NCBI GenBank assembly: GCA_030446555.1 | Contig: JAUJNA010000001.1 | Span: 238,634 to 302,633 of the forward strand | From: Chloroflexota bacterium | GTDB lineage: Bacteria > Chloroflexota > Limnocylindria > Limnocylindrales > CSP1-4 | Reading direction: 5' to 3' | DNA length: 64,000 nucleotides | Shown here: positions 1-64,000 of the stretch, one piece after another | Layout: each line of letters starts with the position of its first letter | How positions within the stretch are numbered: the first letter of the stretch is position 1 | The notes under the pieces: generated by a model | The model's input: only the letters and a program-made list of their open reading frames with translations | What the model was told of the DNA's origin: nothing | Databases searched by the model: none | Translations under genes and position numbers: made by a program

Positions 1-256
1 CCGGCGGCCAGAGGACCGCCTCGCCGTGGTTGACGCGGCCCCGCTCCTCGCCGACCTGCACGTACCCGCCGCCGCTGATGACGATGAAGTAGGTCACGTT
101 GGGATTGGCATGCGGGATGATGGCGCCGCGGCGCGAGAACGCCAGCTCGGAGATCACCCCGCGCTCGTCCGAGTGGATCACGGCCCCGGTGATGCCCGAC
201 GTGCCGGGCGGGCCCTCGGGACGACGGTGACCGGGACCGAAGCGGCGGATCTCCAT
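1..256 (-). CDS. cupin domain protein (partial; 3' end lies outside the window)
   Basis: Minus-strand translation from ATG (complement of 254-256) reads MEIRRFGPGHRRPEGPPGTSGITGAVIHSDERGVISELAFSRRGAIIPHANPNVTYFIVISGGGYVQVGEERGRVNHGEAVLWP, a cupin-2-like beta-barrel motif. GC3-rich codons. Truncated by the window edge. Confidence 0.45.
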   Translation of the reverse strand, partial: MEIRRFGPGHRRPEGPPGTSGITGAVIHSDERGVISELAFSRRGAIIPHANPNVTYFIVISGGGYVQVGEERGRVNHGEAVLWPP

Positions 257-298
257 CGACTGGTCTCCTGGGTCTGGCGCACGGCAGCCCTCAGCCGT

Positions 299-748
299 CT
301 AGCGTCGACGGCGGCGGCGAGGACGGTCGGAGCGCTTGGGCCGGACCGTCTGTTCCGGGCGACGGTACCTCTGCTGGCTATGGAAGCGCGCCCGGCGGAT
401 CTGCTGGTTGTAGGCGTCGATGAGCGGCGGGAACCGGAAGAAGCGGATCCAGACGTACGTCCCGATGCCCAGGATCAGCGAGACGAGCGGGAAGATGAAG
501 TAGAAGCGAAAGACGTACGAGACGAGCACCAGGCTGAAGGTCGCGAGGCCGGTCCAGAGCAGCCATTCCTGCATGTTCACGAGGGGGAAATGACGATGTA
601 GCCGCCGCGTCTGGACGTTGTAGAGGACGATCTGCAGGACCAGGAAGATCCCCGCCGCGACGACGAGGGGCAGCGCCAGATCGGGGAAGCCATCGGTCTC
701 TGCTGCGAACGGCGGTCCCAGCGGGTAGTCCCACGGTGCGAGCTTCAC
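299..748 (-). CDS. hypothetical small integral membrane protein
   Basis: 149-aa ORF with genome-typical GC3 codon usage and 3-4 hydrophobic helices (…AAGIFLVLQIVLYNV…, …LLWTGLATFSLVLVSYVF…, …LVSLILGIGTYVWIRFF…), ending in an Arg-rich tail. Divergent from purH. No family recognised. Confidence 0.5.
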   Translation of the reverse strand: MKLAPWDYPLGPPFAAETDGFPDLALPLVVAAGIFLVLQIVLYNVQTRRLHRHFPLVNMQEWLLWTGLATFSLVLVSYVFRFYFIFPLVSLILGIGTYVWIRFFRFPPLIDAYNQQIRRARFHSQQRYRRPEQTVRPKRSDRPRRRRRR

Positions 749-908
749 GCTTCCTCCCGATGCATCGCCGACCGGAGAGACAGACCGCGAAACAGGGCCT
801 CGGCGCGGTGCGCCGCGCAGGATACCAGCCGGAGCCCCGGAGGCCGCTTGCTATACTCGCCGCTCCCGGTGGGCGCCCCAGCGCCGGCGAACGGCTGCGC
901 ATCGAGGG

Positions 909-2471
909 ATGGAGGATCACGGCTTGCGCGCCCTGCTCTCGGTCGCGAACCGTGACGGGATCGCTGCCCTTGCGCGCGACCTGGCGGATCTGGGCGTCGA
1001 GACCTTCGCGACGGACGGTACCCGAGAGGCACTCGCCGCCGATGGCGTGACGGTCGCATCGATCAGCGAGTTGACCTCCGCGCCGCCGCTCGTGGGTGGC
1101 CAGGTCAAGACGTTCCACCCCGCCGTCTACGGCGGCATCCTGGCTCGCCGCCACGTGCCGGAGGAGCTCGCTCAGCTCGCGGAGCACGGCATCGGCCTCA
1201 TCGATCTGGTCGTGGTCAACGTCAAACCGTTCGCGCCGCAGGTCGGCGCGAACGTCGTGCCCATCGACGATGCCATCGGGATGATCGACGTGGGCGGCGT
1301 GGCTCTGCTCTCGGCCGCGGCGCGCAACTACGCGGGCGTCACCGCGGTGTGCGACCCGGGGGACTACCCGCAAGTCATCGCAGAGATGCGCGAGCTGGGC
1401 CAGGTCTCGGTGGAGACGCGCCAGCGCCTGGCGGCCGAGGCGTTCGCCGCGGTGGCCGCTTACAACGCCGAGGTGTCCGGCTACCTGAGCCACATCAGCG
1501 CCCGACGCTTCCCCTCCCGTCTCACCTTCGTTTTCGAGAAGCGGCGCGATCTGCCCTACGGCGAGAACCCGCATCAGCGAGCGGCGTTCTACCGCGAGAC
1601 GACCCATCGACGGCGCTCGCTCGCCGACGCCGCGCAGCTCCAGGGCGGCGATCCGACCTTCAACGACCTGCTGGACCTCGACGCCGCGTACCGCATCGTG
1701 ACCGATTTCATGGGTCCCACCTGCGCCATCGTCAAGCAGGGCAACCCCGTCGGGCTGGCGATGCAGGACTCCCTCGGAGAGGCCTATCGCCGGGCGCTGC
1801 AGGGCGATCCCGTGAGCGCCTACGGCGCGGTCGTGGCGGTCAATCGCCGGCTCGACGAGGAGACGGCCAGCGAGATCGCCGGCAACGCATACGAGGCCGT
1901 GGTGGCGCCCGGCTACAGCGAGGGGGCGCGTCGTCTGCTCGCCGCGAAGGAGGACCTGGCGGTCCTCAGCGTCTCCGACAGCCCCGCCGACGGCATCGCC
2001 GACTATGGCATCGCCGACCTCGACTTCCACCGCGTCGAGGGTGGCCTGCTCGTCGAGACCATCGACCGCCTCGAGATCGACCGCTCCCAGCTGCGCGTCG
2101 TGACGAAGCGGCGGCCCACATTGGAGGAGCTGAACGACCTGCTCTTCAGCTGGCGGACCGTCCGCCACGTCTCCTCGAACGCGGTCGTCCTCGCGCGCAA
2201 CGGCGCGCTGGTGGGTGTCGGCGCGGGCCAGGCGAGCCGGCTCGTGGCCGTCGAGATCGCGCTCCATCGGGCTGCCGAGCGCGCCACCCTGAGCTGCATG
2301 GCCTCGGATGCCTACTTCCCGTTCGCTGACGCCATCCAGCTGGCCGCCGAGCGTGGCGTCACGGCCATCATCCAGCCGGGTGGCTCCATCCGCGACGCGA
2401 TGGCCATCGAGGTCGCGGATCGCCATCACATGGCCATGGTCTTCACGGGCCGACGCCACTTCCGCCACTGA
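909..2471 (+). CDS. purH: bifunctional AICAR transformylase / IMP cyclohydrolase
   Basis: 520-aa protein with an MGS-like N-terminal domain (…DGIAALARDLADLGVETFATDGT…GGQVKTFHPAVYGGILARR…) and an AICARFT C-terminal domain. The ATG at 909 follows an AG-rich stretch. Confidence 0.95.
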   Translation: MEDHGLRALLSVANRDGIAALARDLADLGVETFATDGTREALAADGVTVASISELTSAPPLVGGQVKTFHPAVYGGILARRHVPEELAQLAEHGIGLIDLVVVNVKPFAPQVGANVVPIDDAIGMIDVGGVALLSAAARNYAGVTAVCDPGDYPQVIAEMRELGQVSVETRQRLAAEAFAAVAAYNAEVSGYLSHISARRFPSRLTFVFEKRRDLPYGENPHQRAAFYRETTHRRRSLADAAQLQGGDPTFNDLLDLDAAYRIVTDFMGPTCAIVKQGNPVGLAMQDSLGEAYRRALQGDPVSAYGAVVAVNRRLDEETASEIAGNAYEAVVAPGYSEGARRLLAAKEDLAVLSVSDSPADGIADYGIADLDFHRVEGGLLVETIDRLEIDRSQLRVVTKRRPTLEELNDLLFSWRTVRHVSSNAVVLARNGALVGVGAGQASRLVAVEIALHRAAERATLSCMASDAYFPFADAIQLAAERGVTAIIQPGGSIRDAMAIEVADRHHMAMVFTGRRHFRH

Positions 2472-2480
2472 CGGGCGTCC

Positions 2481-3458
2481 ATGGAGTCCCTCCTCGTTCT
2501 CGAGATGGTGCGCGTGACGGAGGCAGCAGCCATCGCCTCCGCCCGCCTGATGGGTCGAGGCGACCGCCACAGTGCCGATCGCGCAGCCACCGAGGCGATG
2601 CGCCGGACCATGGACGAAGTCGAGATGCGCGGCACCATCGTCATCGGCGAGGGCGAGCGGGACGAGGCACCGATGCTCTGGATCGGCGAGCCAGTGGGCA
2701 TGCGACGCGACGACCAGCCCGAGATCGACATCGCGGTCGACCCGCTCGAAGGCACGAACCTGGTGGCTCACGGACAGGCGAACGCCATCACGGTCCTCGC
2801 CGCCAGTGAGCGTGGCGGGCTGCTGAACGCCCCCGACACGTACCTGGAGAAGCTGTGCGTGGGTCCCATCGCGGCCGGCCACGTCGATATCCGCCTGAGC
2901 CCGCGCGAGAACGTGGAGCGGATCGCCTCCGCGCTGGGACGGCGCGTGGGCGACATCACCATCGTGATCCTGGAACGGCCGCGCCACGAGGCGCTCATCG
3001 AGGAGGTGCGCAGCTCGGGGGCGCGCATCAAGCTGATCTCCGACGGCGACCTCTCGGCCGCCATCAGCTGCGCCGTCTCGGGGACCGGCGTGCACGCCGT
3101 GATGGGCATCGGCGGCGCGCCCGAGGGCGTCATCACGGCTGCCGCGCTGCGTTGCCTGGGCGGCGAGATCCAGGGGCGATTCCGGTTCCGGAGCGACGAG
3201 GAGCGGGAGCGAGCGGTACGGATGGGCACGAGCGCCGACGAGGAGCGCGTCTACACCACGTGGGACCTCGCGCCGGGGGAGAGCCTCGTCTTCTCGGCCA
3301 CCGGCGTGACCGAGGGCGACCTGCTCAACGGGGTGCGCTTCTTCGGCGGCGGCGCGAGGACGCACTCACTCGTCATGGGTTACCAGACCAAACAGGTCCG
3401 CTTCGTGGACACCGTGCACATGTTCGACCGGGAGCGGCCGCCGGCGGTCCGGCTGTAG
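2481..3458 (+). CDS. glpX: fructose-1,6-bisphosphatase class II
   Basis: 325 aa. GlpX-family motifs (…[20 protein letters not shown]…[18 protein letters not shown]…). Starts 10 nt after the purH stop. Confidence 0.9.
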
Positions 3459-3462
3459 CGCG

Positions 3463-4062
3463 TCAGCCCCTCCGCCAGCGGCGCCCGTCCCATCGCGCGA
3501 TCGGCCGGACGGCGTCGGGCCCTTCGATCCTCTCGCGTCGCCGATGCGCGCTCCGCACGGTCTCTCCCCAGCTCGGTGGAACGAGACCCGGAGCCAGGTC
3601 GGCCAACGGAGCGAGCACGAACAGGCGCTTTCGGGCGGCCGGGTGTGGCACCTCCAGCGGATGCTCCTCGGATCGCTCGGCCGGGTCGCTGCTCCGTGCT
3701 GCGATCGGCCGCTCCGCGCGGATCCGGTGCCGCCCGAAGAGGAGCAGGTCGAGGTCCAGCTCCCGCGGACCCCAGCGTTGCCCTGCGTGCCGCCCGAATG
3801 CCCGCTCCATCGCTTTGAGCGCGATGAGCAGGGCCAGCGCTCCCGTCTCCGGATCCGGCCCCTGGGGCACGTCCAGGGCGACCACCGCGTTGTGGAAGTC
3901 CGGTTGGTCGACGACGCCGACCGGCTTGGTCAGGTACAGCCGCGAGACAGCGCGCAGACGGACGCCTGGGAGGCTCGCCAGTGTCCGGACGGCGCGGGCG
4001 AGCGTCGCCTCGGCCTCCCCGACGTTCGCTCCCAGCCCGATGTAGGCGCGGACCCGCCGCAT
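3463..4062 (-). CDS. folK: 2-amino-4-hydroxy-6-hydroxymethyldihydropteridine pyrophosphokinase (HPPK)
   Basis: MRRVRAYIGLGANVGEAEATLARAVRTLASLPGVRLRAVSRLYLTKPVG…, the typical HPPK N-terminus. Convergent with glpX. Confidence 0.85.
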   Translation of the reverse strand: MRRVRAYIGLGANVGEAEATLARAVRTLASLPGVRLRAVSRLYLTKPVGVVDQPDFHNAVVALDVPQGPDPETGALALLIALKAMERAFGRHAGQRWGPRELDLDLLLFGRHRIRAERPIAARSSDPAERSEEHPLEVPHPAARKRLFVLAPLADLAPGLVPPSWGETVRSAHRRRERIEGPDAVRPIARWDGRRWRRG

Positions 4063-4094
4063 CGACGAGAGCCCTCCTCTAGACTCGGCCGGCC

Positions 4095-5225
4095 ATGGCC
4101 GGGGTCGATGTCGTCATCTTCCACCACGCGCCGCACGACGATGACCCGGCTCTGGTGCGGCTTCTGGCAGAGGCGCGCCACGAGCTGGTCCGCCACCAGG
4201 TCGGACTCTTCCGTCGCGCAGGGGCGGCGCGCGTCGAGGTGCTCCCGGGTCGCGACGACACGACGACGGATGCACCGGGCGCCGGTTCGTTCGGGGAGCG
4301 GCTGGCGAGAGTCGTCGTGCAAGCCTCGATCGCACATCTCGTCGTGATGGGCAGCGGCGCAGTCGCGCGACTGACGCTCGGCGACGCACGCCGGCTGGTG
4401 GATGCCGCCGGAGCCGGCACTGCGCGTCGCGCCCTGACGAACAACCGCTACTCGTCGGACGTGTGCGCCGTATCGCACGCCGGGCTGCTGCGCCGGCTTC
4501 CGCGACTGCCTTCGGACAACGCGCTCCCCCGCTGGCTCGAGGAGTGTGCCGGCTTCACCGTCGCGGAGCTGCCTGGCCGGGACCGCCTCGCCCTGGATCT
4601 TGACACGCCGCTGGACCTCGCCCTTCTGGCGCTCGCGCCGGGGGCGCCCCCGGCCATGGTGGAGCTGGTCCGGGAGCGACGCATCGAAGTGCCCCGGGCG
4701 GGCGCGCTGCGAGCGCTGGCCGCCGATCCACGAGGAGAGCTGCTCATCTTCGGCCGGACCGGCTCGCGCACGCTTTCGTGGCTGGAGCGCCACGTCCACT
4801 GCCGGGTCCGTTTCCTGGCCGAGGAGCGCGGTCTCCGTGCCTCCAGCCCGCTGGCCATGCGTAGCTCGTCGATGCCCGGCGGCAGTGTTCCGCCGCCCGT
4901 TCGGCGGCCGCGTGCGACCCTCGGTCGCCTGCTCGATGATCGCGGTCCATCCGCGCTGTGGCACATCGTCCGCGAGCTGGCCGGTGGCGCGATCATCGAT
5001 ACGCGGGTGCTGATGGCTGACCGCTGGGGCGCCGAGGAGGATGCCTGGCCGTCCCCGAGCGACCGTTTCGCGAGCGATCTGCTGCGTGCCGACGACGTGA
5101 GCGATCCGTGGCTCGGCGAGCTCACGCGGTCGGCTGCGGAGGCGGATCTGCCGATCGTCCTGGGGGCCCACACGCTGGTCGGCCCGGGTGTCCGGGTCCT
5201 GCTCGCGGGCACCCCCGGTCGCTGA
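4095..5225 (+). CDS. hypothetical protein (N-terminal MobA-like nucleotidyltransferase-fold region?)
   Basis: 376-aa ORF with good GC3 codon bias. The N-terminal half ends with an …LDLDTPLDLALL… motif reminiscent of the DxDTPxDL motif of MobA/CofC-like NTP-transferases. The C-terminal half is unassigned. It sits directly upstream of the nuo operon. Confidence 0.5.
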   Translation: MAGVDVVIFHHAPHDDDPALVRLLAEARHELVRHQVGLFRRAGAARVEVLPGRDDTTTDAPGAGSFGERLARVVVQASIAHLVVMGSGAVARLTLGDARRLVDAAGAGTARRALTNNRYSSDVCAVSHAGLLRRLPRLPSDNALPRWLEECAGFTVAELPGRDRLALDLDTPLDLALLALAPGAPPAMVELVRERRIEVPRAGALRALAADPRGELLIFGRTGSRTLSWLERHVHCRVRFLAEERGLRASSPLAMRSSSMPGGSVPPPVRRPRATLGRLLDDRGPSALWHIVRELAGGAIIDTRVLMADRWGAEEDAWPSPSDRFASDLLRADDVSDPWLGELTRSAAEADLPIVLGAHTLVGPGVRVLLAGTPGR

Positions 5226-5375
5226 TCGCCGGGCGCTATGGGTGACGCTCGCCAGAAGCCGCGCCCAAGATGGCGGGAGGGTGCCCTGCGCTAGAATGGA
5301 CGTGCGCCCAGCGACCGTCCCGGACTGCCGGACGAGCGTGCTGGACGGCATCCCCCTCGTGAGGCACAGCGACAG

Positions 5376-5735
5376 GTGACGACCGGACTCTGGTACGTGC
5401 TCGGCTTCGCGTTCGCCGGCTTCGCGTTCGTGTTCCTCACCATCGGCCTCGCGTGGCTGATCAGTCATCGGCACAAGGGCGATCGCCATAAGGGTCTGCC
5501 CTACGAGTCGGGCATCGACACGTACGGTGATACCTGGGGCCGGTTCGGACTCTCCTTCTACATCTACGCGCTGCTGTTCGTCGCGTTCGACATCGAGGTG
5601 ATCTTCATCTACCTCTGGGCTCTCGCCTTCAACGACGTCCTGCTCGGTGGCTTCCTCAGCATGCTGGCGTTCGTGGGCATCCTCCTGCTGGGACTGGGAT
5701 ATGCGTGGCGCAAGGGCGTGCTGACATGGAAGTGA
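5376..5735 (+). CDS. nuoA: NADH-quinone oxidoreductase subunit A
   Basis: 119 aa, GTG start. Three TM helices with the NuoA/ND3 signature (…YESGIDTYGDTWGRFGLSFYIYALLFVAFDIEVIFIYLWA…). Confidence 0.9.
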   Translation: MTTGLWYVLGFAFAGFAFVFLTIGLAWLISHRHKGDRHKGLPYESGIDTYGDTWGRFGLSFYIYALLFVAFDIEVIFIYLWALAFNDVLLGGFLSMLAFVGILLLGLGYAWRKGVLTWK

Positions 5736-5738
5736 ACG

Positions 5739-6545
5739 ATGGATGAGAACAGGGACCCCGGGCGGGCGACCAACCTGACGCCATGGGGACAGCAGGTCTC
5801 GAACACGGGGGGCGACGAACCGGTGGCCGGGCGGGGCGATCCGCCCGCGATGGGGTCCGATCAACCGAGCCACGTCTCCGACGGGCTCGTCTCGGGGGCG
5901 CGCGACCGGGCGGTGATGGAGCCCATCGTCGTGCCCAACACAGCATGGGTGCCAGCCGATCCCGCCGCGTATGGCGGCGGACAGCCGCCCCATGTGGCGC
6001 ATCTCCGCGAGCTGGAGTTCGCCGACAAGTCCGACAACGGGCGCTGGGGAGCGCTGGATGCGATCCCCACCAAGGCGGACTACGTGCTCGATCTCATCCG
6101 CCTCAACAGCCTTTGGCCACTGCTCTCGGGTCTCGCATGCTGCGCCCTCGAGATGATGTCTGCGGCCACCAGCCGCAACGATATGGATCGCTTCGGGATG
6201 TTCCCATTCCGGGCCAGCCCCCGGCAGGCGGACGTCCTGATCGTGGCCGGGACCCTGACGACGAAGATGGCCGGTCCGCTGATCCGTCTCTGGGAGCAGA
6301 TGCCCGAGCCCAAGTGGTGCGTGGCGATGGGGGATTGCACCACATCGGGGGGTCGCTACAAGCGTTCCTACGCCACCGTGGAGGGCATCGACCGCATCAT
6401 GCCGGTGGACGTCTACGTGCCCGGCTGCCCGCCGCGCCCGGAGGGCCTCATCTACGGGATGATGAAGCTCCAGCAGCTCATCAAGGATCGGCGCGGTCAC
6501 TGGCCGGAGCGGGCGGTCGGCCCGACCGTGCCGACCGGCATCTGA
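5739..6545 (+). CDS. nuoB: NADH-quinone oxidoreductase subunit B (with about 100-aa Pro/Gly-rich N-terminal extension; start uncertain)
   Basis: The C-terminal 170 aa are canonical NuoB (…[17 protein letters not shown]…MGDCTTSGG…[12 protein letters not shown]…), including the N2 cluster cysteines. The ATG at 5739 overlaps the nuoA stop region. Internal alternative starts (M38, M61) are possible. Confidence 0.85.
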
Positions 6546-6549
6546 ATCG

Positions 6550-7209
6550 CTGACCGCCCAGGGGTTTGCCACGGACACCGCACTGAAGCGCCGTCTGGAT
6601 GATCGCCTGCGCGAGCACCTGCTCGGGCCCGCCACCGCGCGCCAGGACACCACCGAGATCCGCATCGCGCCGCAGAGCGTGACGCCGGTCATGACCGCAC
6701 TCCACGACGATGAGGCGTTCCGCTTCCCGATCCTGTCCGACCTGTGCGGAGTGGACACGGGCACGACCCTGGAGGTGGTCTACCACCTCTGGTCGGACGT
6801 CACGCCCGATTGGGTGCGCGCGTGATCGCCGAGGGGCTGTCGCGCGACGATCGCGCGCGTGCCCTCGGTCACCTTCCTGTGGAACGGAGCCGAGTGGGCC
6901 GAGCGCGAGGCCTATGACATGTTCGGCATCATCTTCGAAGGCAACCGGGACCTGCGACGCATCTACATGCCGCCCGATTACCAGAGCTTCCCGCTGCGCA
7001 AGGACTTCCTCCTGCCCGACGACGCGGCACGGTCGCCGGGCATGGGCATCCGCCACATCGAGCAGCCGTTCCCGCCGGGCGAGTCCCAGCGCCAGCCGGT
7101 GCTGCGCAAGGGACATGGTGCGAAAGCGGCGAACGTGGTCCAGGGTTCGTGGGCCGCCGAGCTGCGCTCGGGCGAGGATCCAGCGGTGGACCGCGAGGTG
7201 TCGCGATGA
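6550..7209 (+). CDS. nuoC: NADH-quinone oxidoreductase subunit C (disrupted: in-frame TGA at 6823-6825, no canonical start codon in frame)
   Basis: N-terminal NuoC region (…[72 protein letters not shown]…) and C-terminal region ([50 protein letters not shown]…) are in the same frame but separated by a TGA. The gene-caller piece 6859-7209 is the C-terminal fragment. The likely start, TTG at 6566, is out of frame. Confidence 0.75.
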
Positions 7210-8430
7210 CGGCCGATCCGGCGACCACCCGCTCACTCGACGACCCGGACATCATGGTGAACACGCCGGCGACCATCGTCGACGCCATCCCGCCCTACCC
7301 GCCGCGCACCGAGCGCGAGGCCGAGTTCTACGCCATGCGCGACGGCGAGATGCTCATCAATTTCGGGCCGCAGCATCCGTCCACCCACACGAGTGCTGCG
7401 CATCGTCCTCAAGATCGACGGCGAACGCATCGTGGACCTCGACCCGGTCCTGGGCTACCTGCACCGTGGCGTCGAGAAGATCTGCGAGAACGGGGACTGG
7501 CATCACGCCATCAGCAACTGCGACCCCCTCGAGTACGCCGCCTCCATGTTTTCGGAGGCGATGCCCGTGCTGGCCGCCGAGAAGCTGCTCGACCTGGAGG
7601 TGCCGCGCCGCGCGGAGTACATCCGCGTGCTCGCCTGGGAGCTCAACAGGGTCGCCAGCCACGCCCTCTTCATCGGCTGGCTGGCGCTCGACCTTGGTGG
7701 CCTGACGCCCATCCTCTATGGCTTCATCGAGCGCGACGAGATCGTGGAGATGCTGGCTGCGCTCACCGGGCAGCGGGTCCTCTTCAACTACCTGCGCATC
7801 GGTGGTGTGAACGGCGACCTGAACCACGACTTCATGAGCCGGCTCGGCGACTGGATGGGGCACGCCCTTCACCGCATCGAGGACCAGCAGAGGCTGCTCA
7901 ACGCCAACGAGATCTTCGTCCGGCGGACCAAGGGATTGGGGATCGTGGACCGCGACATCGCACGCCGCACCTGCCTCTCCGGGCCGGTGCTGCGTGCGAC
8001 GGGCGTCCCGTACGACGTGCGCCGAGCGCACCCCTACAGCGTGTACCCCGAGCTCGACTTCGAGATCCCCACCCGGGAGGAAGGCGACTCGTACGCTCGA
8101 TACCTGCTCCACCTCGACGAGATCAAGCAGAGCATCCGCATCATCGACCAGGTGCTCCACCAGATGCCGGACGGTCCGGTGATGGCCAAGATCCCGCGCC
8201 TCCTGCGCATCCCGCCCGGTCGCGCCTACATCTCGGTCGAGAGCCCGCGCGGCCAGTACTCGTGCTACGCGATGAGCGATGGATCGGACCAGCCGTTCCG
8301 TCTGCGCATCCACGACCCCTCGTTCTTCAACCTCCAGGCCGTCGGCCTCGTGATGCCCGGGAACCTCATCGCCGACACGATGGCGGTCATGGCCAGCCTG
8401 GATCCCATCATGGGCGGGGTCGACAAGTGA
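7206..8430 (+). CDS. nuoD: NADH-quinone oxidoreductase subunit D (apparent frameshift near 7388-7393)
   Basis: ATG at 7206 overlaps the nuoC stop (ATGA). The N-terminus …[11 protein letters not shown] is in frame 0 (ORF 7149-8465). The remainder, [32 protein letters not shown]…[28 protein letters not shown]…, is in frame +1 (ORF 7393-8430). The 49-kDa subunit signature is complete once the frames are joined. Confidence 0.85.
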
Positions 8431-8461
8431 GCCGCGCGCTCACCAGCGACGAGGTGCGGCC

Positions 8462-9865
8462 GTGAGCGTCATCACGCGTCCCTGGTCACGGCTCACGCTG
8501 GCGGGCAAGATCGTCATCCCGCTGATCTTCCTGTTCGTGCTCCTGAACGTCCTGCTCATCGCGGGCTTCGCGACGGGGGTGCTGCCGTTCCTCGGCGGGC
8601 TCCTCCTGCGGATCATCAACGACAACGTCGACATCGTGCGCTTCATCGGCGCGGTGACGGCCCTGCTCCTGTTCACCGTGCCGGCCGCGTTCGTGATCAT
8701 CTTCATGGAGCTGAAGCTCATCGCCTTCGTCAACCTGCGGCTGGGCCCCAACCGGCAGGGGCCGTGGGGCGTCCTGAGCTCGACGCTCCACGGCTTGAAG
8801 GTCCTGGCCAAGGAGGACTTCACGCCCACCGGCGCGGACGTGCCTGTCTTCACGCTGGCGCCGGTGGTGACCTATCTCGGCGCGGTGATGACGATCATGG
8901 TCATCCCGTTCGCACCGGGCCTCTTCGGCATCGACCTGAACATCGGCCTGCTCTACTTCTTCGCGGTGGCCGGCCTCACGACGATCGGACTGATCATGGC
9001 CGGCTGGGCGAGCTTCAACAAGTACAGTCTCCTCGGCGGCCTGCGGGCAGCCGCAGCCATCATCTCGGCGGAGATCCCCCTGACGCTGGCAGCGGTGGGC
9101 GTGATCCTGCTGACCGGGACGCTGAGCCTGAACGAGATCGTCCTGCGCCAGGCGGGGAGTGCCCTCGATTGGTTCGTCTTCCAGCAGCCCCTCGGGTTCG
9201 TGGTCTTCTTCATCGCCGCCACCATCGAGGCGGGACGCACACCGTTCGACATGGCCGAGGCGGACAGCGAGATCGTGGCCGGCTTCGCGACCGAGTACAG
9301 CGGCATGCGCTTCGGCTTCTTCTTCTTCGCCGAGTACGTCAACCTCTTCATCATCTCGGCACTCACGGTGACGCTCTTCCTGGGCGGCTGGAACGCGCCG
9401 TTCGACATCGCCATCGTGCTCGACCGGCTGGGCATCGTCGTCGACCCCACACTCGACCCGGGCTCGCTGGGCATGGGCCTGCTGTGGCTGCTGCTGCTCG
9501 TCCCGCCTATCGCCATCCTGCTGCTGGCGCTGCCGTTCTGGCTCCTGCGGTCCGACTGGTCATTGCTGAAGTCGCTGGTCGTGGGCTTCCTGCTCTTCAA
9601 CCTGGTGGTGATGGTGCTCGTGGGCATCTGGGCCTACATGTCGTTCCCGTTCGTGGCCGGCATCTTCTGGTTCCTGGGCAAGACGTTCACGCTCGTTGCG
9701 CTCTTCGTCATCATGCGCGGCACGCTGCCACGGATCCGTATCGACCAGCTGATGGGCGTGGCATGGAAGTGGCTGATCCCCGCCGCGTTGCTCAACATCT
9801 TCATCACGGCGGCGGCCATCGTCATCCTGCGTGATCCGAGCCTCCCCTGGAACGGAGGCGGCTGA
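8462..9865 (+). CDS. nuoH: NADH-quinone oxidoreductase subunit H (extended, 467 aa)
   Basis: NuoH/ND1 motifs (…NLRLGPNRQGPWGVLSSTLHGLKVLAKEDFTPTGAD…EAGRTPFDMAEADSEIVAGFATEYSGMRFGFFF…) with extra N- and C-terminal TM segments. GTG start 31 nt after the nuoD stop. Confidence 0.9.
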   Translation: MSVITRPWSRLTLAGKIVIPLIFLFVLLNVLLIAGFATGVLPFLGGLLLRIINDNVDIVRFIGAVTALLLFTVPAAFVIIFMELKLIAFVNLRLGPNRQGPWGVLSSTLHGLKVLAKEDFTPTGADVPVFTLAPVVTYLGAVMTIMVIPFAPGLFGIDLNIGLLYFFAVAGLTTIGLIMAGWASFNKYSLLGGLRAAAAIISAEIPLTLAAVGVILLTGTLSLNEIVLRQAGSALDWFVFQQPLGFVVFFIAATIEAGRTPFDMAEADSEIVAGFATEYSGMRFGFFFFAEYVNLFIISALTVTLFLGGWNAPFDIAIVLDRLGIVVDPTLDPGSLGMGLLWLLLLVPPIAILLLALPFWLLRSDWSLLKSLVVGFLLFNLVVMVLVGIWAYMSFPFVAGIFWFLGKTFTLVALFVIMRGTLPRIRIDQLMGVAWKWLIPAALLNIFITAAAIVILRDPSLPWNGGG

Positions 9866-9866
9866 G

Positions 9867-10706
9867 ATGTCGTTCATGGATCGGATGCCCGGCTGGGGCC
9901 TGGTGAAGGGGGTCGCCTTCGGCATGGCCCAGATGCTCCGACCCAAGGTCACCGTCCAGTACCCCGAGGTGGTGCAGGAGATCTCCCCGCGGCACCGAGG
10001 CAGGTTGCTGCTCCTCTACGACGAGTTCGGCACGCTCAAATGCGAGACCTGCTTCCAATGCGCCGCCGCCTGTCCCATCGAGTGCATCGACATGGGCGGC
10101 GTGGACACGAAGAGCCGGTTCTACCTGCACTGGGGACCGGCCGAGCAATACGCCGAGCGACGTGAGGACTCCGCGCTCAGGCGCTCCGGACGGCCGGTGC
10201 CCGACCGCAGCTTCTCGGCCTGGCAGGGTATCGATCTGGCCCCACTCCAGGCGATCATCGCCGAGGAGCAGTACAGCCCCCGTCGGATGCTGCGCATCCT
10301 GGAGCGGACCCAGGAGACCTACGGCAACCTGCCGGTCGCGGCGATCCAGCACATCAGCGCCACGACGGGTGCCTGGTACAGCGAGATCTACGGCATCGCC
10401 ACGAGCTATCCCCATCTCCGCTTCGAGCCGGCGGCGAGTCACGAGATCGCGGTCTGCCGTTGCGCCGTCTGCTCGATGGCTGGTGCCGGCCGCATCCTCG
10501 CCGCTCTCGTCGACGCGCTGGGGACGGACCTTGACGGCGTCAGCCCGGACGGCCGCGTGCGGCTCACGAGGGCGGACTGCGGCGGCGAGGGAGGTCCTCT
10601 CGTCCTCGTCGACGGGCATCCTCAGTCGAGCATGACGCCTTTGCGGGCCACCGAGATCGCCGCCCACCTGCGGACGGGTCACCTACCCGCTGGTCCGCCG
10701 GCCTGA
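9867..10706 (+). CDS. NuoI-like (single [4Fe-4S] motif) fused to NuoE-like thioredoxin-fold [2Fe-2S] domain
   Basis: ATG at 9867 preceded by GGAGG. The N-terminal 100 aa are NuoI-like (…KVTVQYPEVVQEISPRHRGRLLLLYDEFGTLKCETCFQCAAACPIECI…) but carry only one CxxCxxCxxxCP motif. The C-terminal 150 aa are NuoE/24-kDa-like (…RMLRILERTQETYGNLPVAAIQHISATTGAWYSEIYGIATSYPHLRF…EIAVCRCAVCSMAGAGRILAALVDALG…VRLTRADCGGEGGPLVLVDG…). No cysteine codons occur in any frame across the junction (10100-10260). Confidence 0.8.
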   Translation: MSFMDRMPGWGLVKGVAFGMAQMLRPKVTVQYPEVVQEISPRHRGRLLLLYDEFGTLKCETCFQCAAACPIECIDMGGVDTKSRFYLHWGPAEQYAERREDSALRRSGRPVPDRSFSAWQGIDLAPLQAIIAEEQYSPRRMLRILERTQETYGNLPVAAIQHISATTGAWYSEIYGIATSYPHLRFEPAASHEIAVCRCAVCSMAGAGRILAALVDALGTDLDGVSPDGRVRLTRADCGGEGGPLVLVDGHPQSSMTPLRATEIAAHLRTGHLPAGPPA

Positions 10707-10708
10707 AC

Positions 10709-12029
10709 ATGCGCATCCTTCCCCTCGGCCGACGGGTGGCCGACGATGCTGCTGTCGCGCTCCGCGGATGGTGCGCCGGAGCCCACGCTCGCCTCAACCG
10801 CGGCACAGGGCGGCTGGGCCGCATGGCGCCGCGCTGCATCACCCGGATGAGTCCGGAAGAGGTCACCCGCCTCGTCCACGAGTCGGGCCTGCGCGGCCGG
10901 GGCGGCGCCGGCTACCCCACGGGTCAGAAGTGGCGAGCGTGCGCCGCTCGACCCGATGCCGTGCGCTACGCCGTCGCCAACGGGTTCGAGGCCGACCCCG
11001 GAGCGCAGCTGGACCGGACGCTCATGGAGCGGGACCCGCACGCCGTCTTGGAGGGCCTGGCCCTGGCGGCCTATGCCGTGCGTGCCCACCAGGCGTACCT
11101 GGCGGTCAAGGCATCGAGCACGCTCGCCGTGCGCCGGCTGCGCGACGCCCTTCGAGAGGCCGAGGCAGGGCGCTACCTGGGCACGGACATCCTGGGCTCC
11201 GGGTATGACCTGCACGTGGAGATCCGCGAGCTTGCCGGCTCGTTCGTCCTTGGCGAGGAGACCGTGCTGCTCAGAGCGCTCGAGAACAAGCGGGCCCAGC
11301 CCGACCAGCGGCCGCCGTGGCCGGCCGAGCGCGGTCTCTTCGACAAGCCCACCGTGGTCAACAACGTCGAGACCCTCGCCGCGGTGCCCGGCATCGTGGG
11401 CGACGGCGGGACGGCCTTCGGAGGGAGCGGCCTCCCGTCGGCACCCGGCACCACCCTCGTCCAGGTCAGTGGCGCGGTGCATCGACCCGGTATCGCCGAG
11501 GTCCCCATGGGCACCCCTGGCCCAGGTGCTGAGCCTGGCAGGCCTGTCGGAGGCGCCCAAGGCGGTGCTCGTCGGTGGTCCCTCGGGCGGCTTCCTGCCG
11601 CCAGGCGAGCTGGACGCGCCCATCGAGCCGGCGTCGCTCGCCGAGCGCGGTGCGGTCTGGGGCTCGGGGACGGTGGTCGTCGCGGATGCGCGGACGTGCA
11701 TCGTCGACATGGCCAGCCTCATGACGCGCTACCTGAACGACGAGGCATGCGGCAAGACGATCCCGTGCCGCATCGGCCTACGCCGCCTCGCCGAGATCGC
11801 GGAGCGCTTCACCGACGGTCGCCCCCGGCCCACCGACGCGCAGCTCGTGGACGACCTCGCCTCCGACACCCGGGACGGTGCGCTGTGTGCCCTGGAATCG
11901 ACCGCCACGAACCCGCTCCTGAGCGGGATGCGATACTTCATGCCCGAGTTCGAGGACCACATCATCCGGGGCCATTGCCCGGCCGGTGTCTGCCAGCCCC
12001 TCCGCGTGGCGGCCGGAGCCACTCGATGA
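10709..12029 (+). CDS. nuoF: NADH-quinone oxidoreductase subunit F (51-kDa, FMN/NADH-binding; apparent frameshift near 11515)
   Basis: ATG 2 nt after the nuoI/E stop. N-part in frame 2 (…SGLRGRGGAGYPTGQKW…FEADPGAQLDRTLMERDPHAVLEGLALAAYAV…LGEETVLLRALENKRAQPDQRPP…TVVNNVETLAAVPGIVGDGGTAF…VSGAVHRPGIAEVPMGTP). C-part in frame 0 (ORF 10956-12029: …LAQVLSLAGLSEAPKAVLVGGPSGGFLP…DEACGKTIPCRIGLRRLAEIAERF…CALESTATNPLLSGMRYF…). Confidence 0.85.
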
Positions 12030-12075
12030 CGCCCATGCCGGGGAGCGACTCGCACTCCAGGAGCCGCCGCGTCCG

Positions 12076-14687
12076 ATGACCGACACCCTGCCCCAGATCC
12101 GCGACGCGGCTCCCGACACGGTGGTGGAGCGCCTGCTCGAGACGCAGGCACCGCAGCGTCCGATGTCGGCACCCACGTTCACCGTCGAGATCGACGGACG
12201 GCAGCTGACCGGGCGCGTGGGCCAGACCATCCTGGAGATCTGCCGTGACAACGGGATCGAGGTCCCGACCCTCTGCTACGAGCCGAAGCTGCCGGGCTTC
12301 GGAGCGTGCCGCATGTGCGTGGTGGAGGTGGATGGAGAAGGCCAGCCGCCCATCAGCTGCTCGCGGGCCGCGGAGGCCGGCATGGTGGTCCGCACGCAGA
12401 CGCCGCGCCTTCGCCAGGTCCGCAAGACGAACCTGGAGCTCATCTTCAGCGACCACAACGCCTACTGCCTGCCGCCCTGCCAGAACAAGTGCCCCAGCCA
12501 TATCGACATCCCGGGCTTCCTCAAGGCGAACACCGAGGGTGACCCGCGCGAATCGACGCGCATCTTCAAGCGCACCATCCCTTTCCCAGCGTGCTGGGCC
12601 GGGTCTGCCCGGCTCCGTGCGAGGAGCATTGCCGCCGCGACGAGGTCGACGAGGCGATCGCCATCCGCGACAGCCACCGCTGGGCGGGTGACCAGGTCCT
12701 GAAGGCCCAGGCACGGGGAGAGCGAGCGCCCGTGCCGTTCGACGTGCAGCCGCCGTCGGGCAAGCGGGTGGCGGTCATCGGCTCGGGACCGGCCGGCATG
12801 TCGGCGGCGTACTACCTGGCCATCGCCGGCCACGGCGTCACGGTCTTCGAGCGCGACCCGGCGCCCGGCGGCATGCTGCGCTACGGCATCCCGCAGTACC
12901 GCCTGCCCAAGGTCGAGGTGCTCGAGGCCGAGTACCAGGGAGTGTGGGATCTCGGCGTCAAGGTCGTCACCGACGCGGCCCTGGGACGCGACTTCACGCT
13001 GGACGACCTGCAGAACCAGGGCTTCGACGCGGTGTGCGTGGCCATCGGCTGCTACGACACGAACAAGCTGGGAGTGCCGGGCGAGGAGGCCGTGGGCGTC
13101 CTGGACGGCCTCGAGTATCTCCGTGTCGCGACCCTCGGCCTGCCCTTCCCGGGCCACGCCGGGACACGGGTGGTCGTCATCGGTGGCGGCTTCACCTCGA
13201 TGGACTGCACCCGCACCTCGGTCCGCCAGGGTGCCGCCGAGGTGACGCTGGTCTACCGCCGCGACATGAAGGACATGCCGGCCGCCAACGAGGTCCACGA
13301 GGCGCTCGAGGAGGGCGCCCGGGCCATCTTCCAGGCGGCTCCCACGCGCGTCATCACCGATGACCAGGACCGCGTGACGGGCGTCGAGTTCCAGCGCATG
13401 CGCCTGGGCGAGCCCGACGCGTCGGGTCGGCGACGCCCCGAGCCCGTGGCCGGCACCGAGTTCGTCATCGAGTGCGACCGCGTCCTGCTCGCCATCGGCC
13501 AGGGCCCCGACCTGACCTGGCTGGACCGCGGCGCGAGCGGCGTCAGCGCCACGAAGAACAGGCGCCTGGCGGCCGATGCGGTCACCTTCACGACCGGTCG
13601 CCCAGGGGTCTTCGGCACGGGCGACGTGCGCATCGGTGCCGCCACCGTGGTCCAGGCCAATGCCGAGGGCCGCCGCGCCGCCTACGCCATCGATGCCTAT
13701 CTCCAGGGTCAGGACCTCGACGCCATCAGGACCCGTCAGACCTTGGCTGAGCCGCAGCCCGAGTTCCTCTCGATCGTGCCCTACACGGGCGAGGTGAAGG
13801 AGCCGCGCTACCGCCTCAAGGCGATGGGCGCCGAGGACCGCAACCGCAGCTACGTCGAGTACGAGATCCCCTACACGCAGCAGGAGGCGATGGCCGAGTC
13901 GGCGCGCTGCCTCCAGTGCACCTGCGAAGCGATCGGGTACTGCGACCTGCGGCGCCAGGGCATCGAGTACGGGACCACGCTGAAGACCCTCGAGCCGCAG
14001 GCGCGTGGCGCCTTCAGCTACCGCAGCGTGTCCGAGAACCGCTTCACCGGCACGAACCACGACTACATCCGCGACGACAGCCACGCCTTCATCCTGCGCG
14101 AGCCGTCGCGCTGCATCGACTGTGGTCGCTGCGCCAACGTGTGCAAGGAGATCGTGGGCGCGGCCTGCTACGACTTCATGCGCACCGGGTTCGACACACT
14201 GGTCACGACGCCGCTCGACATGAGCCTCAACACCACGCCCTGTGTCTCCTGCGGCCGCTGCGCGGAGACGTGTCCCACCGGAGCGCTCATGCCCAAGCCG
14301 CGCGTGCTCGAGAAGTACGACGTGGACGAGACGCGCTGCATCCTGTGCGGCATCTGCGTCGACGCCTGTCCCTACGACGCCCTGCGCTGCGGCCCCGACT
14401 TCGAGCTCAGCCACGAGAGCCGAGCCGAGCCGATGATCGACCTGATGGCCATCAGCGCCATCGACCGGGACACCGAGATCACCTACGTGCGCCGGGAGCG
14501 TGACTGGCTGGAGCGCGCCCAGGCGTCGGGACGCGGACTGCCCGCCGGCCGGTTCCTGCCGGTGCTCCCGGCCACGTCGCAGGCCGGCAACGGCCACACG
14601 CACTCCAACGGACACGGCGCGGCTCACGGCGGCACGGGTGGCCACGGTCCCGGTGGGACCGGCGGTCCCGTCACGCACGGCCCCTAG
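12076..14687 (+). CDS. [2Fe-2S] ferredoxin / GltD-like FAD-NAD(P)H oxidoreductase / 2x[4Fe-4S] ferredoxin fusion, occupying the NuoG position (apparent frameshift near 12586)
   Basis: The N-terminus is a NuoG/HoxU-like 2Fe-2S domain ([52 protein letters not shown]). Next comes the GltD N-terminal cluster motif ([19 protein letters not shown] … [12 protein letters not shown], split between frames 1 and 0 at a C homopolymer). Then the glutamate-synthase-small-subunit core ([48 protein letters not shown]…) and C-terminal CxxCxxCxxxC(P) motifs ([35 protein letters not shown]). The molybdopterin-fold of NuoG is absent. Confidence 0.8.
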
Positions 14688-14701
14688 TCGGCCTCGGCCG
14701 C

Positions 14702-15379
14702 GTGGCTCTTCCTCAGACGATCCCGTTCCTGGGCTGGTCCTGGGACGACTTGATCTTCCTCGTCCTGGCAGGTCTGATGCTGGGCGGAGCGGTGATGGTC
14801 GTCATCGGGCGCAACATCATCCGCTCGGGTCTCTTCATGATCCTCTCGTTCGCGGCCCTGGCCGGCTTCTACGTGCTCCTGGGGGCACCCATCGTGGCCG
14901 CGGCACAGGTCCTCATCTACATCGGCGCCATCAGCGTGCTCATCCTCTTCGCCATCATGCTCACGCAGTCGAAGGCAGGTCCCTCGCGTCTCGTCTTCCA
15001 TCACCAGGCCTGGGCCGGTGCGATCGCCGCCATCGGGCTTGCGTCGCTCCTCGTGCTCGTGGTCCTCTCCACCGACTGGCCGGCGCAGGTGGGACAGGGC
15101 ACGGCGGCCGGCACGACCGCCGTCGCGCAGCTGCTCTTCTCGGAGTACGTGCTCGCGTTCGAGGTCGTGAGCGTCCTGCTTCTCGCCGCGGTGATCGGCG
15201 GCGTCTTCCTGGCCAAGCGCGAGGAGTCGCTCGACCCCGGCGAGCGGGCAGGCGACGAGCCCACGCTGGGACGCAACCAGTCACCACCCGTGCAGGCCGA
15301 CGGCCGTCCGTCCGCTTCGACTCCTCGGCAGGTCAGCGGGTCGGCGCGCTCCACGACCGCGATCTCGGAGCGGCCATGA
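14702..15379 (+). CDS. nuoJ: NADH-quinone oxidoreductase subunit J (with low-complexity C-terminal extension)
   Basis: GTG at 14702. NuoJ/ND6-like core (…[20 protein letters not shown]…). The C-terminal 60 aa are Pro/Ser/Arg-rich. The stop overlaps the nuoK start (ATGA). Confidence 0.8.
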
Positions 15380-15687
15380 CCCAGTCGCTGGACGCCTACC
15401 TGATCCTGGCCAGTCTCCTCTTCACGATCGGCACGTTCGGCTTCCTCGCCAGACGGAACGCCATCGCCATGCTCATGTCCATCGAGCTCATGCTCAATGC
15501 CGTGAACCTGGCCATCGTGGCGTTCGGCGCGTACGTTCCCACGCTGGCCGAGGATGGCGCGCTGATCGCGCTCTTCGTCATGGCCGTGGCGGCGGCCGAG
15601 GCCACCGTGGGGCTGGCCATCATCATCGCCATCTACCGTAACCGGAGGACGCCGCTCGTCGACGAGTACGCGTCGATGCGCGAATGA
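15376..15687 (+). CDS. nuoK: NADH-quinone oxidoreductase subunit K
   Basis: 103 aa, [46 protein letters not shown]…, the NuoK/ND4L signature. Confidence 0.9.
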
Positions 15688-15756
15688 GGGCACGAACGTC
15701 GCGCGACCGGAGGACGACCCGCGTCGATCGACCTGCCGTGATGCGGGGATAAGAGG

Positions 15757-17763
15757 GTGCCCTTCTTCACCGAGGCGCCCGAGACGGTCGCGACCGCGGG
15801 TAGCTCGCTCGATCAGGCGCTCGTGCTGGCGCTCCTGGCGCTGCCGCTGGCCGGCTTCGGGCTGACGGCGCTCGTCGGGAGGCGGATGGGCGACAAGGCC
15901 TGGGCCATCGCCGTACCGGCCATCGTCCTCGTCTGGCTGGCCGCGCTGTACCTCATCTTCCAGACGCTGGTCGCGGGAGCGTACGGCGAGGCGGGCTTGC
16001 ACTTCCGCCTGTACGAGTGGATCCCGGCGGGCGACTTCACGGTCGAGGTGGACTTCGGCGTGGATGCCCTCACCGCGGTGATGCTCATCGTCGTCACGAC
16101 CGTGGGCATGCTCGTCCACGTCTACTCCATCGGCTACATGGCGCACGATCCCGGCCGATGGCGCTTCTTCGCCTATCTCAACTTCTTCATGTTCAGCATG
16201 CTCCTGCTGGTCCTGGCCGACAACTTCCTGCTGCTCTTCGTGGCATGGGAGCTCGTGGGGCTGTCGAGCTACCTGCTCATCGGATTCTGGTATCGCCGGC
16301 GCAGCGCGGCTCTGGCGGCCAAGAAGGCCTTCATCGTCAACCGTGCGGGCGACTTCGGCTTCGGGCTCGGGATCATGGCCATCTGGACGACCGTGGGCAC
16401 TCTGGACTACTCGGACGTGTTCCAGCTGCTGCCCGCTCAGGTGGAGAGCGGGGCCATCGAGGGTTGGCAGATGACCGGCATCTGCCTGCTCCTCTTCGCG
16501 GGCGCCATCGGCAAGAGCGCGCAGTTCCCGCTCCACGTCTGGCTGCCCGACGCGATGGAAGGGCCGACCCCGGTGAGCGCCCTCATCCACGCCGCCACGA
16601 TGGTCAACGCGGGGGTCTACCTCGTGGCACGCGCCAACCCACTCTTCGCGCAGTCGCCTGAGGCGCTGCTCGTCGTGGCGCTCGTCGGCACGTTCACCTG
16701 CGTCATGGCCGCCGCCATCGCGTTCACGCAGAAGGACATCAAGCGCGTGCTGGCGTACTCGACGCTGAGCCAGCTGGGATACATGTTCATGGCTCTGGGC
16801 GTGGGCGCCTTCGTGCCGGCCATCTTCCACCTCGTGACGCACGGCTTCTTCAAGGGTCTGCTCTTCCTTGGCTCGGGCTCCGTGATCCATGCGGTCCACG
16901 AGGAGCAGGACATGGATCGCATGGGTGGCCTCTGGCGCCGCATCGGCATCACCCACGTCACCATGCTCATCGGCTCGCTGGCCATCGCGGGCATCCCGCC
17001 GCTGGCGGGTTTCTTCAGCAAGGACGAGATCCTGGGAGAGTCATTCAAGCTCGGCTTCGGCTGGGTCTGGGCGATCGGCATCATCGTCGCGGTCATGACC
17101 GCGCTCTACATGTTCCGGCTGATGGGCAAGACCTTCTACGGGCCCAGCAACGTCGACCCGCACACCGAGCCCCGGATCCACGAGTCGCCCATCTCCATGA
17201 CCGGCCCACTCATGCTCCTGGCGGTGCCGTCCGTGCTGATCGGCTTTGCGCTGGGCTGGCCGCCCGAGAGCGGCCTCATCCACCAGTGGCTCGCGCCGGT
17301 GTTCCATCCGCTGGAGGAGGCGCTCCACCATGGCGCCGCCGACTATCAGCTGCTGGGCATCGATGGGTTCCTGCTGGGCGCGAGCGTCGCGGTCTCGGCG
17401 GTGGGCATGGTCGTCGCCTGGCGCCTCTTCGGCTTCCTCAGCACCATGGCGCCCCGCCCGGCGCTGGTCGCGAGCCTGACCGCCCGGCTCAACGGGCCGT
17501 ACCGCATCTCGCGCGACAAGTGGTACTTCGACGACCTGAACCACCTGCTCTTCGTGCGCGTCGGGGGAGCGGTCGCGCGCGCCCTCTGGTGGTTCGACGT
17601 CCACGTCATCGATGGCGCCGTGAACGGCGTCGCGTCGCTCACCCAGGGCACCGGTCACGGGCTGCGCCAGATCCAGACCGGCCGCGTCCAGAACTACGCC
17701 CTGGGCATCGCCGGCGGCCTGCTCGTCATCGCGGTGGGGTATCTCTTCATCGTGGCGCGCTGA
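15757..17763 (+). CDS. nuoL: NADH-quinone oxidoreductase subunit L
   Basis: 668-aa antiporter-like subunit (…WELVGLSSYLLIGFWYRRRSAALAAKKAFIVNRAGDFGF…) with the long C-terminal amphipathic helix region. GTG at 15757 preceded by AAGAGGG. Confidence 0.9.
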   Translation: MPFFTEAPETVATAGSSLDQALVLALLALPLAGFGLTALVGRRMGDKAWAIAVPAIVLVWLAALYLIFQTLVAGAYGEAGLHFRLYEWIPAGDFTVEVDFGVDALTAVMLIVVTTVGMLVHVYSIGYMAHDPGRWRFFAYLNFFMFSMLLLVLADNFLLLFVAWELVGLSSYLLIGFWYRRRSAALAAKKAFIVNRAGDFGFGLGIMAIWTTVGTLDYSDVFQLLPAQVESGAIEGWQMTGICLLLFAGAIGKSAQFPLHVWLPDAMEGPTPVSALIHAATMVNAGVYLVARANPLFAQSPEALLVVALVGTFTCVMAAAIAFTQKDIKRVLAYSTLSQLGYMFMALGVGAFVPAIFHLVTHGFFKGLLFLGSGSVIHAVHEEQDMDRMGGLWRRIGITHVTMLIGSLAIAGIPPLAGFFSKDEILGESFKLGFGWVWAIGIIVAVMTALYMFRLMGKTFYGPSNVDPHTEPRIHESPISMTGPLMLLAVPSVLIGFALGWPPESGLIHQWLAPVFHPLEEALHHGAADYQLLGIDGFLLGASVAVSAVGMVVAWRLFGFLSTMAPRPALVASLTARLNGPYRISRDKWYFDDLNHLLFVRVGGAVARALWWFDVHVIDGAVNGVASLTQGTGHGLRQIQTGRVQNYALGIAGGLLVIAVGYLFIVAR

Positions 17764-19289
17764 TGGACCTCGGCGGACTGCCCATCCTCAGCGCGGTCAT
17801 CTTCACGCCGCTCATCGGCGCGCTGCTCATCGCGCTCGTGCCGCGCGAGCGCGAGGATCTGACGCGCTGGCTGGCGCTCGGCACGGCGCTCGTCACCTTC
17901 GGGCTGTCGCTGCTCCTGCTGCCGGGATTCGACCCGACGGCGCCCGGCTTCCAGTACGTGGAGACGGCCGACTGGATCCCCGCCTTCGGCATCCAGTACA
18001 AGGTCGGCGTCGATGGCATGGCCCTGGTCCTGGTGCTGCTGACCACGACGCTGACGTGGATCAGCATCCTGGCCAGCTTCGGGCCCATCAGGTCGCGGCT
18101 GAAGGAGTACATGATCTCCTTCCTCATCCTCGAGGTGGGGATGATCGGCGTCTTCCTTGCCCTGGACCTCTTCCTCTTCTACATCTTCTGGGAGATGGTG
18201 CTGGTGCCGATGTACCTGATCATCGGCATCTGGGGCGGCGCGAACCGCATCTACGCCACGCTCAAGTTCGTGCTCTACACGCTGGTCGGCTCGCTGCTCA
18301 TGCTGGTGGCCATCCTGGCCGCGGCGTTCAGCTTCCAGTCGGCCACCGGCTCGTGGGCGGGCGCGTTCGACTTCGAGCAGCTGCGCGGATTCGGGTTCGA
18401 CCCGACGCTCCAGTTCTTCGCCTTCGGCGCCTTCTTCCTGGCATTCGCCATCAAGGTGCCCATGTTCCCCTTCCATACCTGGCTGCCTGACGCGCACGTG
18501 GAGGCACCGACCGCCGGGTCGGTCATCCTGGCCGGCGTCCTGCTCAAGCTGGGCGGCTATGGGATCATCCGGTTCTGCCTGCCGCTCTTCCCCGACGCGG
18601 CGCAGCAGTGGGCGCCGCTCCTCATCGTCCTGTCGCTCATCGCCATCATCTACGGCGCCATCGTGGCCATGGTCCAGCCCGACCTCAAGAAGCTGGTCGC
18701 GTACAGCTCGGTCAGCCACATGGGCTTCGTGACCCTGGGTATCTTCATCTTCCAGCCACAGGGGATGCAGGGCGCGATCCTCCAGATGGTCAACCATGGG
18801 ATCATCACCGGTGCCCTCTTCCTGTGCGTGGGCGTGCTCTACGAGCGGACGCACGATCGGTCGATCGCCCGGATGGGCGGCCTCGCGGCGTCCACCCCGG
18901 TCTACGCCGCCATCTTCGGCTTCTTCATGCTCGCCTCGCTCGGGCTCCCCGGGATGGCCGGCTTCGTGGGCGAGTTCCTGGTCCTGCTCGGCACCTTCGA
19001 CCACTCGCCGATCGCCGCGGCGGTCGCGTCGGTCGTCGTCATCCTCGCCGCCGGATACCTCATGTGGATGTACCAGCGAGTCGTCTTCGGCGAGCTGTCG
19101 GACTTCCTCAAGGGCGTGGGTCACCACCTGACCGACATGGACCGCCGGGAGCTGGTGACGCTGACGCCGCTGGTGGGCTTGACGCTCGTCTTGGGGGTCG
19201 CCCCCGCCCTCGTCCTGGACCTGATCCAGATGCCGGTCGGTGAGGTGCTCGCTCGCGTCGGGGGCTCCCTCGTGGGAGCGGCCCCATGA
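17763..19289 (+). CDS. nuoM: NADH-quinone oxidoreductase subunit M
   Basis: ATG at 17763 overlaps the nuoL stop. NuoM/ND4 motifs (…FPFHTWLPDAHVEAPTAGSVILAGVLLKLGGYG…). Confidence 0.9.
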   Translation: MDLGGLPILSAVIFTPLIGALLIALVPREREDLTRWLALGTALVTFGLSLLLLPGFDPTAPGFQYVETADWIPAFGIQYKVGVDGMALVLVLLTTTLTWISILASFGPIRSRLKEYMISFLILEVGMIGVFLALDLFLFYIFWEMVLVPMYLIIGIWGGANRIYATLKFVLYTLVGSLLMLVAILAAAFSFQSATGSWAGAFDFEQLRGFGFDPTLQFFAFGAFFLAFAIKVPMFPFHTWLPDAHVEAPTAGSVILAGVLLKLGGYGIIRFCLPLFPDAAQQWAPLLIVLSLIAIIYGAIVAMVQPDLKKLVAYSSVSHMGFVTLGIFIFQPQGMQGAILQMVNHGIITGALFLCVGVLYERTHDRSIARMGGLAASTPVYAAIFGFFMLASLGLPGMAGFVGEFLVLLGTFDHSPIAAAVASVVVILAAGYLMWMYQRVVFGELSDFLKGVGHHLTDMDRRELVTLTPLVGLTLVLGVAPALVLDLIQMPVGEVLARVGGSLVGAAP

Positions 19290-20821
19290 GCCAGAACGAC
19301 CTGATCGCGCTCCTGCCGCTCGTCGTGGTCGTGGGACTTGCCATGGCCGTCGTCATCATCGACATGATCGTCCCCGACCGCGATGACCTCGTGGGCGTCG
19401 TGGCGAGCGGCGGCCTCCTCCTGACGCTCGCCGTGATCGCGGTGGCGGGTCCACTGCCGGGAGGCATCGGACTGCTGCCCGTCGAGGGAGAGCAGCTCTT
19501 CGAGAGCGCCACTGGCGGTGGCGTGCTGGTACGCGACCAGCTGACGGCCTTCCTGGACCTGCTCTTCGTGATGATCGGCCTGCTCAGCCTGCTCTTCGCG
19601 GCCGACTACCTGAAGCCGCGCAACCTGCCCATGGCCGAGTTCGCGGCGACGCTGCTCTTCGCCATCAGCGGCGCGATGCTCCTGGCCGGCGGGCGCGACC
19701 TGCTCATCCTGTTCCTGGGCCTGGAGCTGCTGGTCCTGCCGGGCTACATGCTGGCCGGCTACGCGAAGCGCGATGGCCTCTCGACCGAGGGAGCCGTCAA
19801 GTACTTCCTCCTGGGCAGCTTCTCGAGCGCCATCTTCCTGTTCGGCCTGGCGCTCGTCCTCGGCTTCACGGGCTCCACCCGTGTGGAGGAGATCGCCATC
19901 GTCCTGGCCGGGGTAGCGGCAGGCGACGCGCCGCTCTCCTTGGGATTGGCTATGGGCCTGGCGCTGCTGACCACGGGGGTGGCCTTCAAGATCGCCGCCG
20001 TGCCCTTCCACTACTGGACGCCTGACGCCTATCAGGGCTCGCCCACGCCCGTCACAGGGTATCTCTCGGTCGGGCCGAAGATCGCCGCGTTCGCGCTCAT
20101 CCTGCGCCTCTTCGTCGACGCGCTCGGTCCCTTGAAGGCCGACTGGCTGCCGTTCGTCATCGTGCTGGCGGCTATCACGATGACCCTCGGCAACCTCGTC
20201 GCGATCACGCAGGACAACATCAAGCGGATGCTGGCGTACAGCTCCATCGCTCACACCGGGTACATCCTGGTGGGGTTGGCCGCGTACGCGGCGGCGCCCG
20301 TCCGCTCATATGCCGAGCAGGCCGGTCTCGAGGGTGTGCTGTTCTACAGCGCCGTGTACGCCTTCATGAACCTGGGCGCCTTCGCCTGCGTGGCGGCGCT
20401 CCAGCGCCGGCCGGGGGTCACCAGCCAGATCGCCAGCTTCGCCGGCCTGGGCCGGCGGGCGCCGCTACTGGGCGCGGCCATGTTCCTCTTCCTCCTGTCG
20501 CTCACCGGCATCCCGCCGCTGGCCGGCTTCTGGGCCAAGTGGTACGTGATCCAAGCGGCGCTGCAGGCCGGTGGCCTCGTCGCATGGCTTGCCGTGCTGA
20601 TGATGCTCAACGCCACGGCCGCGGCGTTCTACTACCTGCGCGTGGTCGTCTACATGTACATGCGCGAGGCGCCCGATGCCGCCCGGCCGGTCTCGCTGGG
20701 CGCCTTCACCCGGGTCGGCTTGGTCGTCTCGGCGGCGTTCACGATCCTCATCGGGGTGGCGCCTCCGGTGACCACCGCGGTCATCGACATGGCGAGGCAG
20801 GCGGCACAGGCGCTGCTTTGA
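19286..20821 (+). CDS. nuoN: NADH-quinone oxidoreductase subunit N
   Basis: ATG at 19286 overlaps the nuoM stop (ATGA). NuoN/ND2 motifs (…VPFHYWTPDAYQGSPTPVTGYLSVGPKIAAF…). It is the last gene of the operon. Confidence 0.9.
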   Translation: MSQNDLIALLPLVVVVGLAMAVVIIDMIVPDRDDLVGVVASGGLLLTLAVIAVAGPLPGGIGLLPVEGEQLFESATGGGVLVRDQLTAFLDLLFVMIGLLSLLFAADYLKPRNLPMAEFAATLLFAISGAMLLAGGRDLLILFLGLELLVLPGYMLAGYAKRDGLSTEGAVKYFLLGSFSSAIFLFGLALVLGFTGSTRVEEIAIVLAGVAAGDAPLSLGLAMGLALLTTGVAFKIAAVPFHYWTPDAYQGSPTPVTGYLSVGPKIAAFALILRLFVDALGPLKADWLPFVIVLAAITMTLGNLVAITQDNIKRMLAYSSIAHTGYILVGLAAYAAAPVRSYAEQAGLEGVLFYSAVYAFMNLGAFACVAALQRRPGVTSQIASFAGLGRRAPLLGAAMFLFLLSLTGIPPLAGFWAKWYVIQAALQAGGLVAWLAVLMMLNATAAAFYYLRVVVYMYMREAPDAARPVSLGAFTRVGLVVSAAFTILIGVAPPVTTAVIDMARQAAQALL

Positions 20822-20865
20822 CCGTCGAGCGAGCGGAGGTGCCCGTCCAGCCGGCCGAGGACGGG

Positions 20866-22503
20866 ATGCGACCGTCGGTCACCGCGCAGGAGCGGTCCGA
20901 GGCCTCCGCTCGGGCCCGGGCGATCAGGGAGCCCCTCTCGCGGCTGCTGGTTGGCGATCAGCGGCTCGTCGTCGTCTCCAACCGAGGGCCTCTGTCGTTC
21001 CGCCGCACGCGGGCCGATGCATGGCGTGCCGCACGCGGATCGGGAGGGCTGGTCACCGCGTTGGGCGAGCTGGGCAGGCTCGCACCCGTGACATGGGTCA
21101 GCGCCGCGATGGACGCCGGGGACCGAGCTGCCGGCGAGGCACTGGCGACCACCGGCGACGCCAGTGATCGGCTGCGTCAGGTGATCGCGGACGAGATGCC
21201 TGGCCAGGACCTCGAGCTGCGCCTGGTGGACGTGGAAGACGAGGCGTGGCGGAACCACTACTCGGTGGTCGCCAATCCGTTCCTCTGGTTCCTCCAGCAC
21301 CAGCTGTACCAGCTGCCCTACGAGCCACGGGTCGACGACAGCCTGATCGGCGCCTGGCGCGATGGATACGCCGTGGTCAACGAGCGGCTGGGCCGGGCGG
21401 CCGCGGCGGCGGGCGGCTCGGAGCACCGGCCGGTCATCCTGCTCCAGGACTACCACCTCTACCTCTGCGCTCCGGCGGTCAGAACCCTCCGTCCCGATGC
21501 CATCCTGATGCACTTCAATCACATCCCGTGGCCTTCGGTGGAGGCGTGGCAGGTCCTGCCGCAGGGGATGCGCCGGGCCATCTGCGAGGGGCTCCTGTCC
21601 AACGACATCCTGGGCTTCCAGACCGACCGGCACGCGACGAACTTCCTCCTGGCGGCCGAGGCGTTCGTGCGCGATGCCCACGTGGACCCGTCCGGGCGGA
21701 ATGTGCGCTGGCGGGGCCGGACCATCTGGGTGCGCTCCTATCCCATCTCGCTCGACCCGGGGGCGCTGACCTCGTTCGCCGGCGGACCGGCGGTGCGGAG
21801 CTGGCGGAAGCGGCTGCGCGAGCGCCTGGAGCGAGCCGGCCGCCCACAGGTCATCGTTCGTGTGGACCGCCTGGAGCCGTCCAAGAACGCCTTGCGCGGC
21901 TTCCTCGCCTTCGAGGCACTCCTTGAGCGCGAGCCGGAGCTCCGCCGCGCCGTCCGCTTCATCGCCATCCAGTCGACCAGCCGCGAGAACATCCCCGAGT
22001 ACGCGCGCTATGCCGCTGAGGTGCGCGAGGTCGTCGCGCGGGTGAACGGCATGGGTGACCCGGACGAACAGCCCATCTGGCTCCTGGACGGCACCGACTA
22101 CGCCCTCGCCATCGCGGCTCTCCAGCTGGCGGACGTCGTGCTCGTCAATCCCATCGTGGATGGCATGAACCTGGTGGCGAAGGAGGCCGTCCTGGTCGGC
22201 GAGCCCGTGCTCGTCCTCTCGGAGACGGCCGGCGCGGCGGAGCAGCTGGCCGCAGACAGCCTCACCGTCACCGCAGCTGATGTCGCGGGGACGAGCCGGA
22301 CGCTGCTCGACGCGTTGCGGATGCCGCGGGAGGAGCGCCTCTACCACCTCCGCCGGCTGCGCCAGAGTGTGCGCAACGAGGACCTCTCCTGGTGGCTGGG
22401 ACGTCAGGTCCGGGACCTCGCAGCCGTCGCGAGTGGCGGCCGGCCGCCCAGCCGGCAGCTGCGCGACACGACGCGGCGCTTCGAACCGATCCTTTTCGGT
22501 TAG
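20866..22503 (+). CDS. otsA: alpha,alpha-trehalose-phosphate synthase (GT20)
   Basis: OtsA signature (…LVVVSNRGPLSF…GGLVTALG…ILLQDYHLYLCAPAVR…DRLEPSKN…VNPIVDGMNLVAKE…). Start taken at ATG 20866; the ORF extends upstream to 20539. Confidence 0.85.
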   Translation: MRPSVTAQERSEASARARAIREPLSRLLVGDQRLVVVSNRGPLSFRRTRADAWRAARGSGGLVTALGELGRLAPVTWVSAAMDAGDRAAGEALATTGDASDRLRQVIADEMPGQDLELRLVDVEDEAWRNHYSVVANPFLWFLQHQLYQLPYEPRVDDSLIGAWRDGYAVVNERLGRAAAAAGGSEHRPVILLQDYHLYLCAPAVRTLRPDAILMHFNHIPWPSVEAWQVLPQGMRRAICEGLLSNDILGFQTDRHATNFLLAAEAFVRDAHVDPSGRNVRWRGRTIWVRSYPISLDPGALTSFAGGPAVRSWRKRLRERLERAGRPQVIVRVDRLEPSKNALRGFLAFEALLEREPELRRAVRFIAIQSTSRENIPEYARYAAEVREVVARVNGMGDPDEQPIWLLDGTDYALAIAALQLADVVLVNPIVDGMNLVAKEAVLVGEPVLVLSETAGAAEQLAADSLTVTAADVAGTSRTLLDALRMPREERLYHLRRLRQSVRNEDLSWWLGRQVRDLAAVASGGRPPSRQLRDTTRRFEPILFG

Positions 22504-23444
22504 GAGGCCTTCGCGGGCGGCCGCGCCATGGCCGCGGAGCGTTGCGCCATCTCTCCCGTGGGGGCTGCCTCCAAGGTGCTGGCTCCACCCAGCCTGCGCG
22601 CGAGGCCGGCCAGGAAGCGCGCCGCCTCGACCGGCGAGGCGAGGAGGAGGTCGGCCGCCTCGGTCACCTGGGGCGGTACCTCGGAGCGCGCCTGCACCGC
22701 GAGCGCCAGCCCATCGGTCTGCCCGCTTCGGCGGGCGCGGGCAAGTGTTTGGAATGCCTCCGCGTCCGAGATGTCGTCGCCCAGGGTGAACACCGCCCGA
22801 GGTCGATGCTCACGGATCAACGTCGCCATCGCCTGGCCCTTGTCCGGCACTCCCGGCGGCCGCAACTCGAGCACCCGTCGACCGGGGAACCGGATGAGGA
22901 TCCGCTCGGGGTCCAGGCGCTCCACCTCCTCGCGGATGCGGGCACCGGCGGCGTCGACGTCGGGCGCTCCGCGGAAGTGGAAAGCCACGGCCGGAGGCTT
23001 GCGCTCGACGACCAGCCAGGGTTCGCCGATGGCAGCGGCCACCGCGGTGGCCAGGTGCTCGGCGATCTCGCTGAAGCGGTCGTCCACCCTGACCACTTCG
23101 ACCTGGAGCGACCTCACTCGCTGCCGCCGCTGGAGGCGTCCTGACTCGACGCCGTGATTGCCGAGATAGCTCGCGCCCCCGATCCGCGTCCGCTCCGCCA
23201 CGTCGGATGCCCGCCGCCCCGAGAGGATGGCCACGTGGACGTCATCTACGCCGGCCAGGAGCCGCAGCGCGCGACGCGCAAGGGGCAGCATCACCGCACC
23301 CCATGGATCCAGGACGATGGGACTCAGCGTGCCATCGAAGTCGGAGACTATGAGCAACGGTCGAGTGGACAGGAAAGGCGCGGCACGCCGCAGGGCTTCA
23401 CCCGCCGTCACGGCGGCCGCCGCGGTGGGCGTGACCGCCGTCAC
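22500..23444 (-). CDS. otsB: trehalose-6-phosphate phosphatase (HAD family)
   Basis: HAD motif I LLIVSDFDGTLSPIV and the OtsB-like core. GTG start (complement of 23442-23444) overlaps the stop of the upstream TlpA-like gene (GTGA). Its end overlaps the otsA stop by 4 nt (convergent). Confidence 0.8.
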   Translation of the reverse strand: MTAVTPTAAAAVTAGEALRRAAPFLSTRPLLIVSDFDGTLSPIVLDPWGAVMLPLARRALRLLAGVDDVHVAILSGRRASDVAERTRIGGASYLGNHGVESGRLQRRQRVRSLQVEVVRVDDRFSEIAEHLATAVAAAIGEPWLVVERKPPAVAFHFRGAPDVDAAGARIREEVERLDPERILIRFPGRRVLELRPPGVPDKGQAMATLIREHRPRAVFTLGDDISDAEAFQTLARARRSGQTDGLALAVQARSEVPPQVTEAADLLLASPVEAARFLAGLARRLGGASTLEAAPTGEMAQRSAAMARPPAKAS

Positions 23445-24175
23445 GGTGCCAGCGAGGCGTCGGGCAGCACGGTGTGCACCCCGTCGATGAATTGTTGCGG
23501 CCCCGCACCGCCGTAGAGGAAGCCGCCCACTCGCCCGTCCGGTCCGATCCAGTAGTGCACCGGCAGCGCGTAGGCGCCCCATGCCTGCTGGGCCGCGCCG
23601 TCCATGTCGAGGCCCACCGGCAGGTCGACCGCCAGAGCGGTCATGAACGATGCCACCCTGTCCTGGTCCTCTCGCACGTCGATGACGATGATCGTCATCC
23701 GCTCCCCGAGCTGCCCCTGCAGGCGCTCCATGACCGGCAGCTCGTCGACGCACGGCGGGCACCACGTGGCCATGAAATTGACCCACACCGGCTTGCCGGC
23801 GAGTGCCGCGGTGTCGATCTCGGCGCCGCCGCCGCCCAGCTGCGGCACGGTGAGCCGTGGCGCGACGTCACCCACCGAGAGACCGACCTCCGGGCCCTCG
23901 CTCGGTCGGGATGACGGGCTGGGCTCCGTCGTCGGGCCGCTGGCCGCGGGCGTCGGGCTCGCCGCCGCCGTGGACGAGGGCGAGCCGGCCGGCCCGGATG
24001 TCGCGGTGGGGGCCGGTGTGGTGTCAGGGCCAGCGGGTGTCGGCGCGGCGGCGACCGGCGGGGGGGTCGGGATGGCGGGGCCGGGTCGCCCGAGCGCGAG
24101 CGCCACGAAGCCGGCGCCGGCCAACAGGACGACGAGCAGAGCGGCCATGACGCCGACGGCGATGGGACCCCGCAT
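23441..24175 (-). CDS. TlpA/ResA-like thiol-disulfide oxidoreductase (thioredoxin fold, membrane-anchored)
   Basis: An N-terminal TM helix is followed by a Pro/Thr/Ala-rich linker and a thioredoxin domain with a WCPPC active site (…VWVNFMATWCPPCVDELPVMERL…). Start assumed at M25 of the ORF. Confidence 0.75.
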   Translation of the reverse strand: MRGPIAVGVMAALLVVLLAGAGFVALALGRPGPAIPTPPPVAAAPTPAGPDTTPAPTATSGPAGSPSSTAAASPTPAASGPTTEPSPSSRPSEGPEVGLSVGDVAPRLTVPQLGGGGAEIDTAALAGKPVWVNFMATWCPPCVDELPVMERLQGQLGERMTIIVIDVREDQDRVASFMTALAVDLPVGLDMDGAAQQAWGAYALPVHYWIGPDGRVGGFLYGGAGPQQFIDGVHTVLPDASLAP

Positions 24176-24256
24176 CGGCGGCGAGTGTACGCCGGGGCCT
24201 GCCTCCGGTCCCTCGGTCGGGGCGGGTGGCGGGCGAGCCGGTACCATCGCCGCTCG

Positions 24257-25075
24257 ATGCGCCTCCTCCGCGCCCTCGATCGGGTGCTTCCGCCGCTCCT
24301 CATGGCAGCCGGTATCACGCTGCTCGCCGGTGGTCTGCTCTCCTACGGTGCGCCGGTCGCAGGCGAGGATCTCGCCGGTCTACCCTCATCCGCGGCACAG
24401 CCGGTCGCGAGTCTCCCGCCCGATCCGCACGGTGCGCCGCCGGTCGGCTCGCGGCCCTCGCCGGGATCATCGACCGCGTCGCCCGGCCCCGGTCGGCCGC
24501 CCAGCGCGACTTCTCGGCCAGGTCCATCGCTCTCCCCGGGACCATCTGTCTCGGCTGCGCCGTCGTATGCGCCGGGGGCAGTGGTCACGCGCGTCGTCGT
24601 CCCCTCGGAGGGGATCGACCTGCCCGTGATCTCACGCGCCCAACGCGTGCCCCGCCAAGGGCCCGACCGTTTCCCACCGTGCGACGTGGCCCTCTTCCAT
24701 GATGCATTCGCGCAGCCGGGGGAGGATGGCGCGACGTACATCTACGCCCATGCCCAGGCGGGCATGTTCCTGCCCCTGCTGGAGGCATCGCTTCGGCGTG
24801 ATGGCGCCTCGCTCATCGGCGCGCTCGTGGAGGTGTACACCGACGACGACCGTCTCTACCTGTACGAGATCATCCAGGTCAAGCGCCACGCGCTCGACTT
24901 CTCCCTGGCGCTCGACGTGCCGCCTGGTGAGCGACGGCTGGTCCTCCAGACGAGCGAAGGGCCGGTGGGCACGGTGCCCAAGCTGCAGATCGCCGCCGAG
25001 CCCATCAGCGAGCTCCCCGCGGATCCCGCCGAGGCGCACCCGGAGCCTCGGCCGCGCGCCTGCTACGGCGGGTGA
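24257..25075 (+). CDS. sortase-fold-like secreted/membrane protein (class F sortase-like, catalytic Cys apparently absent)
   Basis: An N-terminal TM/signal and a Pro/Ser-rich linker are followed by a sortase-like core (…TRVVVPSEGIDLPVISRAQ…GATYIYAHAQAGMFLPLLEASLRRDGASLIGALVEVYTDDDRLYLYEI…RRLVLQTSEGP…). A Ser occupies the position where the TLxTC cysteine is expected. Confidence 0.5.
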   Translation: MRLLRALDRVLPPLLMAAGITLLAGGLLSYGAPVAGEDLAGLPSSAAQPVASLPPDPHGAPPVGSRPSPGSSTASPGPGRPPSATSRPGPSLSPGPSVSAAPSYAPGAVVTRVVVPSEGIDLPVISRAQRVPRQGPDRFPPCDVALFHDAFAQPGEDGATYIYAHAQAGMFLPLLEASLRRDGASLIGALVEVYTDDDRLYLYEIIQVKRHALDFSLALDVPPGERRLVLQTSEGPVGTVPKLQIAAEPISELPADPAEAHPEPRPRACYGG

Positions 25076-25093
25076 CCGGTACCGCGCCGCGGA

Positions 25094-26137
25094 TCAGATC
25101 CAGCCGATGCGGCGGAAGTAGACGAGGGCGCCGGCGCCCAGGGCCACCACGAAACCGGTGACGATCCAGAACCCCGGGGCCTCGGCGAACTCCAGGGCGA
25201 GGCCCGCTTCGCTCATGCCGAAGATGCCGGCCACGGCGCCCACCCCCGCCAGGATCACCGTCACGGCCGTCAGGCGCTTCATGACCTCGGAGAGGTTGTT
25301 GTTGACGGTCGAGAGATAGGCGTCGAGGGTGGTGCCGACGAGCTCGCGGTAGCTGTCCGACTCATCGCTGAGCCGGATGAGATGGTCGTAGACGTCGCGG
25401 AAGTAGAGGACCCGCGCGGGGTCGATGAACGGGTTCTCCCGGTTGGTGAGCTGGTTGAACACCTCACGCTCCGGGTTGATCGCGTGGCGGATGGTGAGCA
25501 GATCGCGGCGCACCGCAAAGAGTCGCTCCACCACCCACGAGCTGGGGCGGCCCAGGACATCGGCCTGGAGCTCGTCGATCTCGTCGCCCAGGCGGTCGAA
25601 GACCGGGAAGTAGCCGTCCACGGCGGCGTCGACCACCGCCCAGAGCATGTGGTCGGCCCCCGCGCCCAGGTAGTGGGCCACGCCGTTCCGACGGATGTTC
25701 GGTGCGTCCAGGGGTCGCCAGGAGGCGGTGTGGGAGGTCAGCAGGAAGCGGGCACCGAGCACGATGTCGAGCTCGATGGGGACGACCTCGCCGTCGTAGG
25801 CCAGGGCGAAGAGCACCAGATGCATCGTGCCGTCGGTGTACTCCACCTTGGCCCGCTGGTTGCGCTCCACGATGTCCTCGACCGTCAGGTCGTGCAGCCC
25901 CAAGCATGCTGCGAGCGATCTCAGGGTCCGCTCGGAGGCCTCCTCCACGTCGATCCAGAGGCGCGTGTCGGGATCCGCGTAGGCAGCCTGGATGGCGCCC
26001 GGATCGTCCACCTGGGCGAGGGTCTCCCCCGGCCGCCAGATGGACGCGCAGAGCAGCTCACCCTCGGCGGGCGACTGCCCGGGACCGTGCCCGTCGGGCG
26101 CTTCCTCAGAGGGCGAGGGCAGGCTCGTGGACCTCAT
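25094..26137 (-). CDS. corA: CorA-family divalent cation transporter
   Basis: CorA cytoplasmic domain plus two C-terminal TM helices. The motif reads GIFGMSE (a GMN-like variant). Start uncertain (M1 at 26158 or M8 at 26137); it overlaps the 3' end of the upstream MFS gene. Confidence 0.75.
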   Translation of the reverse strand: MRSTSLPSPSEEAPDGHGPGQSPAEGELLCASIWRPGETLAQVDDPGAIQAAYADPDTRLWIDVEEASERTLRSLAACLGLHDLTVEDIVERNQRAKVEYTDGTMHLVLFALAYDGEVVPIELDIVLGARFLLTSHTASWRPLDAPNIRRNGVAHYLGAGADHMLWAVVDAAVDGYFPVFDRLGDEIDELQADVLGRPSSWVVERLFAVRRDLLTIRHAINPEREVFNQLTNRENPFIDPARVLYFRDVYDHLIRLSDESDSYRELVGTTLDAYLSTVNNNLSEVMKRLTAVTVILAGVGAVAGIFGMSEAGLALEFAEAPGFWIVTGFVVALGAGALVYFRRIGWI

Positions 26138-27740
26138 CGTCGACGACCGGTCGCTCATCTGTTCGGATGATGCGCTCCTCGGTCACGCGGCGCGAGGGGT
26201 CGCGCATCAGCAGGGTCGGCAGGACGGCGATGACGAGGACCGCCGCCGCGACCAGGAAGAGCCCCGAGAGGATGGCCGCTGCCTGCAGGCTGGCCCACGT
26301 CTCGAGGGCCTCGATGACCAGGTTGCTCTCGAGTGGCCGTCCGCGGAGGGCCGGCGGTAGCACCTCGTCACGGGCCACCGGATCGACCAGGACCACGCTC
26401 AGTGACTCGATGCGTCGTGACCCGAAGCCGGTCAGGATGGCCAGGCCCACGGCCATGCCGATCATGCGCGCGACGGTCACGCCGGCCGATGCCACGCCGA
26501 ACGCGGCGCGCCCCAGCGCCTCCACCGCGACGGTGCTGCGCGGCGTGACGGTCAGGCCGAAGCCAAGGCCGAAGAGTCCCAGCGCGGCCACGACAATGGT
26601 CAGGTCGGTCTCCGGGCCGGCCAGTGCCAGCGCGGCCATGCCCGCGATGGCCATGATCAGCCCCAGCAGGCTGAGCACGACCGCCGAGAGAAGGCGCATC
26701 GCGAAGCCCGCGCCCAGGGCTCCGATGGCCGTCGCTGCCGCCAGCGCGCCGAGCACCACGCGCTGCTCGTCCGGACCGGCGTATCGGACCCGGTCGACGA
26801 AGACGGCTGCGCCGATGATGGCCGTGGCGAGTGCGTAACCGGTCAGGAGGCTGAGCAGGACCGCTGCCGCGAAGGTCCGGTCGCGCAGCATCCGCACGTC
26901 AAGGAACGGCTCCCGTGTGCGCGCGTTGCGTGCCACGGCGAGGACCGCCAGGACGGCCGCCACCACCCCCAGGACGAGCGGGCTCAGGAGCGGGTCGGCC
27001 TCCGCAGTCTCTTCCCCGAGCCGCGTCAGCGCCAGCAGGCCGGTGGCAAGGGCCGCGGTGAACAGCGAAGCACCGAAGATGTCGAGACCCGCACGATGGG
27101 CCGGGCGGGGCCAGGTGGGGGCCGCCGCCCACGTGTAGACGAGCGCCAGCACGGCGAACGGCGCCCCGAGGTAGAAGACCCAGCGCCAGGCGGGCGCCGC
27201 GAGCGCCATGAGGGGAGAGTCCCCCAGGCCGGACGCCCGGAACGCGGCAGCGAGCTCGAACCGCTCCAGCACGATCGACCCCGCGAACGGCCCGAGCGCC
27301 ATGCCCAGGAACGTGAGGGCCCCCACGACCCCCAGCGCCCGGGCGCGCGCCCCTCCCTCGAAGAGGTGGCTGGCTCCGGCCGTCGCGAGGGGCACGATGG
27401 CCCCCGCGCCGATCCCTTGGAGCGCCCGCGCGGCGATGAGCTGGTCCAGCGACTGCGCCGCGCCCGAGAGGGCGGAACCCACGGCGAACACCAGCAGTGA
27501 TAGCACGAACAGGCGGGGCAGGCCGTAGCGGTCGGCGGCGCGTCCGGCGAGTGGCATCGTCGCGATGTAGGTGACGGCGTAGCCGTTGACGATCCATGAC
27601 GCGCGGCGGAGTTCGGTCCAGCCGGCAAGGTCGGCCACGATGGCCGGTAGCGCGACCGCGGTGATCATCAGCTCGACGCCCACGAGCAAAGCTCCGCCCG
27701 CGAGAGCCGCCAGCAACAGGTTCCGGGCGCGGCTGCTCAT
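26106..27740 (-). CDS. MFS transporter (DHA2-like, 14 TM)
   Basis: 544 aa. MFS motifs (…MPLAGRAADRYGLPRLF…) and a multi-TM hydropathy pattern. Divergent from arsR. Confidence 0.85.
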   Translation of the reverse strand: MSSRARNLLLAALAGGALLVGVELMITAVALPAIVADLAGWTELRRASWIVNGYAVTYIATMPLAGRAADRYGLPRLFVLSLLVFAVGSALSGAAQSLDQLIAARALQGIGAGAIVPLATAGASHLFEGGARARALGVVGALTFLGMALGPFAGSIVLERFELAAAFRASGLGDSPLMALAAPAWRWVFYLGAPFAVLALVYTWAAAPTWPRPAHRAGLDIFGASLFTAALATGLLALTRLGEETAEADPLLSPLVLGVVAAVLAVLAVARNARTREPFLDVRMLRDRTFAAAVLLSLLTGYALATAIIGAAVFVDRVRYAGPDEQRVVLGALAAATAIGALGAGFAMRLLSAVVLSLLGLIMAIAGMAALALAGPETDLTIVVAALGLFGLGFGLTVTPRSTVAVEALGRAAFGVASAGVTVARMIGMAVGLAILTGFGSRRIESLSVVLVDPVARDEVLPPALRGRPLESNLVIEALETWASLQAAAILSGLFLVAAAVLVIAVLPTLLMRDPSRRVTEERIIRTDERPVVDDEVHEPALAL

Positions 27741-27810
27741 CCGATGGGAGTGTAAGCGTCACCCTCGCGTCTTCCCGTGTGGCGGCCCTTCCTGGGACGG
27801 ACAGGGACGG

Positions 27811-27839
27811 TTGACATCACCTCGCTGGCGCAGTAGCAT
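27811..27839 (+). promoter_or_regulatory. sigma70-like promoter for the ArsR-family gene (TTGACA-17 bp-TAGCAT)
   Basis: TTGACA at 27811-27816 and TAGCAT at 27834-27839 with a 17-nt spacer, 88 bp upstream of the arsR-like start. Confidence 0.55.
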
Positions 27840-27840
27840 C

Positions 27841-27868
27841 AAACGCCCTTTATATGAAGCGGCGTTGA
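27841..27868. promoter_or_regulatory. putative ArsR/SmtB-type operator (inverted repeat CAAACGCC-N12-GGCGTTGA around an AT-rich core)
   Basis: AACGCC (27842-27847) … ctttatatgaagc … GGCGTT (27861-27866), immediately downstream of the -10 element. This is the typical position for autorepression. Confidence 0.45.
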
Positions 27869-27926
27869 TGTATCGCCGTTCGAACGACCCGGCCCCAGGC
27901 GCCGCTCGAAGGAGACCCTCCACCTC

Positions 27927-28274
27927 GTGCCCACACCTGCCCGCATCCGATCCACGCTGGCCATGATCGCCGCCCCGCCGGAGGATCTGCGCGATGTCGC
28001 CGTCTACCACAAGACGCTGGCCGACCCGACCCGCCTGCGCCTGCTGCGGCGTCTGGTCATCGGGCCGGCCACGGTGACGGAGCTCATCGACCATGTGGAT
28101 CTGAGCCAGCCGCTGGTCTCGTGGCACCTCAGACGGCTGAAGGCGGCCGGTCTGGTGGAGACGCAGCGCAACGGCCGCGAGGTCATCTGCTCGCTGCGAC
28201 GCGAGGCGTTCGACGCTACCAGCAGCGCGCGCGCGCTCCTCGGCCTCGTCGAGACCTCACCGAGCGCCGCGTGA
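27927..28274 (+). CDS. ArsR/SmtB-family transcriptional regulator
   Basis: 115-aa winged-HTH protein (…YHKTLADPTRLRLLRRLVIGPATVTELIDHVDLSQPLVSWHLRRLKAAGLV…). Confidence 0.85.
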   Translation: MPTPARIRSTLAMIAAPPEDLRDVAVYHKTLADPTRLRLLRRLVIGPATVTELIDHVDLSQPLVSWHLRRLKAAGLVETQRNGREVICSLRREAFDATSSARALLGLVETSPSAA

Positions 28275-28988
28275 GCACGGCATCCGTTTCGCGCGACAGG
28301 ATCGCCGCCCCGACCACTCGCGACCGGTGGCGCGCGCGCATGGAGCCGCTCGCGCGGGGCTTTCGGCGGGTCGGCCTGACGCCGAACGCGCTGACGCTCA
28401 TCGGCTTCGGCATCGCGGTGCTCGCCGCATGGTTCGCGACCCAGCAGGCGTGGCTGGCCGCGCGGATCGCCGTCATAGTCGCGCGGGTTCGACCTCTTCG
28501 ACGGCGCCCTCGCCCGAGCGACCGGCAAGGTCACGAAGTTCGGGGCATTCCTCGACAGCACGATGGATCGCTGGGGCGAGGCCGTCGTGTACGTCGGCCT
28601 TGCCATCGGCCTCGGCGAGGTCGGGCTCTCACTCGGGATGCCGCTCGCCGCGGCCGCGATGGCATCCGCGTTCATGGTGAGCTACGTGCGGGCCAAGTCC
28701 GAGAGCCTCGGCTTCACGTCCGGCCGGGGGATGGCCAGCGTAGGCCTTGCCCCGCGCGAGGTCCGCATCGTGATCCTGTCGGCCGGGCTCATCGGGGCGG
28801 GGGCCCTCTCGCCGCAGGCCGCTGGAAGCCTCGCCGACGGGTTCGCTGGTGCGGGCGGCGGCGTCATCGGGGTCTGGTACATGGTCCTCGTCGGGTCGCT
28901 GGCCCTCATCACCGTCCTCGCGACCATCACCACCATCCAACGCATCCTCCACGTCTACCGGGAAGCCAAGCAGCAGGAGCAGCAGTAG
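28271..28988 (+). CDS. CDP-alcohol phosphatidyltransferase (phosphatidylinositol(-phosphate) synthase-like; apparent frameshift near 28484)
   Basis: N-part in frame 2 (…[48 protein letters not shown]). Remainder in frame 0 ([40 protein letters not shown]…), carrying the D-G-x2-A-R…G…D-x3-D motif. Possible GTG start at 28271 overlaps the arsR stop; the alternative is ATG 28340. Confidence 0.75.
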
Positions 28989-28992
28989 TCAG

Positions 28993-30261
28993 ATGACCAA
29001 GATCAAGAGCAGCAACGGCAACGGCCGCGCCCCCCGCCCCCGCAAGGACGGCAAGATCCGCGTCGCCATCGTGGGCGTCGGGAACTGCGCATCGAGTCTC
29101 GTCCAGGGCCGCTACTACTACGAGGACGCCAAGCCGACCGACTTCGTCCCGGGCCTGATGCACGTTGACCTGGGCGGCTATCACGTCCGCGACATCGAGT
29201 TCGTGGCGGCTTTCGACATCGACAAGAACAAGGTCGGCAAGGACCTCTCCGAGGCGATCTACACGGCGCCGAACAACACCTACGTCTTCCAGCAGGTCCC
29301 GGACCTCGGCGTACCGGTCGAGCGCGGCATGACCCACGACGGCCTGGGCAAGTACCTCAGTCAGATCATCGAGAAGGCTTCCGGCCCGACGGCCGACGTG
29401 GCCGGCATCCTGCGTGAGCGTGAGGTCGACGTGATGGTCTCCTACCTGCCGGTGGGCAGCGAGGAGGCCACCAAGTGGTACGTCGAGCAGGCGCTACGGG
29501 CCGGTGTCGGCTTCATCAACGCCATCCCGGTCTTCATCGGGCGTGAGCCGTACTGGCAGCGCCGGTTCGCCGAGGAGGGCCTTCCGGTCATCGGTGATGA
29601 CATCAAGAGCCAGGTCGGCGCGACCATCAGCCACCGGGTGCTCACCCGTCTCTTCATGGATCGCGGCGTCCGACTGGACCGGACCTACCAGCTGAACTTC
29701 GGCGGCAACACCGACTTCCTCAACATGCTGGAGCGCGAGCGGCTGGAATCGAAGAAGATCTCCAAGACGAACGCCGTGACCTCCATGCTCGACTACGAGC
29801 TCGACCCGGACGACGTCCATGTCGGCCCGTCCGACCACGTGCCGTGGCTCAAGGACCGCAAGTGGTGCTACATCCGGATGGAGGGCACCACCTTCGGCGA
29901 CGTGCCGCTGAACGCGGAACTGAAGCTCGAGGTCTGGGACAGCCCCAATAGCGCGGGCGTCATCACCGACGCCATCCGCTGCCTGAGGCTCGGCCTCGAC
30001 CGGGGGCTCTCGGGAACGCTCGTGGCACCCTCGTCGTACTTCATGAAGAGCCCGCCGCAGCAGATCCACGACGACATCGCCTTCAACCGCGTCGAGGCGT
30101 TCATCCGTGGCGAGGACAACGAGACCCTCGTCGGGACGGAGGAGCTCAAGCCGCGCAGGATGCGCAGGCTCGCCCAGCCCAGGACGCGGGTCATCGCCTC
30201 GGCTGCGGTCGGCGAGGCCGGCCCATCGCGGGCCGCCGCCAAGGCGGGCACGGACCGCTGA
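28993..30261 (+). CDS. ino1: myo-inositol-1-phosphate synthase
   Basis: 422-aa bacterial/archaeal-type MIPS (…[18 protein letters not shown]…[36 protein letters not shown]…[39 protein letters not shown]…). Confidence 0.9.
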
Positions 30262-30350
30262 CCGCTGCGCGGGAGCGAGCGTCGCGCCCCGCGGCGCCCG
30301 CCGGCTCCGGCGTCTCGTACGCACCGCACCGCCGCGCCTCGGGCGGGCGC

Positions 30351-31340
30351 GTGACACGACTGATGCAGCGCGCCCGGGAGCGCTCCGTCGTGACCGGGTA
30401 CCGGGCGGCATCGGGCGCGCTGGTGCGCATACCGACGGGGGTCTCCCAGCCGCTGGCCAGCTCGCTCTTCCTGGGCGGTTACTGGGCCTGGCCGCGCAAG
30501 CGACGGATCATCGAGTCCAACGCGGCGCGGATCCTGGGCAGGCCGGAGGATGCTCCCGAGGTGAAGCGCCTCGCCCGGCGCATCTACGTAACCTACGCGC
30601 GCTTCGTGGTCGAGCTGATGCGCCTGCCCGCCATGGCCGCCGATGCGCCCCAGCGGCTCGTGCGCGACGAGGGCGAGCGGAGCGGCGCATCGTTCATGGG
30701 GCTGTGGGAGCGCTACCGCTCCGACGGCCGCGGCCTGATCGCCGTGAGCGGCCATATCGGCAGCATCGAGGTCTTCGCCGGTGCATTCGCGGCGCGCGGC
30801 CTGCCGACATACGGGCTGGCCGACGACACGGCCTATCCGGAGCTCTTCGAGCTCCTCAACGGGCAACGTCGCCGCTGGGGTGTCGGCGTCATCCCATGGC
30901 GCAACCTGCGTGAGACGTACCGCGTGCTTCGGGAGCCGGCGGTGCTCGGCCTGCTGGTGGACTGGGGCTACCGGAGCGACGGCATCCCGGTGAAGCTGTT
31001 CGACCGATGGACCTGCCTGCCGGCCGGCCCCGCTCAGCTGGCGGCGCGCACGCGCGCGGCGATCGTCCCGGTCGTCAATCGTCGCCGCGACGACGGCACG
31101 TACGTGCCCAGCCACGACGATCCCATCGAGGTCGCGGACGCCTCTCCCGCGGAGATCCAGCGAGCGACCCAGGCCATCGCGGACGCGCTCGAGCGCATGA
31201 TCGCGCCGGCTCCGGAGCAGTGGTACACGTTCAAGCCGGTGTGGCCCGCGACGGCGGAGGAAGAAGCCCTGCTGGAGGCTCGCGCCCGGGACATGACGCG
31301 CGGCGCGCACGGCGGGCGCGGCGGGATGCGACCCACGTGA
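30351..31340 (+). CDS. lysophospholipid/lipid A-type acyltransferase (HtrB/LpxL family; PIM acyltransferase-like)
   Basis: LPLAT superfamily motifs (…GRGLIAVSGHIGSIEVFAGAF…). Gene context pairs it with pgsA/pimA-like genes. Confidence 0.75.
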   Translation: MTRLMQRARERSVVTGYRAASGALVRIPTGVSQPLASSLFLGGYWAWPRKRRIIESNAARILGRPEDAPEVKRLARRIYVTYARFVVELMRLPAMAADAPQRLVRDEGERSGASFMGLWERYRSDGRGLIAVSGHIGSIEVFAGAFAARGLPTYGLADDTAYPELFELLNGQRRRWGVGVIPWRNLRETYRVLREPAVLGLLVDWGYRSDGIPVKLFDRWTCLPAGPAQLAARTRAAIVPVVNRRRDDGTYVPSHDDPIEVADASPAEIQRATQAIADALERMIAPAPEQWYTFKPVWPATAEEEALLEARARDMTRGAHGGRGGMRPT

Positions 31341-32374
31341 GCTCGGGGATCCCGGCGGCCGCACCACCCCCGCCCGCGACACCACGCCGGCCCACGCTCC
31401 GGCAGCGCGGGGTGACGGCTGCGCTGGGAGTCGGGGTGAGGCTCCTGCGGAGGCTGCCGGACCGACTCGTGTACCGGCTCGGGTTCGCCGCCGGGACCGG
31501 CCTGTACCTGGTCATGCCCGCCCGGCGACACCTGGTGCGCACCAACCTCCGGCGTGTCTGCGTGGCCCTCGTCGGCCAGGGGAGGGCTTCGGACCGTGTC
31601 CGCCGCGCGGCGAGCGACGAAGGCGCCCTGGACGCCATGACGCGGTCCGCGTTCGGACACTGGGCCCTGGCCTACGTGGAACCGGCGATCGCGCTTTCCT
31701 ACGCCCCGGACCGGCTCGCCGATCGCGTCCGCGCCCCGCACGACGCCGTGGCGCGTGATGCCCTGGCACCGCAGCCCCCCGGGGCGCCCGGTCGCATCTT
31801 CGTGAGTCCGCACTTCGGGTCCATCGAGCTGACGGCGCTCTACGGCGTGGTCATCGGCGGGCTGCGCATGGTGGCGCCCATGGAGACCGTCGCCGACCCG
31901 GCGATCCAGGCGTACCTGGAGCGGGCTCGGGGCGCGACCGGCATCGACATCGTGCCCATCAGGGGCGCCTCGACCGTGCTCAGGGCCGCGCTCGCGGACG
32001 GGCAGGCCGTGGCGCTCGTGGCCGATCGGGCCATCGACGGTATGGGCATGCCCGTCGAGCTCTTCGGCGCGAAGACCCGGTTGCCGCTTGGCCCGGCGGT
32101 GCTCGCCGTCGAGTCAGGGGCGCCGATGTTCGTGGTGGGCACCCGGCGGACCGACTGGGGGTCGTGGGCCATCCGCGTCGAACGGATCGAGCCCGTGGCG
32201 ACCGGGACGCTTCGGCAGCGGATCGTCGCCCAGCTGGATGCACAGGCGCGCGCCTTCGAGCGGATCGTCGCCGACGCCCCCGAGCAGTGGTGGACCTGCT
32301 TCTTCCCCGTCTGGCACTCGGATCCTGCCGGATCGGTGCAGCCCCCGCGCCGACCGATCGCGAAGGCGGCCTGA
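31337..32374 (+). CDS. second HtrB/LpxL-family acyltransferase paralogue
   Basis: GTG at 31337 overlaps the previous stop (GTGA). …RIFVSPHFGSIELTALYGVVIGG… is the acyltransferase HxxxxD-like region. The ORF's upstream 110 aa in this frame are low-complexity and probably not coding. Confidence 0.7.
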   Translation: MSSGIPAAAPPPPATPRRPTLRQRGVTAALGVGVRLLRRLPDRLVYRLGFAAGTGLYLVMPARRHLVRTNLRRVCVALVGQGRASDRVRRAASDEGALDAMTRSAFGHWALAYVEPAIALSYAPDRLADRVRAPHDAVARDALAPQPPGAPGRIFVSPHFGSIELTALYGVVIGGLRMVAPMETVADPAIQAYLERARGATGIDIVPIRGASTVLRAALADGQAVALVADRAIDGMGMPVELFGAKTRLPLGPAVLAVESGAPMFVVGTRRTDWGSWAIRVERIEPVATGTLRQRIVAQLDAQARAFERIVADAPEQWWTCFFPVWHSDPAGSVQPPRRPIAKAA

Positions 32375-33192
32375 TGGGCCGAGCCGACCTGCACATCCAC
32401 TCGCTCGCGTCCGACGGCATCTCCACGGTGAGCGAGATCCTCCAAGCCGCGGACGCCGCGCGCCTCGACGTCATCGCCATCACCGACCACGAGCGCATCG
32501 ACGCCGCCCTTGCCGCTCAGCGGATGACGGATCTCGACGGGCACCGCGTGCGCGTGATCGTGGGCGAGGAGATCACCACGCGCGGCGGGCATCTGCTGGG
32601 ACTCTTCCTGAGGGAGCGGATCAAGCCCTGGCAGAGCCTCCGGCGGAGCGTGGCACGCGTGCACGAGCAGGGTGGCATCGCGGTGGTGGCCCATCCGCTC
32701 GTGCCCTACCCGCTCTGTGCGAGCGCCAGCGCCATCCGGAGGCTGCTCGACCACCCGGACCCGATCTACCATCCCGATGGCATCGAGGCGTTCAATCCCA
32801 CGACGGCCGGGATGCGCTGGACCCGACAGGTGCCGGACTTCGTGGCGCAGACGGGACGAGCGGCGCTCGCCGGCAGCGATGCACACCGTGCGCGTGACGT
32901 GGGCCAGGCGGTGACCCTCTTCCCGGGCACCACACCCGAGGACCTCCGGCGGGCGATCGAGGAGCGTGCGACGCAGTGGGAGGGGACGTTCTATCCGTGG
33001 CGATCACAGCTCACGATGTTCCGTCACCAGATGACGAAGAACGCGCGCGCGCTGCGGGATGATGTCGCGGGCAAGCTGCGACGTGACGGGACGGGCCGCG
33101 ACCTGGGCTATCCCGGTGGGCGCTGCCGTCCGCCTCGCTTCGACGAGCGCGAAGCGGGTCGATGCATGTCCCCTACGGGACCGGACGCATGA
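32374..33192 (+). CDS. PHP-domain metal-dependent phosphoesterase
   Basis: MGRADLHIHSLASDGISTVSEILQAADAARLDVIAITDHERID…VVAHPLVPYPL… The ATG overlaps the previous stop (ATGA). Confidence 0.8.
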   Translation: MGRADLHIHSLASDGISTVSEILQAADAARLDVIAITDHERIDAALAAQRMTDLDGHRVRVIVGEEITTRGGHLLGLFLRERIKPWQSLRRSVARVHEQGGIAVVAHPLVPYPLCASASAIRRLLDHPDPIYHPDGIEAFNPTTAGMRWTRQVPDFVAQTGRAALAGSDAHRARDVGQAVTLFPGTTPEDLRRAIEERATQWEGTFYPWRSQLTMFRHQMTKNARALRDDVAGKLRRDGTGRDLGYPGGRCRPPRFDEREAGRCMSPTGPDA

Positions 33193-34376
33193 AGATCGGC
33201 CTCGTGACGCCGTACATCTACCCGCTGCCCGGCGGCGTCAACGCGCACGTCGCGCAACTGTACGAGAACCTCATCGCGCGCGGTCACGACGTCCGCATCC
33301 TGAGCTCCACCCACGGCATCCAGAAGAGCAGCGAAGGCGACGTCATCCGCCTGGGCTATGGCATCAGCGTGCCCACCAACGGCTCGGTGGGCACGCTCAC
33401 CTTCTCCCATCGCTACTCATCCCTGGTCCAGGAGGTGCTGCACCGCGAGCGCTTCGACCTCCTCCACTTCCATGAGCCATTCGTGCCCTTCCTCTCCCTC
33501 CAGCTGCTGCGCTTCTCCACGAGCGTCAACATCGCCACCTTCCACGCCTACGCCGGATGGAGCCCCTCGTACGAGTTCGGCAAGCGCGCCCTGAAGGGGC
33601 CCGCACGTCGGCTGCACGGACGGATCGCCGTCAGCGCAGCGGCACGCCATTTCATCGACCGCTACTTCCCGGGCGACTACAAGGTCATCCCCAACGGCGT
33701 GGCGCTTCGCCAGTTCCAGGGCGTCCAGCCCTTCGCTCGCTGGCGGGATGGGACGGCCAACATCCTCTACGTCGGGCGCTTCGAGAGCCGCAAGGGCGTG
33801 CTGCATCTCCTGAAGGCGTACCGGGTCCTGCGCAGGCAGGGCTTCGACTGCCGGCTGCTCCTGGTGGGGTCGGGCCCGCAGGAGCGTGAGGCGCGGCGCT
33901 ACGTCGCCACGCGGCGCCTCCAGGGCGTCGAGTTCCTTGGCCGTGTGAGCGACGAGGACAAGGCTCGGTACTTCGCGACGGCCGACGTCTACGTCTCACC
34001 GGCCACGGGCCAGGAGTCGTTCGGGATCGTGCTGCTCGAGGCCATGGCGTCCGGCACGCCCATCGTGTGCAGCGACATCCACGGCTACAAGGGCGTCGTC
34101 CGCCGCGGCGAGCAGGCCCTGCTGGTGCCGCCGCGTGATCACCTGGCGCTGGTGGAGGCCATCGGTCGGTTGCTCGGCGACCCGGAGCTTCGAGCCCGCA
34201 TGTCCGCCTCCGGGCGACGGCGTGCCGTGCAGTTCAGCTGGGAGAGCATCACCGCCAAGGTCGATGACTACTACGGCTTCGTCATCCGCCGGCTGGCCGC
34301 CCAGGGCCAGCTGCCGGTCGGGTTCCGCGCCGCCATCCCGGCACCGCCGCGTCCGCTGGTCCTGCCGGCGACCTGA
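33189..34376 (+). CDS. GT4 glycosyltransferase, PimA-like (phosphatidylinositol alpha-mannosyltransferase-like)
   Basis: MKIGLVTPYIYPLPGGVNAHVAQLYENLIARGHDVRIL… plus the C-terminal GT-B domain (…YVSPATGQESFGIVLLEAMASGTPIVCSDIHGY…). Overlaps the PHP gene stop. Confidence 0.8.
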   Translation: MKIGLVTPYIYPLPGGVNAHVAQLYENLIARGHDVRILSSTHGIQKSSEGDVIRLGYGISVPTNGSVGTLTFSHRYSSLVQEVLHRERFDLLHFHEPFVPFLSLQLLRFSTSVNIATFHAYAGWSPSYEFGKRALKGPARRLHGRIAVSAAARHFIDRYFPGDYKVIPNGVALRQFQGVQPFARWRDGTANILYVGRFESRKGVLHLLKAYRVLRRQGFDCRLLLVGSGPQEREARRYVATRRLQGVEFLGRVSDEDKARYFATADVYVSPATGQESFGIVLLEAMASGTPIVCSDIHGYKGVVRRGEQALLVPPRDHLALVEAIGRLLGDPELRARMSASGRRRAVQFSWESITAKVDDYYGFVIRRLAAQGQLPVGFRAAIPAPPRPLVLPAT

Positions 34377-34397
34377 GCCGGACCGGTAGAGGCGAGG

Positions 34398-37300
34398 CTA
34401 GCCGGTCTCTCCCAGCGGCCCGCGAGGCGAGCGCACGCTGCCGCCGCCGCGCCAGGAGCGGGCGACGATCATGGCCACGAGCACCAGGGCAGCGGTCGCC
34501 AGACCGATGAGCAGTGTGCCCACATCGACGATCGGGCGGTCCGACGCCGGATCGAGGTTCACGGCGAACTGGAAGTCGTAGTTCCAGGTGGGCAGCAGCC
34601 CGAGGTACGCCTGTGCCACCGAGTCGGGCAGTGGCAGACCGGTCAGGCTCGGGTACCAGAGCAGGAAGAAGAGGGCCGCCGCGCCCAAGACGCCGATGAC
34701 CCAGCGCCTCGGATCACGCGTGCGTGCGGCAAGGTAGGCCGGAGCCGCGAGGAGCAGCAGCGCGACGATGGCCAGGACCTCGGCCTGCACCGGCAGGGTG
34801 AGGAACGGCCGCGGGCTCAAGAGCAGCGAGGCCCCGGCGGCACCGAGAGCCGTGGCGACCGTGACGACCAGCAGCGCCGAGAGCAGCGAGACCTCGATGT
34901 CTCGCGACGAGGTGCGCACGCGGAGGAGCGGGTCCGCCGACCCGGTGCGTACCTGGGCGCGCACGAGCCAGGCGATGGTCGCCGCGCCGATGAGCACGAC
35001 GATGGTCGCCGCGAAGGCCGACTCGGCGATGGTCAGCGAGCGCACGAGGGGGCCACAGGCGACACCGTCCGGATGGACCGCCTCGGTGCCCGCGAGCCCG
35101 CAGAGCGGCTGGCGCAAGAGCCACAGCAGGGGTGGTCCCAGGATGGCCACGCCGCCCGCGATACGCGCCAGGAGATAGGTCCGCGACGACGGGCCGTGCC
35201 ACAGCTCGCCGAGGAAGTAGGCCAGCGCGAGGACGGTGAACGGCAGGCTCGTGAACACGTGGTACTGGAAGGTGGCACGGTCGATGCGCGCCCACGGCAG
35301 CCAGAGGCAGGCGATCCCGAGCACGATGAGCGTCAGGGAGAGGGATCGGCGTGCCCACGCCTGCCACGCACAGAAGGCCACCGCAGGGATGGCCAGCCAG
35401 AAGATGACCACGTTGCCGGCGTCGTAGATGACCCCGGTCGTGGAAGCCGCGAAGCCGTCCTGGTGGAACCAGACCGGCTTGAGATCCAGCGGCCACGCCC
35501 ACCACGGGGACGAGGCGGCGTGCGTCGCGCGCAGCTCGTCGTGGTAGCGGTACATGCTGACGGTCAGGTCGGCCAGCGTCTGGCCCGTGTGGCCGGGAGG
35601 CCAGTCGGTGAGGATCCGGTTGCCGCCGCCGATCTCCAGTGCGGCCCAGGGGACGTAGCTGGCGATGTAGACGGCGAGCGGGATGACCGTCAGACAAAGG
35701 AGCGCGTAGCTCCACGGGATGCCCGCCGCCCAGCCGGGTCTGAGCCAGCCGGTCGGGGCGGCCGAGGGGACCGGCTCGCCCCTGGCGACCGGTCGGGGAG
35801 GCGCGAGCGGCCCCACCCCCAGTCTGGCAGCCACCCAGCTGCCACCGTACGCTGCCGCGCCCAGGAGGAGCAGGCCCGCCCCCGCGAAGAGGACGCGGTT
35901 CGGTGCCAAGAGACCGCTCGCTGCGGAAGCGCCGCCTGACCCCATGACGAAGCCCGCGAGGACCAGGAGGCTGCCCAGCAGGGCCGGGGCGAGGACCGCG
36001 AAACGGAGCTCGTCCAGCGTGAAGCGCACCGGGCGGCGCACCATCGCGGCCGCCAGGAGGATGGTCAGCGCCGCCATCAGGAGCAGGAACGTCGCGTTGA
36101 TGCGTGGATCCGCCACGTCCGCCGGCCGGACGGCGAGATAGCCCAACAGCGCGGTGAGGCCGATCATGGCGGTCAGCGTGATGACCCGTCCCAGGGCCGA
36201 CCGAAGCAGGACCAACAGCACCACGAAGCCGATGGCGTAGGCACCCACCCACTTGGTCCCGAAGGCCAGCCCGAGCAGGAGCCCGACCACCGGCAGGACG
36301 AGGAGCACCGCCAGCCGACTCCTCCAGATGCCGAGATAGAGCGGAGCGAAGAGCGCCACGGCGGACACGATGAAGGCCGTGACGTACGTGTCGTTCATGG
36401 CGATCCGGGCGTTGGCGAAGAACATCCCCTCGGCCATCACCAGCAGCGACGCCAGGACGGCCACGCTACGGCGCCGGAACAGGACGCGAGCGAGGAGGAA
36501 GATGGCGGCTGCCGTGAGCGCGCCCATGATCACTCCCGGCATGCGCCACGCGAAGGCATGCGAGCCAACATCGACGCTCGCGACCGTCCCGTCCGTGGAG
36601 AAAGCCAGCAGATCCTGCCGATCATCGGTCGGGCGGTCGGGCTGGATGTCCATGACGGTGGCTCGCGGCGTGAACGGGAGCCGGGCGTCGGCGAAGACGG
36701 CGTTGGCGTGCGGCTCGACGACGTAGACGGTCGTACCGCCACCGTCGGGCGCGTCGCCCACGACGTGCACGAGGTTGGTCGCGCCATCCCAGCGAGCCGA
36801 GCGCACATCGGCGGGCATGGGCATGTCCGTCCCGTGGCCCGGCCCGTCGTCGCCGATGGGCAGCGTCGTGACCTGGATCCCGTTCGGGACGTAGAGCGTC
36901 GGATCGTCCAGGCCCTCCACCAGCGCCAGGTCGGTCGCCGGAGCGTCCGTCGTGAGCTGTTCGAGCTGCTCCAGGCTGACCGCGTCAAGGAACGTCACGC
37001 CGACGGCACCGGCCACGGCTGCCGTGGGACCGGGCTCGATCGATGTGCCCTCCAGGCTCGCGTCGTCGATCCCCTTCTGGACCGACCCCGTCATGGTCTT
37101 GTCGAGATAGGCCGCTACCGACACGGGGCCGGTCGCGCCGCTGATCAGCTCCTCGAGGCGCGCCGCATCGTCATCGAGGATCCGGGCCAGTGACTCGGCC
37201 AGGGCAGCGGGGTCGGAGACCCCTGCCGGATCGACCACCACGCGGTCCGCCGGCGGGACGCGCGCGACGGCCTGGGCTCCCTCCACGAACGCCTCGCCCG

Positions 37301-39794
37301 TCTGCTCCCCGGTGACGCCGTCGAGGCTCAAAAGCGTCCCCCCCTCGACACGGACGAGGAGGCTCCCATCGACGACGCCGAGCCCCTCGATGAGGCGCGA
37401 CACCCCCTCCAGCGGCGCCAGCCGCGCGGCCTCCGGGAGGGGGCGGAGAGGGTCCAGCCGCAGCTCGTCGAGCGCCGCCGTCGGGAGGGACCAGATCGTC
37501 CCGGCCTCGGCCGCGGCGAAGAGCGTGTGGGCCGACTCGTCGACGGCGAGGGCCGTGGCGGGGAGCGGAAGCTGCGCCACCAGGTCCCGGGTACGCAGGT
37601 CGTGCACGCGCACCTCCGTCCCGGTCGCCACGTAGAGCCGGTCCCCGAGGCGCTCGCCCGGCCGCTCGGCCGGGCTCCAGCGCGTCTCGAGCGCAGCGTC
37701 CGTGACGGTCGTGCCCAGATCGGTCGTGCCCGTGACCCGATCGTTGCCCAAGGCCATCAACCCGACGGCGATGCCGTACTTGGCCACGTGCGGATGCGTG
37801 TACTCGTAGACCGAGTGGGGGATGCCGTATCGCCAGTCCTGGAGGAACTCCGTCGCCGTCCGCGCGTGGTAGACCTCGTCGAAGTGCATGTCGTAGGGCT
37901 CGCCGACGCGGTACGTGCGCAACGTCAGCGCACCAAGGATGACGAGGACGACCAGCAGCAGATCCAGCCGATCCAGGCGCCCGGTGGGCTCGGCCCGGAG
38001 CTCAGCCGAGCGGTCACGCCGCAGGGGGTGGACGCGGAAGCGGTCGGACAGCCACGAGAAGGTCCCGGGCTGGGGCGACCACGGCTGCTCCATCGACGTG
38101 ACGCCCTGGGCCGTGCCCTGAGCGCCCCGCGGCGCGTCAGCCGCCCCGGGTCCCCGTGCACCGGAGAGCGCCGTGGGACGGCTTCGAACGCCGGCTGCCA
38201 CCTCTCGCGACAGCGGATCGGGACGGCGCACGGCACCGGTCCGCAGCTGCCATGCGACGAAGGCGAAGACGCCCACCTGCAGCGCGACGCTCAGGGCCAC
38301 GAACGGGAAGGACCGGAAGAGCTCGCCGAACGGCAGGTCCGCCACGTTCTCCGTGGCGTAGAGGGGGAACGTGAGGATCGCGTGCAGGTTGATGAACGAG
38401 CCCGCCGCGAGGAGCACCGTCGCCCAGCGCCAGCGTCCGTCGGCCACCGCGAGGAGCGGCAGGAAGGCGAAGGCGGGGAAGAGGTACCGCTCGTGGACCC
38501 GGGTGGGCAGCACGAAGAACGCGAGGCTGAGGAAGACGGTGACGACCACGATCGACCAGCGGTCGGCGCGGAGGAGGAGCCGGGCCACGCCCAGCAGGAA
38601 GCCACCCGCCAGCAGGACGGTGCCCACGACCACCCCCGAGAACGGACCCAGCAGCGGAACCGTGTCGGACGACCAGCCGCCGCCGGTCGCGAGGGAGCCG
38701 GCGCCCTCCGAACCCATGAGAGCCCAGGGGTTGTAGGCGTTCACGCTCAGCCAGGGATAGCCACCGGCGGTCTCGGCGACGAGCCGGATGAAACCGGGGA
38801 TGTCGAGGCGGAACGGCGTCAGGAGCAGAAGCATCACCCCCAGGCCGATGGCCGCGCTGCTGAGGAGCCTGATCGGTCCCTGCTGCCGCACGAGCCAGGA
38901 AGCGAGCGGATCGGGAAGGCGGGGGCGATGGTGCGGCCCGGAGCCCACGGCCAGCAGGTGCCGACGCAGCAGGACCGCCGCGACGATGGGCACGAGGACC
39001 ACCCCGAACTGGGGCTTCACGAGCCCTGCCAGGATGGCTGCCGCGACCGCACCCTCCGAGTGGCCACGCAGGAGGAGGCTGACCCCGACCAGCATGACCA
39101 GCGCTCCCACCGCATCGGTCTGCCCCCAGAGCGCCGAGTCGTACCAGGTGATCGGGTTGAAGAGGTAGGCCCCCGCCGCGACCAGCCCCAGCCGGCCGGC
39201 GTTGGCGCCCGGCGAGCGGGACCAGCGTGTCACCATCCTGAACAGGAGGGCACCGATGCAGATGTCCGCGCCGATCGACGGCAGCTTGATGAGCGTCCCC
39301 GCAAGGGACGCAGCATCCGTGCCGGCCAGCGGCGCCAGAGCGTTCGCGAGCAGGCCGACCGGCCAAAGCAGGTAGAGGTAGCCGGGGGGATAGTCAGCGA
39401 AACCCGCGTTGGCATAGAAGCCGCCGGGTCCGTGGTCCGCGAGCGTCAGCGCCCACGACGTGAAGCTGGAAAGGTCGTTCTCGAAGCCGGACCCGGGCAG
39501 GACGATGTATGCGATAGTGAGCCGCAGGGCCAGCCCGGCCACGAGCAGGACGACCAGCGCGGGGATCGCCGTCAGTGCTCCAGGCGGGCGTCCGGACGCC
39601 CCGTGGACGCCCTCGACCCCAACCTCATGGGTCGATGTCAACGTCGACCGGCCTCCAAGGAAAGGCGACGAGGGTGACCGGCAGTATAGCGAAGGACCCC
39701 CAAGCGCCCCTGCACCCGCCGCCCCGGGGCAGAGCCGCCGGCCCGTCTGCCCGGTACCTCGAGCGCATCCATCCCGCCTGGGTGGGAGCTGCAT
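34398..39794 (-). CDS. giant (1798-aa) membrane glycosyltransferase: N-terminal GT-C (ArnT/DUF2029-like) region joined in frame to a PMT/GT39-like protein O-mannosyltransferase with a roughly 350-aa inserted beta-rich domain
   Basis: Residues about 70-550 form a multi-TM GT-C-like region (…YLFNPITWYDSALWGQTDAVGALVML…). From M556 (38127-38129) onward there is a PMT-like start (…YDMHFDEVYHARTATEFLQDWRYGIPHSVYEYTHPHVAKYGIAVG…) and a PMT C-terminal module (…ASSPWWAWPLDLKPVWFHQDGFAASTTGVIYDAGNVVIFWLAIPAV…). It is one continuous ORF with GC3-rich codons. The true 5' start is uncertain; a GTG near 39623 is possible. Confidence 0.7.
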   Translation of the reverse strand: MQLPPRRDGCARGTGQTGRRLCPGAAGAGALGGPSLYCRSPSSPFLGGRSTLTSTHEVGVEGVHGASGRPPGALTAIPALVVLLVAGLALRLTIAYIVLPGSGFENDLSSFTSWALTLADHGPGGFYANAGFADYPPGYLYLLWPVGLLANALAPLAGTDAASLAGTLIKLPSIGADICIGALLFRMVTRWSRSPGANAGRLGLVAAGAYLFNPITWYDSALWGQTDAVGALVMLVGVSLLLRGHSEGAVAAAILAGLVKPQFGVVLVPIVAAVLLRRHLLAVGSGPHHRPRLPDPLASWLVRQQGPIRLLSSAAIGLGVMLLLLTPFRLDIPGFIRLVAETAGGYPWLSVNAYNPWALMGSEGAGSLATGGGWSSDTVPLLGPFSGVVVGTVLLAGGFLLGVARLLLRADRWSIVVVTVFLSLAFFVLPTRVHERYLFPAFAFLPLLAVADGRWRWATVLLAAGSFINLHAILTFPLYATENVADLPFGELFRSFPFVALSVALQVGVFAFVAWQLRTGAVRRPDPLSREVAAGVRSRPTALSGARGPGAADAPRGAQGTAQGVTSMEQPWSPQPGTFSWLSDRFRVHPLRRDRSAELRAEPTGRLDRLDLLLVVLVILGALTLRTYRVGEPYDMHFDEVYHARTATEFLQDWRYGIPHSVYEYTHPHVAKYGIAVGLMALGNDRVTGTTDLGTTVTDAALETRWSPAERPGERLGDRLYVATGTEVRVHDLRTRDLVAQLPLPATALAVDESAHTLFAAAEAGTIWSLPTAALDELRLDPLRPLPEAARLAPLEGVSRLIEGLGVVDGSLLVRVEGGTLLSLDGVTGEQTGEAFVEGAQAVARVPPADRVVVDPAGVSDPAALAESLARILDDDAARLEELISGATGPVSVAAYLDKTMTGSVQKGIDDASLEGTSIEPGPTAAVAGAVGVTFLDAVSLEQLEQLTTDAPATDLALVEGLDDPTLYVPNGIQVTTLPIGDDGPGHGTDMPMPADVRSARWDGATNLVHVVGDAPDGGGTTVYVVEPHANAVFADARLPFTPRATVMDIQPDRPTDDRQDLLAFSTDGTVASVDVGSHAFAWRMPGVIMGALTAAAIFLLARVLFRRRSVAVLASLLVMAEGMFFANARIAMNDTYVTAFIVSAVALFAPLYLGIWRSRLAVLLVLPVVGLLLGLAFGTKWVGAYAIGFVVLLVLLRSALGRVITLTAMIGLTALLGYLAVRPADVADPRINATFLLLMAALTILLAAAMVRRPVRFTLDELRFAVLAPALLGSLLVLAGFVMGSGGASAASGLLAPNRVLFAGAGLLLLGAAAYGGSWVAARLGVGPLAPPRPVARGEPVPSAAPTGWLRPGWAAGIPWSYALLCLTVIPLAVYIASYVPWAALEIGGGNRILTDWPPGHTGQTLADLTVSMYRYHDELRATHAASSPWWAWPLDLKPVWFHQDGFAASTTGVIYDAGNVVIFWLAIPAVAFCAWQAWARRSLSLTLIVLGIACLWLPWARIDRATFQYHVFTSLPFTVLALAYFLGELWHGPSSRTYLLARIAGGVAILGPPLLWLLRQPLCGLAGTEAVHPDGVACGPLVRSLTIAESAFAATIVVLIGAATIAWLVRAQVRTGSADPLLRVRTSSRDIEVSLLSALLVVTVATALGAAGASLLLSPRPFLTLPVQAEVLAIVALLLLAAPAYLAARTRDPRRWVIGVLGAAALFFLLWYPSLTGLPLPDSVAQAYLGLLPTWNYDFQFAVNLDPASDRPIVDVGTLLIGLATAALVLVAMIVARSWRGGGSVRSPRGPLGETG

Positions 39795-41102
39795 TCGTGG
39801 CTCTCGCGGTCGCGGTCTACGTGCTCAGCAACCCCGCGCGTCCCGACTTCTATGACCACTTCGTGTGGCAGGCGCACGCCTGGCTGCACGGTCGAGCCGC
39901 CATCCCTTTCCCATATGACGACGGGGTCTTCCGGAACGACTACTTCCAGGATGTCTTCCCCCTCCCCGATCGACCGGGCTATGCCCTCATCCCGTTCCCG
40001 CCCCTGCCCGCGGTGGTGCTGCTGCCCTTCGTGGCGCTCTTCGGACTGGCCACCAACGGTGCCCTCGTCGCGGCCGTGCTGGGGGGCCTCAACGTGGGGC
40101 TCTGCTGGCGGATGCTCCGGCGAGTGGCGCCTGCGGGAGGCGCAGCCGCCCTGGCCACGACGTTCTACGGGTTCGGCACCGTGGCGTGGTACGCGGCGAT
40201 GCTGGGAAGCACTTGGTTCCTCGCCCACGTCGTTGCCTCCACCTTCCTGCTCCTCGCCATCACGGCCGCGCTGGACGCCGCGGCCCACGAACGCGGGGGA
40301 CGGGGTAGACGGCTGCTGGGCCTCATCGAGCCACGCCAGTTCATGGCCGGGGTGTTGTTCGGTACGGCGGCGCTCTCGCGGCTGACCACCATCCTCGGCG
40401 CGCCGTTCTTCCTGTTCGTCGGCGGCGGAGGCTCCTACCGGCGGCGTGCCATCTCGGCCGGCCTTGGAGCGGCGATCCCTGTCGCGCTCCTGCTCGCCTA
40501 TAACGTGGCCACCACGGGACACGTCTTCCATCCCGCGTACGAGTACCTCTACCGCAACGAGTATCGGCCCGACCGGAGCCTGTACCACCCGGAATGGGCC
40601 ATCGAGGACCCGCGCTACGTGCCCCAGAACGCCGCCATCATGCTGCTCTGGCCGCCGGATACGCCGCTGCTCGAGCGCCGAGTGCGATGGCGACCCGGCG
40701 ACCGGCGCGGCCGGAGCTGCAGCGTCCGACCGGGATTCGATCCTGTTCGACGAGTGCCCTGCCCGCTCCTTCGCCCCGATCCCATCGGCATGAGCCTGAT
40801 CCTCTCCAGCCCGGCCTACCTCCTGGCCGTTCCGGCCATCGTCCGGCTGGGCCGGAGGCGTCTCGTGGCCGGGGCTGTGCTGGCGGTCGCCGCGATCGCT
40901 CTCGTCAACCTGATGCACTTCAGCCAGGGCTGGGTCCAGTTCGGCTACCGCTTCAGCAACGACTTCGCCCCCTTTGCCATGCATCCCCGTCGCGCTGGGC
41001 ATCGCGCAGCTCGGCGTGCGCCCTCTCACGCTCACCCTCGTGGGCCTGTCGATCCTGGTCAACGCGTGGGGCGTCTACTGGGGCGTGACGCTCGGGTGGT
41101 GA
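39635..41102 (+). CDS. GT-C fold membrane glycosyltransferase (ArnT/PMT-like; apparent frameshift at the C4 run near 40985)
   Basis: Multi-TM protein (…FYDHFVWQAHAWLHGRAAIPFPYDDGVFRNDYFQDVFPLPDRPGYALIPFPPLPAVVLLPFVALFG…). The last 38 aa (PVALGIAQLGVRPLTLTLVGLSILVNAWGVYWGVTLGW*) are in frame 0 while the body is in frame 2. The segment 40680-40800 is also suspicious. Confidence 0.65.
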
Positions 41103-42752
41103 ACGAGGCACCGGCTCCCGCCTCCGCGCCGTCGGGGGCCGCGCCGCGACACCGCCGCGCGCGCGGTGCGGCCGCGTCCCTCATCCCGCGGGGCGCCCTT
41201 GCGCCGGCCCTCGCGTCGTTCCTCGTCGCGCTCGCCCTCGAGGTGCGCACCCTCCTGCCCGACATCGCGTTCTGGGACACGGCCGAGTTCCAGGCCATCG
41301 GACCGGTGCTCGGCATCGCCCACCCGACCGGCTATCCCAGCTACACGCTGCTCGCCTGGCTGGCGTCGGTCCTGCTCCAGCCATTCGGCAACGAAGCGCT
41401 GCGAGCGAACCTCCTCTCCGCGCTGCTCGTCTCTGCCGCCTGCGGCCTCACCGCCGCGGTGGTGGTCCAGCTCACGCGGCGGCGACTCCTCGCGTTGGCG
41501 GCCGGTGTCGCTCTGGCACTCACCCCCACCATCTGGCGCATCGGCCTTCGCGCGGATGCCCACGCGCTCCACCTCGCCCTCGTCGCCTTGCTGCTGCTCC
41601 TGCTCGTGGGGTGGGCTGAGCGGAGCCGGCACCCCGATCGCGGCGACGCACGCTGGCTCGTGGCGTCGGCCATCGTCTTCGGCCTGGCGCTGGGCAACCA
41701 TGCGCTGATCCTGCTGCTGGCGCCGGGCATCGCCATCTTCGTCCTCATGGTCGATCCCTGGCTGCCGGTGCGGCGCCCCAGGGCTGGTCCTCGCCTGCGC
41801 TGCGGCGCTGGCCGTGACGACGATCGTGCTCTACGCGTACCTGCCCATCCGCTCGGCGATGGATCCGCCACTCGACTACGCCGACCCCGAGACCTGGGAG
41901 GCCTTCCGCTACGTCGTCCTCGGCGAGCAGTTCCGCGGCACCTTCTCGCCGCTGCCCTCGCTGTCGGTCGGCGCTGGCCGCGTCTGGGAACAGCTGTTGG
42001 CGGACCTGGGACCGGTGGCCCTCCTCTCGGTCGTCGGCGCCATCTGTGGCGTTCTGCGCTGGCCGCGCCTCATGGGCCTGACGGGACTCTGGTTCGTGCT
42101 CACGTTCGTGTTCGCCCTGGGGTATCTGAACGCCGACATCGGTCGCTACTACGCCGTGCCCATCCTCCTCGCTCTCCTCTGGGCAACGCTCGGGGTGGCC
42201 GCCATCGCGGACGTCGCCGAGCGCCTCCTCGGCCGAGGTCTGGCCTCCCGGCCGCCACGGCCATCGGCCGCCGGCCACCCGACCCGACCGGCCCCCACCG
42301 CGACGGCCCGGATCCCGGCTCGCGCGCTGTCGGTGCTGGGTGCCTTCCTGCTCCTGGCGCCCTCGACCGTGGCCCTGCCACGGACCTTCGACGAGGTCGA
42401 CGCTTCCGGAGAGCGCGATGCGCGCGTCTGGCTGGAAGCCACACTGGCGGCCATCGAGCCGGACGCGGTGGTCGTGAGCTGGTGGAGCTACTCGACCCCA
42501 CTCTGGTACGGCCGGTTCGTGGAGGGCCGGCGCCCCGACGTGACCGTCATCGACGATCGCACCATCCTGGACCAGGGTCTGGGTGATGTCATCGCCGTCA
42601 TCGGGCGTCACCTGGGCGAGCGCCCCGTCTACATCATCCGCCTACCGCGCGATCTCGACGAGGTCGCCGCCAGGTACCGGCTGGAGCCCGTCCCGGGCGC
42701 TCCCGGGATGGGCGGGCTCCGGCGAGTCGTGCCACCCGCGGCTCCGGGATAG
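41099..42752 (+). CDS. DUF2723 (TMEM260-like) family membrane protein, putative mannosyltransferase (apparent frameshift near 41765-41790)
   Basis: GTG at 41099 overlaps the upstream stop (GTGA). DUF2723 hallmark …DIAFWDTAEFQAIGPVLGIAHPTGYPSYTLLAWL… in frame 2. C-terminal part in frame 0 (ORF 41814-42752: …TTIVLYAYLPIRSAMDPPLDYADPETWEAFRYVVLGEQF…). Confidence 0.7.
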
Positions 42753-42841
42753 CCGACTGCTAGGATCGGGGCCATGCCCTCCGCTCTCGTCCCGTCCTTC
42801 GGTCCGCCTCGTTGGCCCGCGAAGAAGCCCTCACGGCGCGG

Positions 42842-43633
42842 ATGACCGATCCTCGAGCTGACCACCTGCGGGTCCCGGCCCTCTCCTACTTCTTCCCCGC
42901 TCACGACGAGGCCGAGAACGTGGCGCCGCTGGTGGCCGACGCACTGGCAGAGCTGCCGCGCCTCGCCCGGACCTTCGAGATCATCTGCGTCGATGACGGC
43001 AGCCGCGATGGCACGGGTGCCATCGCCGACCGCCTCGCAGCGGAGCACCCCGGACTCGTCCGTGTGGTGCACCATCCCGGCAACCGCGGGTACGGGGCCG
43101 CGCTGCGCAGCGGATTCGGTGCTGCCCGTCATGAGCTCGTCTGCTTCACGGACGGGGACCGACAGTTCCGCGTCGCTGACCTTTCGCTGCTGCTGGATCG
43201 GCTGGTCGAGCCGGACGGCGCGGACGGGACCCCCGACGTGGTCTGTGGGTATCGCCTGCGGCGAGCCGATCCACCGCTCCGTCTGGCCTACGCTCGGATC
43301 TACCGGCTCTGCCTGCGGCTCTTCTTCGGGATGCGGCTGCGGGACGTGGACTGTGCTTGCAAGCTCTTCCGCCGGGGCGCCCTGGAGGACGTGCGCGTGG
43401 AGTCGGGCGGAGCCTTCCTCTCGGCGGAGCTGCTCATCAAGCTGCGCGAGAGCGGCCGCAGGGTCGCCGAGGTGGGCGTACCGCACCACCCGCGTACGGC
43501 CGGCCGCGCTTCCGGTGCCCACCCCAGGGTGGTACTGCGAGCCGTGCGTGACTTCTGGTGGCTGCGGCTACGCCTCTGGGCTCGCCGCGGGGCGACGCTG
43601 CGCAGCGGTCAGCCCATCCTGGAGTCTTCCTAG
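42842..43633 (+). CDS. GT2 polyprenyl-phosphate mannose synthase-like (Ppm1/DPM1-like)
   Basis: …LSYFFPAHDEAENVAPLV…FEIICVDDGSRDGTGAIADRLAAEHPGLVRVVHHPGNRGYGAALRSGF…DGDRQF… is the DPM1-type GT2 signature. Start taken at ATG 42842; the ORF begins at TTG 42812. Confidence 0.8.
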   Translation: MTDPRADHLRVPALSYFFPAHDEAENVAPLVADALAELPRLARTFEIICVDDGSRDGTGAIADRLAAEHPGLVRVVHHPGNRGYGAALRSGFGAARHELVCFTDGDRQFRVADLSLLLDRLVEPDGADGTPDVVCGYRLRRADPPLRLAYARIYRLCLRLFFGMRLRDVDCACKLFRRGALEDVRVESGGAFLSAELLIKLRESGRRVAEVGVPHHPRTAGRASGAHPRVVLRAVRDFWWLRLRLWARRGATLRSGQPILESS

Positions 43634-43646
43634 CCCCCGGCGGCCC

Positions 43647-44216
43647 TCAGTCGGAGCGCGGTCCGCGCTCGCCGTGGGAAGGCGGCTCATCGCGTGTCTC
43701 GGGCTCACCGCCCCGCTCCCTCGCGCCGCCCGTGCCGCCCTCCAGATCGGCCTCCAGCGAGTTCACGAACTCGCGGAAGACGGAGAGCTTCTCGTCCTCG
43801 TCCGTCTCGGGCACGACGCCCGCCCTGTCCAGTACGGCATCGGTGGCATAGATGGGCACCGCGACACGCACCGCCAGCGCGATCGCGTCGCTCGGACGAG
43901 CGTCGATCTCGCGCGTCCGGCCGTCGAGCTCGAGCACCAGTCGAGCGCGGTACGTCTCGTCGGCAAGGTCGCTGACCACGATCCGTCGGACCGTGACACC
44001 GAACTCGTCCAGGGTCCGCGCGAAGAGGTCGTGTGTCAGCGGCCGCTCCGGCGCCACGCCCTGGAGCCTCATCGCGATGGCGTTCGCCTCCCACGGTCCG
44101 ATCCAGATGGGCAGGTAGCGATCTCGCTCGGCTTCCTTCAGGATCACGACGTGCTGCGAGGAGAGCATGTGCACGCGGACGCTCTCGACGACCATCTCGG
44201 TGAGACCGACTGGCAT
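43647..44216 (-). CDS. bifunctional nuclease (BFN/DUF151) family protein
   Basis: MPVGLTEMVVESVRVHMLSSQHVVILKEAERDRYLPIWIGPWEANAIAMRLQGV…ARPSDAIALAVRVAVPIYATDAVLD… is the DUF151 signature with an acidic C-terminal tail. ATG on the complement of 44214-44216. Confidence 0.8.
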   Translation of the reverse strand: MPVGLTEMVVESVRVHMLSSQHVVILKEAERDRYLPIWIGPWEANAIAMRLQGVAPERPLTHDLFARTLDEFGVTVRRIVVSDLADETYRARLVLELDGRTREIDARPSDAIALAVRVAVPIYATDAVLDRAGVVPETDEDEKLSVFREFVNSLEADLEGGTGGARERGGEPETRDEPPSHGERGPRSD

Positions 44217-44259
44217 GGCGGCGATTCTACCCCCGCGATCCGATGGCGCCGACGCGGGC

Positions 44260-46536
44260 TCAGGGCGCCGGCCGCGGTGAGCGTCGGGGACGGCGGGTGC
44301 GTTCCGGACTCGCCGCGGGCTCATCGTCCGGCGGTGGCGAGACGCCTGGGCCACCGGGAGAGGGCGAGGCCGCCGGTCGGTCGGGGGCGTCCACCAGCTC
44401 CGCGCGGATGAGCGCATCGACGGTGAGCCAGTAGACCGTCGGTGGGGCGACCACCGGCTCCGTATCCTCCGGCACGGGCGGGGTCTCCGGTTGCACGACA
44501 TAGATCCCGCGCAGGTCGCTGAGTGGCGGCGAGCCCTTGGCCGGGATCCACTGCTCCACGTACGCGCCGGTCTCCTTCTCGAAGACGACCAGCCGGCCGT
44601 GCTCCGCGTCCCAGACGTAGAGGCGACCCTCTCGACGCAGCCCGACCCCGTCGAAGTAGCGGTAGTCCTTACCCGGCCGCAGATCGGTCCCGTCGGGAGG
44701 TGGCGCGAGCTCGAAGTCACGTCGCTGCCCGCTCTCGTGCCGCACGGCTGACTCCGCGGTGAGCGCGTAGATGTCGCCGTCGATGTACATCTGGCGGAAG
44801 GACGAGACGTCCTCGGTGTCCGCGGCAAGGTAATCGGTGGGTGCCGAGAAGCCGCTGCCATCGCCGGTGGGTTGATACCGGAGGATCTGATCCGAGCTGG
44901 GATCGGCGACGTAGAGGTTGTAGGCCTCCGCCTCGCCGGCCAGCAGGAAGGTGCCGATGTCCACGACATCGTCACCCCACTCGACGTCGCCAGCCACGAT
45001 GAGCGGGCCCAGCGTTCCGTTCCCCACCTCGTCCGAGGGTCGCCAGCGCCAGAGCCCGCCCCTGATGTCCGCGATGAGGAGGTCGGGCCCGCCTGTGGCG
45101 AGCATCATGGGCGTGCCGATGCCCTCGCCGCTCCCGTCCCCCGCGGTGACGATGACCGCTGCCGCTCCGGAGACCGGGTCCACGCGCGACACGGTGCGGG
45201 TCTCTCGGTCAAGGACGTACGCCGCCCCGTCGGGGCCGGCGACCAGGTCACGTGGGTCGTGGGGACCAGCGCCCTCGATCCGCGCGAGCACCGTACCGGC
45301 CATCCGATGCGTCCCGTACAGCCGATCGAGGCCGCCCGCGATGCGGTCCCGAAGCGGGGCCACACGGCTGGCGGGCACCCCGGTCTCCCCGGCACTGTCC
45401 ACCTCTTCCCACGCCTGTCGGAGCAGGACGAGGGCGCGCTCCGGGTCATCGGTGATGAGATCATCGTCGAGGGCCTGCTGGACAAGCCCCTGTGCCGAGG
45501 TGAAGGCGGCCTCTCCCGCGTTCACCCGGCGCACCGGCGTCTCGCTCCCTCGCGGGAGGAAGGCCACGACGAGGCCCAGCACGAGGAGCACTCCCAGGAA
45601 CGCCAGGAAGGCGACGGCCGCCCGACGCTGGGATTCCCGTTGCGAGACGTGCGGCGTGATACGCCGGTACTGGCGGCGACGGCCGGGGATGAGATCGGCG
45701 ACGCGCTCGCTGAGGCTCGCGACCGCGTTGCCGACCGTCTCGCGCGCGCCCATGGCTCGCCCGGCCATCGTCGACGCGACGGCCCCTCCGGTGAGGGCGG
45801 TCATCCCCCGGGCGTCCGACTCCTGCGCCGCGGCGACGGGCACCAGTCGGTTCTCGGCTCGAGGCGCGCTCGCCTCGCTCGACTCGATGGCCAGGACCGC
45901 GTCCGAGCCCTCCCCGCCCGAGGCCACGAACAGGTGGTGCAGGTGCTCCACGGCCGACTGGGGGTGGAGCGTCACGACGGCGTTCTTGAGCTCCTCCGTG
46001 CCCACGACCTCGGTCAGATCACGCGACACCAGGAGGAGTGAGTCACCGACCGCGAAGTCACCGCGCCAGACGTCCACCCGGAGCCCATCGCCGGCGGGCA
46101 GCCCCGCGCCCGGCTGGTGCTCGGGCATCAACAGGCGCGCGGCTCGGACGAGGTAGGCGTCAACGGGTCCTGCCGTGGCCACGTACAGCTCACCGCCGCG
46201 GATGACCGCGAGTGCGACGCCGATGGAGCCCGGTGCGGCACCGTGTCCCTCCCGGCCGCGCAGCCGGCGGTCGGCGCTGCGGAACGCTTTCTGGAGACAG
46301 ATGGGGATGCCCGCCGACTCGTCGTAGTAGTACTCGCGGCGGATCGTGTCGGCGACCATCGCGGTGGCGTCGCGTGAGCGTCCACCCATGATGGACGAGG
46401 CGACGATGAGGTACAGGTTGCCCTTGGTCCTGGACTTCGAGCCGGTCGCGGGCTCGGTGACCGAGAGCGCGTCCGCGGACGACGAGAGCCGGTCCTGCTC
46501 CGCGACAAAGCCGTACTTCAGGTGCAGGCGGGACAT
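44260..46536 (-). CDS. PstP-like membrane-anchored PP2C Ser/Thr phosphatase with extracytoplasmic beta-propeller-like C-terminal domain
   Basis: N-terminal PPM domain (…GNLYLIVASSIMGGRSRDATAMVADTIRREY…GIPICLQ…LYVATAGPVDAYLVR…GDSLLLVSRDLTEVV…), one TM helix (AAVAFLAFLGVLLVLGLVVAFL) and a roughly 420-aa repeat-containing C-terminal domain. Confidence 0.8.
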   Translation of the reverse strand: MSRLHLKYGFVAEQDRLSSSADALSVTEPATGSKSRTKGNLYLIVASSIMGGRSRDATAMVADTIRREYYYDESAGIPICLQKAFRSADRRLRGREGHGAAPGSIGVALAVIRGGELYVATAGPVDAYLVRAARLLMPEHQPGAGLPAGDGLRVDVWRGDFAVGDSLLLVSRDLTEVVGTEELKNAVVTLHPQSAVEHLHHLFVASGGEGSDAVLAIESSEASAPRAENRLVPVAAAQESDARGMTALTGGAVASTMAGRAMGARETVGNAVASLSERVADLIPGRRRQYRRITPHVSQRESQRRAAVAFLAFLGVLLVLGLVVAFLPRGSETPVRRVNAGEAAFTSAQGLVQQALDDDLITDDPERALVLLRQAWEEVDSAGETGVPASRVAPLRDRIAGGLDRLYGTHRMAGTVLARIEGAGPHDPRDLVAGPDGAAYVLDRETRTVSRVDPVSGAAAVIVTAGDGSGEGIGTPMMLATGGPDLLIADIRGGLWRWRPSDEVGNGTLGPLIVAGDVEWGDDVVDIGTFLLAGEAEAYNLYVADPSSDQILRYQPTGDGSGFSAPTDYLAADTEDVSSFRQMYIDGDIYALTAESAVRHESGQRRDFELAPPPDGTDLRPGKDYRYFDGVGLRREGRLYVWDAEHGRLVVFEKETGAYVEQWIPAKGSPPLSDLRGIYVVQPETPPVPEDTEPVVAPPTVYWLTVDALIRAELVDAPDRPAASPSPGGPGVSPPPDDEPAASPERTRRPRRSPRPAP

Positions 46537-46548
46537 CGGCCGGTCAGT

Positions 46549-46917
46549 CTACACGGCGCCGCGGCGCCGGCCGTCGCGGGCCGTCGGTGCTGGCTCGCTG
46601 CTTCGTGCAAGCGGCCGGACCACGACGCGCAGCTCGAGCAGGCGGCTGCCGCCCGGGGCGCGTGCGAAGGCCGGCAGTAGCTCGCTCGCGCGCAGGCGCA
46701 GCTCCTGGGCCACGAAGGGACCGGTGGCGCTCACCAGCAGCGCAGGAGGCTCGACCGCGAGGAGCGTGGATGCGCCCGCCGCGGCTGGCACGTGCTCCGC
46801 GACGATGCGCTGCCAGCTCGCGATGGCGCGCGAGTGCTGCAGCTGGTCCTCCAGACCCAGCTGGCCCGCCACCTCCGGCAGCAGGTCCGCCAAGCGGCGC
46901 ATCGGGCGCCGTTTCAC
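46549..46917 (-). CDS. DUF721 domain protein (recF-associated)
   Basis: 122 aa. …LGLEDQLQHSRAIASWQRIVAEHVPAAAGASTLLAVEPPALLVSATGPFVAQELRLRASELL… is DUF721-like. Its 4-nt overlap with recF is the conserved synteny of the origin region. Confidence 0.7.
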   Translation of the reverse strand: MKRRPMRRLADLLPEVAGQLGLEDQLQHSRAIASWQRIVAEHVPAAAGASTLLAVEPPALLVSATGPFVAQELRLRASELLPAFARAPGGSRLLELRVVVRPLARSSEPAPTARDGRRRGAV

Positions 46918-48116
46918 GGGCGAGCCCCCGCCATTCGCGCAAGCTCATCGACGCCCCATCGCGTGAGCCGCCCCGGTCGCACCTGCCAGGCGGTCGAGGC
47001 GCCGACCAACCGGGCGTCCAGGTCGTCCAGCGTGGTCGTCGTCACGAACGCCTGGGGCAGCTCGCCGATGCGCCGTACGAGGTGGGCACGCCGGTCGGGG
47101 TCCAGCTCGCTGAAGACATCGTCGAGGAGCAGGAGTGGTGGTCGTCCGTCGCGCAGGGCGAGCAACTCCAGGTGGGCCAGCTTCAGCGCCAGGATGGCGG
47201 TCCGCTGCTGGCCGCGCGAGGCAGAGCCGGCGAGGTCCCGCCCCTCGATCTCGAAGGACAGGTCGTCGCGGTGCGGGCCTACGAGTGTCGAGCCGTTCCA
47301 GAGCTCCTTCTCGGCCGTCTCGGTCAGGCGCCGACGCAGCACCTCGCCCGCGCTCTCGCCCGGCAGGGGCTGCGCGTTGGTGAGGTAGCGGAGGGTCAGC
47401 CGTCCCTCCTCCGGGGCGATCTCCGCATGTGCTTTGGCAAGCGGCTCCTCGAGCGCCGCCAGCGCATCGTGGCGCCATGCCACGATGCGCCCGCCCTCGC
47501 GCACGACGACCATGTCCCAGTACGCGAGCTCGTCCGCGGCGGCTTCCCCCTCGCGGATGCGCCGGAGCAACGTGTTCCGTTGCTGGAGCGCCCGCCCGTA
47601 CGTGGCCAGGACAGCCGCTCCCTCCGTTTCCCGCTGCGCCACGAGCCCGTCTAGCGTCGTCCGTCGGAGAGAGGGCGACCCCACGACGAGGAGCATGTCC
47701 TCCGGTGCGAAGAGGACGGCCCTGAAGGCGGCTCCCAGCGCCGCCGCGCGGCGGGGCACGCCGTTGATACGCACCCGCTTGCGAGATCCTGCCACACCCG
47801 GCCGAGCGAGGACCAGCTCGAGACGCTGACCATCGCCGTTCGTTCCATCACCTGAGCCGGCACCTGAGCCGGCATCCTGGGGCGTGCCGGCGGAGACGAT
47901 CGCCTCCACTCGAGCGAAGGCCTGATCCCACGCGATCAGCTCCAGGTCCGTGGTGGTGCGGTGCGACCGCCCGAGGGCAAGTACTGCGAGTGCCTCGAGC
48001 AGGTTCGTCTTGCCCGCAGCGTTCGGCCCGACGATGACCTGCGGCCCGGACGGGAACGCGACCTCCAGCTCCGAGTAGCTTCGAAAGCCCGAGAGCACCA
48101 GGCGCTCGACACGCAC
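46914..48116 (-). CDS. recF: DNA replication and repair protein RecF
   Basis: MRVERLVLSGFRSYSELEVAFPSGPQVIVGPNAAGKTNLLEALAVLALGRSHR… with Walker A, plus the signature/Walker B region (…LLLLDDVFSELDPDRRAHL…). Confidence 0.9.
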   Translation of the reverse strand: MRVERLVLSGFRSYSELEVAFPSGPQVIVGPNAAGKTNLLEALAVLALGRSHRTTTDLELIAWDQAFARVEAIVSAGTPQDAGSGAGSGDGTNGDGQRLELVLARPGVAGSRKRVRINGVPRRAAALGAAFRAVLFAPEDMLLVVGSPSLRRTTLDGLVAQRETEGAAVLATYGRALQQRNTLLRRIREGEAAADELAYWDMVVVREGGRIVAWRHDALAALEEPLAKAHAEIAPEEGRLTLRYLTNAQPLPGESAGEVLRRRLTETAEKELWNGSTLVGPHRDDLSFEIEGRDLAGSASRGQQRTAILALKLAHLELLALRDGRPPLLLLDDVFSELDPDRRAHLVRRIGELPQAFVTTTTLDDLDARLVGASTAWQVRPGRLTRWGVDELARMAGARP

Positions 48117-48141
48117 GACAGCGACGCCGCCCGGACTCGTG

Positions 48142-49257
48142 CTAGGAGGGGGTGCGGACGGGCATGATCACATGGACGTAGTCGGCGTCGTCGATGGGCT
48201 TGAGGACGCCCGGTGACAGGGGGCCAGCGAACTCGAGCGCGAGCTGGTCACCATCCAGGTTCTGGAGTGCCTCGCTCAGGTATCGCGCGTTGAAGGCGAT
48301 GGTCACCGGGTCGCCCTCCAGGGCCGCCTCCACCTCGCCCTCGGCGTCGCCGACGTCGGCCGCCGCGGCGATGGTGATCCCGCTCGCGCCGTCCTCGCCC
48401 ATTCGCAGGCGCACCACGTTCGCGGCCGAGCTCGCGATCAGGGCCGACAGCCGGACCGCCTTGAGCAGCTCGTCGCGCTCGACCACCGCCCGGCTGGTGT
48501 GTGACGTCGGCAGGACCTGCTGGTAGTTGGGGAACTGCCCGTCGATGAGCCGGCTGACGAGTTCCGTGCCCTCGACGTGGAAGAGCACCTGACTCTTGGA
48601 GGTGGCGAGCATGATCTCCACGGGGTCATCAGTATCGGAGAGGACGCGCATCAGCTCCTGGTACGAGCGGGCGGGGACGACGAGTGTCGTGTCCTCCACA
48701 GGGTCGAGGATGGGCAGCGTCTTGACGGCGATGCGGTAGTTGTCGGCGGCAGCCAGCGTCAGCCGATCGCCCACGAGCTTGGTCAGGACACCCGTCAAGA
48801 TAGGACGTGCCTCGTCGATAGCGGCTGCGAAGGCGACCCCCGAGAGCGCGCGACGCAACAGGCGTTGGGAGATCCGGGTGGTCGGTCGATCGCCCGCGGC
48901 GGGGATGACCGGGAACTCCTCCGAGTCGATGCCGCGCAGATGTGTCTGGTAGCGGCCGGCCTTGATCCGCAGCGTGGTGCCATCAGCGTCCAGGTCTACC
49001 CGCTCGCCCGACGGCAACCCATTGACCACGTCGGTGATGAGGCGGGCCGGCACCGTCAGGGCACCGTCGGTGTCGATCCGGCCCGGCACCCAGGAGGTGA
49101 TCCCGATCTCCAGGTTGGTGGCCGTCAGCTTGAGACCGGCGTCCTCGGTGCGAAGCAGTACGTTGGCCAGCACGGGAAGCGTGCTGCGCGAGCTGACCGC
49201 CCGACTCACGACGGACAGGCCACGCGCTAGGTTCTCCTGCATGACCGAAAGCTTCAC
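48142..49257 (-). CDS. dnaN: DNA polymerase III subunit beta (sliding clamp)
   Basis: 371 aa. VKLSVMQENLARGLSVVSRAVSSRSTLPVLANVLLRTEDAGLKLTATNLEIGI… shows three-domain beta-clamp homology. GTG start (complement of 49255-49257). Confidence 0.92.
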   Translation of the reverse strand: MKLSVMQENLARGLSVVSRAVSSRSTLPVLANVLLRTEDAGLKLTATNLEIGITSWVPGRIDTDGALTVPARLITDVVNGLPSGERVDLDADGTTLRIKAGRYQTHLRGIDSEEFPVIPAAGDRPTTRISQRLLRRALSGVAFAAAIDEARPILTGVLTKLVGDRLTLAAADNYRIAVKTLPILDPVEDTTLVVPARSYQELMRVLSDTDDPVEIMLATSKSQVLFHVEGTELVSRLIDGQFPNYQQVLPTSHTSRAVVERDELLKAVRLSALIASSAANVVRLRMGEDGASGITIAAAADVGDAEGEVEAALEGDPVTIAFNARYLSEALQNLDGDQLALEFAGPLSPGVLKPIDDADYVHVIMPVRTPS

Positions 49258-49971
49258 GTGCCTCTCCGCTCCCTCGGCTCGGATGGGCGCGGCGGGACCG
49301 GTCCACAGGCTGAGGACCGAACGCCTCCCTATCGATCCCTATCTTCGCATCCCGTCATCATCATCATGCTGTGGATGATGGGGACCGCCGGCGGGTGGTC
49401 ACGCTCCGCGGTGCTCCCGTCGAGCCCTCGACCGAGGTGGATGGGACCGCTGCCGGCGGGGACGGTCGGTGGAGCGTTGGGACGTGGTGGTGGACCCGAA
49501 GGGATATGGATCCGGGAACGTCCCCACCCTGTCGACCGTTCGGCGCTGGCTCGCGCTCGGCGTAACGCTTCCTGTCCACTGTCCGTGCACAGCCGTGGAG
49601 CAGGCTGCGAGCAGGCGCTGAGGTGAGTGGGCTCGCCACCGAGGCCTGGTTACGGGCGCCACCGAGAGCCTCGCGTCGGTCTGCCGGGGCACTGTGCATG
49701 GCACCGCTCTGCCGGCGGCGCCGTACCTTTGCCGGCGCAGTGTGCATGGGATGACCATTGGCGACCGCCTCCGTCCCCGATCGCCCTGGATCGGTGCATC
49801 GGGAGCACAGGAGGGCCCCGATCGGTCGCCGATCGTCCATGGCGTGCACCCATCGGACCGATCCAGGGCGTCACTGGTCGCGAATGGTCACCTGGTGCAC
49901 ATCGCCCGGTCCGGGTCGCGGGGATGGCGGCGATGAGAGTGGCGGTTCCGGGCTGAAGGCCCTTCTTGCTG
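49258..49971. other. candidate chromosomal origin of replication (oriC) in the dnaA-dnaN intergenic spacer
   Basis: A 714-bp non-coding spacer with only spurious R/P/G-rich ORFs. DnaA-box-like 9-mers: cgGTCCACA (49299-49307), TGTGGATGA (49370-49378, 8/9 to TGTGGATAA), CTGTCCACT (49572-49580), TGGTGGACC (about 49476-49486). A locally AT-rich stretch (49331-49380) with a CATCATCATCAT/GATGATG inverted repeat. A direct repeat [C/G]TGTGCATGG occurs twice (about 49691-49703 and 49738-49750). An 11-bp perfect inverted repeat CCCTGGATCGG (49784-49794) / CCGATCCAGGG (49858-49868) flanks nested CGATCGG palindromes. Confidence 0.55.
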
Positions 49972-51333
49972 CTATGGCTCCGAGTAGATGAGCTCCCGGA
50001 CCGCCGCCAGCTCGCGGCGCAGCTCCTCGTTCTCCTGGCTCTCGCGGTCGATCTTGTCGCAGGCGTGGAGGACGGTGGAGTGGTCCCGGCCGCCCAACTC
50101 GGCACCGATGCGGAGCAGGGAGACGTCCGTCTCGGCGCGCATCAGGAACATGGCGATCTGCCGTGGCATGACGATCGCCCGGTCGCGCTTCTGGCCTTTC
50201 AGCTGCTCGAGGTCGACGGCGTAGTACTCCGAGACGGCCTGCGCGATGCGCTCGGGCGTCACGACCCGCCGCTTGGGCTGGTAGAGCACGTTCGAGAGGA
50301 CGGCCTGCGCGAGGTCGGCCGTCACGGGCATCCCGTTCATGCTGGCGTATGCCACGATCCGGTTGAGCGCGCCCTCCAGCTCCCGGATGTTGCTGACCAC
50401 CTTGCGGGCGGTGAACTCCAGCGCTTCCGACGAGATGGGCAGTGTCTGCTCCTCGGCCCTGGCGCGGAGGATGGCGATACGGGTCTCGAGGTCGGGCGCG
50501 GTCAGGTCCGCGATGAGGCCCCATTCGAACCGGCTGCGCAGCCGCTCCTCCAGCGTCGTGATCTGCTTCGGGGGCCGGTCCGACGAAAGGACGATCTGCT
50601 TGCCATCGTCATGGATGGCGTTGAAGGTGTGGAAGAACTCCTCTTGCGTCCGCTCCTTGTCGGCGATGAACTGGATGTCGTCGATGAGGAGCAGATCGAT
50701 GCGGCGGTACCGGCTCCGGAAGTCGTCGATGCGGCCCTGCTGGATGCTGGTGATGAACTCGTTGGTGAACCTCTCGCTCGTCGCGTACACCACTCGCTTG
50801 CGGGGGAAGCGGGCGATCACGGCGTTACCGATGGCATGCATCAGGTGCGTCTTGCCGAGCCCCACGCCGCCGTACAGGAACAGCGGGTTGTAGGCGTGAC
50901 CGGGGCGCTCCGCCACCGAGAGGCTGGCGGCATGAGCGAGCCGGTTGGCGGAGCCGACGATGAAGTTGCGGAAGGTGTAGCGAGCGTTGAGCCCGACGGC
51001 CCCCTCACCGCCGGCACGACCCGGTTCCAGCCGCACTCCTGACCGGGTCGAGGCAGGCGCCTCTTCCGCCGCCGCCGGCTCCATGACGCCCTCCCGGACC
51101 TCGAAGTCGACGTTGACGCTGTAACCTACGATCCGCGCCAACGTCTGGCAGATGAGGGAGCGGTAGCGGGACTCGAGCCAGTCCTTCGCGAAGCCGTTGG
51201 GGACCGCCACCTTGAATCGGCTTTCGTCCACCGAGACCAGGGCGGTCTCCTTCAGCCAGGTCTCGAAGTTCGCCGGCGACAGTGAGATCTGCAACTCACC
51301 GAGGGCGGCGCGCCAGACCTGTTTCGCGTCCAT
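49972..51333 (-). CDS. dnaA: chromosomal replication initiator protein DnaA
   Basis: Start taken at ATG (complement of 51331-51333): MDAKQVWRAALGELQISLSPANFETWLKE… Then the AAA+ domain (…LFLYGGVGLGKTHLMHAIGN…LLLIDDIQF…) and the C-terminal DNA-binding domain (…VMPRQIAMFLMRAETDVSLLRIGAELGGRDHSTVLHACDKI…). The ORF extends to 51537 but that upstream part is Arg/Pro-rich. Confidence 0.92.
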   Translation of the reverse strand: MDAKQVWRAALGELQISLSPANFETWLKETALVSVDESRFKVAVPNGFAKDWLESRYRSLICQTLARIVGYSVNVDFEVREGVMEPAAAEEAPASTRSGVRLEPGRAGGEGAVGLNARYTFRNFIVGSANRLAHAASLSVAERPGHAYNPLFLYGGVGLGKTHLMHAIGNAVIARFPRKRVVYATSERFTNEFITSIQQGRIDDFRSRYRRIDLLLIDDIQFIADKERTQEEFFHTFNAIHDDGKQIVLSSDRPPKQITTLEERLRSRFEWGLIADLTAPDLETRIAILRARAEEQTLPISSEALEFTARKVVSNIRELEGALNRIVAYASMNGMPVTADLAQAVLSNVLYQPKRRVVTPERIAQAVSEYYAVDLEQLKGQKRDRAIVMPRQIAMFLMRAETDVSLLRIGAELGGRDHSTVLHACDKIDRESQENEELRRELAAVRELIYSEP

Positions 51334-51636
51334 CGATGGCACTGCACCAGCTACGAGATCGACCGATGACCGAGCCTCGCGATGCCCGGGGACGGCTCCA
51401 CGGCTCGCACGACGACGCCGGGAGACAGGCCCGCTGGCCGGGCGGGAAACCAGATGGTGGGCACCGGAAGGGGCGTCCCCAGGGCCCACTGGGGTCCCGG
51501 AGCGGCATACGTTAGCGCGGTCGGACCGACCCCGCAACGGGATTCGGGGATACTCCCCTGGGGTATGGGCCGCCCGATCGTCAGCGCCCCTCTGGCGGTG
51601 GTGGGGCCTTACCTCGCCGGACGGCAGGGCCCTTTG

Positions 51637-52002
51637 TCAGCCGATGCGATCGCCGGGAGAGGCTCCTTCGTCGACCGAGAGCAGCGGGATCCGCCCATCG
51701 CTGGGCAGCGCGCCAAGGACCAGGACCTCGCTGGTGAAACCAGCGATGCGGCGCGCCGGAAGGTTGGTCACGGCGATCACCAGTCGGCCGACGAGCGACG
51801 CAGGTTCGGGGTATGTCCCTGGAAGCTGCGCCGAGGACCGCCGCGGCCCCAATGGTCCGAAGTCGATGGTCATCTGGTACGCCGGCCGGCGGGCCTCCGG
51901 GAATGGTCGAACGTCGATCACACGGCCGACGCGCATGTCGATCATCCGGAAGTGGTCGATGGTCGCGCTGCCAGGCGGCAGCGCCGGTGCTTCCGGGGAC
52001 AT
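51637..52002 (-). CDS. tRNA-binding domain protein (CsaA/EMAP-II-like OB fold)
   Basis: [98 protein letters not shown]… is the Myf/CsaA-like tRNA-binding fold. Lies between dnaA and rpmH on the dnaA strand. Confidence 0.7.
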
Positions 52003-52202
52003 CGTCTCCTTTCTCTTGCGATCCGCTGCTTTGGGTGGCCGCTGCCGGCCGTGTACCGGGTGGCTCTCCGGCAGCCTTGGGCTATACTGCCGCCCGTCGT
52101 GGCGCGTTCCACGGCGGCGGAAGCATGTCCGCGCCACCGTGCCAGTCATGGCGTCACCCCGAGCAGCGGGCACTGGCCGCCCCAGGTCCCCGAGGCCCAA
52201 CG

Positions 52203-52340
52203 ATGACCAAGCAGACGTACCAGCCCAAGAAGCGGCATCGCGCCAAGGAGCACGGGTTCAGGGCGCGGATGAAGTCACAGGGCGGCCGCCGCGTCCTGGC
52301 TGCTCGGCGCGCCAGGGGCCGCAAGAAGCTGACCGCCTGA
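52203..52340 (+). CDS. rpmH: 50S ribosomal protein L34
   Basis: [45 protein letters not shown], the 45-aa L34 signature. Confidence 0.95.
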
Positions 52341-52361
52341 GCGGTCGCCGTCGGGCGGCCG

Positions 52362-52724
52362 ATGGGAGAACCGCTGGAGATGCTGCGCTCCAGGAAGGAC
52401 TTCGAGGCGCTCCAGGCGAGCGGGCGGAGCCGGGCACACCCGCTTCTCATCCTGCGCTGGCGGCGGAACGAAGTGGGCCGGACGCGCTTCGGGCTCTCGA
52501 CCGGTCGAAGGATCGGCGGGGCCGTGGTCCGGAATCTCGTCCGCCGACGGCTCCGGGAAGCGTTGCGGGCCAGTGCGCGACGGCCGCACGGCGGGTGGGA
52601 CGTCCTGGTCGTCGCCCGGCCGCCGAGTGGGACGGCGAGCTACGCCGAGCTCGCACGAGCACTGGACCGGCTCCTGCGACGGATGGACAGTGAGGACAGC
52701 GAGATGGGAAGCGAGACGACGTGA
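52362..52724 (+). CDS. rnpA: ribonuclease P protein component
   Basis: …[59 protein letters not shown]… is the RnpA signature, 22 nt after rpmH. Confidence 0.88.
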
Positions 52725-52927
52725 GGCAGGTGGGCATCGCCCTGATCAGGCTCTACCGGGTCCTCTTCGCGTGGCTGCCGGCCAGCTGTCGCTTCGAGCC
52801 GTCGTGCTCGCACTATGCGGAGCAGGCCATGGCGCGCTACGGCTTCCTGCGCGGCGCCTGGATGGGCGTGGGGCGCATCTGTCGCTGCCACCCATGGAAC
52901 CCAGGAGGCTATGACCCTGTCCGCTGA
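52721..52927 (+). CDS. yidD: membrane protein insertion efficiency factor YidD
   Basis: …[51 protein letters not shown]… GTG overlaps the rnpA stop. Confidence 0.88.
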
Positions 52928-54257
52928 CCATCGCACCACGAGGGGACCGCGCGTGATCGCGGCACGGCACCGGGCGGGGCGACTCGACCTGCTCCTGGCG
53001 ACCGTCGTGGCGGCGATGGCATTGCTCGCCGCCGTCGCCCCGGCGCTTGCTGCTGACCCCAGCCCAGCCTCATCCGGGATCGCCAGCCCCGGGGCGAGCG
53101 CGGCCCCATCGGAGGGGGCGCCGATCGCTCCGGCGCCGGTGGCCGGGGCGACCGCCGGGGCCGCGAGCGCGCCGTGCCCGTTGCCGAACCCTGCACCGAC
53201 CGCGGAGCCGGGCCAGTCCCCCAGACCCCTGAACCTGTGCCCAGCGGTGCTCAACGCAGCCGATCCGCTGAGCGTCGTGGCGTGGCTCTTCACGCCCATC
53301 TTCCAGGCCATCTTCCTGGTCATGGCACTGCTCTACAACGTCTTCGGCGACATCGGCATCGCCATCATCACGCTGACCATCCTGCTGCGGATCCTGCTCG
53401 TACCGGTCTTCCGCAAGCAGATCGTCTCGCAGCGCCGGATGCAGGTGCTCCAACCCGAGCTGCGGGCCATCCAGACCAAGTACAAGGGCAACCGCGCCAA
53501 GATCAGCGAGGAGCAGATGCGGCTCTACCGCGAGCGCGGCATCAACCCAGCCGCTGGCTGCCTCCCGGCGTTGCTCCAGCTGGTGCTCCTCATCCCGATG
53601 TACCAGGTCATCGCCCAGGGTGTGTCCGCCCCGGACATCAGCTCGATGCTCCAGGTCTTCGGCACGCCGGTCCTGGACGTCGCCTGCCAGGATCCGGGCA
53701 ATCCCGCTGTCCCGTGCATCCGGCCCACCATCCCCTGGCTGGACTGGATCACGCCCGCGCCGGGTGGCCTCGACGCGCACCTGCCGGAGATCCTGGTGAT
53801 GGTCATCCCCGGCCTCTTCGGGCTCTCCGTCCTGGCGCTGATCTCGGCCCTGCTCCAGTTGGTCCAGACGCGGATGATGGCCCAGCCCAACACGAGCAAC
53901 GATCCGCAGATCCGCACGCAGCAGCGCATCTTCCTGATCCTGCCGCTCTTCTCGCTGTTCTACGGCTGGATCCTGCCGTCCGGCCTGTTCCTGTACTGGA
54001 TCACCACGACGATCTTCTCGATCGTCCAGCAGTACCTGATCTCCGGTTGGGGCGGTCTCTTCCCGTTGTTCGGATGGACGCCGCGCTTCGCTGTCGACCA
54101 CGTGCCGCGATTCCCCATCGCGGCACCGCCCCTGCCGGCGAACGGCCCGGGACAGGAGATATCCACAACGCGCCGAACGTCCAGCGAACGAGCGGCTGGG
54201 ACCATCAGGCCGGCACGGTCCAAGAACCGGACCAACCGGCGAGGGAGACGTCGATGA
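52911..54257 (+). CDS. yidC: membrane protein insertase YidC
   Basis: YidC/Oxa1 core (…[76 protein letters not shown]…). The ATG at 52911 overlaps the yidD 3' end. A basic C-terminal tail. Confidence 0.88.
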
Positions 54258-55420
54258 GTGAGTACCAGGAGTTCACGGGCAAGACGGTGGAAGAGGCCCT
54301 GCGCAATGCGCGCGAGGCGTTCGGGGCCACAGGATTGGACGATCTCGACTTCGAGATCCTGACGCCGGGGAGCCGCGGCGTCCTCGGCATGGGCGCGGAA
54401 CCGGCTCGCATCATCGCGGCCCCCCGGGCCGCGCTGGGCGGGGCGGCGCCTCGTCGAGAGGCAGCCGCCGCCACGCCGCTCCCGCCACCGGTGCGTGAGG
54501 AGCGCTTCGGTGATCGCGACGGGGACCGCGGACGCGGCCGTGACTTCGGCCGCGACCGAGACCGGGGTCGTGGTCGCGAGAGGGGTGACTTCGCTCGCCC
54601 CACCCGCGATGACCGGCCCGCCGGCGAGCCGGGGCCAGCATCCGGAGGCTCGCGGCCACCCTACGGGGAGCCGGGACGGAGGTCAGGCGAGCCGCGGCAG
54701 CCCCGTGGTGACCTGCCGGCGAGTGGTGAGCCACCGACCACCCGACCGGACGTCGCCACCTCCCCAACACCGGTCCGGGAGCGATACGGCGCGGGCCGTC
54801 GCGAGGGCCGCCTCAGCGACCGCCGCGACGATCCTCACGAGCGTGCCGGGCGTCCCGCTCCTTCGGGCGCCCTCACACAGCGTGACCAGGCCGAGCTCGC
54901 CACGGCGCGCGCCTCCTCGTCCGCCGAGCGGGACGAGATCCAGGCCGCCGAAGCGTCGCCCGAGGCCCTCGCCGCTGGCCAGGAGATCCTGGAGCGGCTG
55001 CTCGGAGCGATGGGCTACCAGGCGACGGTGACCATCCACAGCGGCGAGACGTCCAAGTTGGACGTGACCGGCGAGGGTGACGAGAAGGAGGCCCTCGGCG
55101 CCCTCATCGGCCGCAAGGGCGAGCGACTGTCGGCGCTCCAGCACCTCGTCAACCTGATGCTCTCGAAGCGCATGGGCGCATGGACCCGTGTCCTCGTCGA
55201 CGTGGAGGACTACCGGGGTCGTCGCGAGCGCCAGTTGCTCGAGATCGCCCAGCGTGCGGCGGAGCGGGTCATCGAGAGCGGAGCGATGCTCCAGCTGGAG
55301 CCGATGCCCGCACTCGAGCGACGGTGGGTGCATCTTGCCCTGCGGAACCATTCCCGGGTGACCACGCAATCGATCGGCGAGGAGCCGCAGCGCCGGGTGG
55401 TCATCATCAGGCGCGACTAG
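54254..55420 (+). CDS. jag: Jag/KhpB RNA-binding protein (Jag_N, KH, R3H) with long RG/RD-rich linker
   Basis: [53 protein letters not shown]… (Jag_N) … GALIGRKGERLSALQHLVNLML… (KH) … LEPMPALERRWVHLAL (R3H). The ATG overlaps the yidC stop. Confidence 0.85.
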   Translation: MSEYQEFTGKTVEEALRNAREAFGATGLDDLDFEILTPGSRGVLGMGAEPARIIAAPRAALGGAAPRREAAAATPLPPPVREERFGDRDGDRGRGRDFGRDRDRGRGRERGDFARPTRDDRPAGEPGPASGGSRPPYGEPGRRSGEPRQPRGDLPASGEPPTTRPDVATSPTPVRERYGAGRREGRLSDRRDDPHERAGRPAPSGALTQRDQAELATARASSSAERDEIQAAEASPEALAAGQEILERLLGAMGYQATVTIHSGETSKLDVTGEGDEKEALGALIGRKGERLSALQHLVNLMLSKRMGAWTRVLVDVEDYRGRRERQLLEIAQRAAERVIESGAMLQLEPMPALERRWVHLALRNHSRVTTQSIGEEPQRRVVIIRRD

Positions 55421-55489
55421 GGCGGCGGGAGCGGAAAGGACGATGGGGGGATGGAGGATCGCGGCTTCCCGGAGTAGCATGCCCATCCC

Positions 55490-57358
55490 ATGACTGCTCT
55501 AGAGCCTGGGCCTGCTCTCGAACCGGTCCGGCCGAGGCGTCGATCCGGCTGGCGCATCGCGCTGGCCGGCTTCCTCATCACGCTGGGGGCGGCGGCGCTC
55601 CTCGCGCTAGGCGGGCTGATCGTCTTCGACCGGATCATGGCCGATCGGGTCATGCCCGGCGTCACGGTCGGCGGCGTCCCCGTCGGCGGCCTGGAGCGGT
55701 CAGCGGCGGAGGAGCGGGTCCGGGCCTCGCTGCCCGACGTCTCGGCCGGGACACTCACGCTTCGCATGGGCGAAGAGACGACGGAAGTGCCCTATGCGTC
55801 CGTGGCACGCGGCTATCAGCTCGATGCTGCGTCGGACGCTGCCATCATGGTCGGCAGGACCGGCGGGGTCGTCGAACGGACCACCGAGCGGGTCCAGGTG
55901 GCGATGCGCGGCGTGGACGTGCCGCTCGGCATGACGTACGACGCCGCGGCGCTCGACGCAACGATCGAGCAGATGGTCGCCTCGGTGGAGCGCGAGGCAC
56001 GGGACGCCTCGGTCCGCTCGCGCGGCCGGGCCTTCGCGGTGGAGCCGGCCGTGGCGGGTCTCGACGTCGAAGAGGCGGCCGCCCGCACCCAGGCGCATGC
56101 CGTGCTGAGCGGGCGCGGCACGGAGTCGGTCGTGCTCGAGGCCGAGGTCTCGGTGGTGGATCCGGCCATCACGACCCAGGAAGCACAGGCTGCCGTGGAC
56201 CGCGCCGACGCTCTCGCGTCGGCGGACCTGGCGCTGGCGGACGGGGAGCAGAGCTACACCATCCCGGCCGCGGCCATCCGCTCCTGGATCTCGCTCGACC
56301 GGACGGACGACGGTGGGTACGCCGCCCGAGTGGACCCCGCGGCGGTCGAGGCCGCGGTCTCAGGGATCGCCGATGCCGTCACCGCGCCGCCGAGCGACGC
56401 GACCTTCGCCTTCGGGCGTGGCAAGAGCGTCGTCGCCGTGCCCGCTCGGGACGGCCGGTCGCTGGATGTCGCCACCACGGCGGCCCGCATCATGGCAGCC
56501 CTCGACGCTCGCGCCTCCGGCGCGGCTGGGCCCGTCGTCGCTCTCGCAACCAGCCCTCAGGCGGCGGACTTCACCACGGCCGAGGCACAGGCGGCGGTTC
56601 CCAAGGTGCAGCGTGTCTCCGCCTGGACCACTCGCTTCATCCCGAGCGAGCTCAACTTCTTTGGCAAGAACATCGCCATCCCTGCCTCGAAGATCGGCGG
56701 CCAGACAGTGGCACCGGGCAAGTGGTTCGACTTCTGGAAGGCCATCGGCAAGGTGAGTCGGGCGGAGGGGTACGGGATGGGCGGCGCGATCATCAACGGC
56801 CGCACGGAGCCGACCGGGGCGCTCGCCGGTGGCATCTGCTCGTGCTCCACGACCATCTTCAACGCGGCGCTCCGGGCCGGCCTCCAGATGGGCGATCGCC
56901 GCAACCACTACTACTACATCACCCGCTACCCGGTGGGCCTCGACGCGACGGTGTTCAAGTCATCGTCCGGAGCGGTCCAGACCATGCGCTTCAAGAACGA
57001 CACCGACCATCCGTTGCTCATCCGCGCGGTCAACCGCTACGGCGTGGTCCGGTTCGAGATCTGGACGGTGCCCACCGGGCGCACGGTGACGTTCTCCGAG
57101 CCTCGCATCCGTGACCGACGCTCCGCACGCGACACCATCGAGTACACCGACTCCCTGCCAGCCGGCGCCACGAAGCGCGTCGAGTATCCGGCCGATGGCT
57201 TCCGAGCCTGGGTCACGCGGACCGTGCGCGACGCGAGTGGCGCCGTGATCCACCAGGAGACGTACTACTCGAACTACTCAGCCGTGGATGGGGTCACGCT
57301 GGTCGGGCGACGCCCGACGGACCCACCCGACGGGACGATCGTCTTCGTCAGCGGCTAG
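55490..57358 (+). CDS. VanW-family protein (VanW/YoaR-like, membrane-anchored, with G5-like repeats)
   Basis: An N-terminal TM helix, repeated ~70-aa segments, and a C-terminal VanW domain (…GGAIINGRTEPTGALAGGICSCSTTIFNAALRAGLQM…). Confidence 0.8.
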   Translation: MTALEPGPALEPVRPRRRSGWRIALAGFLITLGAAALLALGGLIVFDRIMADRVMPGVTVGGVPVGGLERSAAEERVRASLPDVSAGTLTLRMGEETTEVPYASVARGYQLDAASDAAIMVGRTGGVVERTTERVQVAMRGVDVPLGMTYDAAALDATIEQMVASVEREARDASVRSRGRAFAVEPAVAGLDVEEAAARTQAHAVLSGRGTESVVLEAEVSVVDPAITTQEAQAAVDRADALASADLALADGEQSYTIPAAAIRSWISLDRTDDGGYAARVDPAAVEAAVSGIADAVTAPPSDATFAFGRGKSVVAVPARDGRSLDVATTAARIMAALDARASGAAGPVVALATSPQAADFTTAEAQAAVPKVQRVSAWTTRFIPSELNFFGKNIAIPASKIGGQTVAPGKWFDFWKAIGKVSRAEGYGMGGAIINGRTEPTGALAGGICSCSTTIFNAALRAGLQMGDRRNHYYYITRYPVGLDATVFKSSSGAVQTMRFKNDTDHPLLIRAVNRYGVVRFEIWTVPTGRTVTFSEPRIRDRRSARDTIEYTDSLPAGATKRVEYPADGFRAWVTRTVRDASGAVIHQETYYSNYSAVDGVTLVGRRPTDPPDGTIVFVSG

Positions 57359-57415
57359 CCCTCCCGGAAGCGGCGATCGCTTCAGTAGGAGTTCATCCAA
57401 CGGGGAGGACTACGC

Positions 57416-57670
57416 TCACTGCCGCCGCTTGGTCACCCGCTGTACGGGAGCGACAGCGACGACCGTTCCAGCGTCGTCCCGCGGCGACGGATGGAGGTCC
57501 GCACCCCATCGATGGTCGAGGTCCTCTTCCTGGACCCCACGCGGCCACTCGTCTGGCTGGACGCCCCGGAAGTACGCGCGGAAGGCATCCGGACCGCGTT
57601 TCGACATCCACGCCGCCGCGACTCCCACTGGTACGGCGAGGACGAGGATCGCGACGACCTGGAAGAGCAT
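57416..57670 (-). CDS. hypothetical small membrane protein (low confidence)
   Basis: 84-aa ORF with GC3-rich codons and an N-terminal hydrophobic helix (MLFQVVAILVLAVPVGVAAAWM…). Immediately downstream of the tmRNA 3' end. No family recognised. Confidence 0.3.
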   Translation of the reverse strand: MLFQVVAILVLAVPVGVAAAWMSKRGPDAFRAYFRGVQPDEWPRGVQEEDLDHRWGADLHPSPRDDAGTVVAVAPVQRVTKRRQ

Positions 57671-57693
57671 GCCGCGAGCGCCTTGGAAGTGAG

Positions 57694-58064
57694 TGGTGGA
57701 GATGGGGGAGAGTCGAACTCCCCGTCCAGAACCTTCAGCCGAGGCCCACTACGAGCGTATCCGATGCTTTGTCGTCGTCGTCCGGGGCCGGCATCGGCAC
57801 CGTCACCGGAGGACCAGTCGCGTCCCCTTTCGGGCTTTGTTCCGGACTACGCGACGCTACTCCGGAGCGCATCCCCGCTGCATGACGCTTCCACAGCCCG
57901 CGGGGAGGGGGCTGCTTCCACGCTCACCTTACTGCCTAAGCAGCGAGGGCGAGAGCAGGCTGGCGGTTGCCAGTTACTTCGTTTTGCCGCCTGATTAACG
58001 AGGCCTGACGGCACCTCGGCTCGCGTTCCTCGGGGATCCAGCCCTGTCGAGACCGCGCATCCCC
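57694..58064 (-). ncRNA. ssrA: transfer-messenger RNA (tmRNA)
   Basis: On the minus strand the 5' end is GGGGAUGCGCGGUCUCGACAGGGC… (complement of 58041-58064) and the 3' end is …GGGGAGUUCGACUCUCCCCCAUCUCCACCA (complement of 57694-57726). That gives the tRNA-like acceptor/T-arm with a TTCGACT T-loop and an encoded CCA. An internal ORF ends …P-A-L-A-L-A-A-UAG, a typical proteolysis tag. Length 371 nt. Confidence 0.85.
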
Positions 58065-58132
58065 ACGACCGCTCAGTCTACCAGTCGAGCGTCCGTTCCG
58101 GAAGAGTCTCGTCTACGGATACACGACACTCC

Positions 58133-59023
58133 TCACGTGAGCCCGTCCACGCGGACGCCGCTCTCTCCCCCCTCCAGACGGTTCCGATCATCACGCCATG
58201 CGAGCCACGCCTCGCCCGCATCGACCGCCCACGAGGGGCCGTCGAACCCGAGCGTGAACTGCGTGAAGCCCATCTCGACATACGTGTCGGCGTCCTCGGT
58301 CAGGAACCGGCCAAGGTCCTCCGGCTCGACGCCGACGCCGCACTCGATGCTCGCGGGATCTCGATCGATCTCGGCGCACCAGCGGCGCAGCGCGGCCAGC
58401 TTGGGCTCGAGATCCGACGGTCGGTCGGGGAAACCCGCATGCCAGGCATCGGCGTACCGCGCGACGAGGCGAAGCGTGACCCGTTCCCCGGAGCCGGCGA
58501 TCAACAGTGGGAGGGGCCGGACGGGAGGCGGGTCCAGACGCGCGAGCCGCCGCTGGACCAGCGGGAGTGCTGCCTCAAGGGATCTGAGTCGATCGCCTGC
58601 CGTCCCGAACTCGTACCCGTACTCCTCGTAGTCTCGGCGGAACCACCCGGCGCCGATGCCCAGGATCGTCCGACCTCGCGCGATCCGGTCGACCGTCCGC
58701 GCCATGTCCGCCAGCAGGTTCGGGTTGCGGTAGGAGTTACAGGCGACCAGCGGGCCGAGCCCGATGCGCTCGGTCGCCTCCGCCCATGCCGCCAGGAGGC
58801 TCCAGCACTCGAGGTGCTCGGCTTCGCGTTCCCCGTAGAGCGGGAAGAAGTGGTCCCACGTGTATGCGATGTCGTATCCGAGCTCCTCTGCCCGGAGGAC
58901 CGCGGCGCGCATCCCAGGGTAGTCGCCGTGCTGCGGATGGAGTTGTGCCGCTATGCGGATGGTCGCGACGGGAGGTTGGTGCTCACTGCCGGACCATGTA
59001 CCTTCCCCCAGCGGAAAGGTCAA
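58133..59023 (-). CDS. LLM class (luciferase-like) F420-dependent oxidoreductase
   Basis: …IRIAAQLHPQHGDYPGMRAAVLRAEELGYDIAYTWDHFFPLYG…ILGIGAGW… is the TIM-barrel LLM signature. The start is uncertain (TTG at 59023, or ATG at M38). Confidence 0.75.
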   Translation of the reverse strand: MTFPLGEGTWSGSEHQPPVATIRIAAQLHPQHGDYPGMRAAVLRAEELGYDIAYTWDHFFPLYGEREAEHLECWSLLAAWAEATERIGLGPLVACNSYRNPNLLADMARTVDRIARGRTILGIGAGWFRRDYEEYGYEFGTAGDRLRSLEAALPLVQRRLARLDPPPVRPLPLLIAGSGERVTLRLVARYADAWHAGFPDRPSDLEPKLAALRRWCAEIDRDPASIECGVGVEPEDLGRFLTEDADTYVEMGFTQFTLGFDGPSWAVDAGEAWLAWRDDRNRLEGGESGVRVDGLT

Positions 59024-59040
59024 GGGGTACCTTGGGCAGG

Positions 59041-59838
59041 ATGTTCACGGTCGGGGCCTTCGCCCGCATTTCCGGCGTCTCGGCCAAGGCGCTGCGCGGG
59101 TACGACGCGATGGGACTCTTCCGGCCCGTCCGGGTCGACCGTCTGACCGGGTACCGCTACTACTCGGCGGCGCAGCTGCCGCAGATCCGTCGGATCGTCG
59201 CGCTGCGGAACGTCGGGATGGGCCTCGACGCCATCACGCGCGCGATCGCCGGGCATGCCGACCTGGCGGCGGTCCTCGCGGAACGCCGGGCCGAGCTCGA
59301 ACGTGAGCAACGGGAGGTGGAACGCCGCCTGGCTGCGCTGGACATCCGCGTGGCCGCGGGCACAGAGGGTGCCGACGCACCGGACGTCGTCGTCCGGTCG
59401 GTGGCAGAAGAGCCGGTCGCGACGCTGTCGCTCGACGAGGTGCCCGACCATGACGTGGGCGCGGCGTTCTACGAGCTCGAGTCGCGCGTCCGCGACGCCG
59501 GCCGGCGCGCGAACCGGCCACCGGGCGCCCTTGTCGACGATCGCGTCATCGTCTTCGTGCCGCTCCGGCGTCCGATGAAACCGGTGCCCGGGGTCGCATG
59601 TCGACTGCTGCCAGCGAGCCGGATGGCGACCATCCTGCACGGCGGCGGATACGCCGCTTTACCGGCCGCCCGGCGCTCGCTCGAGGCGTGGGCGGGCGCG
59701 GCCGGCTACAGCATCGGCGGTCCGTTGCGCGTCGTGTACCTGCAGTTCGGGGCGGAGCCCGAGCTGCGCCTCCCCGTGGGGTACCTGGTGGGGCGATCGG
59801 CCGAGTTCCTCACGGAGCTCCAGCTACCGGCCATCTGA
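59041..59838 (+). CDS. MerR-family transcriptional regulator with C-terminal effector-binding (GyrI-like) domain
   Basis: MFTVGAFARISGVSAKALRGYDAMGLFRPVRVDRLTGYRYYSAAQLPQIRRIVALRNVGMGLDAI… (MerR HTH), a coiled coil, and a roughly 130-aa C-terminal domain. Confidence 0.8.
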   Translation: MFTVGAFARISGVSAKALRGYDAMGLFRPVRVDRLTGYRYYSAAQLPQIRRIVALRNVGMGLDAITRAIAGHADLAAVLAERRAELEREQREVERRLAALDIRVAAGTEGADAPDVVVRSVAEEPVATLSLDEVPDHDVGAAFYELESRVRDAGRRANRPPGALVDDRVIVFVPLRRPMKPVPGVACRLLPASRMATILHGGGYAALPAARRSLEAWAGAAGYSIGGPLRVVYLQFGAEPELRLPVGYLVGRSAEFLTELQLPAI

Positions 59839-59864
59839 TCATGCGGCACCGTGGCCGCAACGCT

Positions 59865-60332
59865 TCAGCCACGCCCCCGGTGGACGTCCGCCAGCTCGCG
59901 CTCGACCTCGCGGCGCATATCCCGCTCGGCGATGTCGCGCCGCTTGTCGTGCAGCTGCTTGCCCCGCGCGACACCCAGCTCCAGTTTGGCCTTGCCGCGT
60001 CGGGTGATGTAGAGCCGGAGCGGCACGATGGTCAGGCCCTTCTGCTTGGTGCGACCCAGGAGCTGGTCGATCTGGACGCGGTGGAGGAGCAGCTTGCGGT
60101 CCCGTCGCGGCTCGTGGTTGTTGCGGTTGCCACCGGCCCACGGCGCGATCGTGGCGCCCACCAACCACGCCTCACCGTGCTCGATGCGGGCATACGCCTC
60201 TTGGAGGCTGGTCTTGCCATCGCGGATGCTCTTGATCTCGGTGCCGGTCAGCGCGATGCCCGCCTCGAGCGTGTCCTCGATGGTGTACTCGTGGCGGGCT
60301 TTTCGGTTGACTGCGACCGTCTGCTCGCCCAT
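59865..60332 (-). CDS. smpB: SsrA-binding protein
   Basis: MGEQTVAVNRKARHEYTIEDTLEAGIALTGTEIKSIRDGKTSLQEAYARIEHGEAWLVGATIAPW…KLLLHRVQIDQLLGRTKQKGLTIVPLRLYITRRGKAKLELGVARGKQLHDKRRDIA, a canonical SmpB. It lies 1.8 kb from ssrA. Confidence 0.9.
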   Translation of the reverse strand: MGEQTVAVNRKARHEYTIEDTLEAGIALTGTEIKSIRDGKTSLQEAYARIEHGEAWLVGATIAPWAGGNRNNHEPRRDRKLLLHRVQIDQLLGRTKQKGLTIVPLRLYITRRGKAKLELGVARGKQLHDKRRDIAERDMRREVERELADVHRGRG

Positions 60333-60524
60333 GCGTTCTGCTCCCGGACGCACGAACGCCGGCCCACAGTGGGCCGGCGTCTCGTGGCTGCTTCACCACC
60401 CGGTGGGTCCAGCGACTAGCGCGAACCCTCCGAGGTGGTGCAGCGACGCTTACTGTCGATCACTGCACATCACCTCCTTTCGTACGCCGCGGACGATACC
60501 ACAACGCTCGCCCGGGGCAAGGGG

Positions 60525-61937
60525 TCAGGCGGCCATTCGCCGGAGGGTGCCCGTCTCGGAGGTCAGGATCTCGATGGCCCGCTCGAGCTGTGGATCCTCA
60601 CCCTCCGGCGTGTCGGCCGGGAGGGGGACGACGACGTCGGGGGTGATGCCCTTGCCGTGGATCCAGGTCTTGTCCGGGGTCAGCCACTTGGCCACCGAGA
60701 GGCGGAACCCTCCGGCCTGCCCGTCGTCGAGTGGATGCCATTCCTGGATGGTGCCCTTGCCGAAGGTCTTCTCACCCACGAGCGTGGCCCGGTCGGTGTC
60801 GTCCAGGGCTCCCGCGACGATCTCGCTGGCGCTCGCGGAGCCGCCATTGACCAGGAGGACCAGCTCGATGGAGCCGTCGGTCGCCACACCGCCCGGCAGG
60901 GCCATCTTGGGGTCCTGGCGACCGGACGCGTCCTCCTCCCAGAAGATCGGCCCCTCGCCCACGAACTGACTGGCGATCTCCTGGGCGGCGTTGACGAACC
61001 CGCCGGGGTCGTCACGCAGGTCGAGCACGATCCTCTTGAGCCCCTGGTCGCGGACCAGGCTCCGGAGCTGCTCCACGAAGTCACCCGATGCGCTCGAGCT
61101 GAACCCGTCGATCTTGAGATACCCCACCTGGCCGCCCGCCAGCACCTGGCTGGTCACGTCCTCGGTCTGGATGACGGCACGCTCGATGGTCAGCTCCAGT
61201 GTCTGGCCATCACGCTCCAGCTCGAGCGTGACCGAGGTGCCGGCAGGGCCTCTGACCTTGTCGACGGTCTTCGCGAGGTCCGAGCCCAGCACGCTCTGGC
61301 CATCGACGGCGACCACGATGTCGCCCTCCTTCAACCCGGCCTCGAGCGCGGGGGAGTCGCGCAGGACGTGGACCACGGCGAGGCGGCATGTGTCGCTGAT
61401 CGGCTGGCACGGCTCACCGGTAGCGTCCCGCGTGGTCATCTCGGCACCGATGCCCTCGAACTGCCCGCTGATGCTCGAGAGCGTCCGGCGGTACTCGTCC
61501 GAGCTCATGTAGGCCGAGTACGGATCGTCCAGGGCGATGAAGATGCCCTCGATGGCGCCTTCGAGCAGGAGTTGACGGTCGTACTCGCCGACGTACTCCG
61601 TGGTGACCTTGTTCCAAGCGTCCCAGAAGGGCTCGAAGAGCTGCTGGTTCTGCGCGCTCGTCCCAGGCGTGATGGCCTGCTGGGCGCCGAGTGTGAAGCC
61701 CGACACGAACATGGCCGCGCTCGAGAGGACCGCCACCACGAAGAGGGCGACATGGACGGGCGTCCGGGACGGTCGACTGGTCGAGCCACCCAGGACGATC
61801 GTGGGCGGGCCTCCCTGGGTGGTCGTCGGCGGCTCCGGACCGCTGTCATGGACGGTCGCGGGATCGGCACTGGGAAGCGTGGGGTGTCCGGACATCTTTG
61901 GGATCCTTCGATCGGCGGCGGGTCTTCCGGGGCCCAT
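60525..61937 (-). CDS. S41 family C-terminal processing peptidase (PDZ-containing)
   Basis: An N-terminal TM, a PDZ domain (…VLRDSPALEAGLKEGDIVVAVDGQSV…) and the S41 catalytic core (…LDLRDDPGGFVNAAQEIASQF…VLLVNGGSASASEIVAGALDDTDRATLVGEKTFGKGTIQ…). Start at M1 (61937) or M15 (61895). Confidence 0.85.
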   Translation of the reverse strand: MGPGRPAADRRIPKMSGHPTLPSADPATVHDSGPEPPTTTQGGPPTIVLGGSTSRPSRTPVHVALFVVAVLSSAAMFVSGFTLGAQQAITPGTSAQNQQLFEPFWDAWNKVTTEYVGEYDRQLLLEGAIEGIFIALDDPYSAYMSSDEYRRTLSSISGQFEGIGAEMTTRDATGEPCQPISDTCRLAVVHVLRDSPALEAGLKEGDIVVAVDGQSVLGSDLAKTVDKVRGPAGTSVTLELERDGQTLELTIERAVIQTEDVTSQVLAGGQVGYLKIDGFSSSASGDFVEQLRSLVRDQGLKRIVLDLRDDPGGFVNAAQEIASQFVGEGPIFWEEDASGRQDPKMALPGGVATDGSIELVLLVNGGSASASEIVAGALDDTDRATLVGEKTFGKGTIQEWHPLDDGQAGGFRLSVAKWLTPDKTWIHGKGITPDVVVPLPADTPEGEDPQLERAIEILTSETGTLRRMAA

Positions 61938-62015
61938 CGTGCCCCGTCACCGGAATCTACGCCGGGACCGATCTTGGGGACTTCACGTCGGGGTCCGGAG
62001 CGATGTCGGCGGGGC

Positions 62016-62906
62016 CTATCTCCGGAGATACGCGCGGACCGAGATCCACGCTCCCAGCCCGCCCAGGCCCAGGCCCGCCGCAAGCACCACGCCCGCCACC
62101 TGCGAGCCCAGCTGTCGGCTGAAGCCCACCGGGGCCTGTCCGGCGATCGCGTTCGCCAGCTGGCCGATGGGTGCCGAAGCGAGCGAGAGCAGACCCAGTG
62201 TCACGAGGGCGCCGATAAGACCCACGAGCAGGCCCTCGAAGATGAAGGGCCATCGAACGAAGGCGTCCGTGGCACCCACCAGGCGCATGATCTCGATCTC
62301 GTCGGCGCGCGACATGACGGCCATCCGGATGGTGTTCACCACGATGAGCAGCACCGTGATCCCCACGAGCGCGACGATGATCAGGCCCACCGTGCGCAGC
62401 AGGCTCGTGATGGAGATGAGCCGATCGACGTTCCTCTGCTGCTCCACCACCCGTTCCACGACCCCCGCAGGCGCTTCCAGGGTCGTTCGCACCGAGCCGA
62501 ACTCCTTGGGGTCCGTCAGCTTCACCACGAGCTGCGCCGGCAGCGGATTGGACCCCACGTACTGGGACACGTCCTCCCGCCCGTCGGCCGTGAGTTGCGC
62601 ACGGAAGTCAGCGAGCGCTTGTTCCTTGCTGACGAAGTCGACACTTGCGACCTCCGGCAGGGCTTCCAACTGGCTGCGAAGGATCTCCACGCGAGCCTGG
62701 GGCACCCCGTCGTGCAGCTCGGCCCTGATCTCGACCTTGCCTTCGATGTACGCCAGGCCAGCCTGCATCCCGGACAGCAGGATGACGAGGCTCGCCAGCA
62801 GCACCAGCGTCAGGATCATCGTCACGGTCGCCGCCAAGCTCATGACGCGGTTACGCCACAGGCCTTCCACCGCGCGCCGGAAGGAGAAGGCCAGGAAGTG
62901 GATCAC
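62016..62906 (-). CDS. ftsX: cell division permease FtsX
   Basis: MIHFLAFSFRRAVEGLWRNRVMSLAATVTMILTLVLLASL… shows the FtsX topology of four TM helices with a large periplasmic loop. Confidence 0.88.
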   Translation of the reverse strand: MIHFLAFSFRRAVEGLWRNRVMSLAATVTMILTLVLLASLVILLSGMQAGLAYIEGKVEIRAELHDGVPQARVEILRSQLEALPEVASVDFVSKEQALADFRAQLTADGREDVSQYVGSNPLPAQLVVKLTDPKEFGSVRTTLEAPAGVVERVVEQQRNVDRLISITSLLRTVGLIIVALVGITVLLIVVNTIRMAVMSRADEIEIMRLVGATDAFVRWPFIFEGLLVGLIGALVTLGLLSLASAPIGQLANAIAGQAPVGFSRQLGSQVAGVVLAAGLGLGGLGAWISVRAYLRR

Positions 62907-62915
62907 GCTCGGCGC

Positions 62916-63707
62916 TCAGTAGTCACGGTGATAACCGCCCACCTCGTCCCGGACGATGCGCCCATCCTCCAGCGCCACGACACGTTTCCGGAGCGCGGTC
63001 ACGACCTCGGCGTTGTGCGTCGCCATGAGGACGGTGGTGCCCATCTCGTTGATGCGGAGCAGGAGCTGGATGATCTCCCAGCTGATGAGTGGATCGAGGT
63101 TGCCGGTCGGCTCGTCGGCGATGATGAGCTTGGGATCGTGGATCATGGCGCGAGCGATGGCCGTCCGCTGCAGCTCGCCTCCGGAGAGCTGGGACGGCCG
63201 CTGGTCGGCCTGACCGGTCAAGCCGACCAGAGCGAGGACACGATCGACCGCGGGACCGATCCGGCCGCGCGGCGTCCCGGTGACCTCCAGCGCGAAGCCC
63301 ACGTTCTCCCGGACCGTCTTGCGCGGCAGGAGCCGGAAGTCCTGGAACACGATGCCGATCTGGCGCCTGAGCCGCGGGATGCTCCGTCCCGTGGCACGCG
63401 ACAGCTCGTGGCCCGCGACGAACACCTCGCCGTGCGTCGGCACCTCGTCGCGCACGAGGAGCTTGATCAGCGTGCTCTTGCCTGCGCCGGACGGACCCAC
63501 CAGGAAGACGAAGTCGCCCTCGGGGATCACCAGGTCCACCTCGGAGAGGGCCCGTCGCCCGTTGGGGTAGACCTTGGAGACGTGATGCAGCGCCACCGAG
63601 ATGCGCGGTCGGGGCGGCGCGTCGGGGCGGCGCGTCCGTCGGGGACCGCGATCGAGCGTGCTCTGGACCGGTGTGTCGGCCGAGCGCGGGGCAAGGAGTG
63701 TCGTCAT
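62916..63707 (-). CDS. ftsE: cell division ATP-binding protein FtsE
   Basis: ABC ATPase (…LVGPSGAGKSTLIKLL…LSGGELQRTAIARAMIHDPKLIIADEPTGNLDP…). Start taken at M72 (complement of 63705-63707); the ORF's upstream extension is low-complexity. Confidence 0.88.
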   Translation of the reverse strand: MTTLLAPRSADTPVQSTLDRGPRRTRRPDAPPRPRISVALHHVSKVYPNGRRALSEVDLVIPEGDFVFLVGPSGAGKSTLIKLLVRDEVPTHGEVFVAGHELSRATGRSIPRLRRQIGIVFQDFRLLPRKTVRENVGFALEVTGTPRGRIGPAVDRVLALVGLTGQADQRPSQLSGGELQRTAIARAMIHDPKLIIADEPTGNLDPLISWEIIQLLLRINEMGTTVLMATHNAEVVTALRKRVVALEDGRIVRDEVGGYHRDY

Positions 63708-63926
63708 CGCGAGGCGAACACGCACGGTGCCGGTGCGGCCCACGGCGGGCCGCGACGCGTTGTCTGCATCAGCCCGGGCCTCCTGGTCCGTCCCGACCGC
63801 CCGGGGCCGGGACACGCGTCGCTCGGGCACGGCGAGCAGCTGCTGTCGGTCGAGCGTAGCACAGGGTCGAGGGCGATCCGCGAGACGGTGGTCTCGTTCG
63901 CGAGGGCGGCACGTGGACACGTCAGC

Positions 63927-64000
63927 ATCATGGGATGGCGAAGTTGCCGAGCAGGTAGCGGTCGAAGGCGGGACCCTCCGATGTGGAGCAGTAGAGGGCC
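63927..64000 (-). CDS. 3' end of an unidentified CDS (partial; continues beyond the window)
   Basis: Minus-strand reading …ALYCSTSEGPAFDRYLLGNFAIP* with a stop at the complement of 63927-63929. Only 24 codons are visible. Confidence 0.3.

Follow-up and report, generated by a model that had tools for sequence, protein, structure and literature searches.

The complex I operon at 5376-20821, on the plus strand of the window (the whole 64-kb stretch of Chloroflexota DNA that was analysed), carries a three-gene flavoprotein cassette that lies inside nuoI. With moderate confidence, sequence comparison points to a complex I with an NfnABC/StnABC-type head lodged in nuoI, that is, an NAD(P)H:quinone oxidoreductase that would pump protons without bifurcating electrons, admit electrons at two flavins, and have a NuoI made of two chains. 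Such a split-NuoI, NfnABC-type module would be an apparently undescribed route of electrons into complex I; a literature search found no paper describing the arrangement.

Operon layout and the two halves of nuoI

Pfam domains give the order A-B-C-D-H-(NuoI-like + NuoE-like)-F-(Fer2_4 + GltD-like + Fer4)-J-K-L-M-N, which agrees with the non-canonical order nuoA-B-C-D-H-[I'::E]-F-G'-J-K-L-M-N of the initial annotation. The genes are tightly packed, as it had also described, with ATGA overlaps at the C/D, J/K and M/N junctions; L and M overlap in TGATG, and 1-3 nt separate the pairs A/B, H/I'E and I'E/F. The first five genes are nuoA (5376-5735; PF00507 Oxidored_q4, E 7e-30), which is intact and 86% identical to the orthologue in the related locus L001, nuoB (5739-6545; PF01058, E 2e-26), nuoC (6571-7209; PF00329 on its 3' part), nuoD (7206-8430; PF00346, E 2e-83), and the intact nuoH (8462-9865; PF00146, E 4e-99). 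NuoB has a long N-terminal extension and an uncertain true start, and its translation keeps the ligands of cluster N2 (CC in a 10-residue motif, C in "AMGDC", and C in "PGCPP"). In L001, the NuoB and NuoD orthologues score above the cut-offs of the NCBIfam NuoB subfamily and of NF004739 (NuoD), respectively. The operon ends with nuoJ (14702-15379; PF00499, E 7e-34), nuoK (15376-15687; PF00420, E 2e-24), nuoL (15757-17763; PF00662 and PF00361), nuoM (17763-19289; PF00361, E 7e-81; 85% identity to NuoM of L001), and nuoN (19286-20821; PF00361, E 3e-70). Profile searches with Pfam and NCBIfam/TIGRFAM found no molybdopterin-type NuoG domain in the operon, in line with the earlier remark that a canonical 75-kDa NuoG with this fold is absent, and a tblastn search of the 64-kb window for further copies of E, F, or G' was negative.

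The nuoI gene had been described as truncated, with E, F, and G' placed between it and nuoJ. Alignments indicate instead that it is split, with one half fused to the N terminus of I'E and the other to the C terminus of G'. The 3' end of G' (14304-14450) codes for the C-terminal half, which places the cassette within nuoI. The I'E fusion (9867-10706, 279 aa) consists of the NuoI N-half (aa 10-91; 9894-10139), a conserved linker, and a NuoE-like thioredoxin-fold domain. The N-half contains the first CxxCxxCxxxCP motif (10041-10076) and aligns to P. denitrificans NuoI 15-81, E. coli NuoI 25-88, and TIGR01971 positions 2-66. The second CxxCxxCxxxCP motif (14337-14372), followed by an 11-residue motif, is found in the tail of G', which keeps the NuoI-specific GPxFE motif and aligns in one stretch to the second half of NuoI/TYKY chains (8qby_I 93-143; 9f5x_G 161-209, domain E 6e-11), and also to TIGR01971 positions 71-113. 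When the halves are rejoined in silico, they form one unbroken alignment with P. denitrificans NuoI (residues 15-143 of 163, E 1e-23) and cover TIGR01971 positions 2-116 of 121, with a score of 95.8 bits that is under the TIGR01971 cut-off of 113.

A sceptical reading is that module and core are merely co-transcribed, with E, F, and G' soluble and the NuoI pieces left as relics of gene disruption, which we consider highly improbable; equally so is its corollary that the core is an 11-subunit-type complex with another donor, or inactive. Consistent with relics, the NuoI N-half is disordered in the AF2 single-chain model of I'E (pLDDT <50), where the E domain is confident. Such disorder is also what would be expected of a modelled half-domain that needs its partner. 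Relics would decay, yet all eight cluster cysteines and the flanking NuoI residues are invariant (C59/62/65/69 of the I'E N-half in 120 homologues and C757/760/763/767 of the G' tail in 118), cysteines and flanks are kept in families at 28-39% identity, and no other nuoI was found in the operon at any locus examined. A core without the NuoI clusters would have no electron path to N2. One feature counts against our main reading of a two-chain NuoI under an Nfn/Stn-type head: a linker of about 35 residues joins the NuoI N-half to the E domain, and NuoE lies far from NuoI in known complex I, so that this linker would imply a differently folded head.

The I'E fusion is present in at least 586 GTDB species, the best 80 all being Chloroflexota, mostly labelled Limnocylindria; the Chloroflexota lineage with this operon is one of soil and freshwater. 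I'E itself is 100% identical to a database protein (P0001); its search returned 2591 database proteins at E <= 1e-5, of which the best 120 measure 271-283 aa. The same gene order occurs in 83 related loci, as far as each contig reaches, and two further loci from divergent families (28-39% identity) have the same D-H-I'E-F-G' stretch. Because of this recurrence, the layout is real and not an assembly artefact. As far as the contigs reach, these loci keep both the fusion and the GltD-like gene in the G position; they show neither an undivided nuoI nor E/F/G' as a unit of its own, and a canonical nuoG does not adjoin the operon.

Module proteins and their closest relatives

By sequence, E, F, and G' are closest to the NfnABC/StnABC transhydrogenases rather than to NuoEFG. 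Their best solved relatives are NfnABC of C. saccharolyticus (9bov/9bp5) and T. sibiricus (9n5u) and StnABC of S. ovata (8oh5), whose chains outscore canonical NuoE, NuoF, and NuoG for all three proteins. G' matches 9bov_A at E 9e-159, and F matches 9bov_B at 5e-112 as against 6e-86 to about 1e-63 for NuoF-type chains. The E part reaches 1e-18 with Nfn/Stn relatives and 4.5e-14 or weaker with the NuoE/24-kDa chains of complex I. All three fall below the NuoE/F/G equivalog cut-offs. The module shares with NfnABC/StnABC the gene order (E-like, F-like, GltD + NuoG-like), the GltD-type FAD/NADPH insertion after the [2Fe-2S] domain, and the downstream Fe-S motifs. These best matches, along with the conserved FAD and NADPH motifs, lend support to the initial proposal that an 11-subunit-type core bears an alternative input module, which may accept NAD(P)H or resemble a transhydrogenase.

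The NuoE/NfnC/StnA-like domain (10230-10700; PF01257 over I'E aa 140-280) has its best PDB matches in 9bov_C, 9n5u_C, and 8oh5_A, is modelled by AF2 with pLDDT >90 over most of its length, and has chain C of Nfn-ABC as its top Foldseek match. It contains four invariant cysteines at non-canonical spacing: C197, C199, and C202 (10455-10472), and C238 (10578-10580). The cluster ligands differ by sub-family, with three cysteines in L086 and the canonical set in P0329/P0352/P0339.

The NuoF-like FMN/NADH subunit (10709-12029) is of the NfnB/StnB/HydB core type, and its PF01512 and PF10589 matches lie in two different frames. An intact orthologue of 440 aa matches the StnB/HydB/NfnB chains, which are 584-630 aa long, only in their core (about 124-526), so it differs from these in lacking the extra N- and C-terminal cluster/Fd-like domains of bifurcating enzymes. 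This bears on an electron-confurcating "Nuo-Bfu"-type enzyme, in which the joint oxidation of NAD(P)H and reduced ferredoxin would drive quinone reduction and extra proton pumping. The sequences of E, F, and G' do place them in the Bfu (HydABC/NfnABC) lineage, and Schut et al. 2022 (PMC9304861) predict membrane-bound Nuo-Bfu enzymes. We nevertheless judge confurcation very improbable: the domains missing from F (B2-B5) are those that mark a bifurcating BfuB and carry the path to ferredoxin, and the E-domain [2Fe-2S] ligands, which belong to the proposed flavobicluster, are non-canonical here and number three cysteines in the L086 sub-family. Non-bifurcating homologues are reported in that paper to be without the B2-B5 clusters.

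G' (12076-14687) was delimited from Pfam matches on two fragments and from PDB alignments. The description of it as a GltD-like flavoprotein is right for its GltD-type part but too narrow, as the protein also has NuoG-type [2Fe-2S] and ferredoxin-like [4Fe-4S] domains. The [2Fe-2S] domain (12175-12402; NuoG N1b/Stn C4 type; PF13510 Fer2_4, E 5e-20) has invariant C69/80/83/97 (P0132 numbering). The GltD/NfnL-like domain (12466-13700; PF14691, PF07992), colinear with StnC and NfnA, contains two [4Fe-4S] motifs as well as a FAD site, GSGPAG (12780-12797), and an NADPH site made up of GGGFTSMDC (13182-13208) and a 10-residue motif (13254-13283). Its FAD and NADPH motifs are conserved in alignments of homologues and with StnC/NfnA, whose structurally defined FAD/NADPH sites, like the domain limits of StnC, are taken from PMC10482914. 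In the Fe-S region (13908-14276; PF22117 Fer4_Nqo3 and Fer4 matches), which aligns with StnC up to residue ~681, all cysteines of the motifs are invariant: a 12-residue motif (13908-13943) and a ferredoxin-like pair of 11 (14112-14144) and 12 residues (14241-14276). Overall, G' follows StnC colinearly over StnC residues 5-681 and departs from it at the start of the StnC FdhF-like domain. Unlike NfnABC/StnABC, it lacks this FdhF/molybdopterin-like C-terminal domain and bears half of NuoI in its place, the [2Fe-2S], GltD-type FAD/NADPH, and Fe-S domains being kept; the E-like protein bears the other half at its N terminus. Relatives of G' are one protein, mostly of 845-890 aa in the close family (intact at 871 and 860 aa in L001 and L003). 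The single-chain AF2 model of G' has a pLDDT of 47, too low for use.

Proposed electron path and related systems

In the mechanism that we favour, the head would not derive from nuoEFG. An NfnABC/StnABC-type cassette of an E-like, an F-like, and a GltD-NuoG-like gene would have become lodged in nuoI, and the NuoI N-half would therefore have become the N terminus of the E-like protein and the C-half the C terminus of G'. The two halves, with one CxxCxxCxxxCP each, would reassemble to a two-cluster ferredoxin fold (N6a/N6b) on NuoB/C/D/H and so anchor the input module at either end to the quinone module. NADH would pass a hydride to FMN on F and NADPH to FAD on the GltD domain of G', and both flavins would feed the Fe-S chain of G'. 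This branch, a dead end in soluble Stn, would here lead on via the ferredoxin-like domain and the rebuilt NuoI to N2 in NuoB and to (mena)quinone, while the A/H/J/K/L/M/N membrane arm would pump protons. No bifurcation is predicted because F is without the ferredoxin-reducing branch. Domain homologies, the split point, conservation, and operon synteny are seen directly in the sequences, whereas we infer assembly in trans, use of both nucleotides, direction of electron flow, and proton pumping from homology, NADPH use being read only from motif conservation with StnC/NfnA.

The same architecture could have another job, mainly as a membrane-linked transhydrogenase or reverse-electron-transport device with one nucleotide site catalytic and the other regulatory or structural, although we think this rather unlikely; it would make NADPH from quinol and proton-motive force, or transfer electrons from NADPH to NAD+. 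In the transhydrogenases that are its closest solved relatives, the same Fe-S chain connects FAD(NADPH) with FMN(NAD). Conservation is high in both nucleotide-binding modules (G' identity is 82-91% among the best 120 homologues), and complex I chemistry is reversible in principle. However, the sequence gives no indication of which way electrons flow, an uncoupled leak from NADPH to NAD+ would be wasteful, and conservation of the quinone module and of the entire pumping arm indicates selection on quinone chemistry.

Compared with the canonical 14-subunit complex I of T. thermophilus, E. coli, and P. denitrificans, the operon encodes orthologues of A, B, C, D, H, J, K, L, M, and N, and the N2 ligands, all NuoI elements, the FMN/NADH subunit, and a NuoE-fold domain are present too. 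In contrast, the module lies inside nuoI and not between nuoD and nuoH, NuoI consists of two polypeptides, a 75-kDa NuoG with a molybdopterin-like domain is missing, and one FAD/NADPH site is additional. Given its place in a nuo operon, the module would presumably pass electrons to quinone and not to the ferredoxin/NAD+ of NfnABC/StnABC. The 11-subunit complex I-like enzymes with other input modules (cyanobacterial NDH-1, archaeal Fpo with FpoF, and the Campylobacter type) share the principle of an ABCDHIJKLMN core with a lineage-specific input module; eleven-subunit cores are present in Chloroflexi (PMC3144371), and mbx-like operons have a GltD-related flavoprotein in the place of NuoI (PMC4758237). 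Unlike in these, a full NfnABC-like flavoprotein set is found here, and NuoI is kept but split. The Nuo-Bfu complexes that Schut et al. 2022 (PMC9304861) predict for Geobacter, Deferribacteres, Planctomycetes, and Nitrospirae share the idea of a module swap, a Bfu-lineage ABC module replacing NuoEFG in the middle of the nuo cluster. These complexes have a BfuB with the extra clusters and are proposed to use ferredoxin and NADH, whereas F here is of the non-bifurcating type, and the passages on them that were consulted describe no GltD/NADPH domain, split NuoI, or Chloroflexota clade.

Disrupted reading frames in the window

Four genes, nuoC, nuoD, nuoF, and G', are not intact in the window, with seven small indels and one in-frame TGA. 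In nuoC, DNA alignment places +2 near 6816 and +1 near 6853, with the TGA (6823-6825) between them, and tblastn continues through the stop. No ATG, GTG, or TTG start codon of nuoC was found in the window; ACG at 6571 aligns with the nuoC ATG of L018, and L077 has a GTG one codon upstream. The others are +1 near 7390 in nuoD (two tblastn segments, frames 3 and 1), +1 near 10720-10727, +2 near 10837, and -2 after 11514 in nuoF (tblastn frames and DNA alignments), and -1 at 12581/12582 in G'. The initial annotation overlooked these disruptions.

The indels and the stop are probably long-read consensus errors. It is possible, though less likely, that in this window the operon is a decaying pseudogene cluster with real indels and a real nonsense codon. 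All seven indels (6816-12582) and the TGA are packed in 5.8 kb, with one candidate frameshift in the other ~48 kb, where the screen was less sensitive and would miss compensated indel pairs; uniform random sequencing error does not predict such clustering. Several indels are 2-nt changes outside homopolymers, and the protein database holds no intact G' identical to that of the window (best match 90-91%). Against decay, the disrupted genes match relatives at the amino acid level no less closely than the intact genes do (73-88% identity), and conserved peptides can be read in the shifted frames, so the events must be very recent or artefactual. Multi-frame genes of this operon are likewise common in long-contig "MFD" MAGs, including membrane-arm genes, with most other MAGs intact; in the window, the membrane-arm genes, nuoB, and I'E are unaffected.

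Gene order and content of the nuo operon

The window has a G+C content of about 70%. Its nuo operon lies on the plus strand at 5376-20821, where the Pfam order of the open reading frames is nuoA, nuoB, nuoC, nuoD, nuoH, I'E, F, G', nuoJ, nuoK, nuoL, nuoM, and nuoN. I'E (9867-10706), a 279-aa fusion of the N-terminal half of NuoI to a NuoE-like domain, shows a weak N-terminal 4Fe-4S match and a NuoE-type thioredoxin-like [2Fe-2S] domain. F, the NuoF-like subunit, contains Complex1_51K, SLBB, and NADH_4Fe-4S domains and nothing further. G' (12076-14687) contains Fer2_4, Fer4_20, Pyr_redox_2, and several Fer4 domains. The gene junctions are tight: ATGA overlaps join C/D, J/K, and M/N, and gaps of 1-3 nt separate A/B, H/I'E, and I'E/F. 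No second copy of E, F, or G' was found within the 64 kb by tblastn with the proteins of relatives. Because of the Pfam order, the tight junctions, and this result, the non-canonical order A-B-C-D-H-I'E-F-G'-J-K-L-M-N claimed in the initial annotation is correct. Its claim that a canonical 75-kDa NuoG is absent from the operon also stands, as no molybdopterin-type NuoG domain occurs among the Pfam matches there; the NuoG model TIGR01973 matches G' over aa 39-136 only, with 85 bits (cut-off 470). The membrane-arm and quinone-module set (A, B, C, D, H, J, K, L, M, N) is complete, with a Pfam match for each subunit. In L001, a related locus, the orthologues exceed the cut-offs for the NuoB subfamily and NuoD (NF004739), and NuoC scores 111 against the NuoC_fam cut-off of 122. 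A scan of 4900-21400 gave 0 promoter-like and 3 terminator-like sites, no more than expected by chance, and is uninformative on transcription units.

The same arrangement is widespread in relatives. I'E of the window has a 100% identical counterpart among database proteins and is matched by 2591 proteins at E <= 1e-5, the best 120 of which are all 271-283 aa long; the named homologues belong to Chloroflexota, including "Candidatus Limnocylindria/Limnocylindrales". With one genome scanned per species, the fusion is encoded in at least 586 GTDB species, and the best 80 of these are Chloroflexota MAGs except for three oddly labelled short contigs. Searched by tblastn with the L001 proteins, 83 of 83 loci keep the complete order from A to N, with I'E, F, and G' between H and J, as far as the contig extends. 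The order D-H-I'E-F-G'-J is found in the window and 85 related loci, and the arrangement with nuoEFG between nuoD and nuoH is not present among them. An exhaustive profile-free search recovered further full-length fusions with only 28-39% identity, and D-H-I'E-F-G' recurs in the two distant-family contexts examined. An assembly or sequencing artefact, named at the outset as what could overturn the arrangement, is ruled out as the source of the gene order, since 85 loci share it. Two long related contigs have the identical order with all genes intact (C 168-192 aa, D about 406 aa, F 440 aa, G' 860-871 aa), and they share purH, glpX, and folK upstream of the operon with the window. Directly after nuoN, the window carries genes for trehalose-6-phosphate synthase (GT20) and trehalose-phosphatase (20816-23450); a GT20 gene (otsA) also follows nuoN in L001 and the related locus L002, and another relative, L003, has a Trehalose_PPase-family gene there.

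A NuoI in two polypeptides and an Nfn/Stn-type module

In canonical Nuo-14, NuoI is one polypeptide with two CxxCxxCxxxCP motifs, whereas here motif 1 lies on I'E and motif 2 on the C-terminus of G'. The first 90 residues of I'E, including the first motif, align to NuoI 15-81 of P. denitrificans and 25-88 of E. coli. The last structured part of G' aligns in one stretch with the latter half of NuoI/TYKY (8qby_I 93-143; 9f5x_G 161-209, domain E 6e-11; E. coli NuoI 92-131), the NuoI-specific GPxFE segment included. When the halves are rejoined in silico, they align contiguously to residues 15-143 of the 163 of P. denitrificans NuoI (E 1e-23) and cover positions 2-116 of the 121 of TIGR01971 with 95.8 bits, below the cut-off of 113; separately, the N-half covers 2-66 and the C-half 71-113. 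The two motifs flank the break, which lies in the loop that joins them. Across 120 I'E and 118 G' homologues, none of the eight motif cysteines varies, and distant families retain them too. A one-piece nuoI is absent from the gene tables and gene order of every locus examined. The initial annotation had described nuoI as truncated. Truncation is ruled out, as the gene is split and the remaining half is located at the C-terminus of G'. The simplest history that we infer from these alignments would be the entry of an E-F-G' cassette into nuoI with in-frame fusion at both ends. In an AF2 model of I'E, the E domain alone is confident; disorder of the NuoI N-half is consistent with a half-domain but proves nothing. 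The model of full-length G' (P0121, a database protein, with 52 homologues) has a mean pLDDT of 47, too low to use.

The module resembles soluble transhydrogenases of the NfnABC/StnABC type. Three solved proteins are colinear with G': NfnA from the NfnABC of C. saccharolyticus (9bov_A, E 9e-159) and of T. sibiricus, and StnC from the Stn of Sporomusa ovata (E 1e-146 and 1e-139 for these two), with alignments spanning 5-699 of 9bov_A and 5-700 of 8oh5_C, and also matching 9n5u_A. Common to these proteins are an N-terminal [2Fe-2S] domain, an inserted GltD/NfnL-type FAD/NADPH domain, a CxxCxCx5C motif, and a ferredoxin-like motif pair. In G', the GltD/NfnL-type domain has two [4Fe-4S] motifs, an FAD site, and an NADPH site (GGGFTSMD, YRRxxxxMPA), and these motifs are conserved. 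The alignment with StnC ends at about StnC residue 700, at the start of the FdhF-like domain (residue ~683; PMC10482914); unlike StnC/NfnA, G' is without this FdhF/NuoG-like C-terminal domain and has the NuoI C-half in its place. F best matches the StnB/NfnB/HydB cores (E about 1e-112) versus 6e-86 to about 1e-63 for NuoF-type chains. With 440 aa, it aligns only to about 124-526 of these 584-630-aa proteins and lacks their extra N-terminal and C-terminal domains. For the E domain, the best sequence match is NfnC/StnA, and a fold search placed chain C of Nfn-ABC on top with HydC, FdsG, and NuoE chains close behind. Its four invariant cysteines are spaced CxCxxC...C, and the canonical fourth cysteine (Cx4C...Cx3C) is replaced; the divergent L086 sub-family has three, and the database proteins P0329, P0352, and P0339 have the canonical ligands. 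Since the best matches lie there and E, F, and G' all fall below the NuoE/F/G equivalog thresholds, the sequences argue that all three derive from the Nfn/Stn (Bfu) lineage, with the gene order as in stnABC.

Several side observations concern the end of G'. In the window, a His/Gly-rich low-complexity tail of a length that varies among relatives extends past the NuoI C-half (~14540-14684). In L086 (GCA_038250515.1), this tail is absent, G' stops soon after the NuoI C-half, and an extra gene for a 460-aa NAD(P)H-binding SDR/NmrA-like protein (14793-16175) lies between G' and nuoJ. The related locus L042 (Chloroflexi bacterium CSP1-4, LDXM01000001.1) has a 1-nt deletion at 14419 (GAGAAGTAC to GAGAGTAC), precisely where the Stn-like part of G' meets the NuoI C-half (aa 748/749), and the frame downstream has no evident start codon. 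This deletion may be a genuine break, stem from misassembly, or sit at this point by chance.

Proposed electron path and comparison with known complexes

In Stn, electrons follow a linear route (FAD-C7-C6-C5-C4-C3-B1-FMN); clusters C2 and C1 form a side branch that has been termed a non-functional remnant (PMC10482914). The NuoI motif in G' starts about 21 residues after the domain equivalent to the carrier of this branch, and NuoB has all four ligands of cluster N2. We propose that the branch would be a live wire here, leading from the ferredoxin-like domain of G' through the rebuilt N6a/N6b clusters of NuoI and N2 to quinone. Electrons would enter the chain at two flavins, from NADH at the FMN of F and from NADPH at the FAD of G', and protons would be pumped by the full A/H/J/K/L/M/N arm. 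Assembly in trans, nucleotide use, and flow direction are what we infer from the proteins' sequences. A conserved linker of 35 residues connects the NuoI N-half to the E domain, which implies that the head would be shaped differently from that of canonical complex I. Bifurcating BfuB has additional sites for clusters B2-B5, and ferredoxin is reduced with the help of its C-terminal Fd-like domain (PMC9304861, PMC12018979); missing B2-B5 sites mark non-bifurcating homologues (PMC9304861). Electron bifurcation by this complex is unlikely, because F is without the B2-B5/Fd-like domains and the cluster ligands of the E domain vary among sub-families.

The predicted complex resembles complex I in its core, and among the features tested it lacks some that define canonical Nuo-14 and some that define the bifurcating (Bfu) family. 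In Nuo-14, nuoEFG lies between nuoD and nuoH and NuoG carries a molybdopterin-like C-terminal domain, whereas here the order is D-H-I'E-F-G'-J and this domain is missing. The 11-subunit enzymes of the NDH-1/Fpo type encode no NuoE/F/G-type module with their core, in contrast to the E-, F-, and G-like genes inside this operon, and soluble Nfn/Stn differs in that its genes are not embedded in a nuo operon. The available parts of earlier reports describe "Nuo-Bfu", with bifurcating-type BfuABC within nuo clusters of Geobacter and others (PMC9304861), 11-subunit cores with alternative donors that occur also in Chloroflexi (PMC3144371), and mbx-like operons in which NuoI is replaced by a GltD-like protein (PMC4758237). 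Those parts of the nearest published concepts do not bring together a non-bifurcating F, a NuoI divided between two proteins, and an NADPH module of the Nfn/Stn type. A literature search, with most subscription journals outside its scope, found no published description of this arrangement; "Nuo-Bfu" came nearest.

Complex I is central to respiration, and how it obtained the module that oxidises NADH has long been a question in its evolution. We tentatively suggest, with slightly less than even confidence, that an NAD(P)H-oxidising head was gained twice independently, the second time by an 11-subunit complex I ancestor whose nuoI received a whole NfnABC/Stn-type operon in its inter-motif loop. 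The split ferredoxin would staple the module to the quinone module, and the "dead-end" Fe-S branch of Stn would become the wire to quinone. The product would be a proton-pumping NADPH (and NADH):quinone oxidoreductase in an abundant soil and freshwater class, possibly reversible as a pmf-driven NADPH generator. If true, this would be a second route to the input module, from another donor lineage and at another insertion site, with an added NADPH/FAD entry and a core Fe-S subunit made of two polypeptides. It would also link the unexplained branch of Stn to the NuoG-to-NuoI electron path and provide a natural example of split-protein tethering, open to cryo-EM and engineering use. Should NADPH donate electrons directly to the respiratory chain, with protons pumped in the process, redox-balance models for Limnocylindria-type Chloroflexota would need revision; at least 586 GTDB species representatives encode the fusion.

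State of the window's copy and neighbouring genes

Relative to its relatives, the window's operon has seven small indels in 6816-12582 (+2, +1, +1, +1, +2, -2, and -1). In nuoC, +2 near 6816 and +1 near 6853 bracket an out-of-frame stretch with an in-frame TGA (6823-6825); recoding of TGA is ruled out, since the stop lies within this short stretch. The others are +1 near 7390 in nuoD, +1 near 10720-10727, +2 near 10837, and -2 after 11514 in nuoF, and -1 at 12581/12582, within a C run, in G'. Two pairs are mutually compensating. As the shifted frames still give conserved peptides and identity to relatives is undiminished, the indels appear to be recent or artefactual. Multi-frame genes in the nuo operon, membrane subunits included, are common in other long-contig "MFD" MAGs and absent from most of the remaining MAGs, and consensus error is probably the explanation. 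Real decay of this copy is rather unlikely; in its favor, uniform error does not account for the clustering of the indels, which reach about 10 times the density in the rest of the window and are confined to four peripheral-arm genes (C, D, F, and G'), with nuoA, nuoB, I'E, and the membrane-arm genes intact. Elsewhere in the window there is one likely frameshift, and most other tested genes are full-length Pfam matches.

The start of nuoC has no ATG, GTG, or TTG and reads ACG (6571-6573). ACG or ATC stands there in 14 of 16 loci that fit a strict pattern (L001, L006, L010, L013, L032, L039, L042, L059, L072, L075, L078, L082, and L083 have such a start). It aligns with the ATG of L018, 6-7 nt 3' of a purine-rich stretch, and L077 has a GTG one codon upstream. 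This triplet may be a conserved near-cognate start codon.

Other parts of the window hold further gene groups. At 27927-34376 follow an ArsR regulator, CDP-alcohol phosphatidyltransferase, myo-inositol-1-phosphate synthase, two lipid-A-type acyltransferases, a PHP phosphoesterase, and a GT4 glycosyltransferase, a series that may resemble the actinobacterial phosphatidylinositol-mannoside (pgsA1/patA/pimA) cluster. The phosphatidyltransferase gene (28254-28988) has an apparent frameshift near 28486, where the coding signal changes frame and the Pfam match begins at profile position 41, at the start of the downstream open reading frame. Because 46549-57358 is a chromosomal origin-type neighbourhood, the nuo operon likely lies about 30 kb from oriC: a DciA-domain gene, recF, dnaN, and dnaA occupy the minus strand (46549-51537), and about 1.4 kb without coding signal (51337-52714) is followed by yidC, jag, and a VanW-domain gene on the plus strand. 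A 1798-aa open reading frame on the minus strand (34398-39794) has protein-O-mannosyltransferase (PMT) domains in its C-terminal half only, and adjoins on the opposite strand a TMEM260-like O-mannosyltransferase reading frame (39575-42586, plus).

What the first reader, a model, noticed from the sequence alone, without database searches (positions are those of the whole stretch)
9867..10706. NuoI truncated to one [4Fe-4S] motif and fused in frame to a NuoE-like [2Fe-2S] thioredoxin-fold domain
The N-terminal 100 aa match NuoI up to the first CxxCxxCxxxCP motif (CETCFQCAAACP). The second ferredoxin motif, which would bind cluster N6b, is absent. There are no cysteine codons in any frame across 10100-10260, so a single indel cannot explain the loss. 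The same ORF continues into a complete NuoE/24-kDa-like domain (CRCAVCSMAGAG…ADCGGEGGP). Such a fusion would rewire the canonical N6a/N6b relay. Alternatively it marks a deletion that joined two genes.
Basis: seen in the sequence. Interest (0 to 1): 0.65.

Follow-up and report, generated by a model that had tools for sequence, protein, structure and literature searches.

The report
Split NuoI flanking an inserted NAD(P)H module
The "truncated NuoI fused to NuoE" is real and conserved across a whole class of Chloroflexota, but the missing half of NuoI is not lost: it sits at the end of a gene two positions downstream, because a three-gene NAD(P)H-oxidising module was inserted into the nuoI gene of a complex I operon.

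Summary
ORF 9867-10706 (279 aa) joins the N-terminal half of NuoI, with one CxxCxxCxxxCP motif, to a NuoE-like domain.

It is not a local deletion or an assembly artefact. Thousands of full-length homologues exist, and at least 592 species-level genomes carry it. They are labelled Chloroflexota or Candidatus Limnocylindria, apart from a few short contigs. The operon is always nuoA-B-C-D-H-[I_N::E]-F-G*-J-K-L-M-N.

The interpretation that cluster N6b is lost is wrong. G* (12076-14687) is a NuoG-like subunit with an inserted GltD-like domain. It ends in a third CxxCxxCxxxCP motif (14337-14372) followed by GPDFELSHE, and this matches only the second half of NuoI.

Joined in silico, the two halves align without gaps to Paracoccus NuoI (E 1.9e-24). 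They keep all 8 Cys and fold as NuoI in AlphaFold2.

E, F and G* score closer to the StnABC/NfnABC ("Bfu") transhydrogenases than to canonical NuoEFG. They lack the parts that the Stn and Nfn structure papers tie to ferredoxin reduction in bifurcation.

My reading: a Stn-like cassette was inserted into nuoI of an 11-subunit-type operon. The split ferredoxin domain then holds the new NADH/NADPH input module on the quinone module. Assembly, cluster binding and substrates are inferred, not shown. Eight full-text searches found no description of this.

The parts
5367..8430 (+). nuoA (5367-5732), nuoB (5844-6545), nuoC (6619-7209) and nuoD (7206-8430, with an apparent frameshift near 7390)
   Evidence: tblastn of the L001 operon proteins against the window; Pfam for NuoD. 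NuoB keeps the N2 ligand pattern CC...C...CP.
8462..9865 (+). nuoH (467 aa, unusually long)
   Evidence: PF00146, E 3.5e-99.
9867..10706 (+). I_N::E fusion ORF, the finding itself (279 aa)
9867..10133 (+). I_N: the N-terminal half of NuoI (aa 1-89), with motif 1 CETCFQCAAACP at 10041-10076
   Evidence: NuoI models and PDB NuoI chains match aa 10-86. C59, C62, C65 and C69 are 100% conserved.
10134..10223 (+). Nearly invariant linker GPAEQYAERREDSALRRSGRPVPD... (aa 90-119). Its start aligns to the 'PGERY' segment of the NuoI inter-motif hairpin.
   Evidence: Conservation; alignment to M. smegmatis NuoI 8e9g_I.
10224..10703 (+). NuoE/StnA-like thioredoxin-fold [2Fe-2S] domain. Invariant Cys at 10455-10472 (CRCAVC) and 10578-10580 (C238); the fourth canonical Cys is absent.
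   Evidence: PF01257 at 84.9 bits. Best PDB hits are 9bov_C, 9n5u_C (NfnC) and 8oh5_A. Cys conservation.
10709..12029 (+). NuoF/StnB-like FMN subunit, core domains only (apparent frameshift between 11515 and 11559)
   Evidence: Pfam Complex1_51K and NADH_4Fe-4S in two frames; tblastn. The intact 440-aa orthologue is closest to 9bov_B, 8oh5_B and HydB.
12076..14687 (+). G*: a NuoG-like N-terminal [2Fe-2S] domain, a GltD-like FAD/NADPH domain, a 2x[4Fe-4S] domain and I_C (apparent frameshift near 12585)
   Evidence: Pfam; tblastn. The 871-aa orthologue aligns to 9bov_A, 8oh5_C and 9n5u_A over aa 38-767.
14313..14456 (+). I_C: the C-terminal half of NuoI ([48 protein letters not shown]), with motif 2 at 14337-14372
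   Evidence: NuoI models match only their second half: TIGR01971 positions 72-116 of 121, NF004539 positions 92-136 of 162. Invariant in 62 orthologues. Coordinates.
14702..20821 (+). nuoJ (from 14702; end about 15260-15380, not resolved), nuoK (15376-15687), nuoL (15757-17763), nuoM (17763-19289), nuoN (19286-20821)
   Evidence: tblastn; synteny in 84 related loci.

Best explanation
**What it is.** This is a split nuoI gene. In an ancestor of the class Limnocylindria (Chloroflexota), a three-gene NAD(P)H-oxidising cassette landed inside nuoI of an 11-subunit-type complex I operon (A-B-C-D-H-I-J-K-L-M-N). The cassette is related to StnABC/NfnABC and has the same gene order: E-like, F-like, then NuoG+GltD-like.

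**Where it landed.** The insertion point is the indel-tolerant hairpin between the two cluster-binding motifs of NuoI.
- The 5' half of nuoI became fused in frame to the first cassette gene (I_N::E, the finding).
- The 3' half became fused to the end of the last cassette gene (G*::I_C). There it replaces the FdhF-like C-terminal domain that StnC carries.

**How it most likely works (inferred).**
- The two halves pair into one 2x[4Fe-4S] ferredoxin fold.
- In that fold each cluster takes three Cys from one motif and the fourth from the other. N6a and N6b would therefore each be ligated by both polypeptides.
- This would hold E and G*, with F bound to them, on the quinone module.
- Electrons would run from NADH to FMN and then N3 (both in F), then through the Fe-S chain of G* to N6a, N6b and N2 (in NuoB), and finally to quinone.
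- A second entry would run from NADPH through FAD and two [4Fe-4S] clusters of the GltD-like domain.
- The module lacks the ferredoxin-side domains of Bfu enzymes. I therefore read it as a non-bifurcating, proton-pumping NAD(P)H:quinone oxidoreductase.
For: **I_C is the missing half (shown).**
- I_C alone hits NuoI models only over their second half.
- For TIGR01971 the scores add up: I_N 47.4 bits, I_C 45.5 bits, joined 97.4 bits over model positions 2-116 of 121.
- The join aligns with no gaps to Paracoccus NuoI 8qby_I, residues 15-143 of 163, E 1.9e-24.
- All 8 Cys and both Pro are invariant across 28 joins and 31 canonical NuoI sequences.
- AlphaFold2 of the join gives pLDDT 78.8, with the 10-residue blocks over roughly residues 50-80 and 90-110 averaging above 90. 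The top 49 Foldseek PDB hits are all NuoI, TYKY or NdhI.

**Co-occurrence and synteny (shown).**
- In 86 loci the only CxxCxxCxxxCP motifs are I_N, one in the ferredoxin domain of G*, and I_C. Sixty-nine loci have all three.
- No intact nuoI lies within 10 kb of the fusion gene in any locus.
- The order A-B-C-D-H-IE-F-G*-J-K-L-M-N is fixed wherever the contig allows.
- A second subfamily at 50% identity has the same split.

**Cassette origin (shown).**
- F scores 378 bits to 9bov_B and 8oh5_B against at most 292 bits to any NuoF.
- G* aa 38-767 scores 533 bits to 9bov_A and 493 bits to 8oh5_C (StnC).
- E scores best against 9bov_C, NfnC and StnA.

**Other points.**
- NuoB keeps the N2 ligands.
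- 11-subunit complex I is reported in Chloroflexi (PMC3144371).
Against: - No experimental or multimer-model evidence shows that the halves assemble or bind clusters.
- The AlphaFold2 model used an alignment of canonical NuoI sequences, so it leans towards that fold. The single-sequence run failed (pLDDT 35).
- The joined sequence stays below the curated NuoI cut-offs (97.4 against 113.05 bits).
- The E domain has a non-canonical Cys set, and the type-2 subfamily keeps only three Cys. Its cluster may be altered or lost.
- I could not check whether the same genomes also carry a canonical nuoI elsewhere.
- The window's own copies of nuoD, nuoF and G* carry frameshifts. If those are real, this particular operon would be decaying.
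- Use of NADPH, and the absence of bifurcation, are inferred from domain content only.
Confidence: 0.8

Rival explanations
1. NuoI has truly been reduced to a single [4Fe-4S] cluster, and the fused NuoE [2Fe-2S] domain takes over part of the N6a/N6b relay.
For: The ORF has only one motif. The fusion is conserved. The E domain has an unusual but invariant Cys set that could suggest a new role.
Against: A NuoI-specific second half is always encoded at the end of G* and is invariant. A lone CxxCxxCxxxCP motif supplies only three ligands to its own cluster; this follows from the established ligand pattern of 2x[4Fe-4S] ferredoxins. The join reproduces a full NuoI without gaps.
Confidence: 0.05
2. 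Artefact or pseudogene. A deletion, mis-assembly or sequencing error in this genome joined nuoI to nuoE.
For: Three neighbouring genes in the window (nuoD, nuoF, G*) do carry frameshifts, so the assembly is error-prone.
Against: The same 275-283 aa architecture occurs in 2593 proteins from independent NCBI, JGI, ENA and Logan assemblies and in at least 592 species genomes. It has invariant residues and fixed synteny. The fusion ORF itself has no frameshift relative to its orthologues.
Confidence: 0.02
3. The halves do pair as proposed, but the module works as a Bfu-type bifurcating or confurcating enzyme, or as a transhydrogenase coupled to the proton-motive force. It would couple the NADH and NADPH pools to quinone or the membrane potential rather than simply oxidising either nucleotide.
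For: E, F and G* are closest to the bifurcating StnABC and NfnABC enzymes. Two nucleotide sites, FMN and FAD, sit in one wired Fe-S system (PMC10482914).
Against: F lacks the N-terminal [2Fe-2S] domain and the C-terminal 2x[4Fe-4S] domain of StnB and HydB. The Stn and Nfn papers tie these to ferredoxin reduction. The E domain's cluster ligands are altered.
Confidence: 0.15

Closest known systems
NuoI / Nqo9 / TYKY (NDUFS8), the 2x[4Fe-4S] subunit of respiratory complex I that carries N6a and N6b
   Same: I_N plus I_C together reproduce its sequence without gaps (Paracoccus 8qby_I residues 15-143). This covers all 8 Cys, both CP motifs, the N-terminal YPE...PRxRG segment, the GPxFE tail and the predicted fold. 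The operon position, between nuoH and nuoJ, is also the same.
   Different: It is encoded as two pieces about 4.2 kb apart. Each piece is fused to another subunit (NuoE-like and NuoG/GltD-like). Neither piece, nor the join, reaches the curated NCBIfam cut-offs.
StnABC (Sporomusa-type Nfn) and NfnABC, the Bfu-family electron-bifurcating transhydrogenases (PDB 8oh5, 9n5u; PMC10482914, PMC12018979)
   Same: The gene order is the same: E-like, F-like, then NuoG+GltD-like. G* aligns over aa 38-767, including the GltD-like insertion. F and E score best against the StnB/NfnB and StnA/NfnC chains.
   Different: F lacks the N-terminal [2Fe-2S] domain and the C-terminal ferredoxin-like domain of the B subunit. 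G* lacks the FdhF-like C-terminal domain and carries I_C in its place. E is fused to I_N and has altered cluster ligands. The module sits inside a nuo operon, whereas the Stn and Nfn enzymes were purified as three-subunit complexes without membrane subunits.
Canonical 14-subunit complex I N-module (NuoE, NuoF, NuoG)
   Same: An FMN/NADH subunit, a thioredoxin-like [2Fe-2S] subunit and a NuoG-like N-terminal Fe-S domain would feed NuoI, then NuoB, then quinone.
   Different: The genes lie between the halves of nuoI rather than between nuoD and nuoH. G* has a GltD-like FAD/NADPH domain and no molybdopterin-like domain. The sequences score closer to Bfu enzymes than to NuoEFG.
11-subunit complex I (NUO11) with alternative donor modules, and mbx-like operons in which a gltD-related flavoprotein takes the place of NuoI (PMC3144371, PMC4758237)
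   Same: The operon backbone A-B-C-D-H-I-J-K-L-M-N is the same. There is also precedent for a GltD-type flavoprotein docking at the NuoI position.
   Different: Here NuoI is kept but split, and the donor module is covalently tethered to both halves. Neither paper describes this arrangement.

Membership tests
NuoI (complex I subunit I) | Two CxxCxxCxxxCP motifs in one polypeptide | tested here: not met
   The ORF has one motif. The second lies in another ORF at 14337-14372.
NuoI (complex I subunit I) | Collinear match to the whole NuoI model or structure, with all 8 Cys (tested on the join of the two pieces) | tested here: met
   TIGR01971 positions 2-116 of 121. Gapless alignment to 8qby_I residues 15-143. 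8 Cys and 2 Pro invariant.
NuoI (complex I subunit I) | Score at or above the curated NCBIfam cut-off | tested here: not met
   The fusion scores 46.0 bits and the join 97.4 bits, against a cut-off of 113.05 for TIGR01971. All equivalog models are also below cut-off.
NuoI (complex I subunit I) | NuoI fold | tested here: met
   AlphaFold2 of the join gives pLDDT 78.8. The top 49 Foldseek hits are NuoI, TYKY or NdhI, with rmsd 1.8 A over 97 columns against E. coli NuoI. Caveat: the alignment used was made of canonical NuoI sequences.
NuoI (complex I subunit I) | Binds clusters N6a and N6b and bridges NuoG to NuoB | not testable with these tools
   Needs EPR or a structure.
NuoE / PF01257 thioredoxin-like [2Fe-2S] | Pfam domain above the gathering score, over its full length | tested here: met
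   84.9 bits against 24.8, positions 2-144 of 145.
NuoE / PF01257 thioredoxin-like [2Fe-2S] | Four canonical Cys ligands (Cx4C...Cx3C) | tested here: not met
   The fourth Cys is absent (ADCGG--EGGP). An extra invariant C199 is present. The type-2 subfamily keeps only CxCxxC.
NuoE / PF01257 thioredoxin-like [2Fe-2S] | NCBIfam NuoE equivalog cut-off | tested here: not met
   NF005722 scores 65.2 bits against a cut-off of 141; TIGR01958 scores 61.2 against 142.4.
Stn / Nfn-Bfu (BfuABC) transhydrogenase | An A/StnC-type subunit with a NuoG-like Fe-S domain and an inserted GltD-like FAD/NADPH domain | tested here: met
   G* aa 38-767 aligns to 9bov_A (8.7e-159), 8oh5_C (1.4e-146) and 9n5u_A; Pfam.
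Stn / Nfn-Bfu (BfuABC) transhydrogenase | A B subunit with an N-terminal [2Fe-2S] domain and a C-terminal 2x[4Fe-4S] ferredoxin-binding domain | tested here: not met
   F is 440 aa and matches only residues 124-526 of the 584-aa StnB-type chains. The role of these domains is taken from PMC10482914.
Stn / Nfn-Bfu (BfuABC) transhydrogenase | Flavin-based electron bifurcation with ferredoxin | not testable with these tools
   This is a biochemical property.
Respiratory complex I (Nuo) | Membrane arm and Q-module genes present, with N2 ligands in NuoB | tested here: met
   A, B, C, D, H, J, K, L, M and N were found. NuoB has CC...C...CP.
Respiratory complex I (Nuo) | Canonical gene order with E-F-G between D and H, and a NuoG with a molybdopterin-like domain | tested here: not met
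   E-F-G* lie between the halves of nuoI. G* has no such domain.

The most novel reading that the evidence does not exclude
A class-wide variant of complex I in abundant soil and freshwater Chloroflexota. Its electron-input module would be a Stn/Nfn-type unit with two nucleotide sites (NADH at FMN, NADPH at FAD), held on the quinone module by a NuoI ferredoxin domain assembled from two different polypeptides. That would give a proton-pumping NADPH/NADH:quinone oxidoreductase, or a transhydrogenase linked to the proton-motive force. It would also preserve a genomic record of how an 11-subunit complex I acquired an input module.
Probability: 0.45. Interest if true: 0.85.

Novelty: new variant of a known kind. 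Interest (0 to 1): 0.72.

Why it matters
**How complex I gains an input module.** Which donor modules feed 11-subunit complex I, and how such modules were recruited, are open questions (PMC3144371). Here the recruitment event is preserved in the gene structure: an operon inserted into a gene, with in-frame fusions at both ends.

**An unusual docking principle.** If the halves pair as inferred, each of two [4Fe-4S] clusters would be ligated by two polypeptides. I found no description of such an arrangement for complex I.

**A possible second substrate.** The GltD-like domain suggests that NADPH could feed a proton-pumping complex I directly. That would change how energy and redox budgets are modelled for Limnocylindria, a class seen here in many soil and freshwater metagenomes.

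**An annotation problem.** Current pipelines label the fusion only as "subunit E" and find no NuoI. These genomes would therefore be scored as lacking a core complex I subunit.

Tried and rejected
- **Single-sequence AlphaFold2 of the joined halves** gave pLDDT 35 and was uninformative.
I used canonical NuoI sequences as the alignment instead, which biases the model towards the NuoI fold.
- **Context of the nearest unsplit NuoI-like representatives** (P0190, P0191). The contigs were too short, or the gene stood alone next to MoaA/XdhC-like genes. This says nothing about the ancestral operon.
- **Long representatives of 500-750 aa that looked like I_N::E::F fusions.** They are frameshifted or garbled gene calls, and several begin at the internal Met76.
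- **Hits labelled Acidobacteriota, Dormiibacterota or Caenarcaniphilales.** All are on contigs of 3-5 kb. I treat them as probable binning errors, not as evidence of wider spread.
- **A hidden second motif in another frame of 10100-10260.** There is none.
- **Eight literature searches** on NuoI/NuoE fusion, split NuoI, Limnocylindria or CSP1-4 complex I, Stn with complex I, and GltD with the N-module found no description.

Full report
**1. The observation**

ORF 9867-10706 (+) encodes 279 aa. It starts 1 nt after the nuoH stop and ends 2 nt before the nuoF start. Residues ~10-86 match the first half of NuoI: NCBIfam NF004536 positions 14-88 of 180 at E 2e-15, TIGR01971 positions 2-66 of 121, and PDB chains 8qby_I and 7awt_I. 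Residues 128-268 match PF01257, the NuoE-type thioredoxin-like [2Fe-2S] domain, over positions 2-144 of 145 at 84.9 bits.

The ORF contains one CxxCxxCxxxCP motif. The whole 64-kb window has only three such motifs in six frames.

Two details in the finding are inexact. Cysteine codons do exist in other frames of 10100-10260, although none forms a motif. The NuoE domain lacks its fourth canonical Cys ligand and has an extra Cys instead, in the sequence CRCAVC.

**2. Not an artefact**

A search of 5.8 billion proteins found 2593 homologues. The best 120 are all 271-283 aa and 63-84% identical. They come from independent NCBI, JGI, ENA and Logan assemblies, and those carrying an organism name are mostly labelled Chloroflexota or Candidatus Limnocylindria. 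Databases call them only "subunit E".

All four motif Cys and four Cys of the E domain are 100% conserved. The linker between the domains is nearly invariant.

In all 84 loci compared (the 80 kept from that scan plus four fetched earlier) the gene order is nuoA-B-C-D-H-[fusion]-F-G*-J-K-L-M-N wherever the contig allows.

A second subfamily at 50% identity has 540 proteins at E below 1e-20. The few that carry an organism name are labelled Limnocylindria or Chloroflexota. It has the same operon plus one extra NmrA/SDR-like gene.

**3. Where the other half of NuoI is**

In relatives, G* is one ORF of 794-871 aa. It contains a NuoG-like N-terminal [2Fe-2S] domain, a GltD-like domain (Fer4_20 plus an FAD/NAD(P)H-binding fold) and a 2x[4Fe-4S] domain.

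G* ends with a third CxxCxxCxxxCP motif followed by [13 protein letters not shown]. In the window this segment lies at 14313-14456.

On its own, this segment hits NuoI models only over their second half: TIGR01971 positions 72-116, NF004539 positions 92-136 of 162, and ndhI positions 94-145 of 183. Generic ferredoxin families score several orders of magnitude worse. The segment is invariant in 62 unique orthologues and is also present in the type-2 subfamily.

Joining I_N (aa 1-89) to I_C in silico gives these results:
- The bit scores add up: 47.4 plus 45.5 gives 97.4 for TIGR01971, over model positions 2-116.
- The join aligns without gaps to Paracoccus NuoI, residues 15-143 of 163, at E 1.9e-24.
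- All 8 Cys and both Pro are invariant with canonical NuoI sequences.
- The AlphaFold2 model has pLDDT 78.8, with most of the region around the two motifs above 90. Its top 49 PDB matches are NuoI, TYKY or NdhI, with rmsd 1.8 A over 97 columns against E. coli NuoI. That model used an alignment of canonical NuoI sequences, so it is a consistency check and not independent proof.

Across 86 loci, no other motif of this kind and no intact nuoI occurs within 10 kb of the fusion gene.

The break lies in the inter-motif hairpin. This is the most length-variable part of NuoI in the alignment.

**4. What was inserted**

The NuoF-like protein is closest to 9bov_B, 8oh5_B (StnB), HydB and NfnB, at about 375 bits against at most 292 bits for any NuoF. 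It covers only their core, residues 124-526 of 584.

G* aa 38-767 aligns to 9bov_A, 8oh5_C (StnC) and 9n5u_A (NfnA). In those proteins the C-terminal domain begins at the point where I_C begins in G*; the Stn paper describes that domain in StnC as FdhF-like.

The E domain scores best against 9bov_C, NfnC and StnA.

The Stn paper describes StnC as NuoG-like plus GltD-like, with an inactive FdhF-like C-terminal domain. It describes the C-terminal ferredoxin-like domain of StnB as the ferredoxin site (PMC10482914). The NfnABC paper gives the NADPH, FAD and Fe-S path to the FMN (PMC12018979).

The gene order E-like, F-like, G-like equals stnA-B-C. Canonical nuo operons place E-F-G between D and H. 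Here those genes lie between the halves of nuoI, which fits insertion into an 11-subunit-type operon. Such operons are reported in Chloroflexi (PMC3144371).

**5. Mechanism**

Shown here:
- the homology of both halves to NuoI;
- their strict co-occurrence and conservation;
- the affinity of the cassette to Stn/Nfn-Bfu enzymes;
- the loss of the Bfu ferredoxin-side domains;
- intact N2 ligands in NuoB.

Inferred:
- The halves pair. From the established ligand pattern of 2x[4Fe-4S] ferredoxins, each cluster would take three Cys from one motif and one from the other. N6a and N6b would therefore each bridge the two polypeptides and tether E, F and G* to the quinone module.
- Electrons from NADH (via FMN) and NADPH (via FAD in the GltD-like domain) would converge on the Fe-S chain of G*, then pass through N6a, N6b and N2 to quinone.
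- I favour a non-bifurcating NAD(P)H:quinone oxidoreductase. A coupled transhydrogenase-type function is the main functional rival.

**6.

The fusion is real. The claims that N6b is lost, that the relay is rewired, or that a deletion joined two genes are not supported.

**7. Novelty**

Eight full-text searches found no description of a split NuoI or of this operon. The nearest published parallels are:
- 11-subunit complex I with unknown donor modules;
- mbx-like operons in which a gltD-related flavoprotein replaces NuoI (PMC4758237).

I rate this a new variant of a known kind.

**8. Caveats**

- There is no biochemical or multimer-model evidence.
- The joined sequence scores below the curated NuoI cut-offs.
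- The cluster ligands of the E domain are non-canonical.
- I could not check for a second nuoI elsewhere in these genomes.
- The window's copies of nuoD, nuoF and G* are frameshifted. Two of the three sites lie in short C or T runs. Several long-read MAG loci show the same kind of split ORFs, while other relatives have intact ORFs. I therefore read the frameshifts as probable assembly errors.

Noticed in passing
window ~7388-7393 (nuoD), 11515-11559 (nuoF), ~12579-12591 (G*): Three frameshifts split genes that are single ORFs in relatives (407, 440 and 871 aa). The nuoF and G* sites lie in short C or T runs. Several long-read MAG loci show the same kind of split. These are probably assembly errors rather than pseudogenes, but that is unproven.
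   Followed up: partly
window 10455-10472 and 10578-10580; type-2 proteins such as P0154: The NuoE-like domain has a non-canonical ligand set. CxCxxC plus one distal Cys are invariant in type 1, and the usual fourth Cys (CLGxC) is deleted. Type 2 keeps only CxCxxC. The [2Fe-2S] cluster may use a swapped or non-Cys ligand, or may be lost.
   Followed up: partly
window 8462-9865 (nuoH): The type-1 NuoH is 459-467 aa, against 336 aa in the type-2 operon. In the window copy the Pfam match breaks off at about residue 347, before a hydrophobic stretch. This could relate to docking of the altered peripheral arm.
   Followed up: no
L085:14650-16035 and L086:14793-16175: Type-2 operons carry an extra gene of about 460 aa between G* and nuoJ. 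It has NmrA, epimerase and 3-beta-HSD (SDR-like) Pfam hits. From memory, this recalls the NDUFA9-type accessory subunit of mitochondrial complex I.
   Followed up: no
window ~14520-14684 (C-terminal tail of G*): After I_C, G* ends in a variable, low-complexity Gly/His-rich tail (…[27 protein letters not shown]). It is poorly conserved among orthologues and absent in type 2.
   Followed up: no
public annotations of P0004, P0039, P0040 and others: Annotation pipelines name the fusion only 'NAD(P)H-dependent oxidoreductase subunit E', 'NuoE' or 'formate dehydrogenase subunit gamma'. The precomputed Pfam field lists only PF01257. These genomes would therefore be scored as lacking NuoI.
   Followed up: yes
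P0136, P0150, P0169, P0189 (representatives): Apparent I_N::E::F proteins of 500-750 aa, and gene calls that start at the internal Met76 (MGGVDT…), are frameshifted or garbled predictions from error-prone assemblies. They are not additional architectures.
   Followed up: partly

Follow-up and report, generated by a model that had tools for sequence, protein, structure and literature searches.

StnABC of Sporomusa ovata (8OH5) and the Nfn-ABC (Nfn-Bfu) enzymes of C. saccharolyticus (9BOV) and T. sibiricus (9N5U) consist of an E-like, an F-like and a [2Fe-2S]-GltD-NuoG-like subunit, in the same order as the flavoprotein genes described here. In StnC electrons pass from FAD through C7, C6, C5 and C4 to C3, C2 and C1 forming a side branch that is not used, and an FdhF-like domain is required for assembly of the soluble Stn enzyme (PMC10482914). 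Canonical complex I has 14 subunits (NuoA-N; Nqo of T. thermophilus, E. coli). [quoted passage not shown] Schut et al. (2022, PMC9304861) predicted Nuo-Bfu complexes, likewise with a BfuABC-type N-module in a complex I-like operon. These are 14-subunit (A-N) clusters of Deferribacteres, Proteobacteria, Planctomycetes and Nitrospirae; the main text does not mention NuoI, and a GltD-type NADP(H) domain is given for Nfn-Bfu only, not for Nuo-Bfu. In Mbx-like operons (Degli Esposti 2015, PMC4758237) a gltD-related flavoprotein replaces NuoI, which puts a GltD-like NAD(P)H module at the NuoI position. However, these Mbx/hydrogenase-type complexes, compared here by description only, have neither E and F nor a NuoG-like part. 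No prior description of a GltD-NuoG-NuoI fusion, of a split NuoI, or of complex I from Limnocylindria or Thermoleophilia was found in the literature searched.

We analysed a 64-kb stretch of DNA, below called the window, from the genome of a soil bacterium of the Limnocylindria (Chloroflexota). It contains one nuo operon on the forward strand with the gene order A-B-C-D-H-[I_N::E]-F-[X::I_C]-J-K-L-M-N, where I_N and I_C are the two halves of NuoI and X is the GltD-containing flavoprotein. The membrane subunits A, H, J, K, L, M, N and the Q-module subunits B, C, D are all present. The gene nuoA (5376..5735) was identified by tblastn with NuoA of the related locus L001 (87% identity). It is followed by nuoB (5739..6545; Pfam Oxidored_q6; tblastn match at 5916-6542, so that the true start may lie later in the ORF), which carries the N2 cluster, by nuoC (6619..7209; tblastn, frame model and DNA alignment with L001), by nuoD (7206..8430; two tblastn pieces in different frames, DNA alignment) and by nuoH (8462..9865; Pfam NADHdh, tblastn). 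Downstream of X are nuoJ (14702..15379; tblastn), nuoK (15376..15687; Pfam Oxidored_q2, tblastn), nuoL (15757..17763; Pfam Proton_antipo_N/M), nuoM (17760..19289; tblastn, 70% identity) and nuoN (19286..20821; tblastn, 66% identity). A supposed fourth antiporter-like ORF at 20818-22503, which would have made this a '2M' complex I, encodes a GT20 trehalose-phosphate synthase. A promoter and terminator scan of the 5-23 kb region gave no signal above chance, such a scan being uninformative for a high-GC organism.

The gene order is that of the 11-subunit backbone, interrupted within nuoI by a Stn-like cassette, and removal of the cassette yields the backbone order exactly. However, the donor module of the 11-subunit enzymes is unknown or ferredoxin and is encoded elsewhere, whereas here it lies inside nuoI and is covalently fused to it. 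The architecture of X and its context were observed in 84/84 related loci examined, far beyond chance; the best nucleotide identity of these loci to the window is 83-87%, and the genome of the window itself is outside the set. The order is kept in every locus with enough flank, and none of these operons contains a separate nuoG or nuoI. In species-representative genomes there are at least 549 confirmed stretches with the cassette architecture, and the arrangement is conserved in Limnocylindria and in Thermoleophilia (Actinomycetota). The initial annotation had described the flavoprotein trio as embedded in a nuo operon. This embedding is real and, given its presence in all related loci examined, conserved rather than accidental, and the operon has no canonical nuoG. 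However, the order is not the canonical one, as nuoH stands ahead of E rather than between G and I and the operon has no nuoI as a gene of its own. The siting of the cassette within nuoI, with its halves fused to E and X, had escaped notice.

The X::I_C gene (12076..14687) lies between nuoF and nuoJ, separated from them by 46 nt and 14 nt, and encodes a protein of 870 aa after one base is restored. Pfam domains of the frame-corrected product are Fer2_4 (aa 34-109), Fer4_20 (aa 131-210), Pyr_redox_2 (aa 231-532), a weak Fer4_Nqo3 match (aa 673-738) and two Fer4 domains (aa 723-771). The N-terminal domain contains a cysteine block of the HydA/NuoG [2Fe-2S] type (12274..12360) whose four Cys are invariant in 122 homologues. 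A GltD/NfnL-like insert (12454..13670), placed after residue ~100, is a predicted FAD and NADPH domain with two 4Fe-4S clusters; an Hx3Cx3Cx3-type Cys motif, the FAD motif and VYRR (NADPH) are all present. An AlphaFold2 model of full-length X, built with a two-clade alignment, is confident in the 2Fe-2S and GltD parts (pLDDT >90 over the insert). The insert matches NfnI, GltD and DPD in Foldseek, which for X brought up Nfn, Stn and GltD again and nothing new. However, pLDDT is <50 at residues 615-810, and thus the model is unusable for cluster geometry. The HydA/StnC-like Fe-S region (13908..14276), defined by alignment to StnC and 9bov_A and by invariant Cys, comprises a CxxCxCx5C cluster, a first CxxCxxCxxxC motif (14112-14147), an extra conserved Cys within 14160-14174 and a second motif (14241-14276). 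A third motif follows within the NuoI half, and X ends about 100 aa beyond it. The earlier domain order ([2Fe-2S], a GltD-like FAD/NAD(P)H part, C-terminal clusters) is thus upheld by Pfam, and the central GltD-like region also by alignment and Foldseek. However, two C-terminal CxxCxxCxxxCP motifs had been reported, whereas we count three CxxCxxCxxxC motifs (aa 680, 723, 755) in addition to CxxCxCx5C. Pfam finds no molybdopterin domain in the corrected protein, and the FdhF-like C-terminal domain is absent. X is not a stand-alone GltD, as it has 870 aa with extra Fe-S domains against ~470 aa, GltD families score below their cut-offs, and its neighbours are nuo genes rather than a gltB partner.

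The I_N::E gene (9867..10706) was identified by TIGR01971, nuoE_fam (NCBIfam), Pfam 2Fe-2S_thioredx and PDB matches. Its N-terminal part has an amphipathic helix, the YPE..RxRG pattern and a first CxxCxxCxxxCP motif at 10041-10076; the thioredoxin-like 2Fe-2S domain of NuoE comes after this NuoI N-terminal half. The NuoI profile TIGR01971 matches the N-terminus of this protein at profile positions 2-66/121 and the C-terminus of X (14304..14450) at positions 71-115/121. The scores of the halves, 46 and 52-59 bits, are both below the family cut-off of 113. This complementary, non-overlapping split was observed both in the window and in Thermoleophilia. Residues 25-88 of E. coli NuoI match the first half and residues 92-131 the second. 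PDB matches of the first half are N-halves of NuoI/NDUFS8 throughout, and the best single-domain matches of the second half are NuoI/TYKY, reaching into the tail of X, where the third motif together with a PDFEL tail forms the NuoI half. The window contains only four CxxCxxCxxxC motifs, all within these two genes, and a NuoI with the N-terminal helix and both CxxCxxCxxxCP motifs on one polypeptide was not found here. We had also considered a complete fused NuoI made up of the second and third motifs of X. Such a protein would have 13 Cys for three clusters and no NuoI N-terminal helix, and the idea was superseded by the NuoI half on the E gene. The fusion of I_N and E is unbroken in the loci checked. 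Thus the gene upstream of F, previously described as NuoE-like, does contain a NuoE domain but is a fusion of the NuoI N-terminal half with NuoE. The fourth Cys of its NuoE 2Fe-2S site is missing.

In comparisons with known structures, X aligns with subunit A of C. saccharolyticus Nfn-ABC (9bov_A residues 7-699, E 2e-161), with StnC of S. ovata (8oh5_C residues 5-701, E 3e-147) and with NfnA of T. sibiricus. Matches to NfnB/NfnL (E 2e-80) and GltD (E 2e-64) are well behind. The homologous stretch is X residues 36-766. Within these ~700 residues lie the site for FAD and NADPH and the clusters of the GltD part, of CxxCxCx5C and of the HydA-like pair, and the region after the insert is collinear with StnC residues ~566-701. 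The matches stop at ~700 of about 1175 residues in StnC and 9bov_A; the C-terminal ~470 aa of these proteins, with the FdhF-like domain, have no counterpart, and X carries the NuoI half instead. F (10709..12029; Pfam Complex1_51K, two tblastn pieces, DNA alignment), the FMN/NAD(H) flavoprotein, is also of the BfuB lineage: its bit scores are 403 with 9bov_B, 387 with StnB and 383 with NfnB, versus 289 with Thermus Nqo1. The ranking of both proteins and the fold evidence support the proposed E/F/GltD-like trio of the Stn/Nfn-Bfu lineage. However, F has 440 aa in the window and in L001 and aligns to 9bov_B residues 117-526 only. As in other Limnocylindria, F of the window has neither the N-terminal 2Fe-2S nor the C-terminal 2x[4Fe-4S] domains that define Bfu proteins (clusters B2-B5). 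In Thermoleophilia, F has 636 aa, retains both and can be aligned with HydB/StnB from one end to the other. Most Limnocylindria have Thr, Ser or Ala in F where the N3 motif has its second Cys; together with the loss in NuoE this suggests that the NADH/FMN branch of the Limnocylindria enzyme may be impaired or altered. Compared with Stn/Nfn-ABC, E bears a NuoI half as well, and the trio is encoded within the operon of a membrane complex I. Like canonical complex I, the locus encodes the full set of membrane and Q-module subunits, together with a NuoE domain, an FMN flavoprotein, the NuoG-type 2Fe-2S N-terminus and the NuoI cluster motifs. It differs in the position of H, in having no NuoG molybdopterin-like domain but an extra FAD/NADPH domain, in the distribution of NuoI over two polypeptides, and in that E, F and X belong to the Bfu and not the NuoEFG lineage.

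The region 12076-14687 had been treated as one gene product. However, its 2612 nt are not a multiple of 3, and it is covered by one ORF at 11986..12702 and another, in a different frame, at 12591..14687, which can be joined only by one base added in the C-run at 12585-12587. DNA alignment with two related loci, L001 and L002, shows that this run has one C fewer than in intact relatives: the window reads TTCCC-AGC where the relatives read TTCCCCAGC or TTCCCGAGC. Most likely the split is an assembly indel rather than biology, because frameshifts also occur in nuoC, nuoD and nuoF and, outside the operon at ~28470, in a lipid gene for a CDP-alcohol phosphatidyltransferase, the deletion falls in a C-run and is not seen in relatives, and X is sporadically frameshifted, at other positions, in 4/84 of the related MAG loci. 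Frameshifts were mapped with tblastn, DNA alignment and a 7-state GC3 model; away from the nuo region the +/- strand calls of this model are not reliable. In nuoC there is a 33-nt out-of-frame stretch (about 6818-6850) with a stop, indicating two nearby indels; nuoD is shifted at ~7388-7393, and nuoF between 11515 and 11559, its true stop being at 12029 and not 12079. Pfam gave no confirmation of candidate frameshifts at ~40984/41095 and ~41783. Four disrupted genes within 8 kb (three frameshifts and a double shift in one operon), with indels in nuoC, nuoD and nuoF that are not simple homopolymer errors, could instead mean that the operon is decaying in this genome and that these genes are pseudogenes. 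We regard this as unlikely: frame-corrected X has a dN/dS of 0.08 (0.079), retains 163/163 of the residues invariant in 122 homologues from two phyla, including all FAD/NADPH and Cys/His positions, and GC3 is unchanged at ~0.93. The more than 120 intact homologues are each about 860 aa long. The frameshift in the CDP-alcohol phosphatidyltransferase gene, which belongs to an unrelated cluster, and the sporadic shifts in other loci also speak against decay of this operon. Production of X by programmed -1 ribosomal frameshifting is extremely improbable and was rejected. A slippery-like heptamer C_CCT_TTC (12579-12585), with the C-run directly after it, does match the X_XXY_YYZ pattern, and a -1 slip there would give exactly the protein sequence of intact homologues at the junction. 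However, the relatives have a single ORF reading CCCCTTCCCC(A/G) at this site, no downstream structure exceeds that expected from composition (z = -1.5), the window contains other, unrelated frameshifts, and those of other loci do not share this position.

With the reading frame of X restored, the alternatives concern the enzyme itself. E, F and X could make up a soluble transhydrogenase of the Stn/Nfn kind for NADH/NADPH(/ferredoxin), as X and F are nearest to soluble Stn/Nfn-ABC subunits and F of Thermoleophilia has the complete BfuB architecture. We consider this improbable, since NuoI is an obligatory core subunit whose two halves are found in the window solely on the E and X polypeptides, since X lacks the domain on which assembly of soluble Stn depends, and since two phyla share the conserved arrangement. 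The complexes predicted by Schut et al. and the end-to-end alignment of Thermoleophilia F with HydB/StnB would fit a proton-pumping, electron-confurcating Nuo-Bfu that uses NADH and reduced ferredoxin (and NADP(H)) with quinone. For the window this is very unlikely: F of 440 aa, here and in other Limnocylindria, has none of the extra Fe-S domains, and B subunits of this kind do not bifurcate by the criteria of PMC9304861. Since the extra BfuB clusters are missing from F, Stn-like bifurcation would not be expected in this organism.

Thus X is, with good probability, the central electron-wire subunit of a non-canonical 12-gene respiratory complex I in Limnocylindria. This complex is likely to be a proton-pumping NAD(P)H:quinone oxidoreductase, and it probably uses NADPH besides NADH, because a transhydrogenase-type cassette replaces the usual NADH-oxidising head. 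Gene order and homology suggest that a Stn/Nfn-ABC-type E-F-X cassette came to lie inside nuoI of an 11-subunit-type operon nuoABCDH-I-JKLMN, leaving the N-terminal half of NuoI fused ahead of E. In a NuoI-type ferredoxin fold each 4Fe-4S cluster would draw Cys from both CxxCxxCxxxCP motifs, so that I_N::E and X::I_C would have to pair to rebuild N6a and N6b. This pairing would fasten the flavoprotein module to NuoB/C/D/H. Electrons would enter from NADH at the FMN of F and from NADPH at the FAD of the GltD-like domain of X, and both paths would run through the X clusters: 2Fe-2S, CxxCxCx5C and the HydA-like pair. The branch from C3 to C2 that is a dead end in StnC would here continue to the split-NuoI clusters, to N2 in NuoB and to quinone, and quinone reduction would drive proton pumping by A, H and J-N. 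A non-bifurcating enzyme with an NADH site and an NADPH site would also work as an uncoupled transhydrogenase, which is physiologically awkward.

A broader reading, which we put forward tentatively and at somewhat less than even odds, is that an NAD(P)H-oxidising head was recruited a second time, independently, onto the ancient 11-subunit core by insertion of an Nfn-Bfu/Stn operon into nuoI, and that the ferredoxin fold split across two fusion proteins serves as the docking joint. The Thermoleophilia form, since it keeps the full BfuBC core, could then pump protons as a confurcating NADH/ferredoxin/NADPH:quinone enzyme. In Limnocylindria, with the Bfu extras lost and the N3 ligands degrading, the enzyme may have become a mainly NADPH-respiring complex I.

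As the donor module is covalently fused to both halves of NuoI, it marks a docking site. A natural two-cluster ferredoxin on two polypeptides is also of interest to protein engineering. The locus bears on the origin of the complex I N-module, as a Bfu-type cassette has joined the core by a route unlike that of canonical nuoEFG, and it predicts a proton-pumping complex with direct oxidation of NADPH. Hundreds of species have this architecture; they belong to Limnocylindria and Thermoleophilia, which are abundant soil and freshwater lineages. Since X is currently annotated as 'FAD-dependent oxidoreductase', 'formate dehydrogenase major subunit' or 'glutamate synthase beta-like', genome-based metabolic models that use these names may misread the respiration of these bacteria.

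The nuo operon of the window has the gene order nuoA-B-C-D-H-[I_N::E]-F-[X::I_C]-J-K-L-M-N, where I_N::E encodes the N-terminal half of NuoI fused to NuoE, F a NuoF-like FMN/NAD(H) flavoprotein, and X a GltD-NuoG-like subunit ending in the C-terminal half of NuoI. No nuoG or nuoI gene was found in this operon. The region 12076-14687, taken for a single gene in the initial annotation, is interrupted. Its length, 2612 nt, is not divisible by three, and it is covered by two overlapping ORFs in different frames, 11986..12702 (the 2Fe-2S domain and the beginning of the GltD-type Fe-S domain) and 12591..14687 (the remaining domains). The third-position GC signal switches frame at ~12580-12590 (G+C content of the window ~70%). 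DNA alignment with two relatives demonstrates that a C-run is one base short, TTCCC-AGC vs TTCCCCAGC and TTCCCGAGC. Restoring this base yields a protein of 870 aa. The Pfam domains of the corrected X, Fer2_4, Fer4_20, Pyr_redox_2, a weak Fer4_Nqo3 match and two Fer4, agree with the domain order assigned initially. The C-terminal part contains more Fe-S motifs than the two then noted: CxxCxCx5C is followed by three CxxCxxCxxxC motifs, and there is one additional conserved cysteine. All cofactor motifs and every cluster cysteine are retained.

The interruption is most likely an assembly or sequencing error. Each of more than 120 homologues (845-916 aa, 83-91% identity) is encoded by one ORF; for several of them, the source gives the name Chloroflexota or Candidatus Limnocylindrales. 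After the one-base correction, dN/dS relative to the closest relative is 0.079, and X retains all 163 columns that do not vary among 122 homologues of two phyla. Other indels were observed in nuoC (6818-6850, two shifts with a stop between them), nuoD (7388-7393), nuoF (11515-11559), and, 16 kb from X, in a CDP-alcohol phosphatidyltransferase gene (about 28470), whose Pfam match begins at the frame switch, at profile position 41. Indels in several genes of the window point to an indel-prone assembly. Candidate further frameshifts occur in glycosyltransferase-like genes at ~40984/41095 and ~41783. X is frameshifted at other positions in four of 84 related loci, three of which have isolate names of the MFD....bin type and contigs named contig_N. 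Recent decay of the gene is another possible cause. One more explanation is programmed frameshifting. Indeed, a slippery heptamer C_CCT_TTC is present at the site, and a -1 slip there would yield the correct protein. However, the heptamer is absent from the relatives, and RNA structure downstream does not exceed that of shuffled sequences (z = -1.5), making this explanation unlikely.

The part of X aligned to solved structures, residues 36-766, is most similar to subunit A of the Nfn-ABC transhydrogenase of C. saccharolyticus (9bov_A, residues 7-699, E 2e-161), StnC of S. ovata (8oh5_C, residues 5-701, E 3e-147), and NfnA of T. sibiricus (9n5u_A, residues 3-517 and 553-726, E 2e-138). NfnB/NfnL (E 2e-80) and GltD (E 2e-64) are far behind, and thus the Stn-type kinship proposed from the domain composition stands. 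The ranking was the same with Foldseek on the AF2 model, in which confidence is below 50 at residues 615-810 and the cluster geometry of that segment is uncertain. In StnC, a GltD-type NADPH/FAD domain (aa 102-565) is fused with a NuoG domain, the electron path to the flavoprotein is FAD-C7-C6-C5-C4-C3, and C2/C1 form a non-functional side branch pointing to an inactive FdhF-like domain (PMC10482914). The latter domain, ~470 aa, is missing from X. Among 1.84 billion representatives searched, nearly all full-length relatives with ~40% identity have 1000-1400 aa and an FdhF-like domain, and one protein, P0137 (816 aa), has the same short form as X. Six StnC/NfnA-like representatives of 812-853 aa (P0139, P0154, P0189, P0193, P0203, P0208) all terminate in ...NN(I/V)DHCARL. 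Their gene models were apparently truncated at an in-frame UGA, possibly a selenocysteine codon, within the FdhF-like domain. Hence, some of the family's FdhF-like domains regarded as "inactive" may belong to genuine formate dehydrogenases containing Sec.

Over its last ~50 conserved residues, X resembles the second NuoI half (positions 71-115 of the 121 in profile TIGR01971), and the best single-domain PDB matches of this end are NuoI/TYKY chains, reaching into the tail past the motif. The upstream gene, described initially as NuoE-like, does contain a NuoE domain, but it begins with ~85 residues similar to the first half of NuoI (TIGR01971 positions 2-66), and all significant PDB matches of this N-terminus (E < 0.001) are N-terminal halves of NuoI/NDUFS8. 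The matched parts of E. coli NuoI, 25-88 in I_N::E and 92-131 in X, are complementary and do not overlap. The entire window contains just four CxxCxxCxxxC motifs, one in I_N::E and three in X.

The same gene order was found on a 2.95-Mb Limnocylindria contig and, within contig reach, in all 84 fetched loci, where the NuoI N-half and the NuoE domain are contiguous. A scan of species-representative genomes produced at least 549 confirmed stretches; a GltD-like gene among nuo genes, noted as unusual, is recurrent. A second clade, reached through P0137, consists of ~825-aa proteins that are source-named Thermoleophilia (Actinomycetota) and 43-45% identical to X; it has the same gene order and split NuoI. 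Identity between the clades is 29-54% for all thirteen gene products. Removal of E-F-X and rejoining of the NuoI halves results in nuoABCDHIJKLMN, as in operons for 11-subunit complex I-like enzymes (PMC11238625), and E-F-X have the same order as stnA-B-C. This is most simply read as insertion of a Stn/Nfn-Bfu cassette into the inter-motif loop of nuoI. NuoB (5739-6545) has an N-terminal extension of ~100 aa, and NuoH (8462-9865) has ~465 aa vs 375 aa in Thermoleophilia. These extensions are lineage-specific and affect core subunits adjoining the rearranged peripheral arm.

F of the window is closest to BfuB-type B subunits (403 bits vs 289 for Thermus Nqo1). The Thermoleophilia F (636 aa) aligns with HydB/StnB/NfnB end to end, and the alignment covers the 2Fe-2S domain at the N-terminus and the 2x4Fe-4S domain at the C-terminus; F of the window clade (440 aa) matches only the core of these subunits. 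The N3 cluster motif of F (11640-11680) is EACGKTIPCRIG, with threonine replacing the second cysteine. Among 57 motif matches from the fetched loci and the window, this position holds threonine in 44, cysteine in 8, serine in 3 and alanine in 2. Most Limnocylindria have CGK(T/S/A)IPC rather than CGKCxPC, and therefore their N3 ligand set is variable or relaxed; both Thermoleophilia loci have the canonical CGKCVPC. The NuoE 2Fe-2S site lacks its fourth cysteine, which is substituted (DCGGEG in the window, 10450-10640; DCHGES in the related locus L001), and the first NuoE motif of I_N::E contains an additional cysteine (CRCxxC). Thermoleophilia NuoE retains the canonical Cx4C...Cx3C. Given the N3 substitutions in most Limnocylindria and the altered NuoE pattern, full function of the NADH branch is in doubt.

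In the NuoI-type fold, each cluster is ligated by three cysteines of one motif and the CP-cysteine of the other. Since each cluster draws cysteines from both motifs, the NuoI halves of I_N::E and X would pair, rebuilding N6a/N6b, and this pairing could fix E and X onto the Q-module. NADPH would enter at the FAD of X and NADH at the FMN of F, and electrons might pass from the HydA-like cluster pair of X via N6a/N6b and N2 to quinone. The onward branch from this pair, unused in StnC, is the candidate route to N6a/N6b in X. Bifurcation would not be expected in this organism, because F lacks the BfuB extras (criteria of PMC9304861).

The GT20 trehalose-6-phosphate synthase gene (20818-22503) overlaps the nuoN stop by 4 nt. 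It is also adjacent to nuoN in the related locus L002, and in L001 this place is occupied by a trehalose phosphatase gene on the opposite strand. The region 27955-34376 contains a lipid cluster resembling the phosphatidylinositol-mannoside type, with an ArsR-type regulator, the CDP-alcohol phosphatidyltransferase, myo-inositol-1-phosphate synthase (28849-30261), a lipid-A-type acyltransferase (31007-32374) and a GT4 glycosyltransferase (33162-34376). An ORF of 1798 aa (34398-39794, minus strand) has PMT-type protein O-mannosyltransferase domains confined to its C-terminal third and is followed by a TMEM260-like O-mannosyltransferase gene (~41276-41750, plus strand). The window borders the replication origin region (44260-55420 and 57694-58064), with recF (46914-48116), dnaN (48142-49257) and dnaA (49972-51537), all on the minus strand, a 1.4 kb non-coding stretch (about 51335-52714), yidC (52815-54257), jag (about 54270-55420), and a minus-strand tmRNA gene (57694-58064, tag GNRQPALALAA). 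The 758-aa ORF beside recF (44260-46536, minus strand) has no Pfam match.

Alternative input modules on complex I relatives are already known. A Nuo-Bfu with a 14-subunit (A-N) cluster has been predicted for other phyla (PMC9304861), and in Mbx-like operons a gltD-like flavoprotein has been noted where NuoI would be expected (PMC4758237). No description of the GltD-NuoG-NuoI(C) subunit, the NuoI(N)::NuoE fusion, or a nuo operon with split NuoI and E-F-X was found in the searchable literature, although absence there is not proof of novelty. The fusion of E and X to the NuoI halves marks where an input module docks on the 11-subunit core. Limnocylindria and Thermoleophilia are abundant in soil and freshwater, and the prediction is that uncultured lineages of such abundance use a complex I that respires NADPH.
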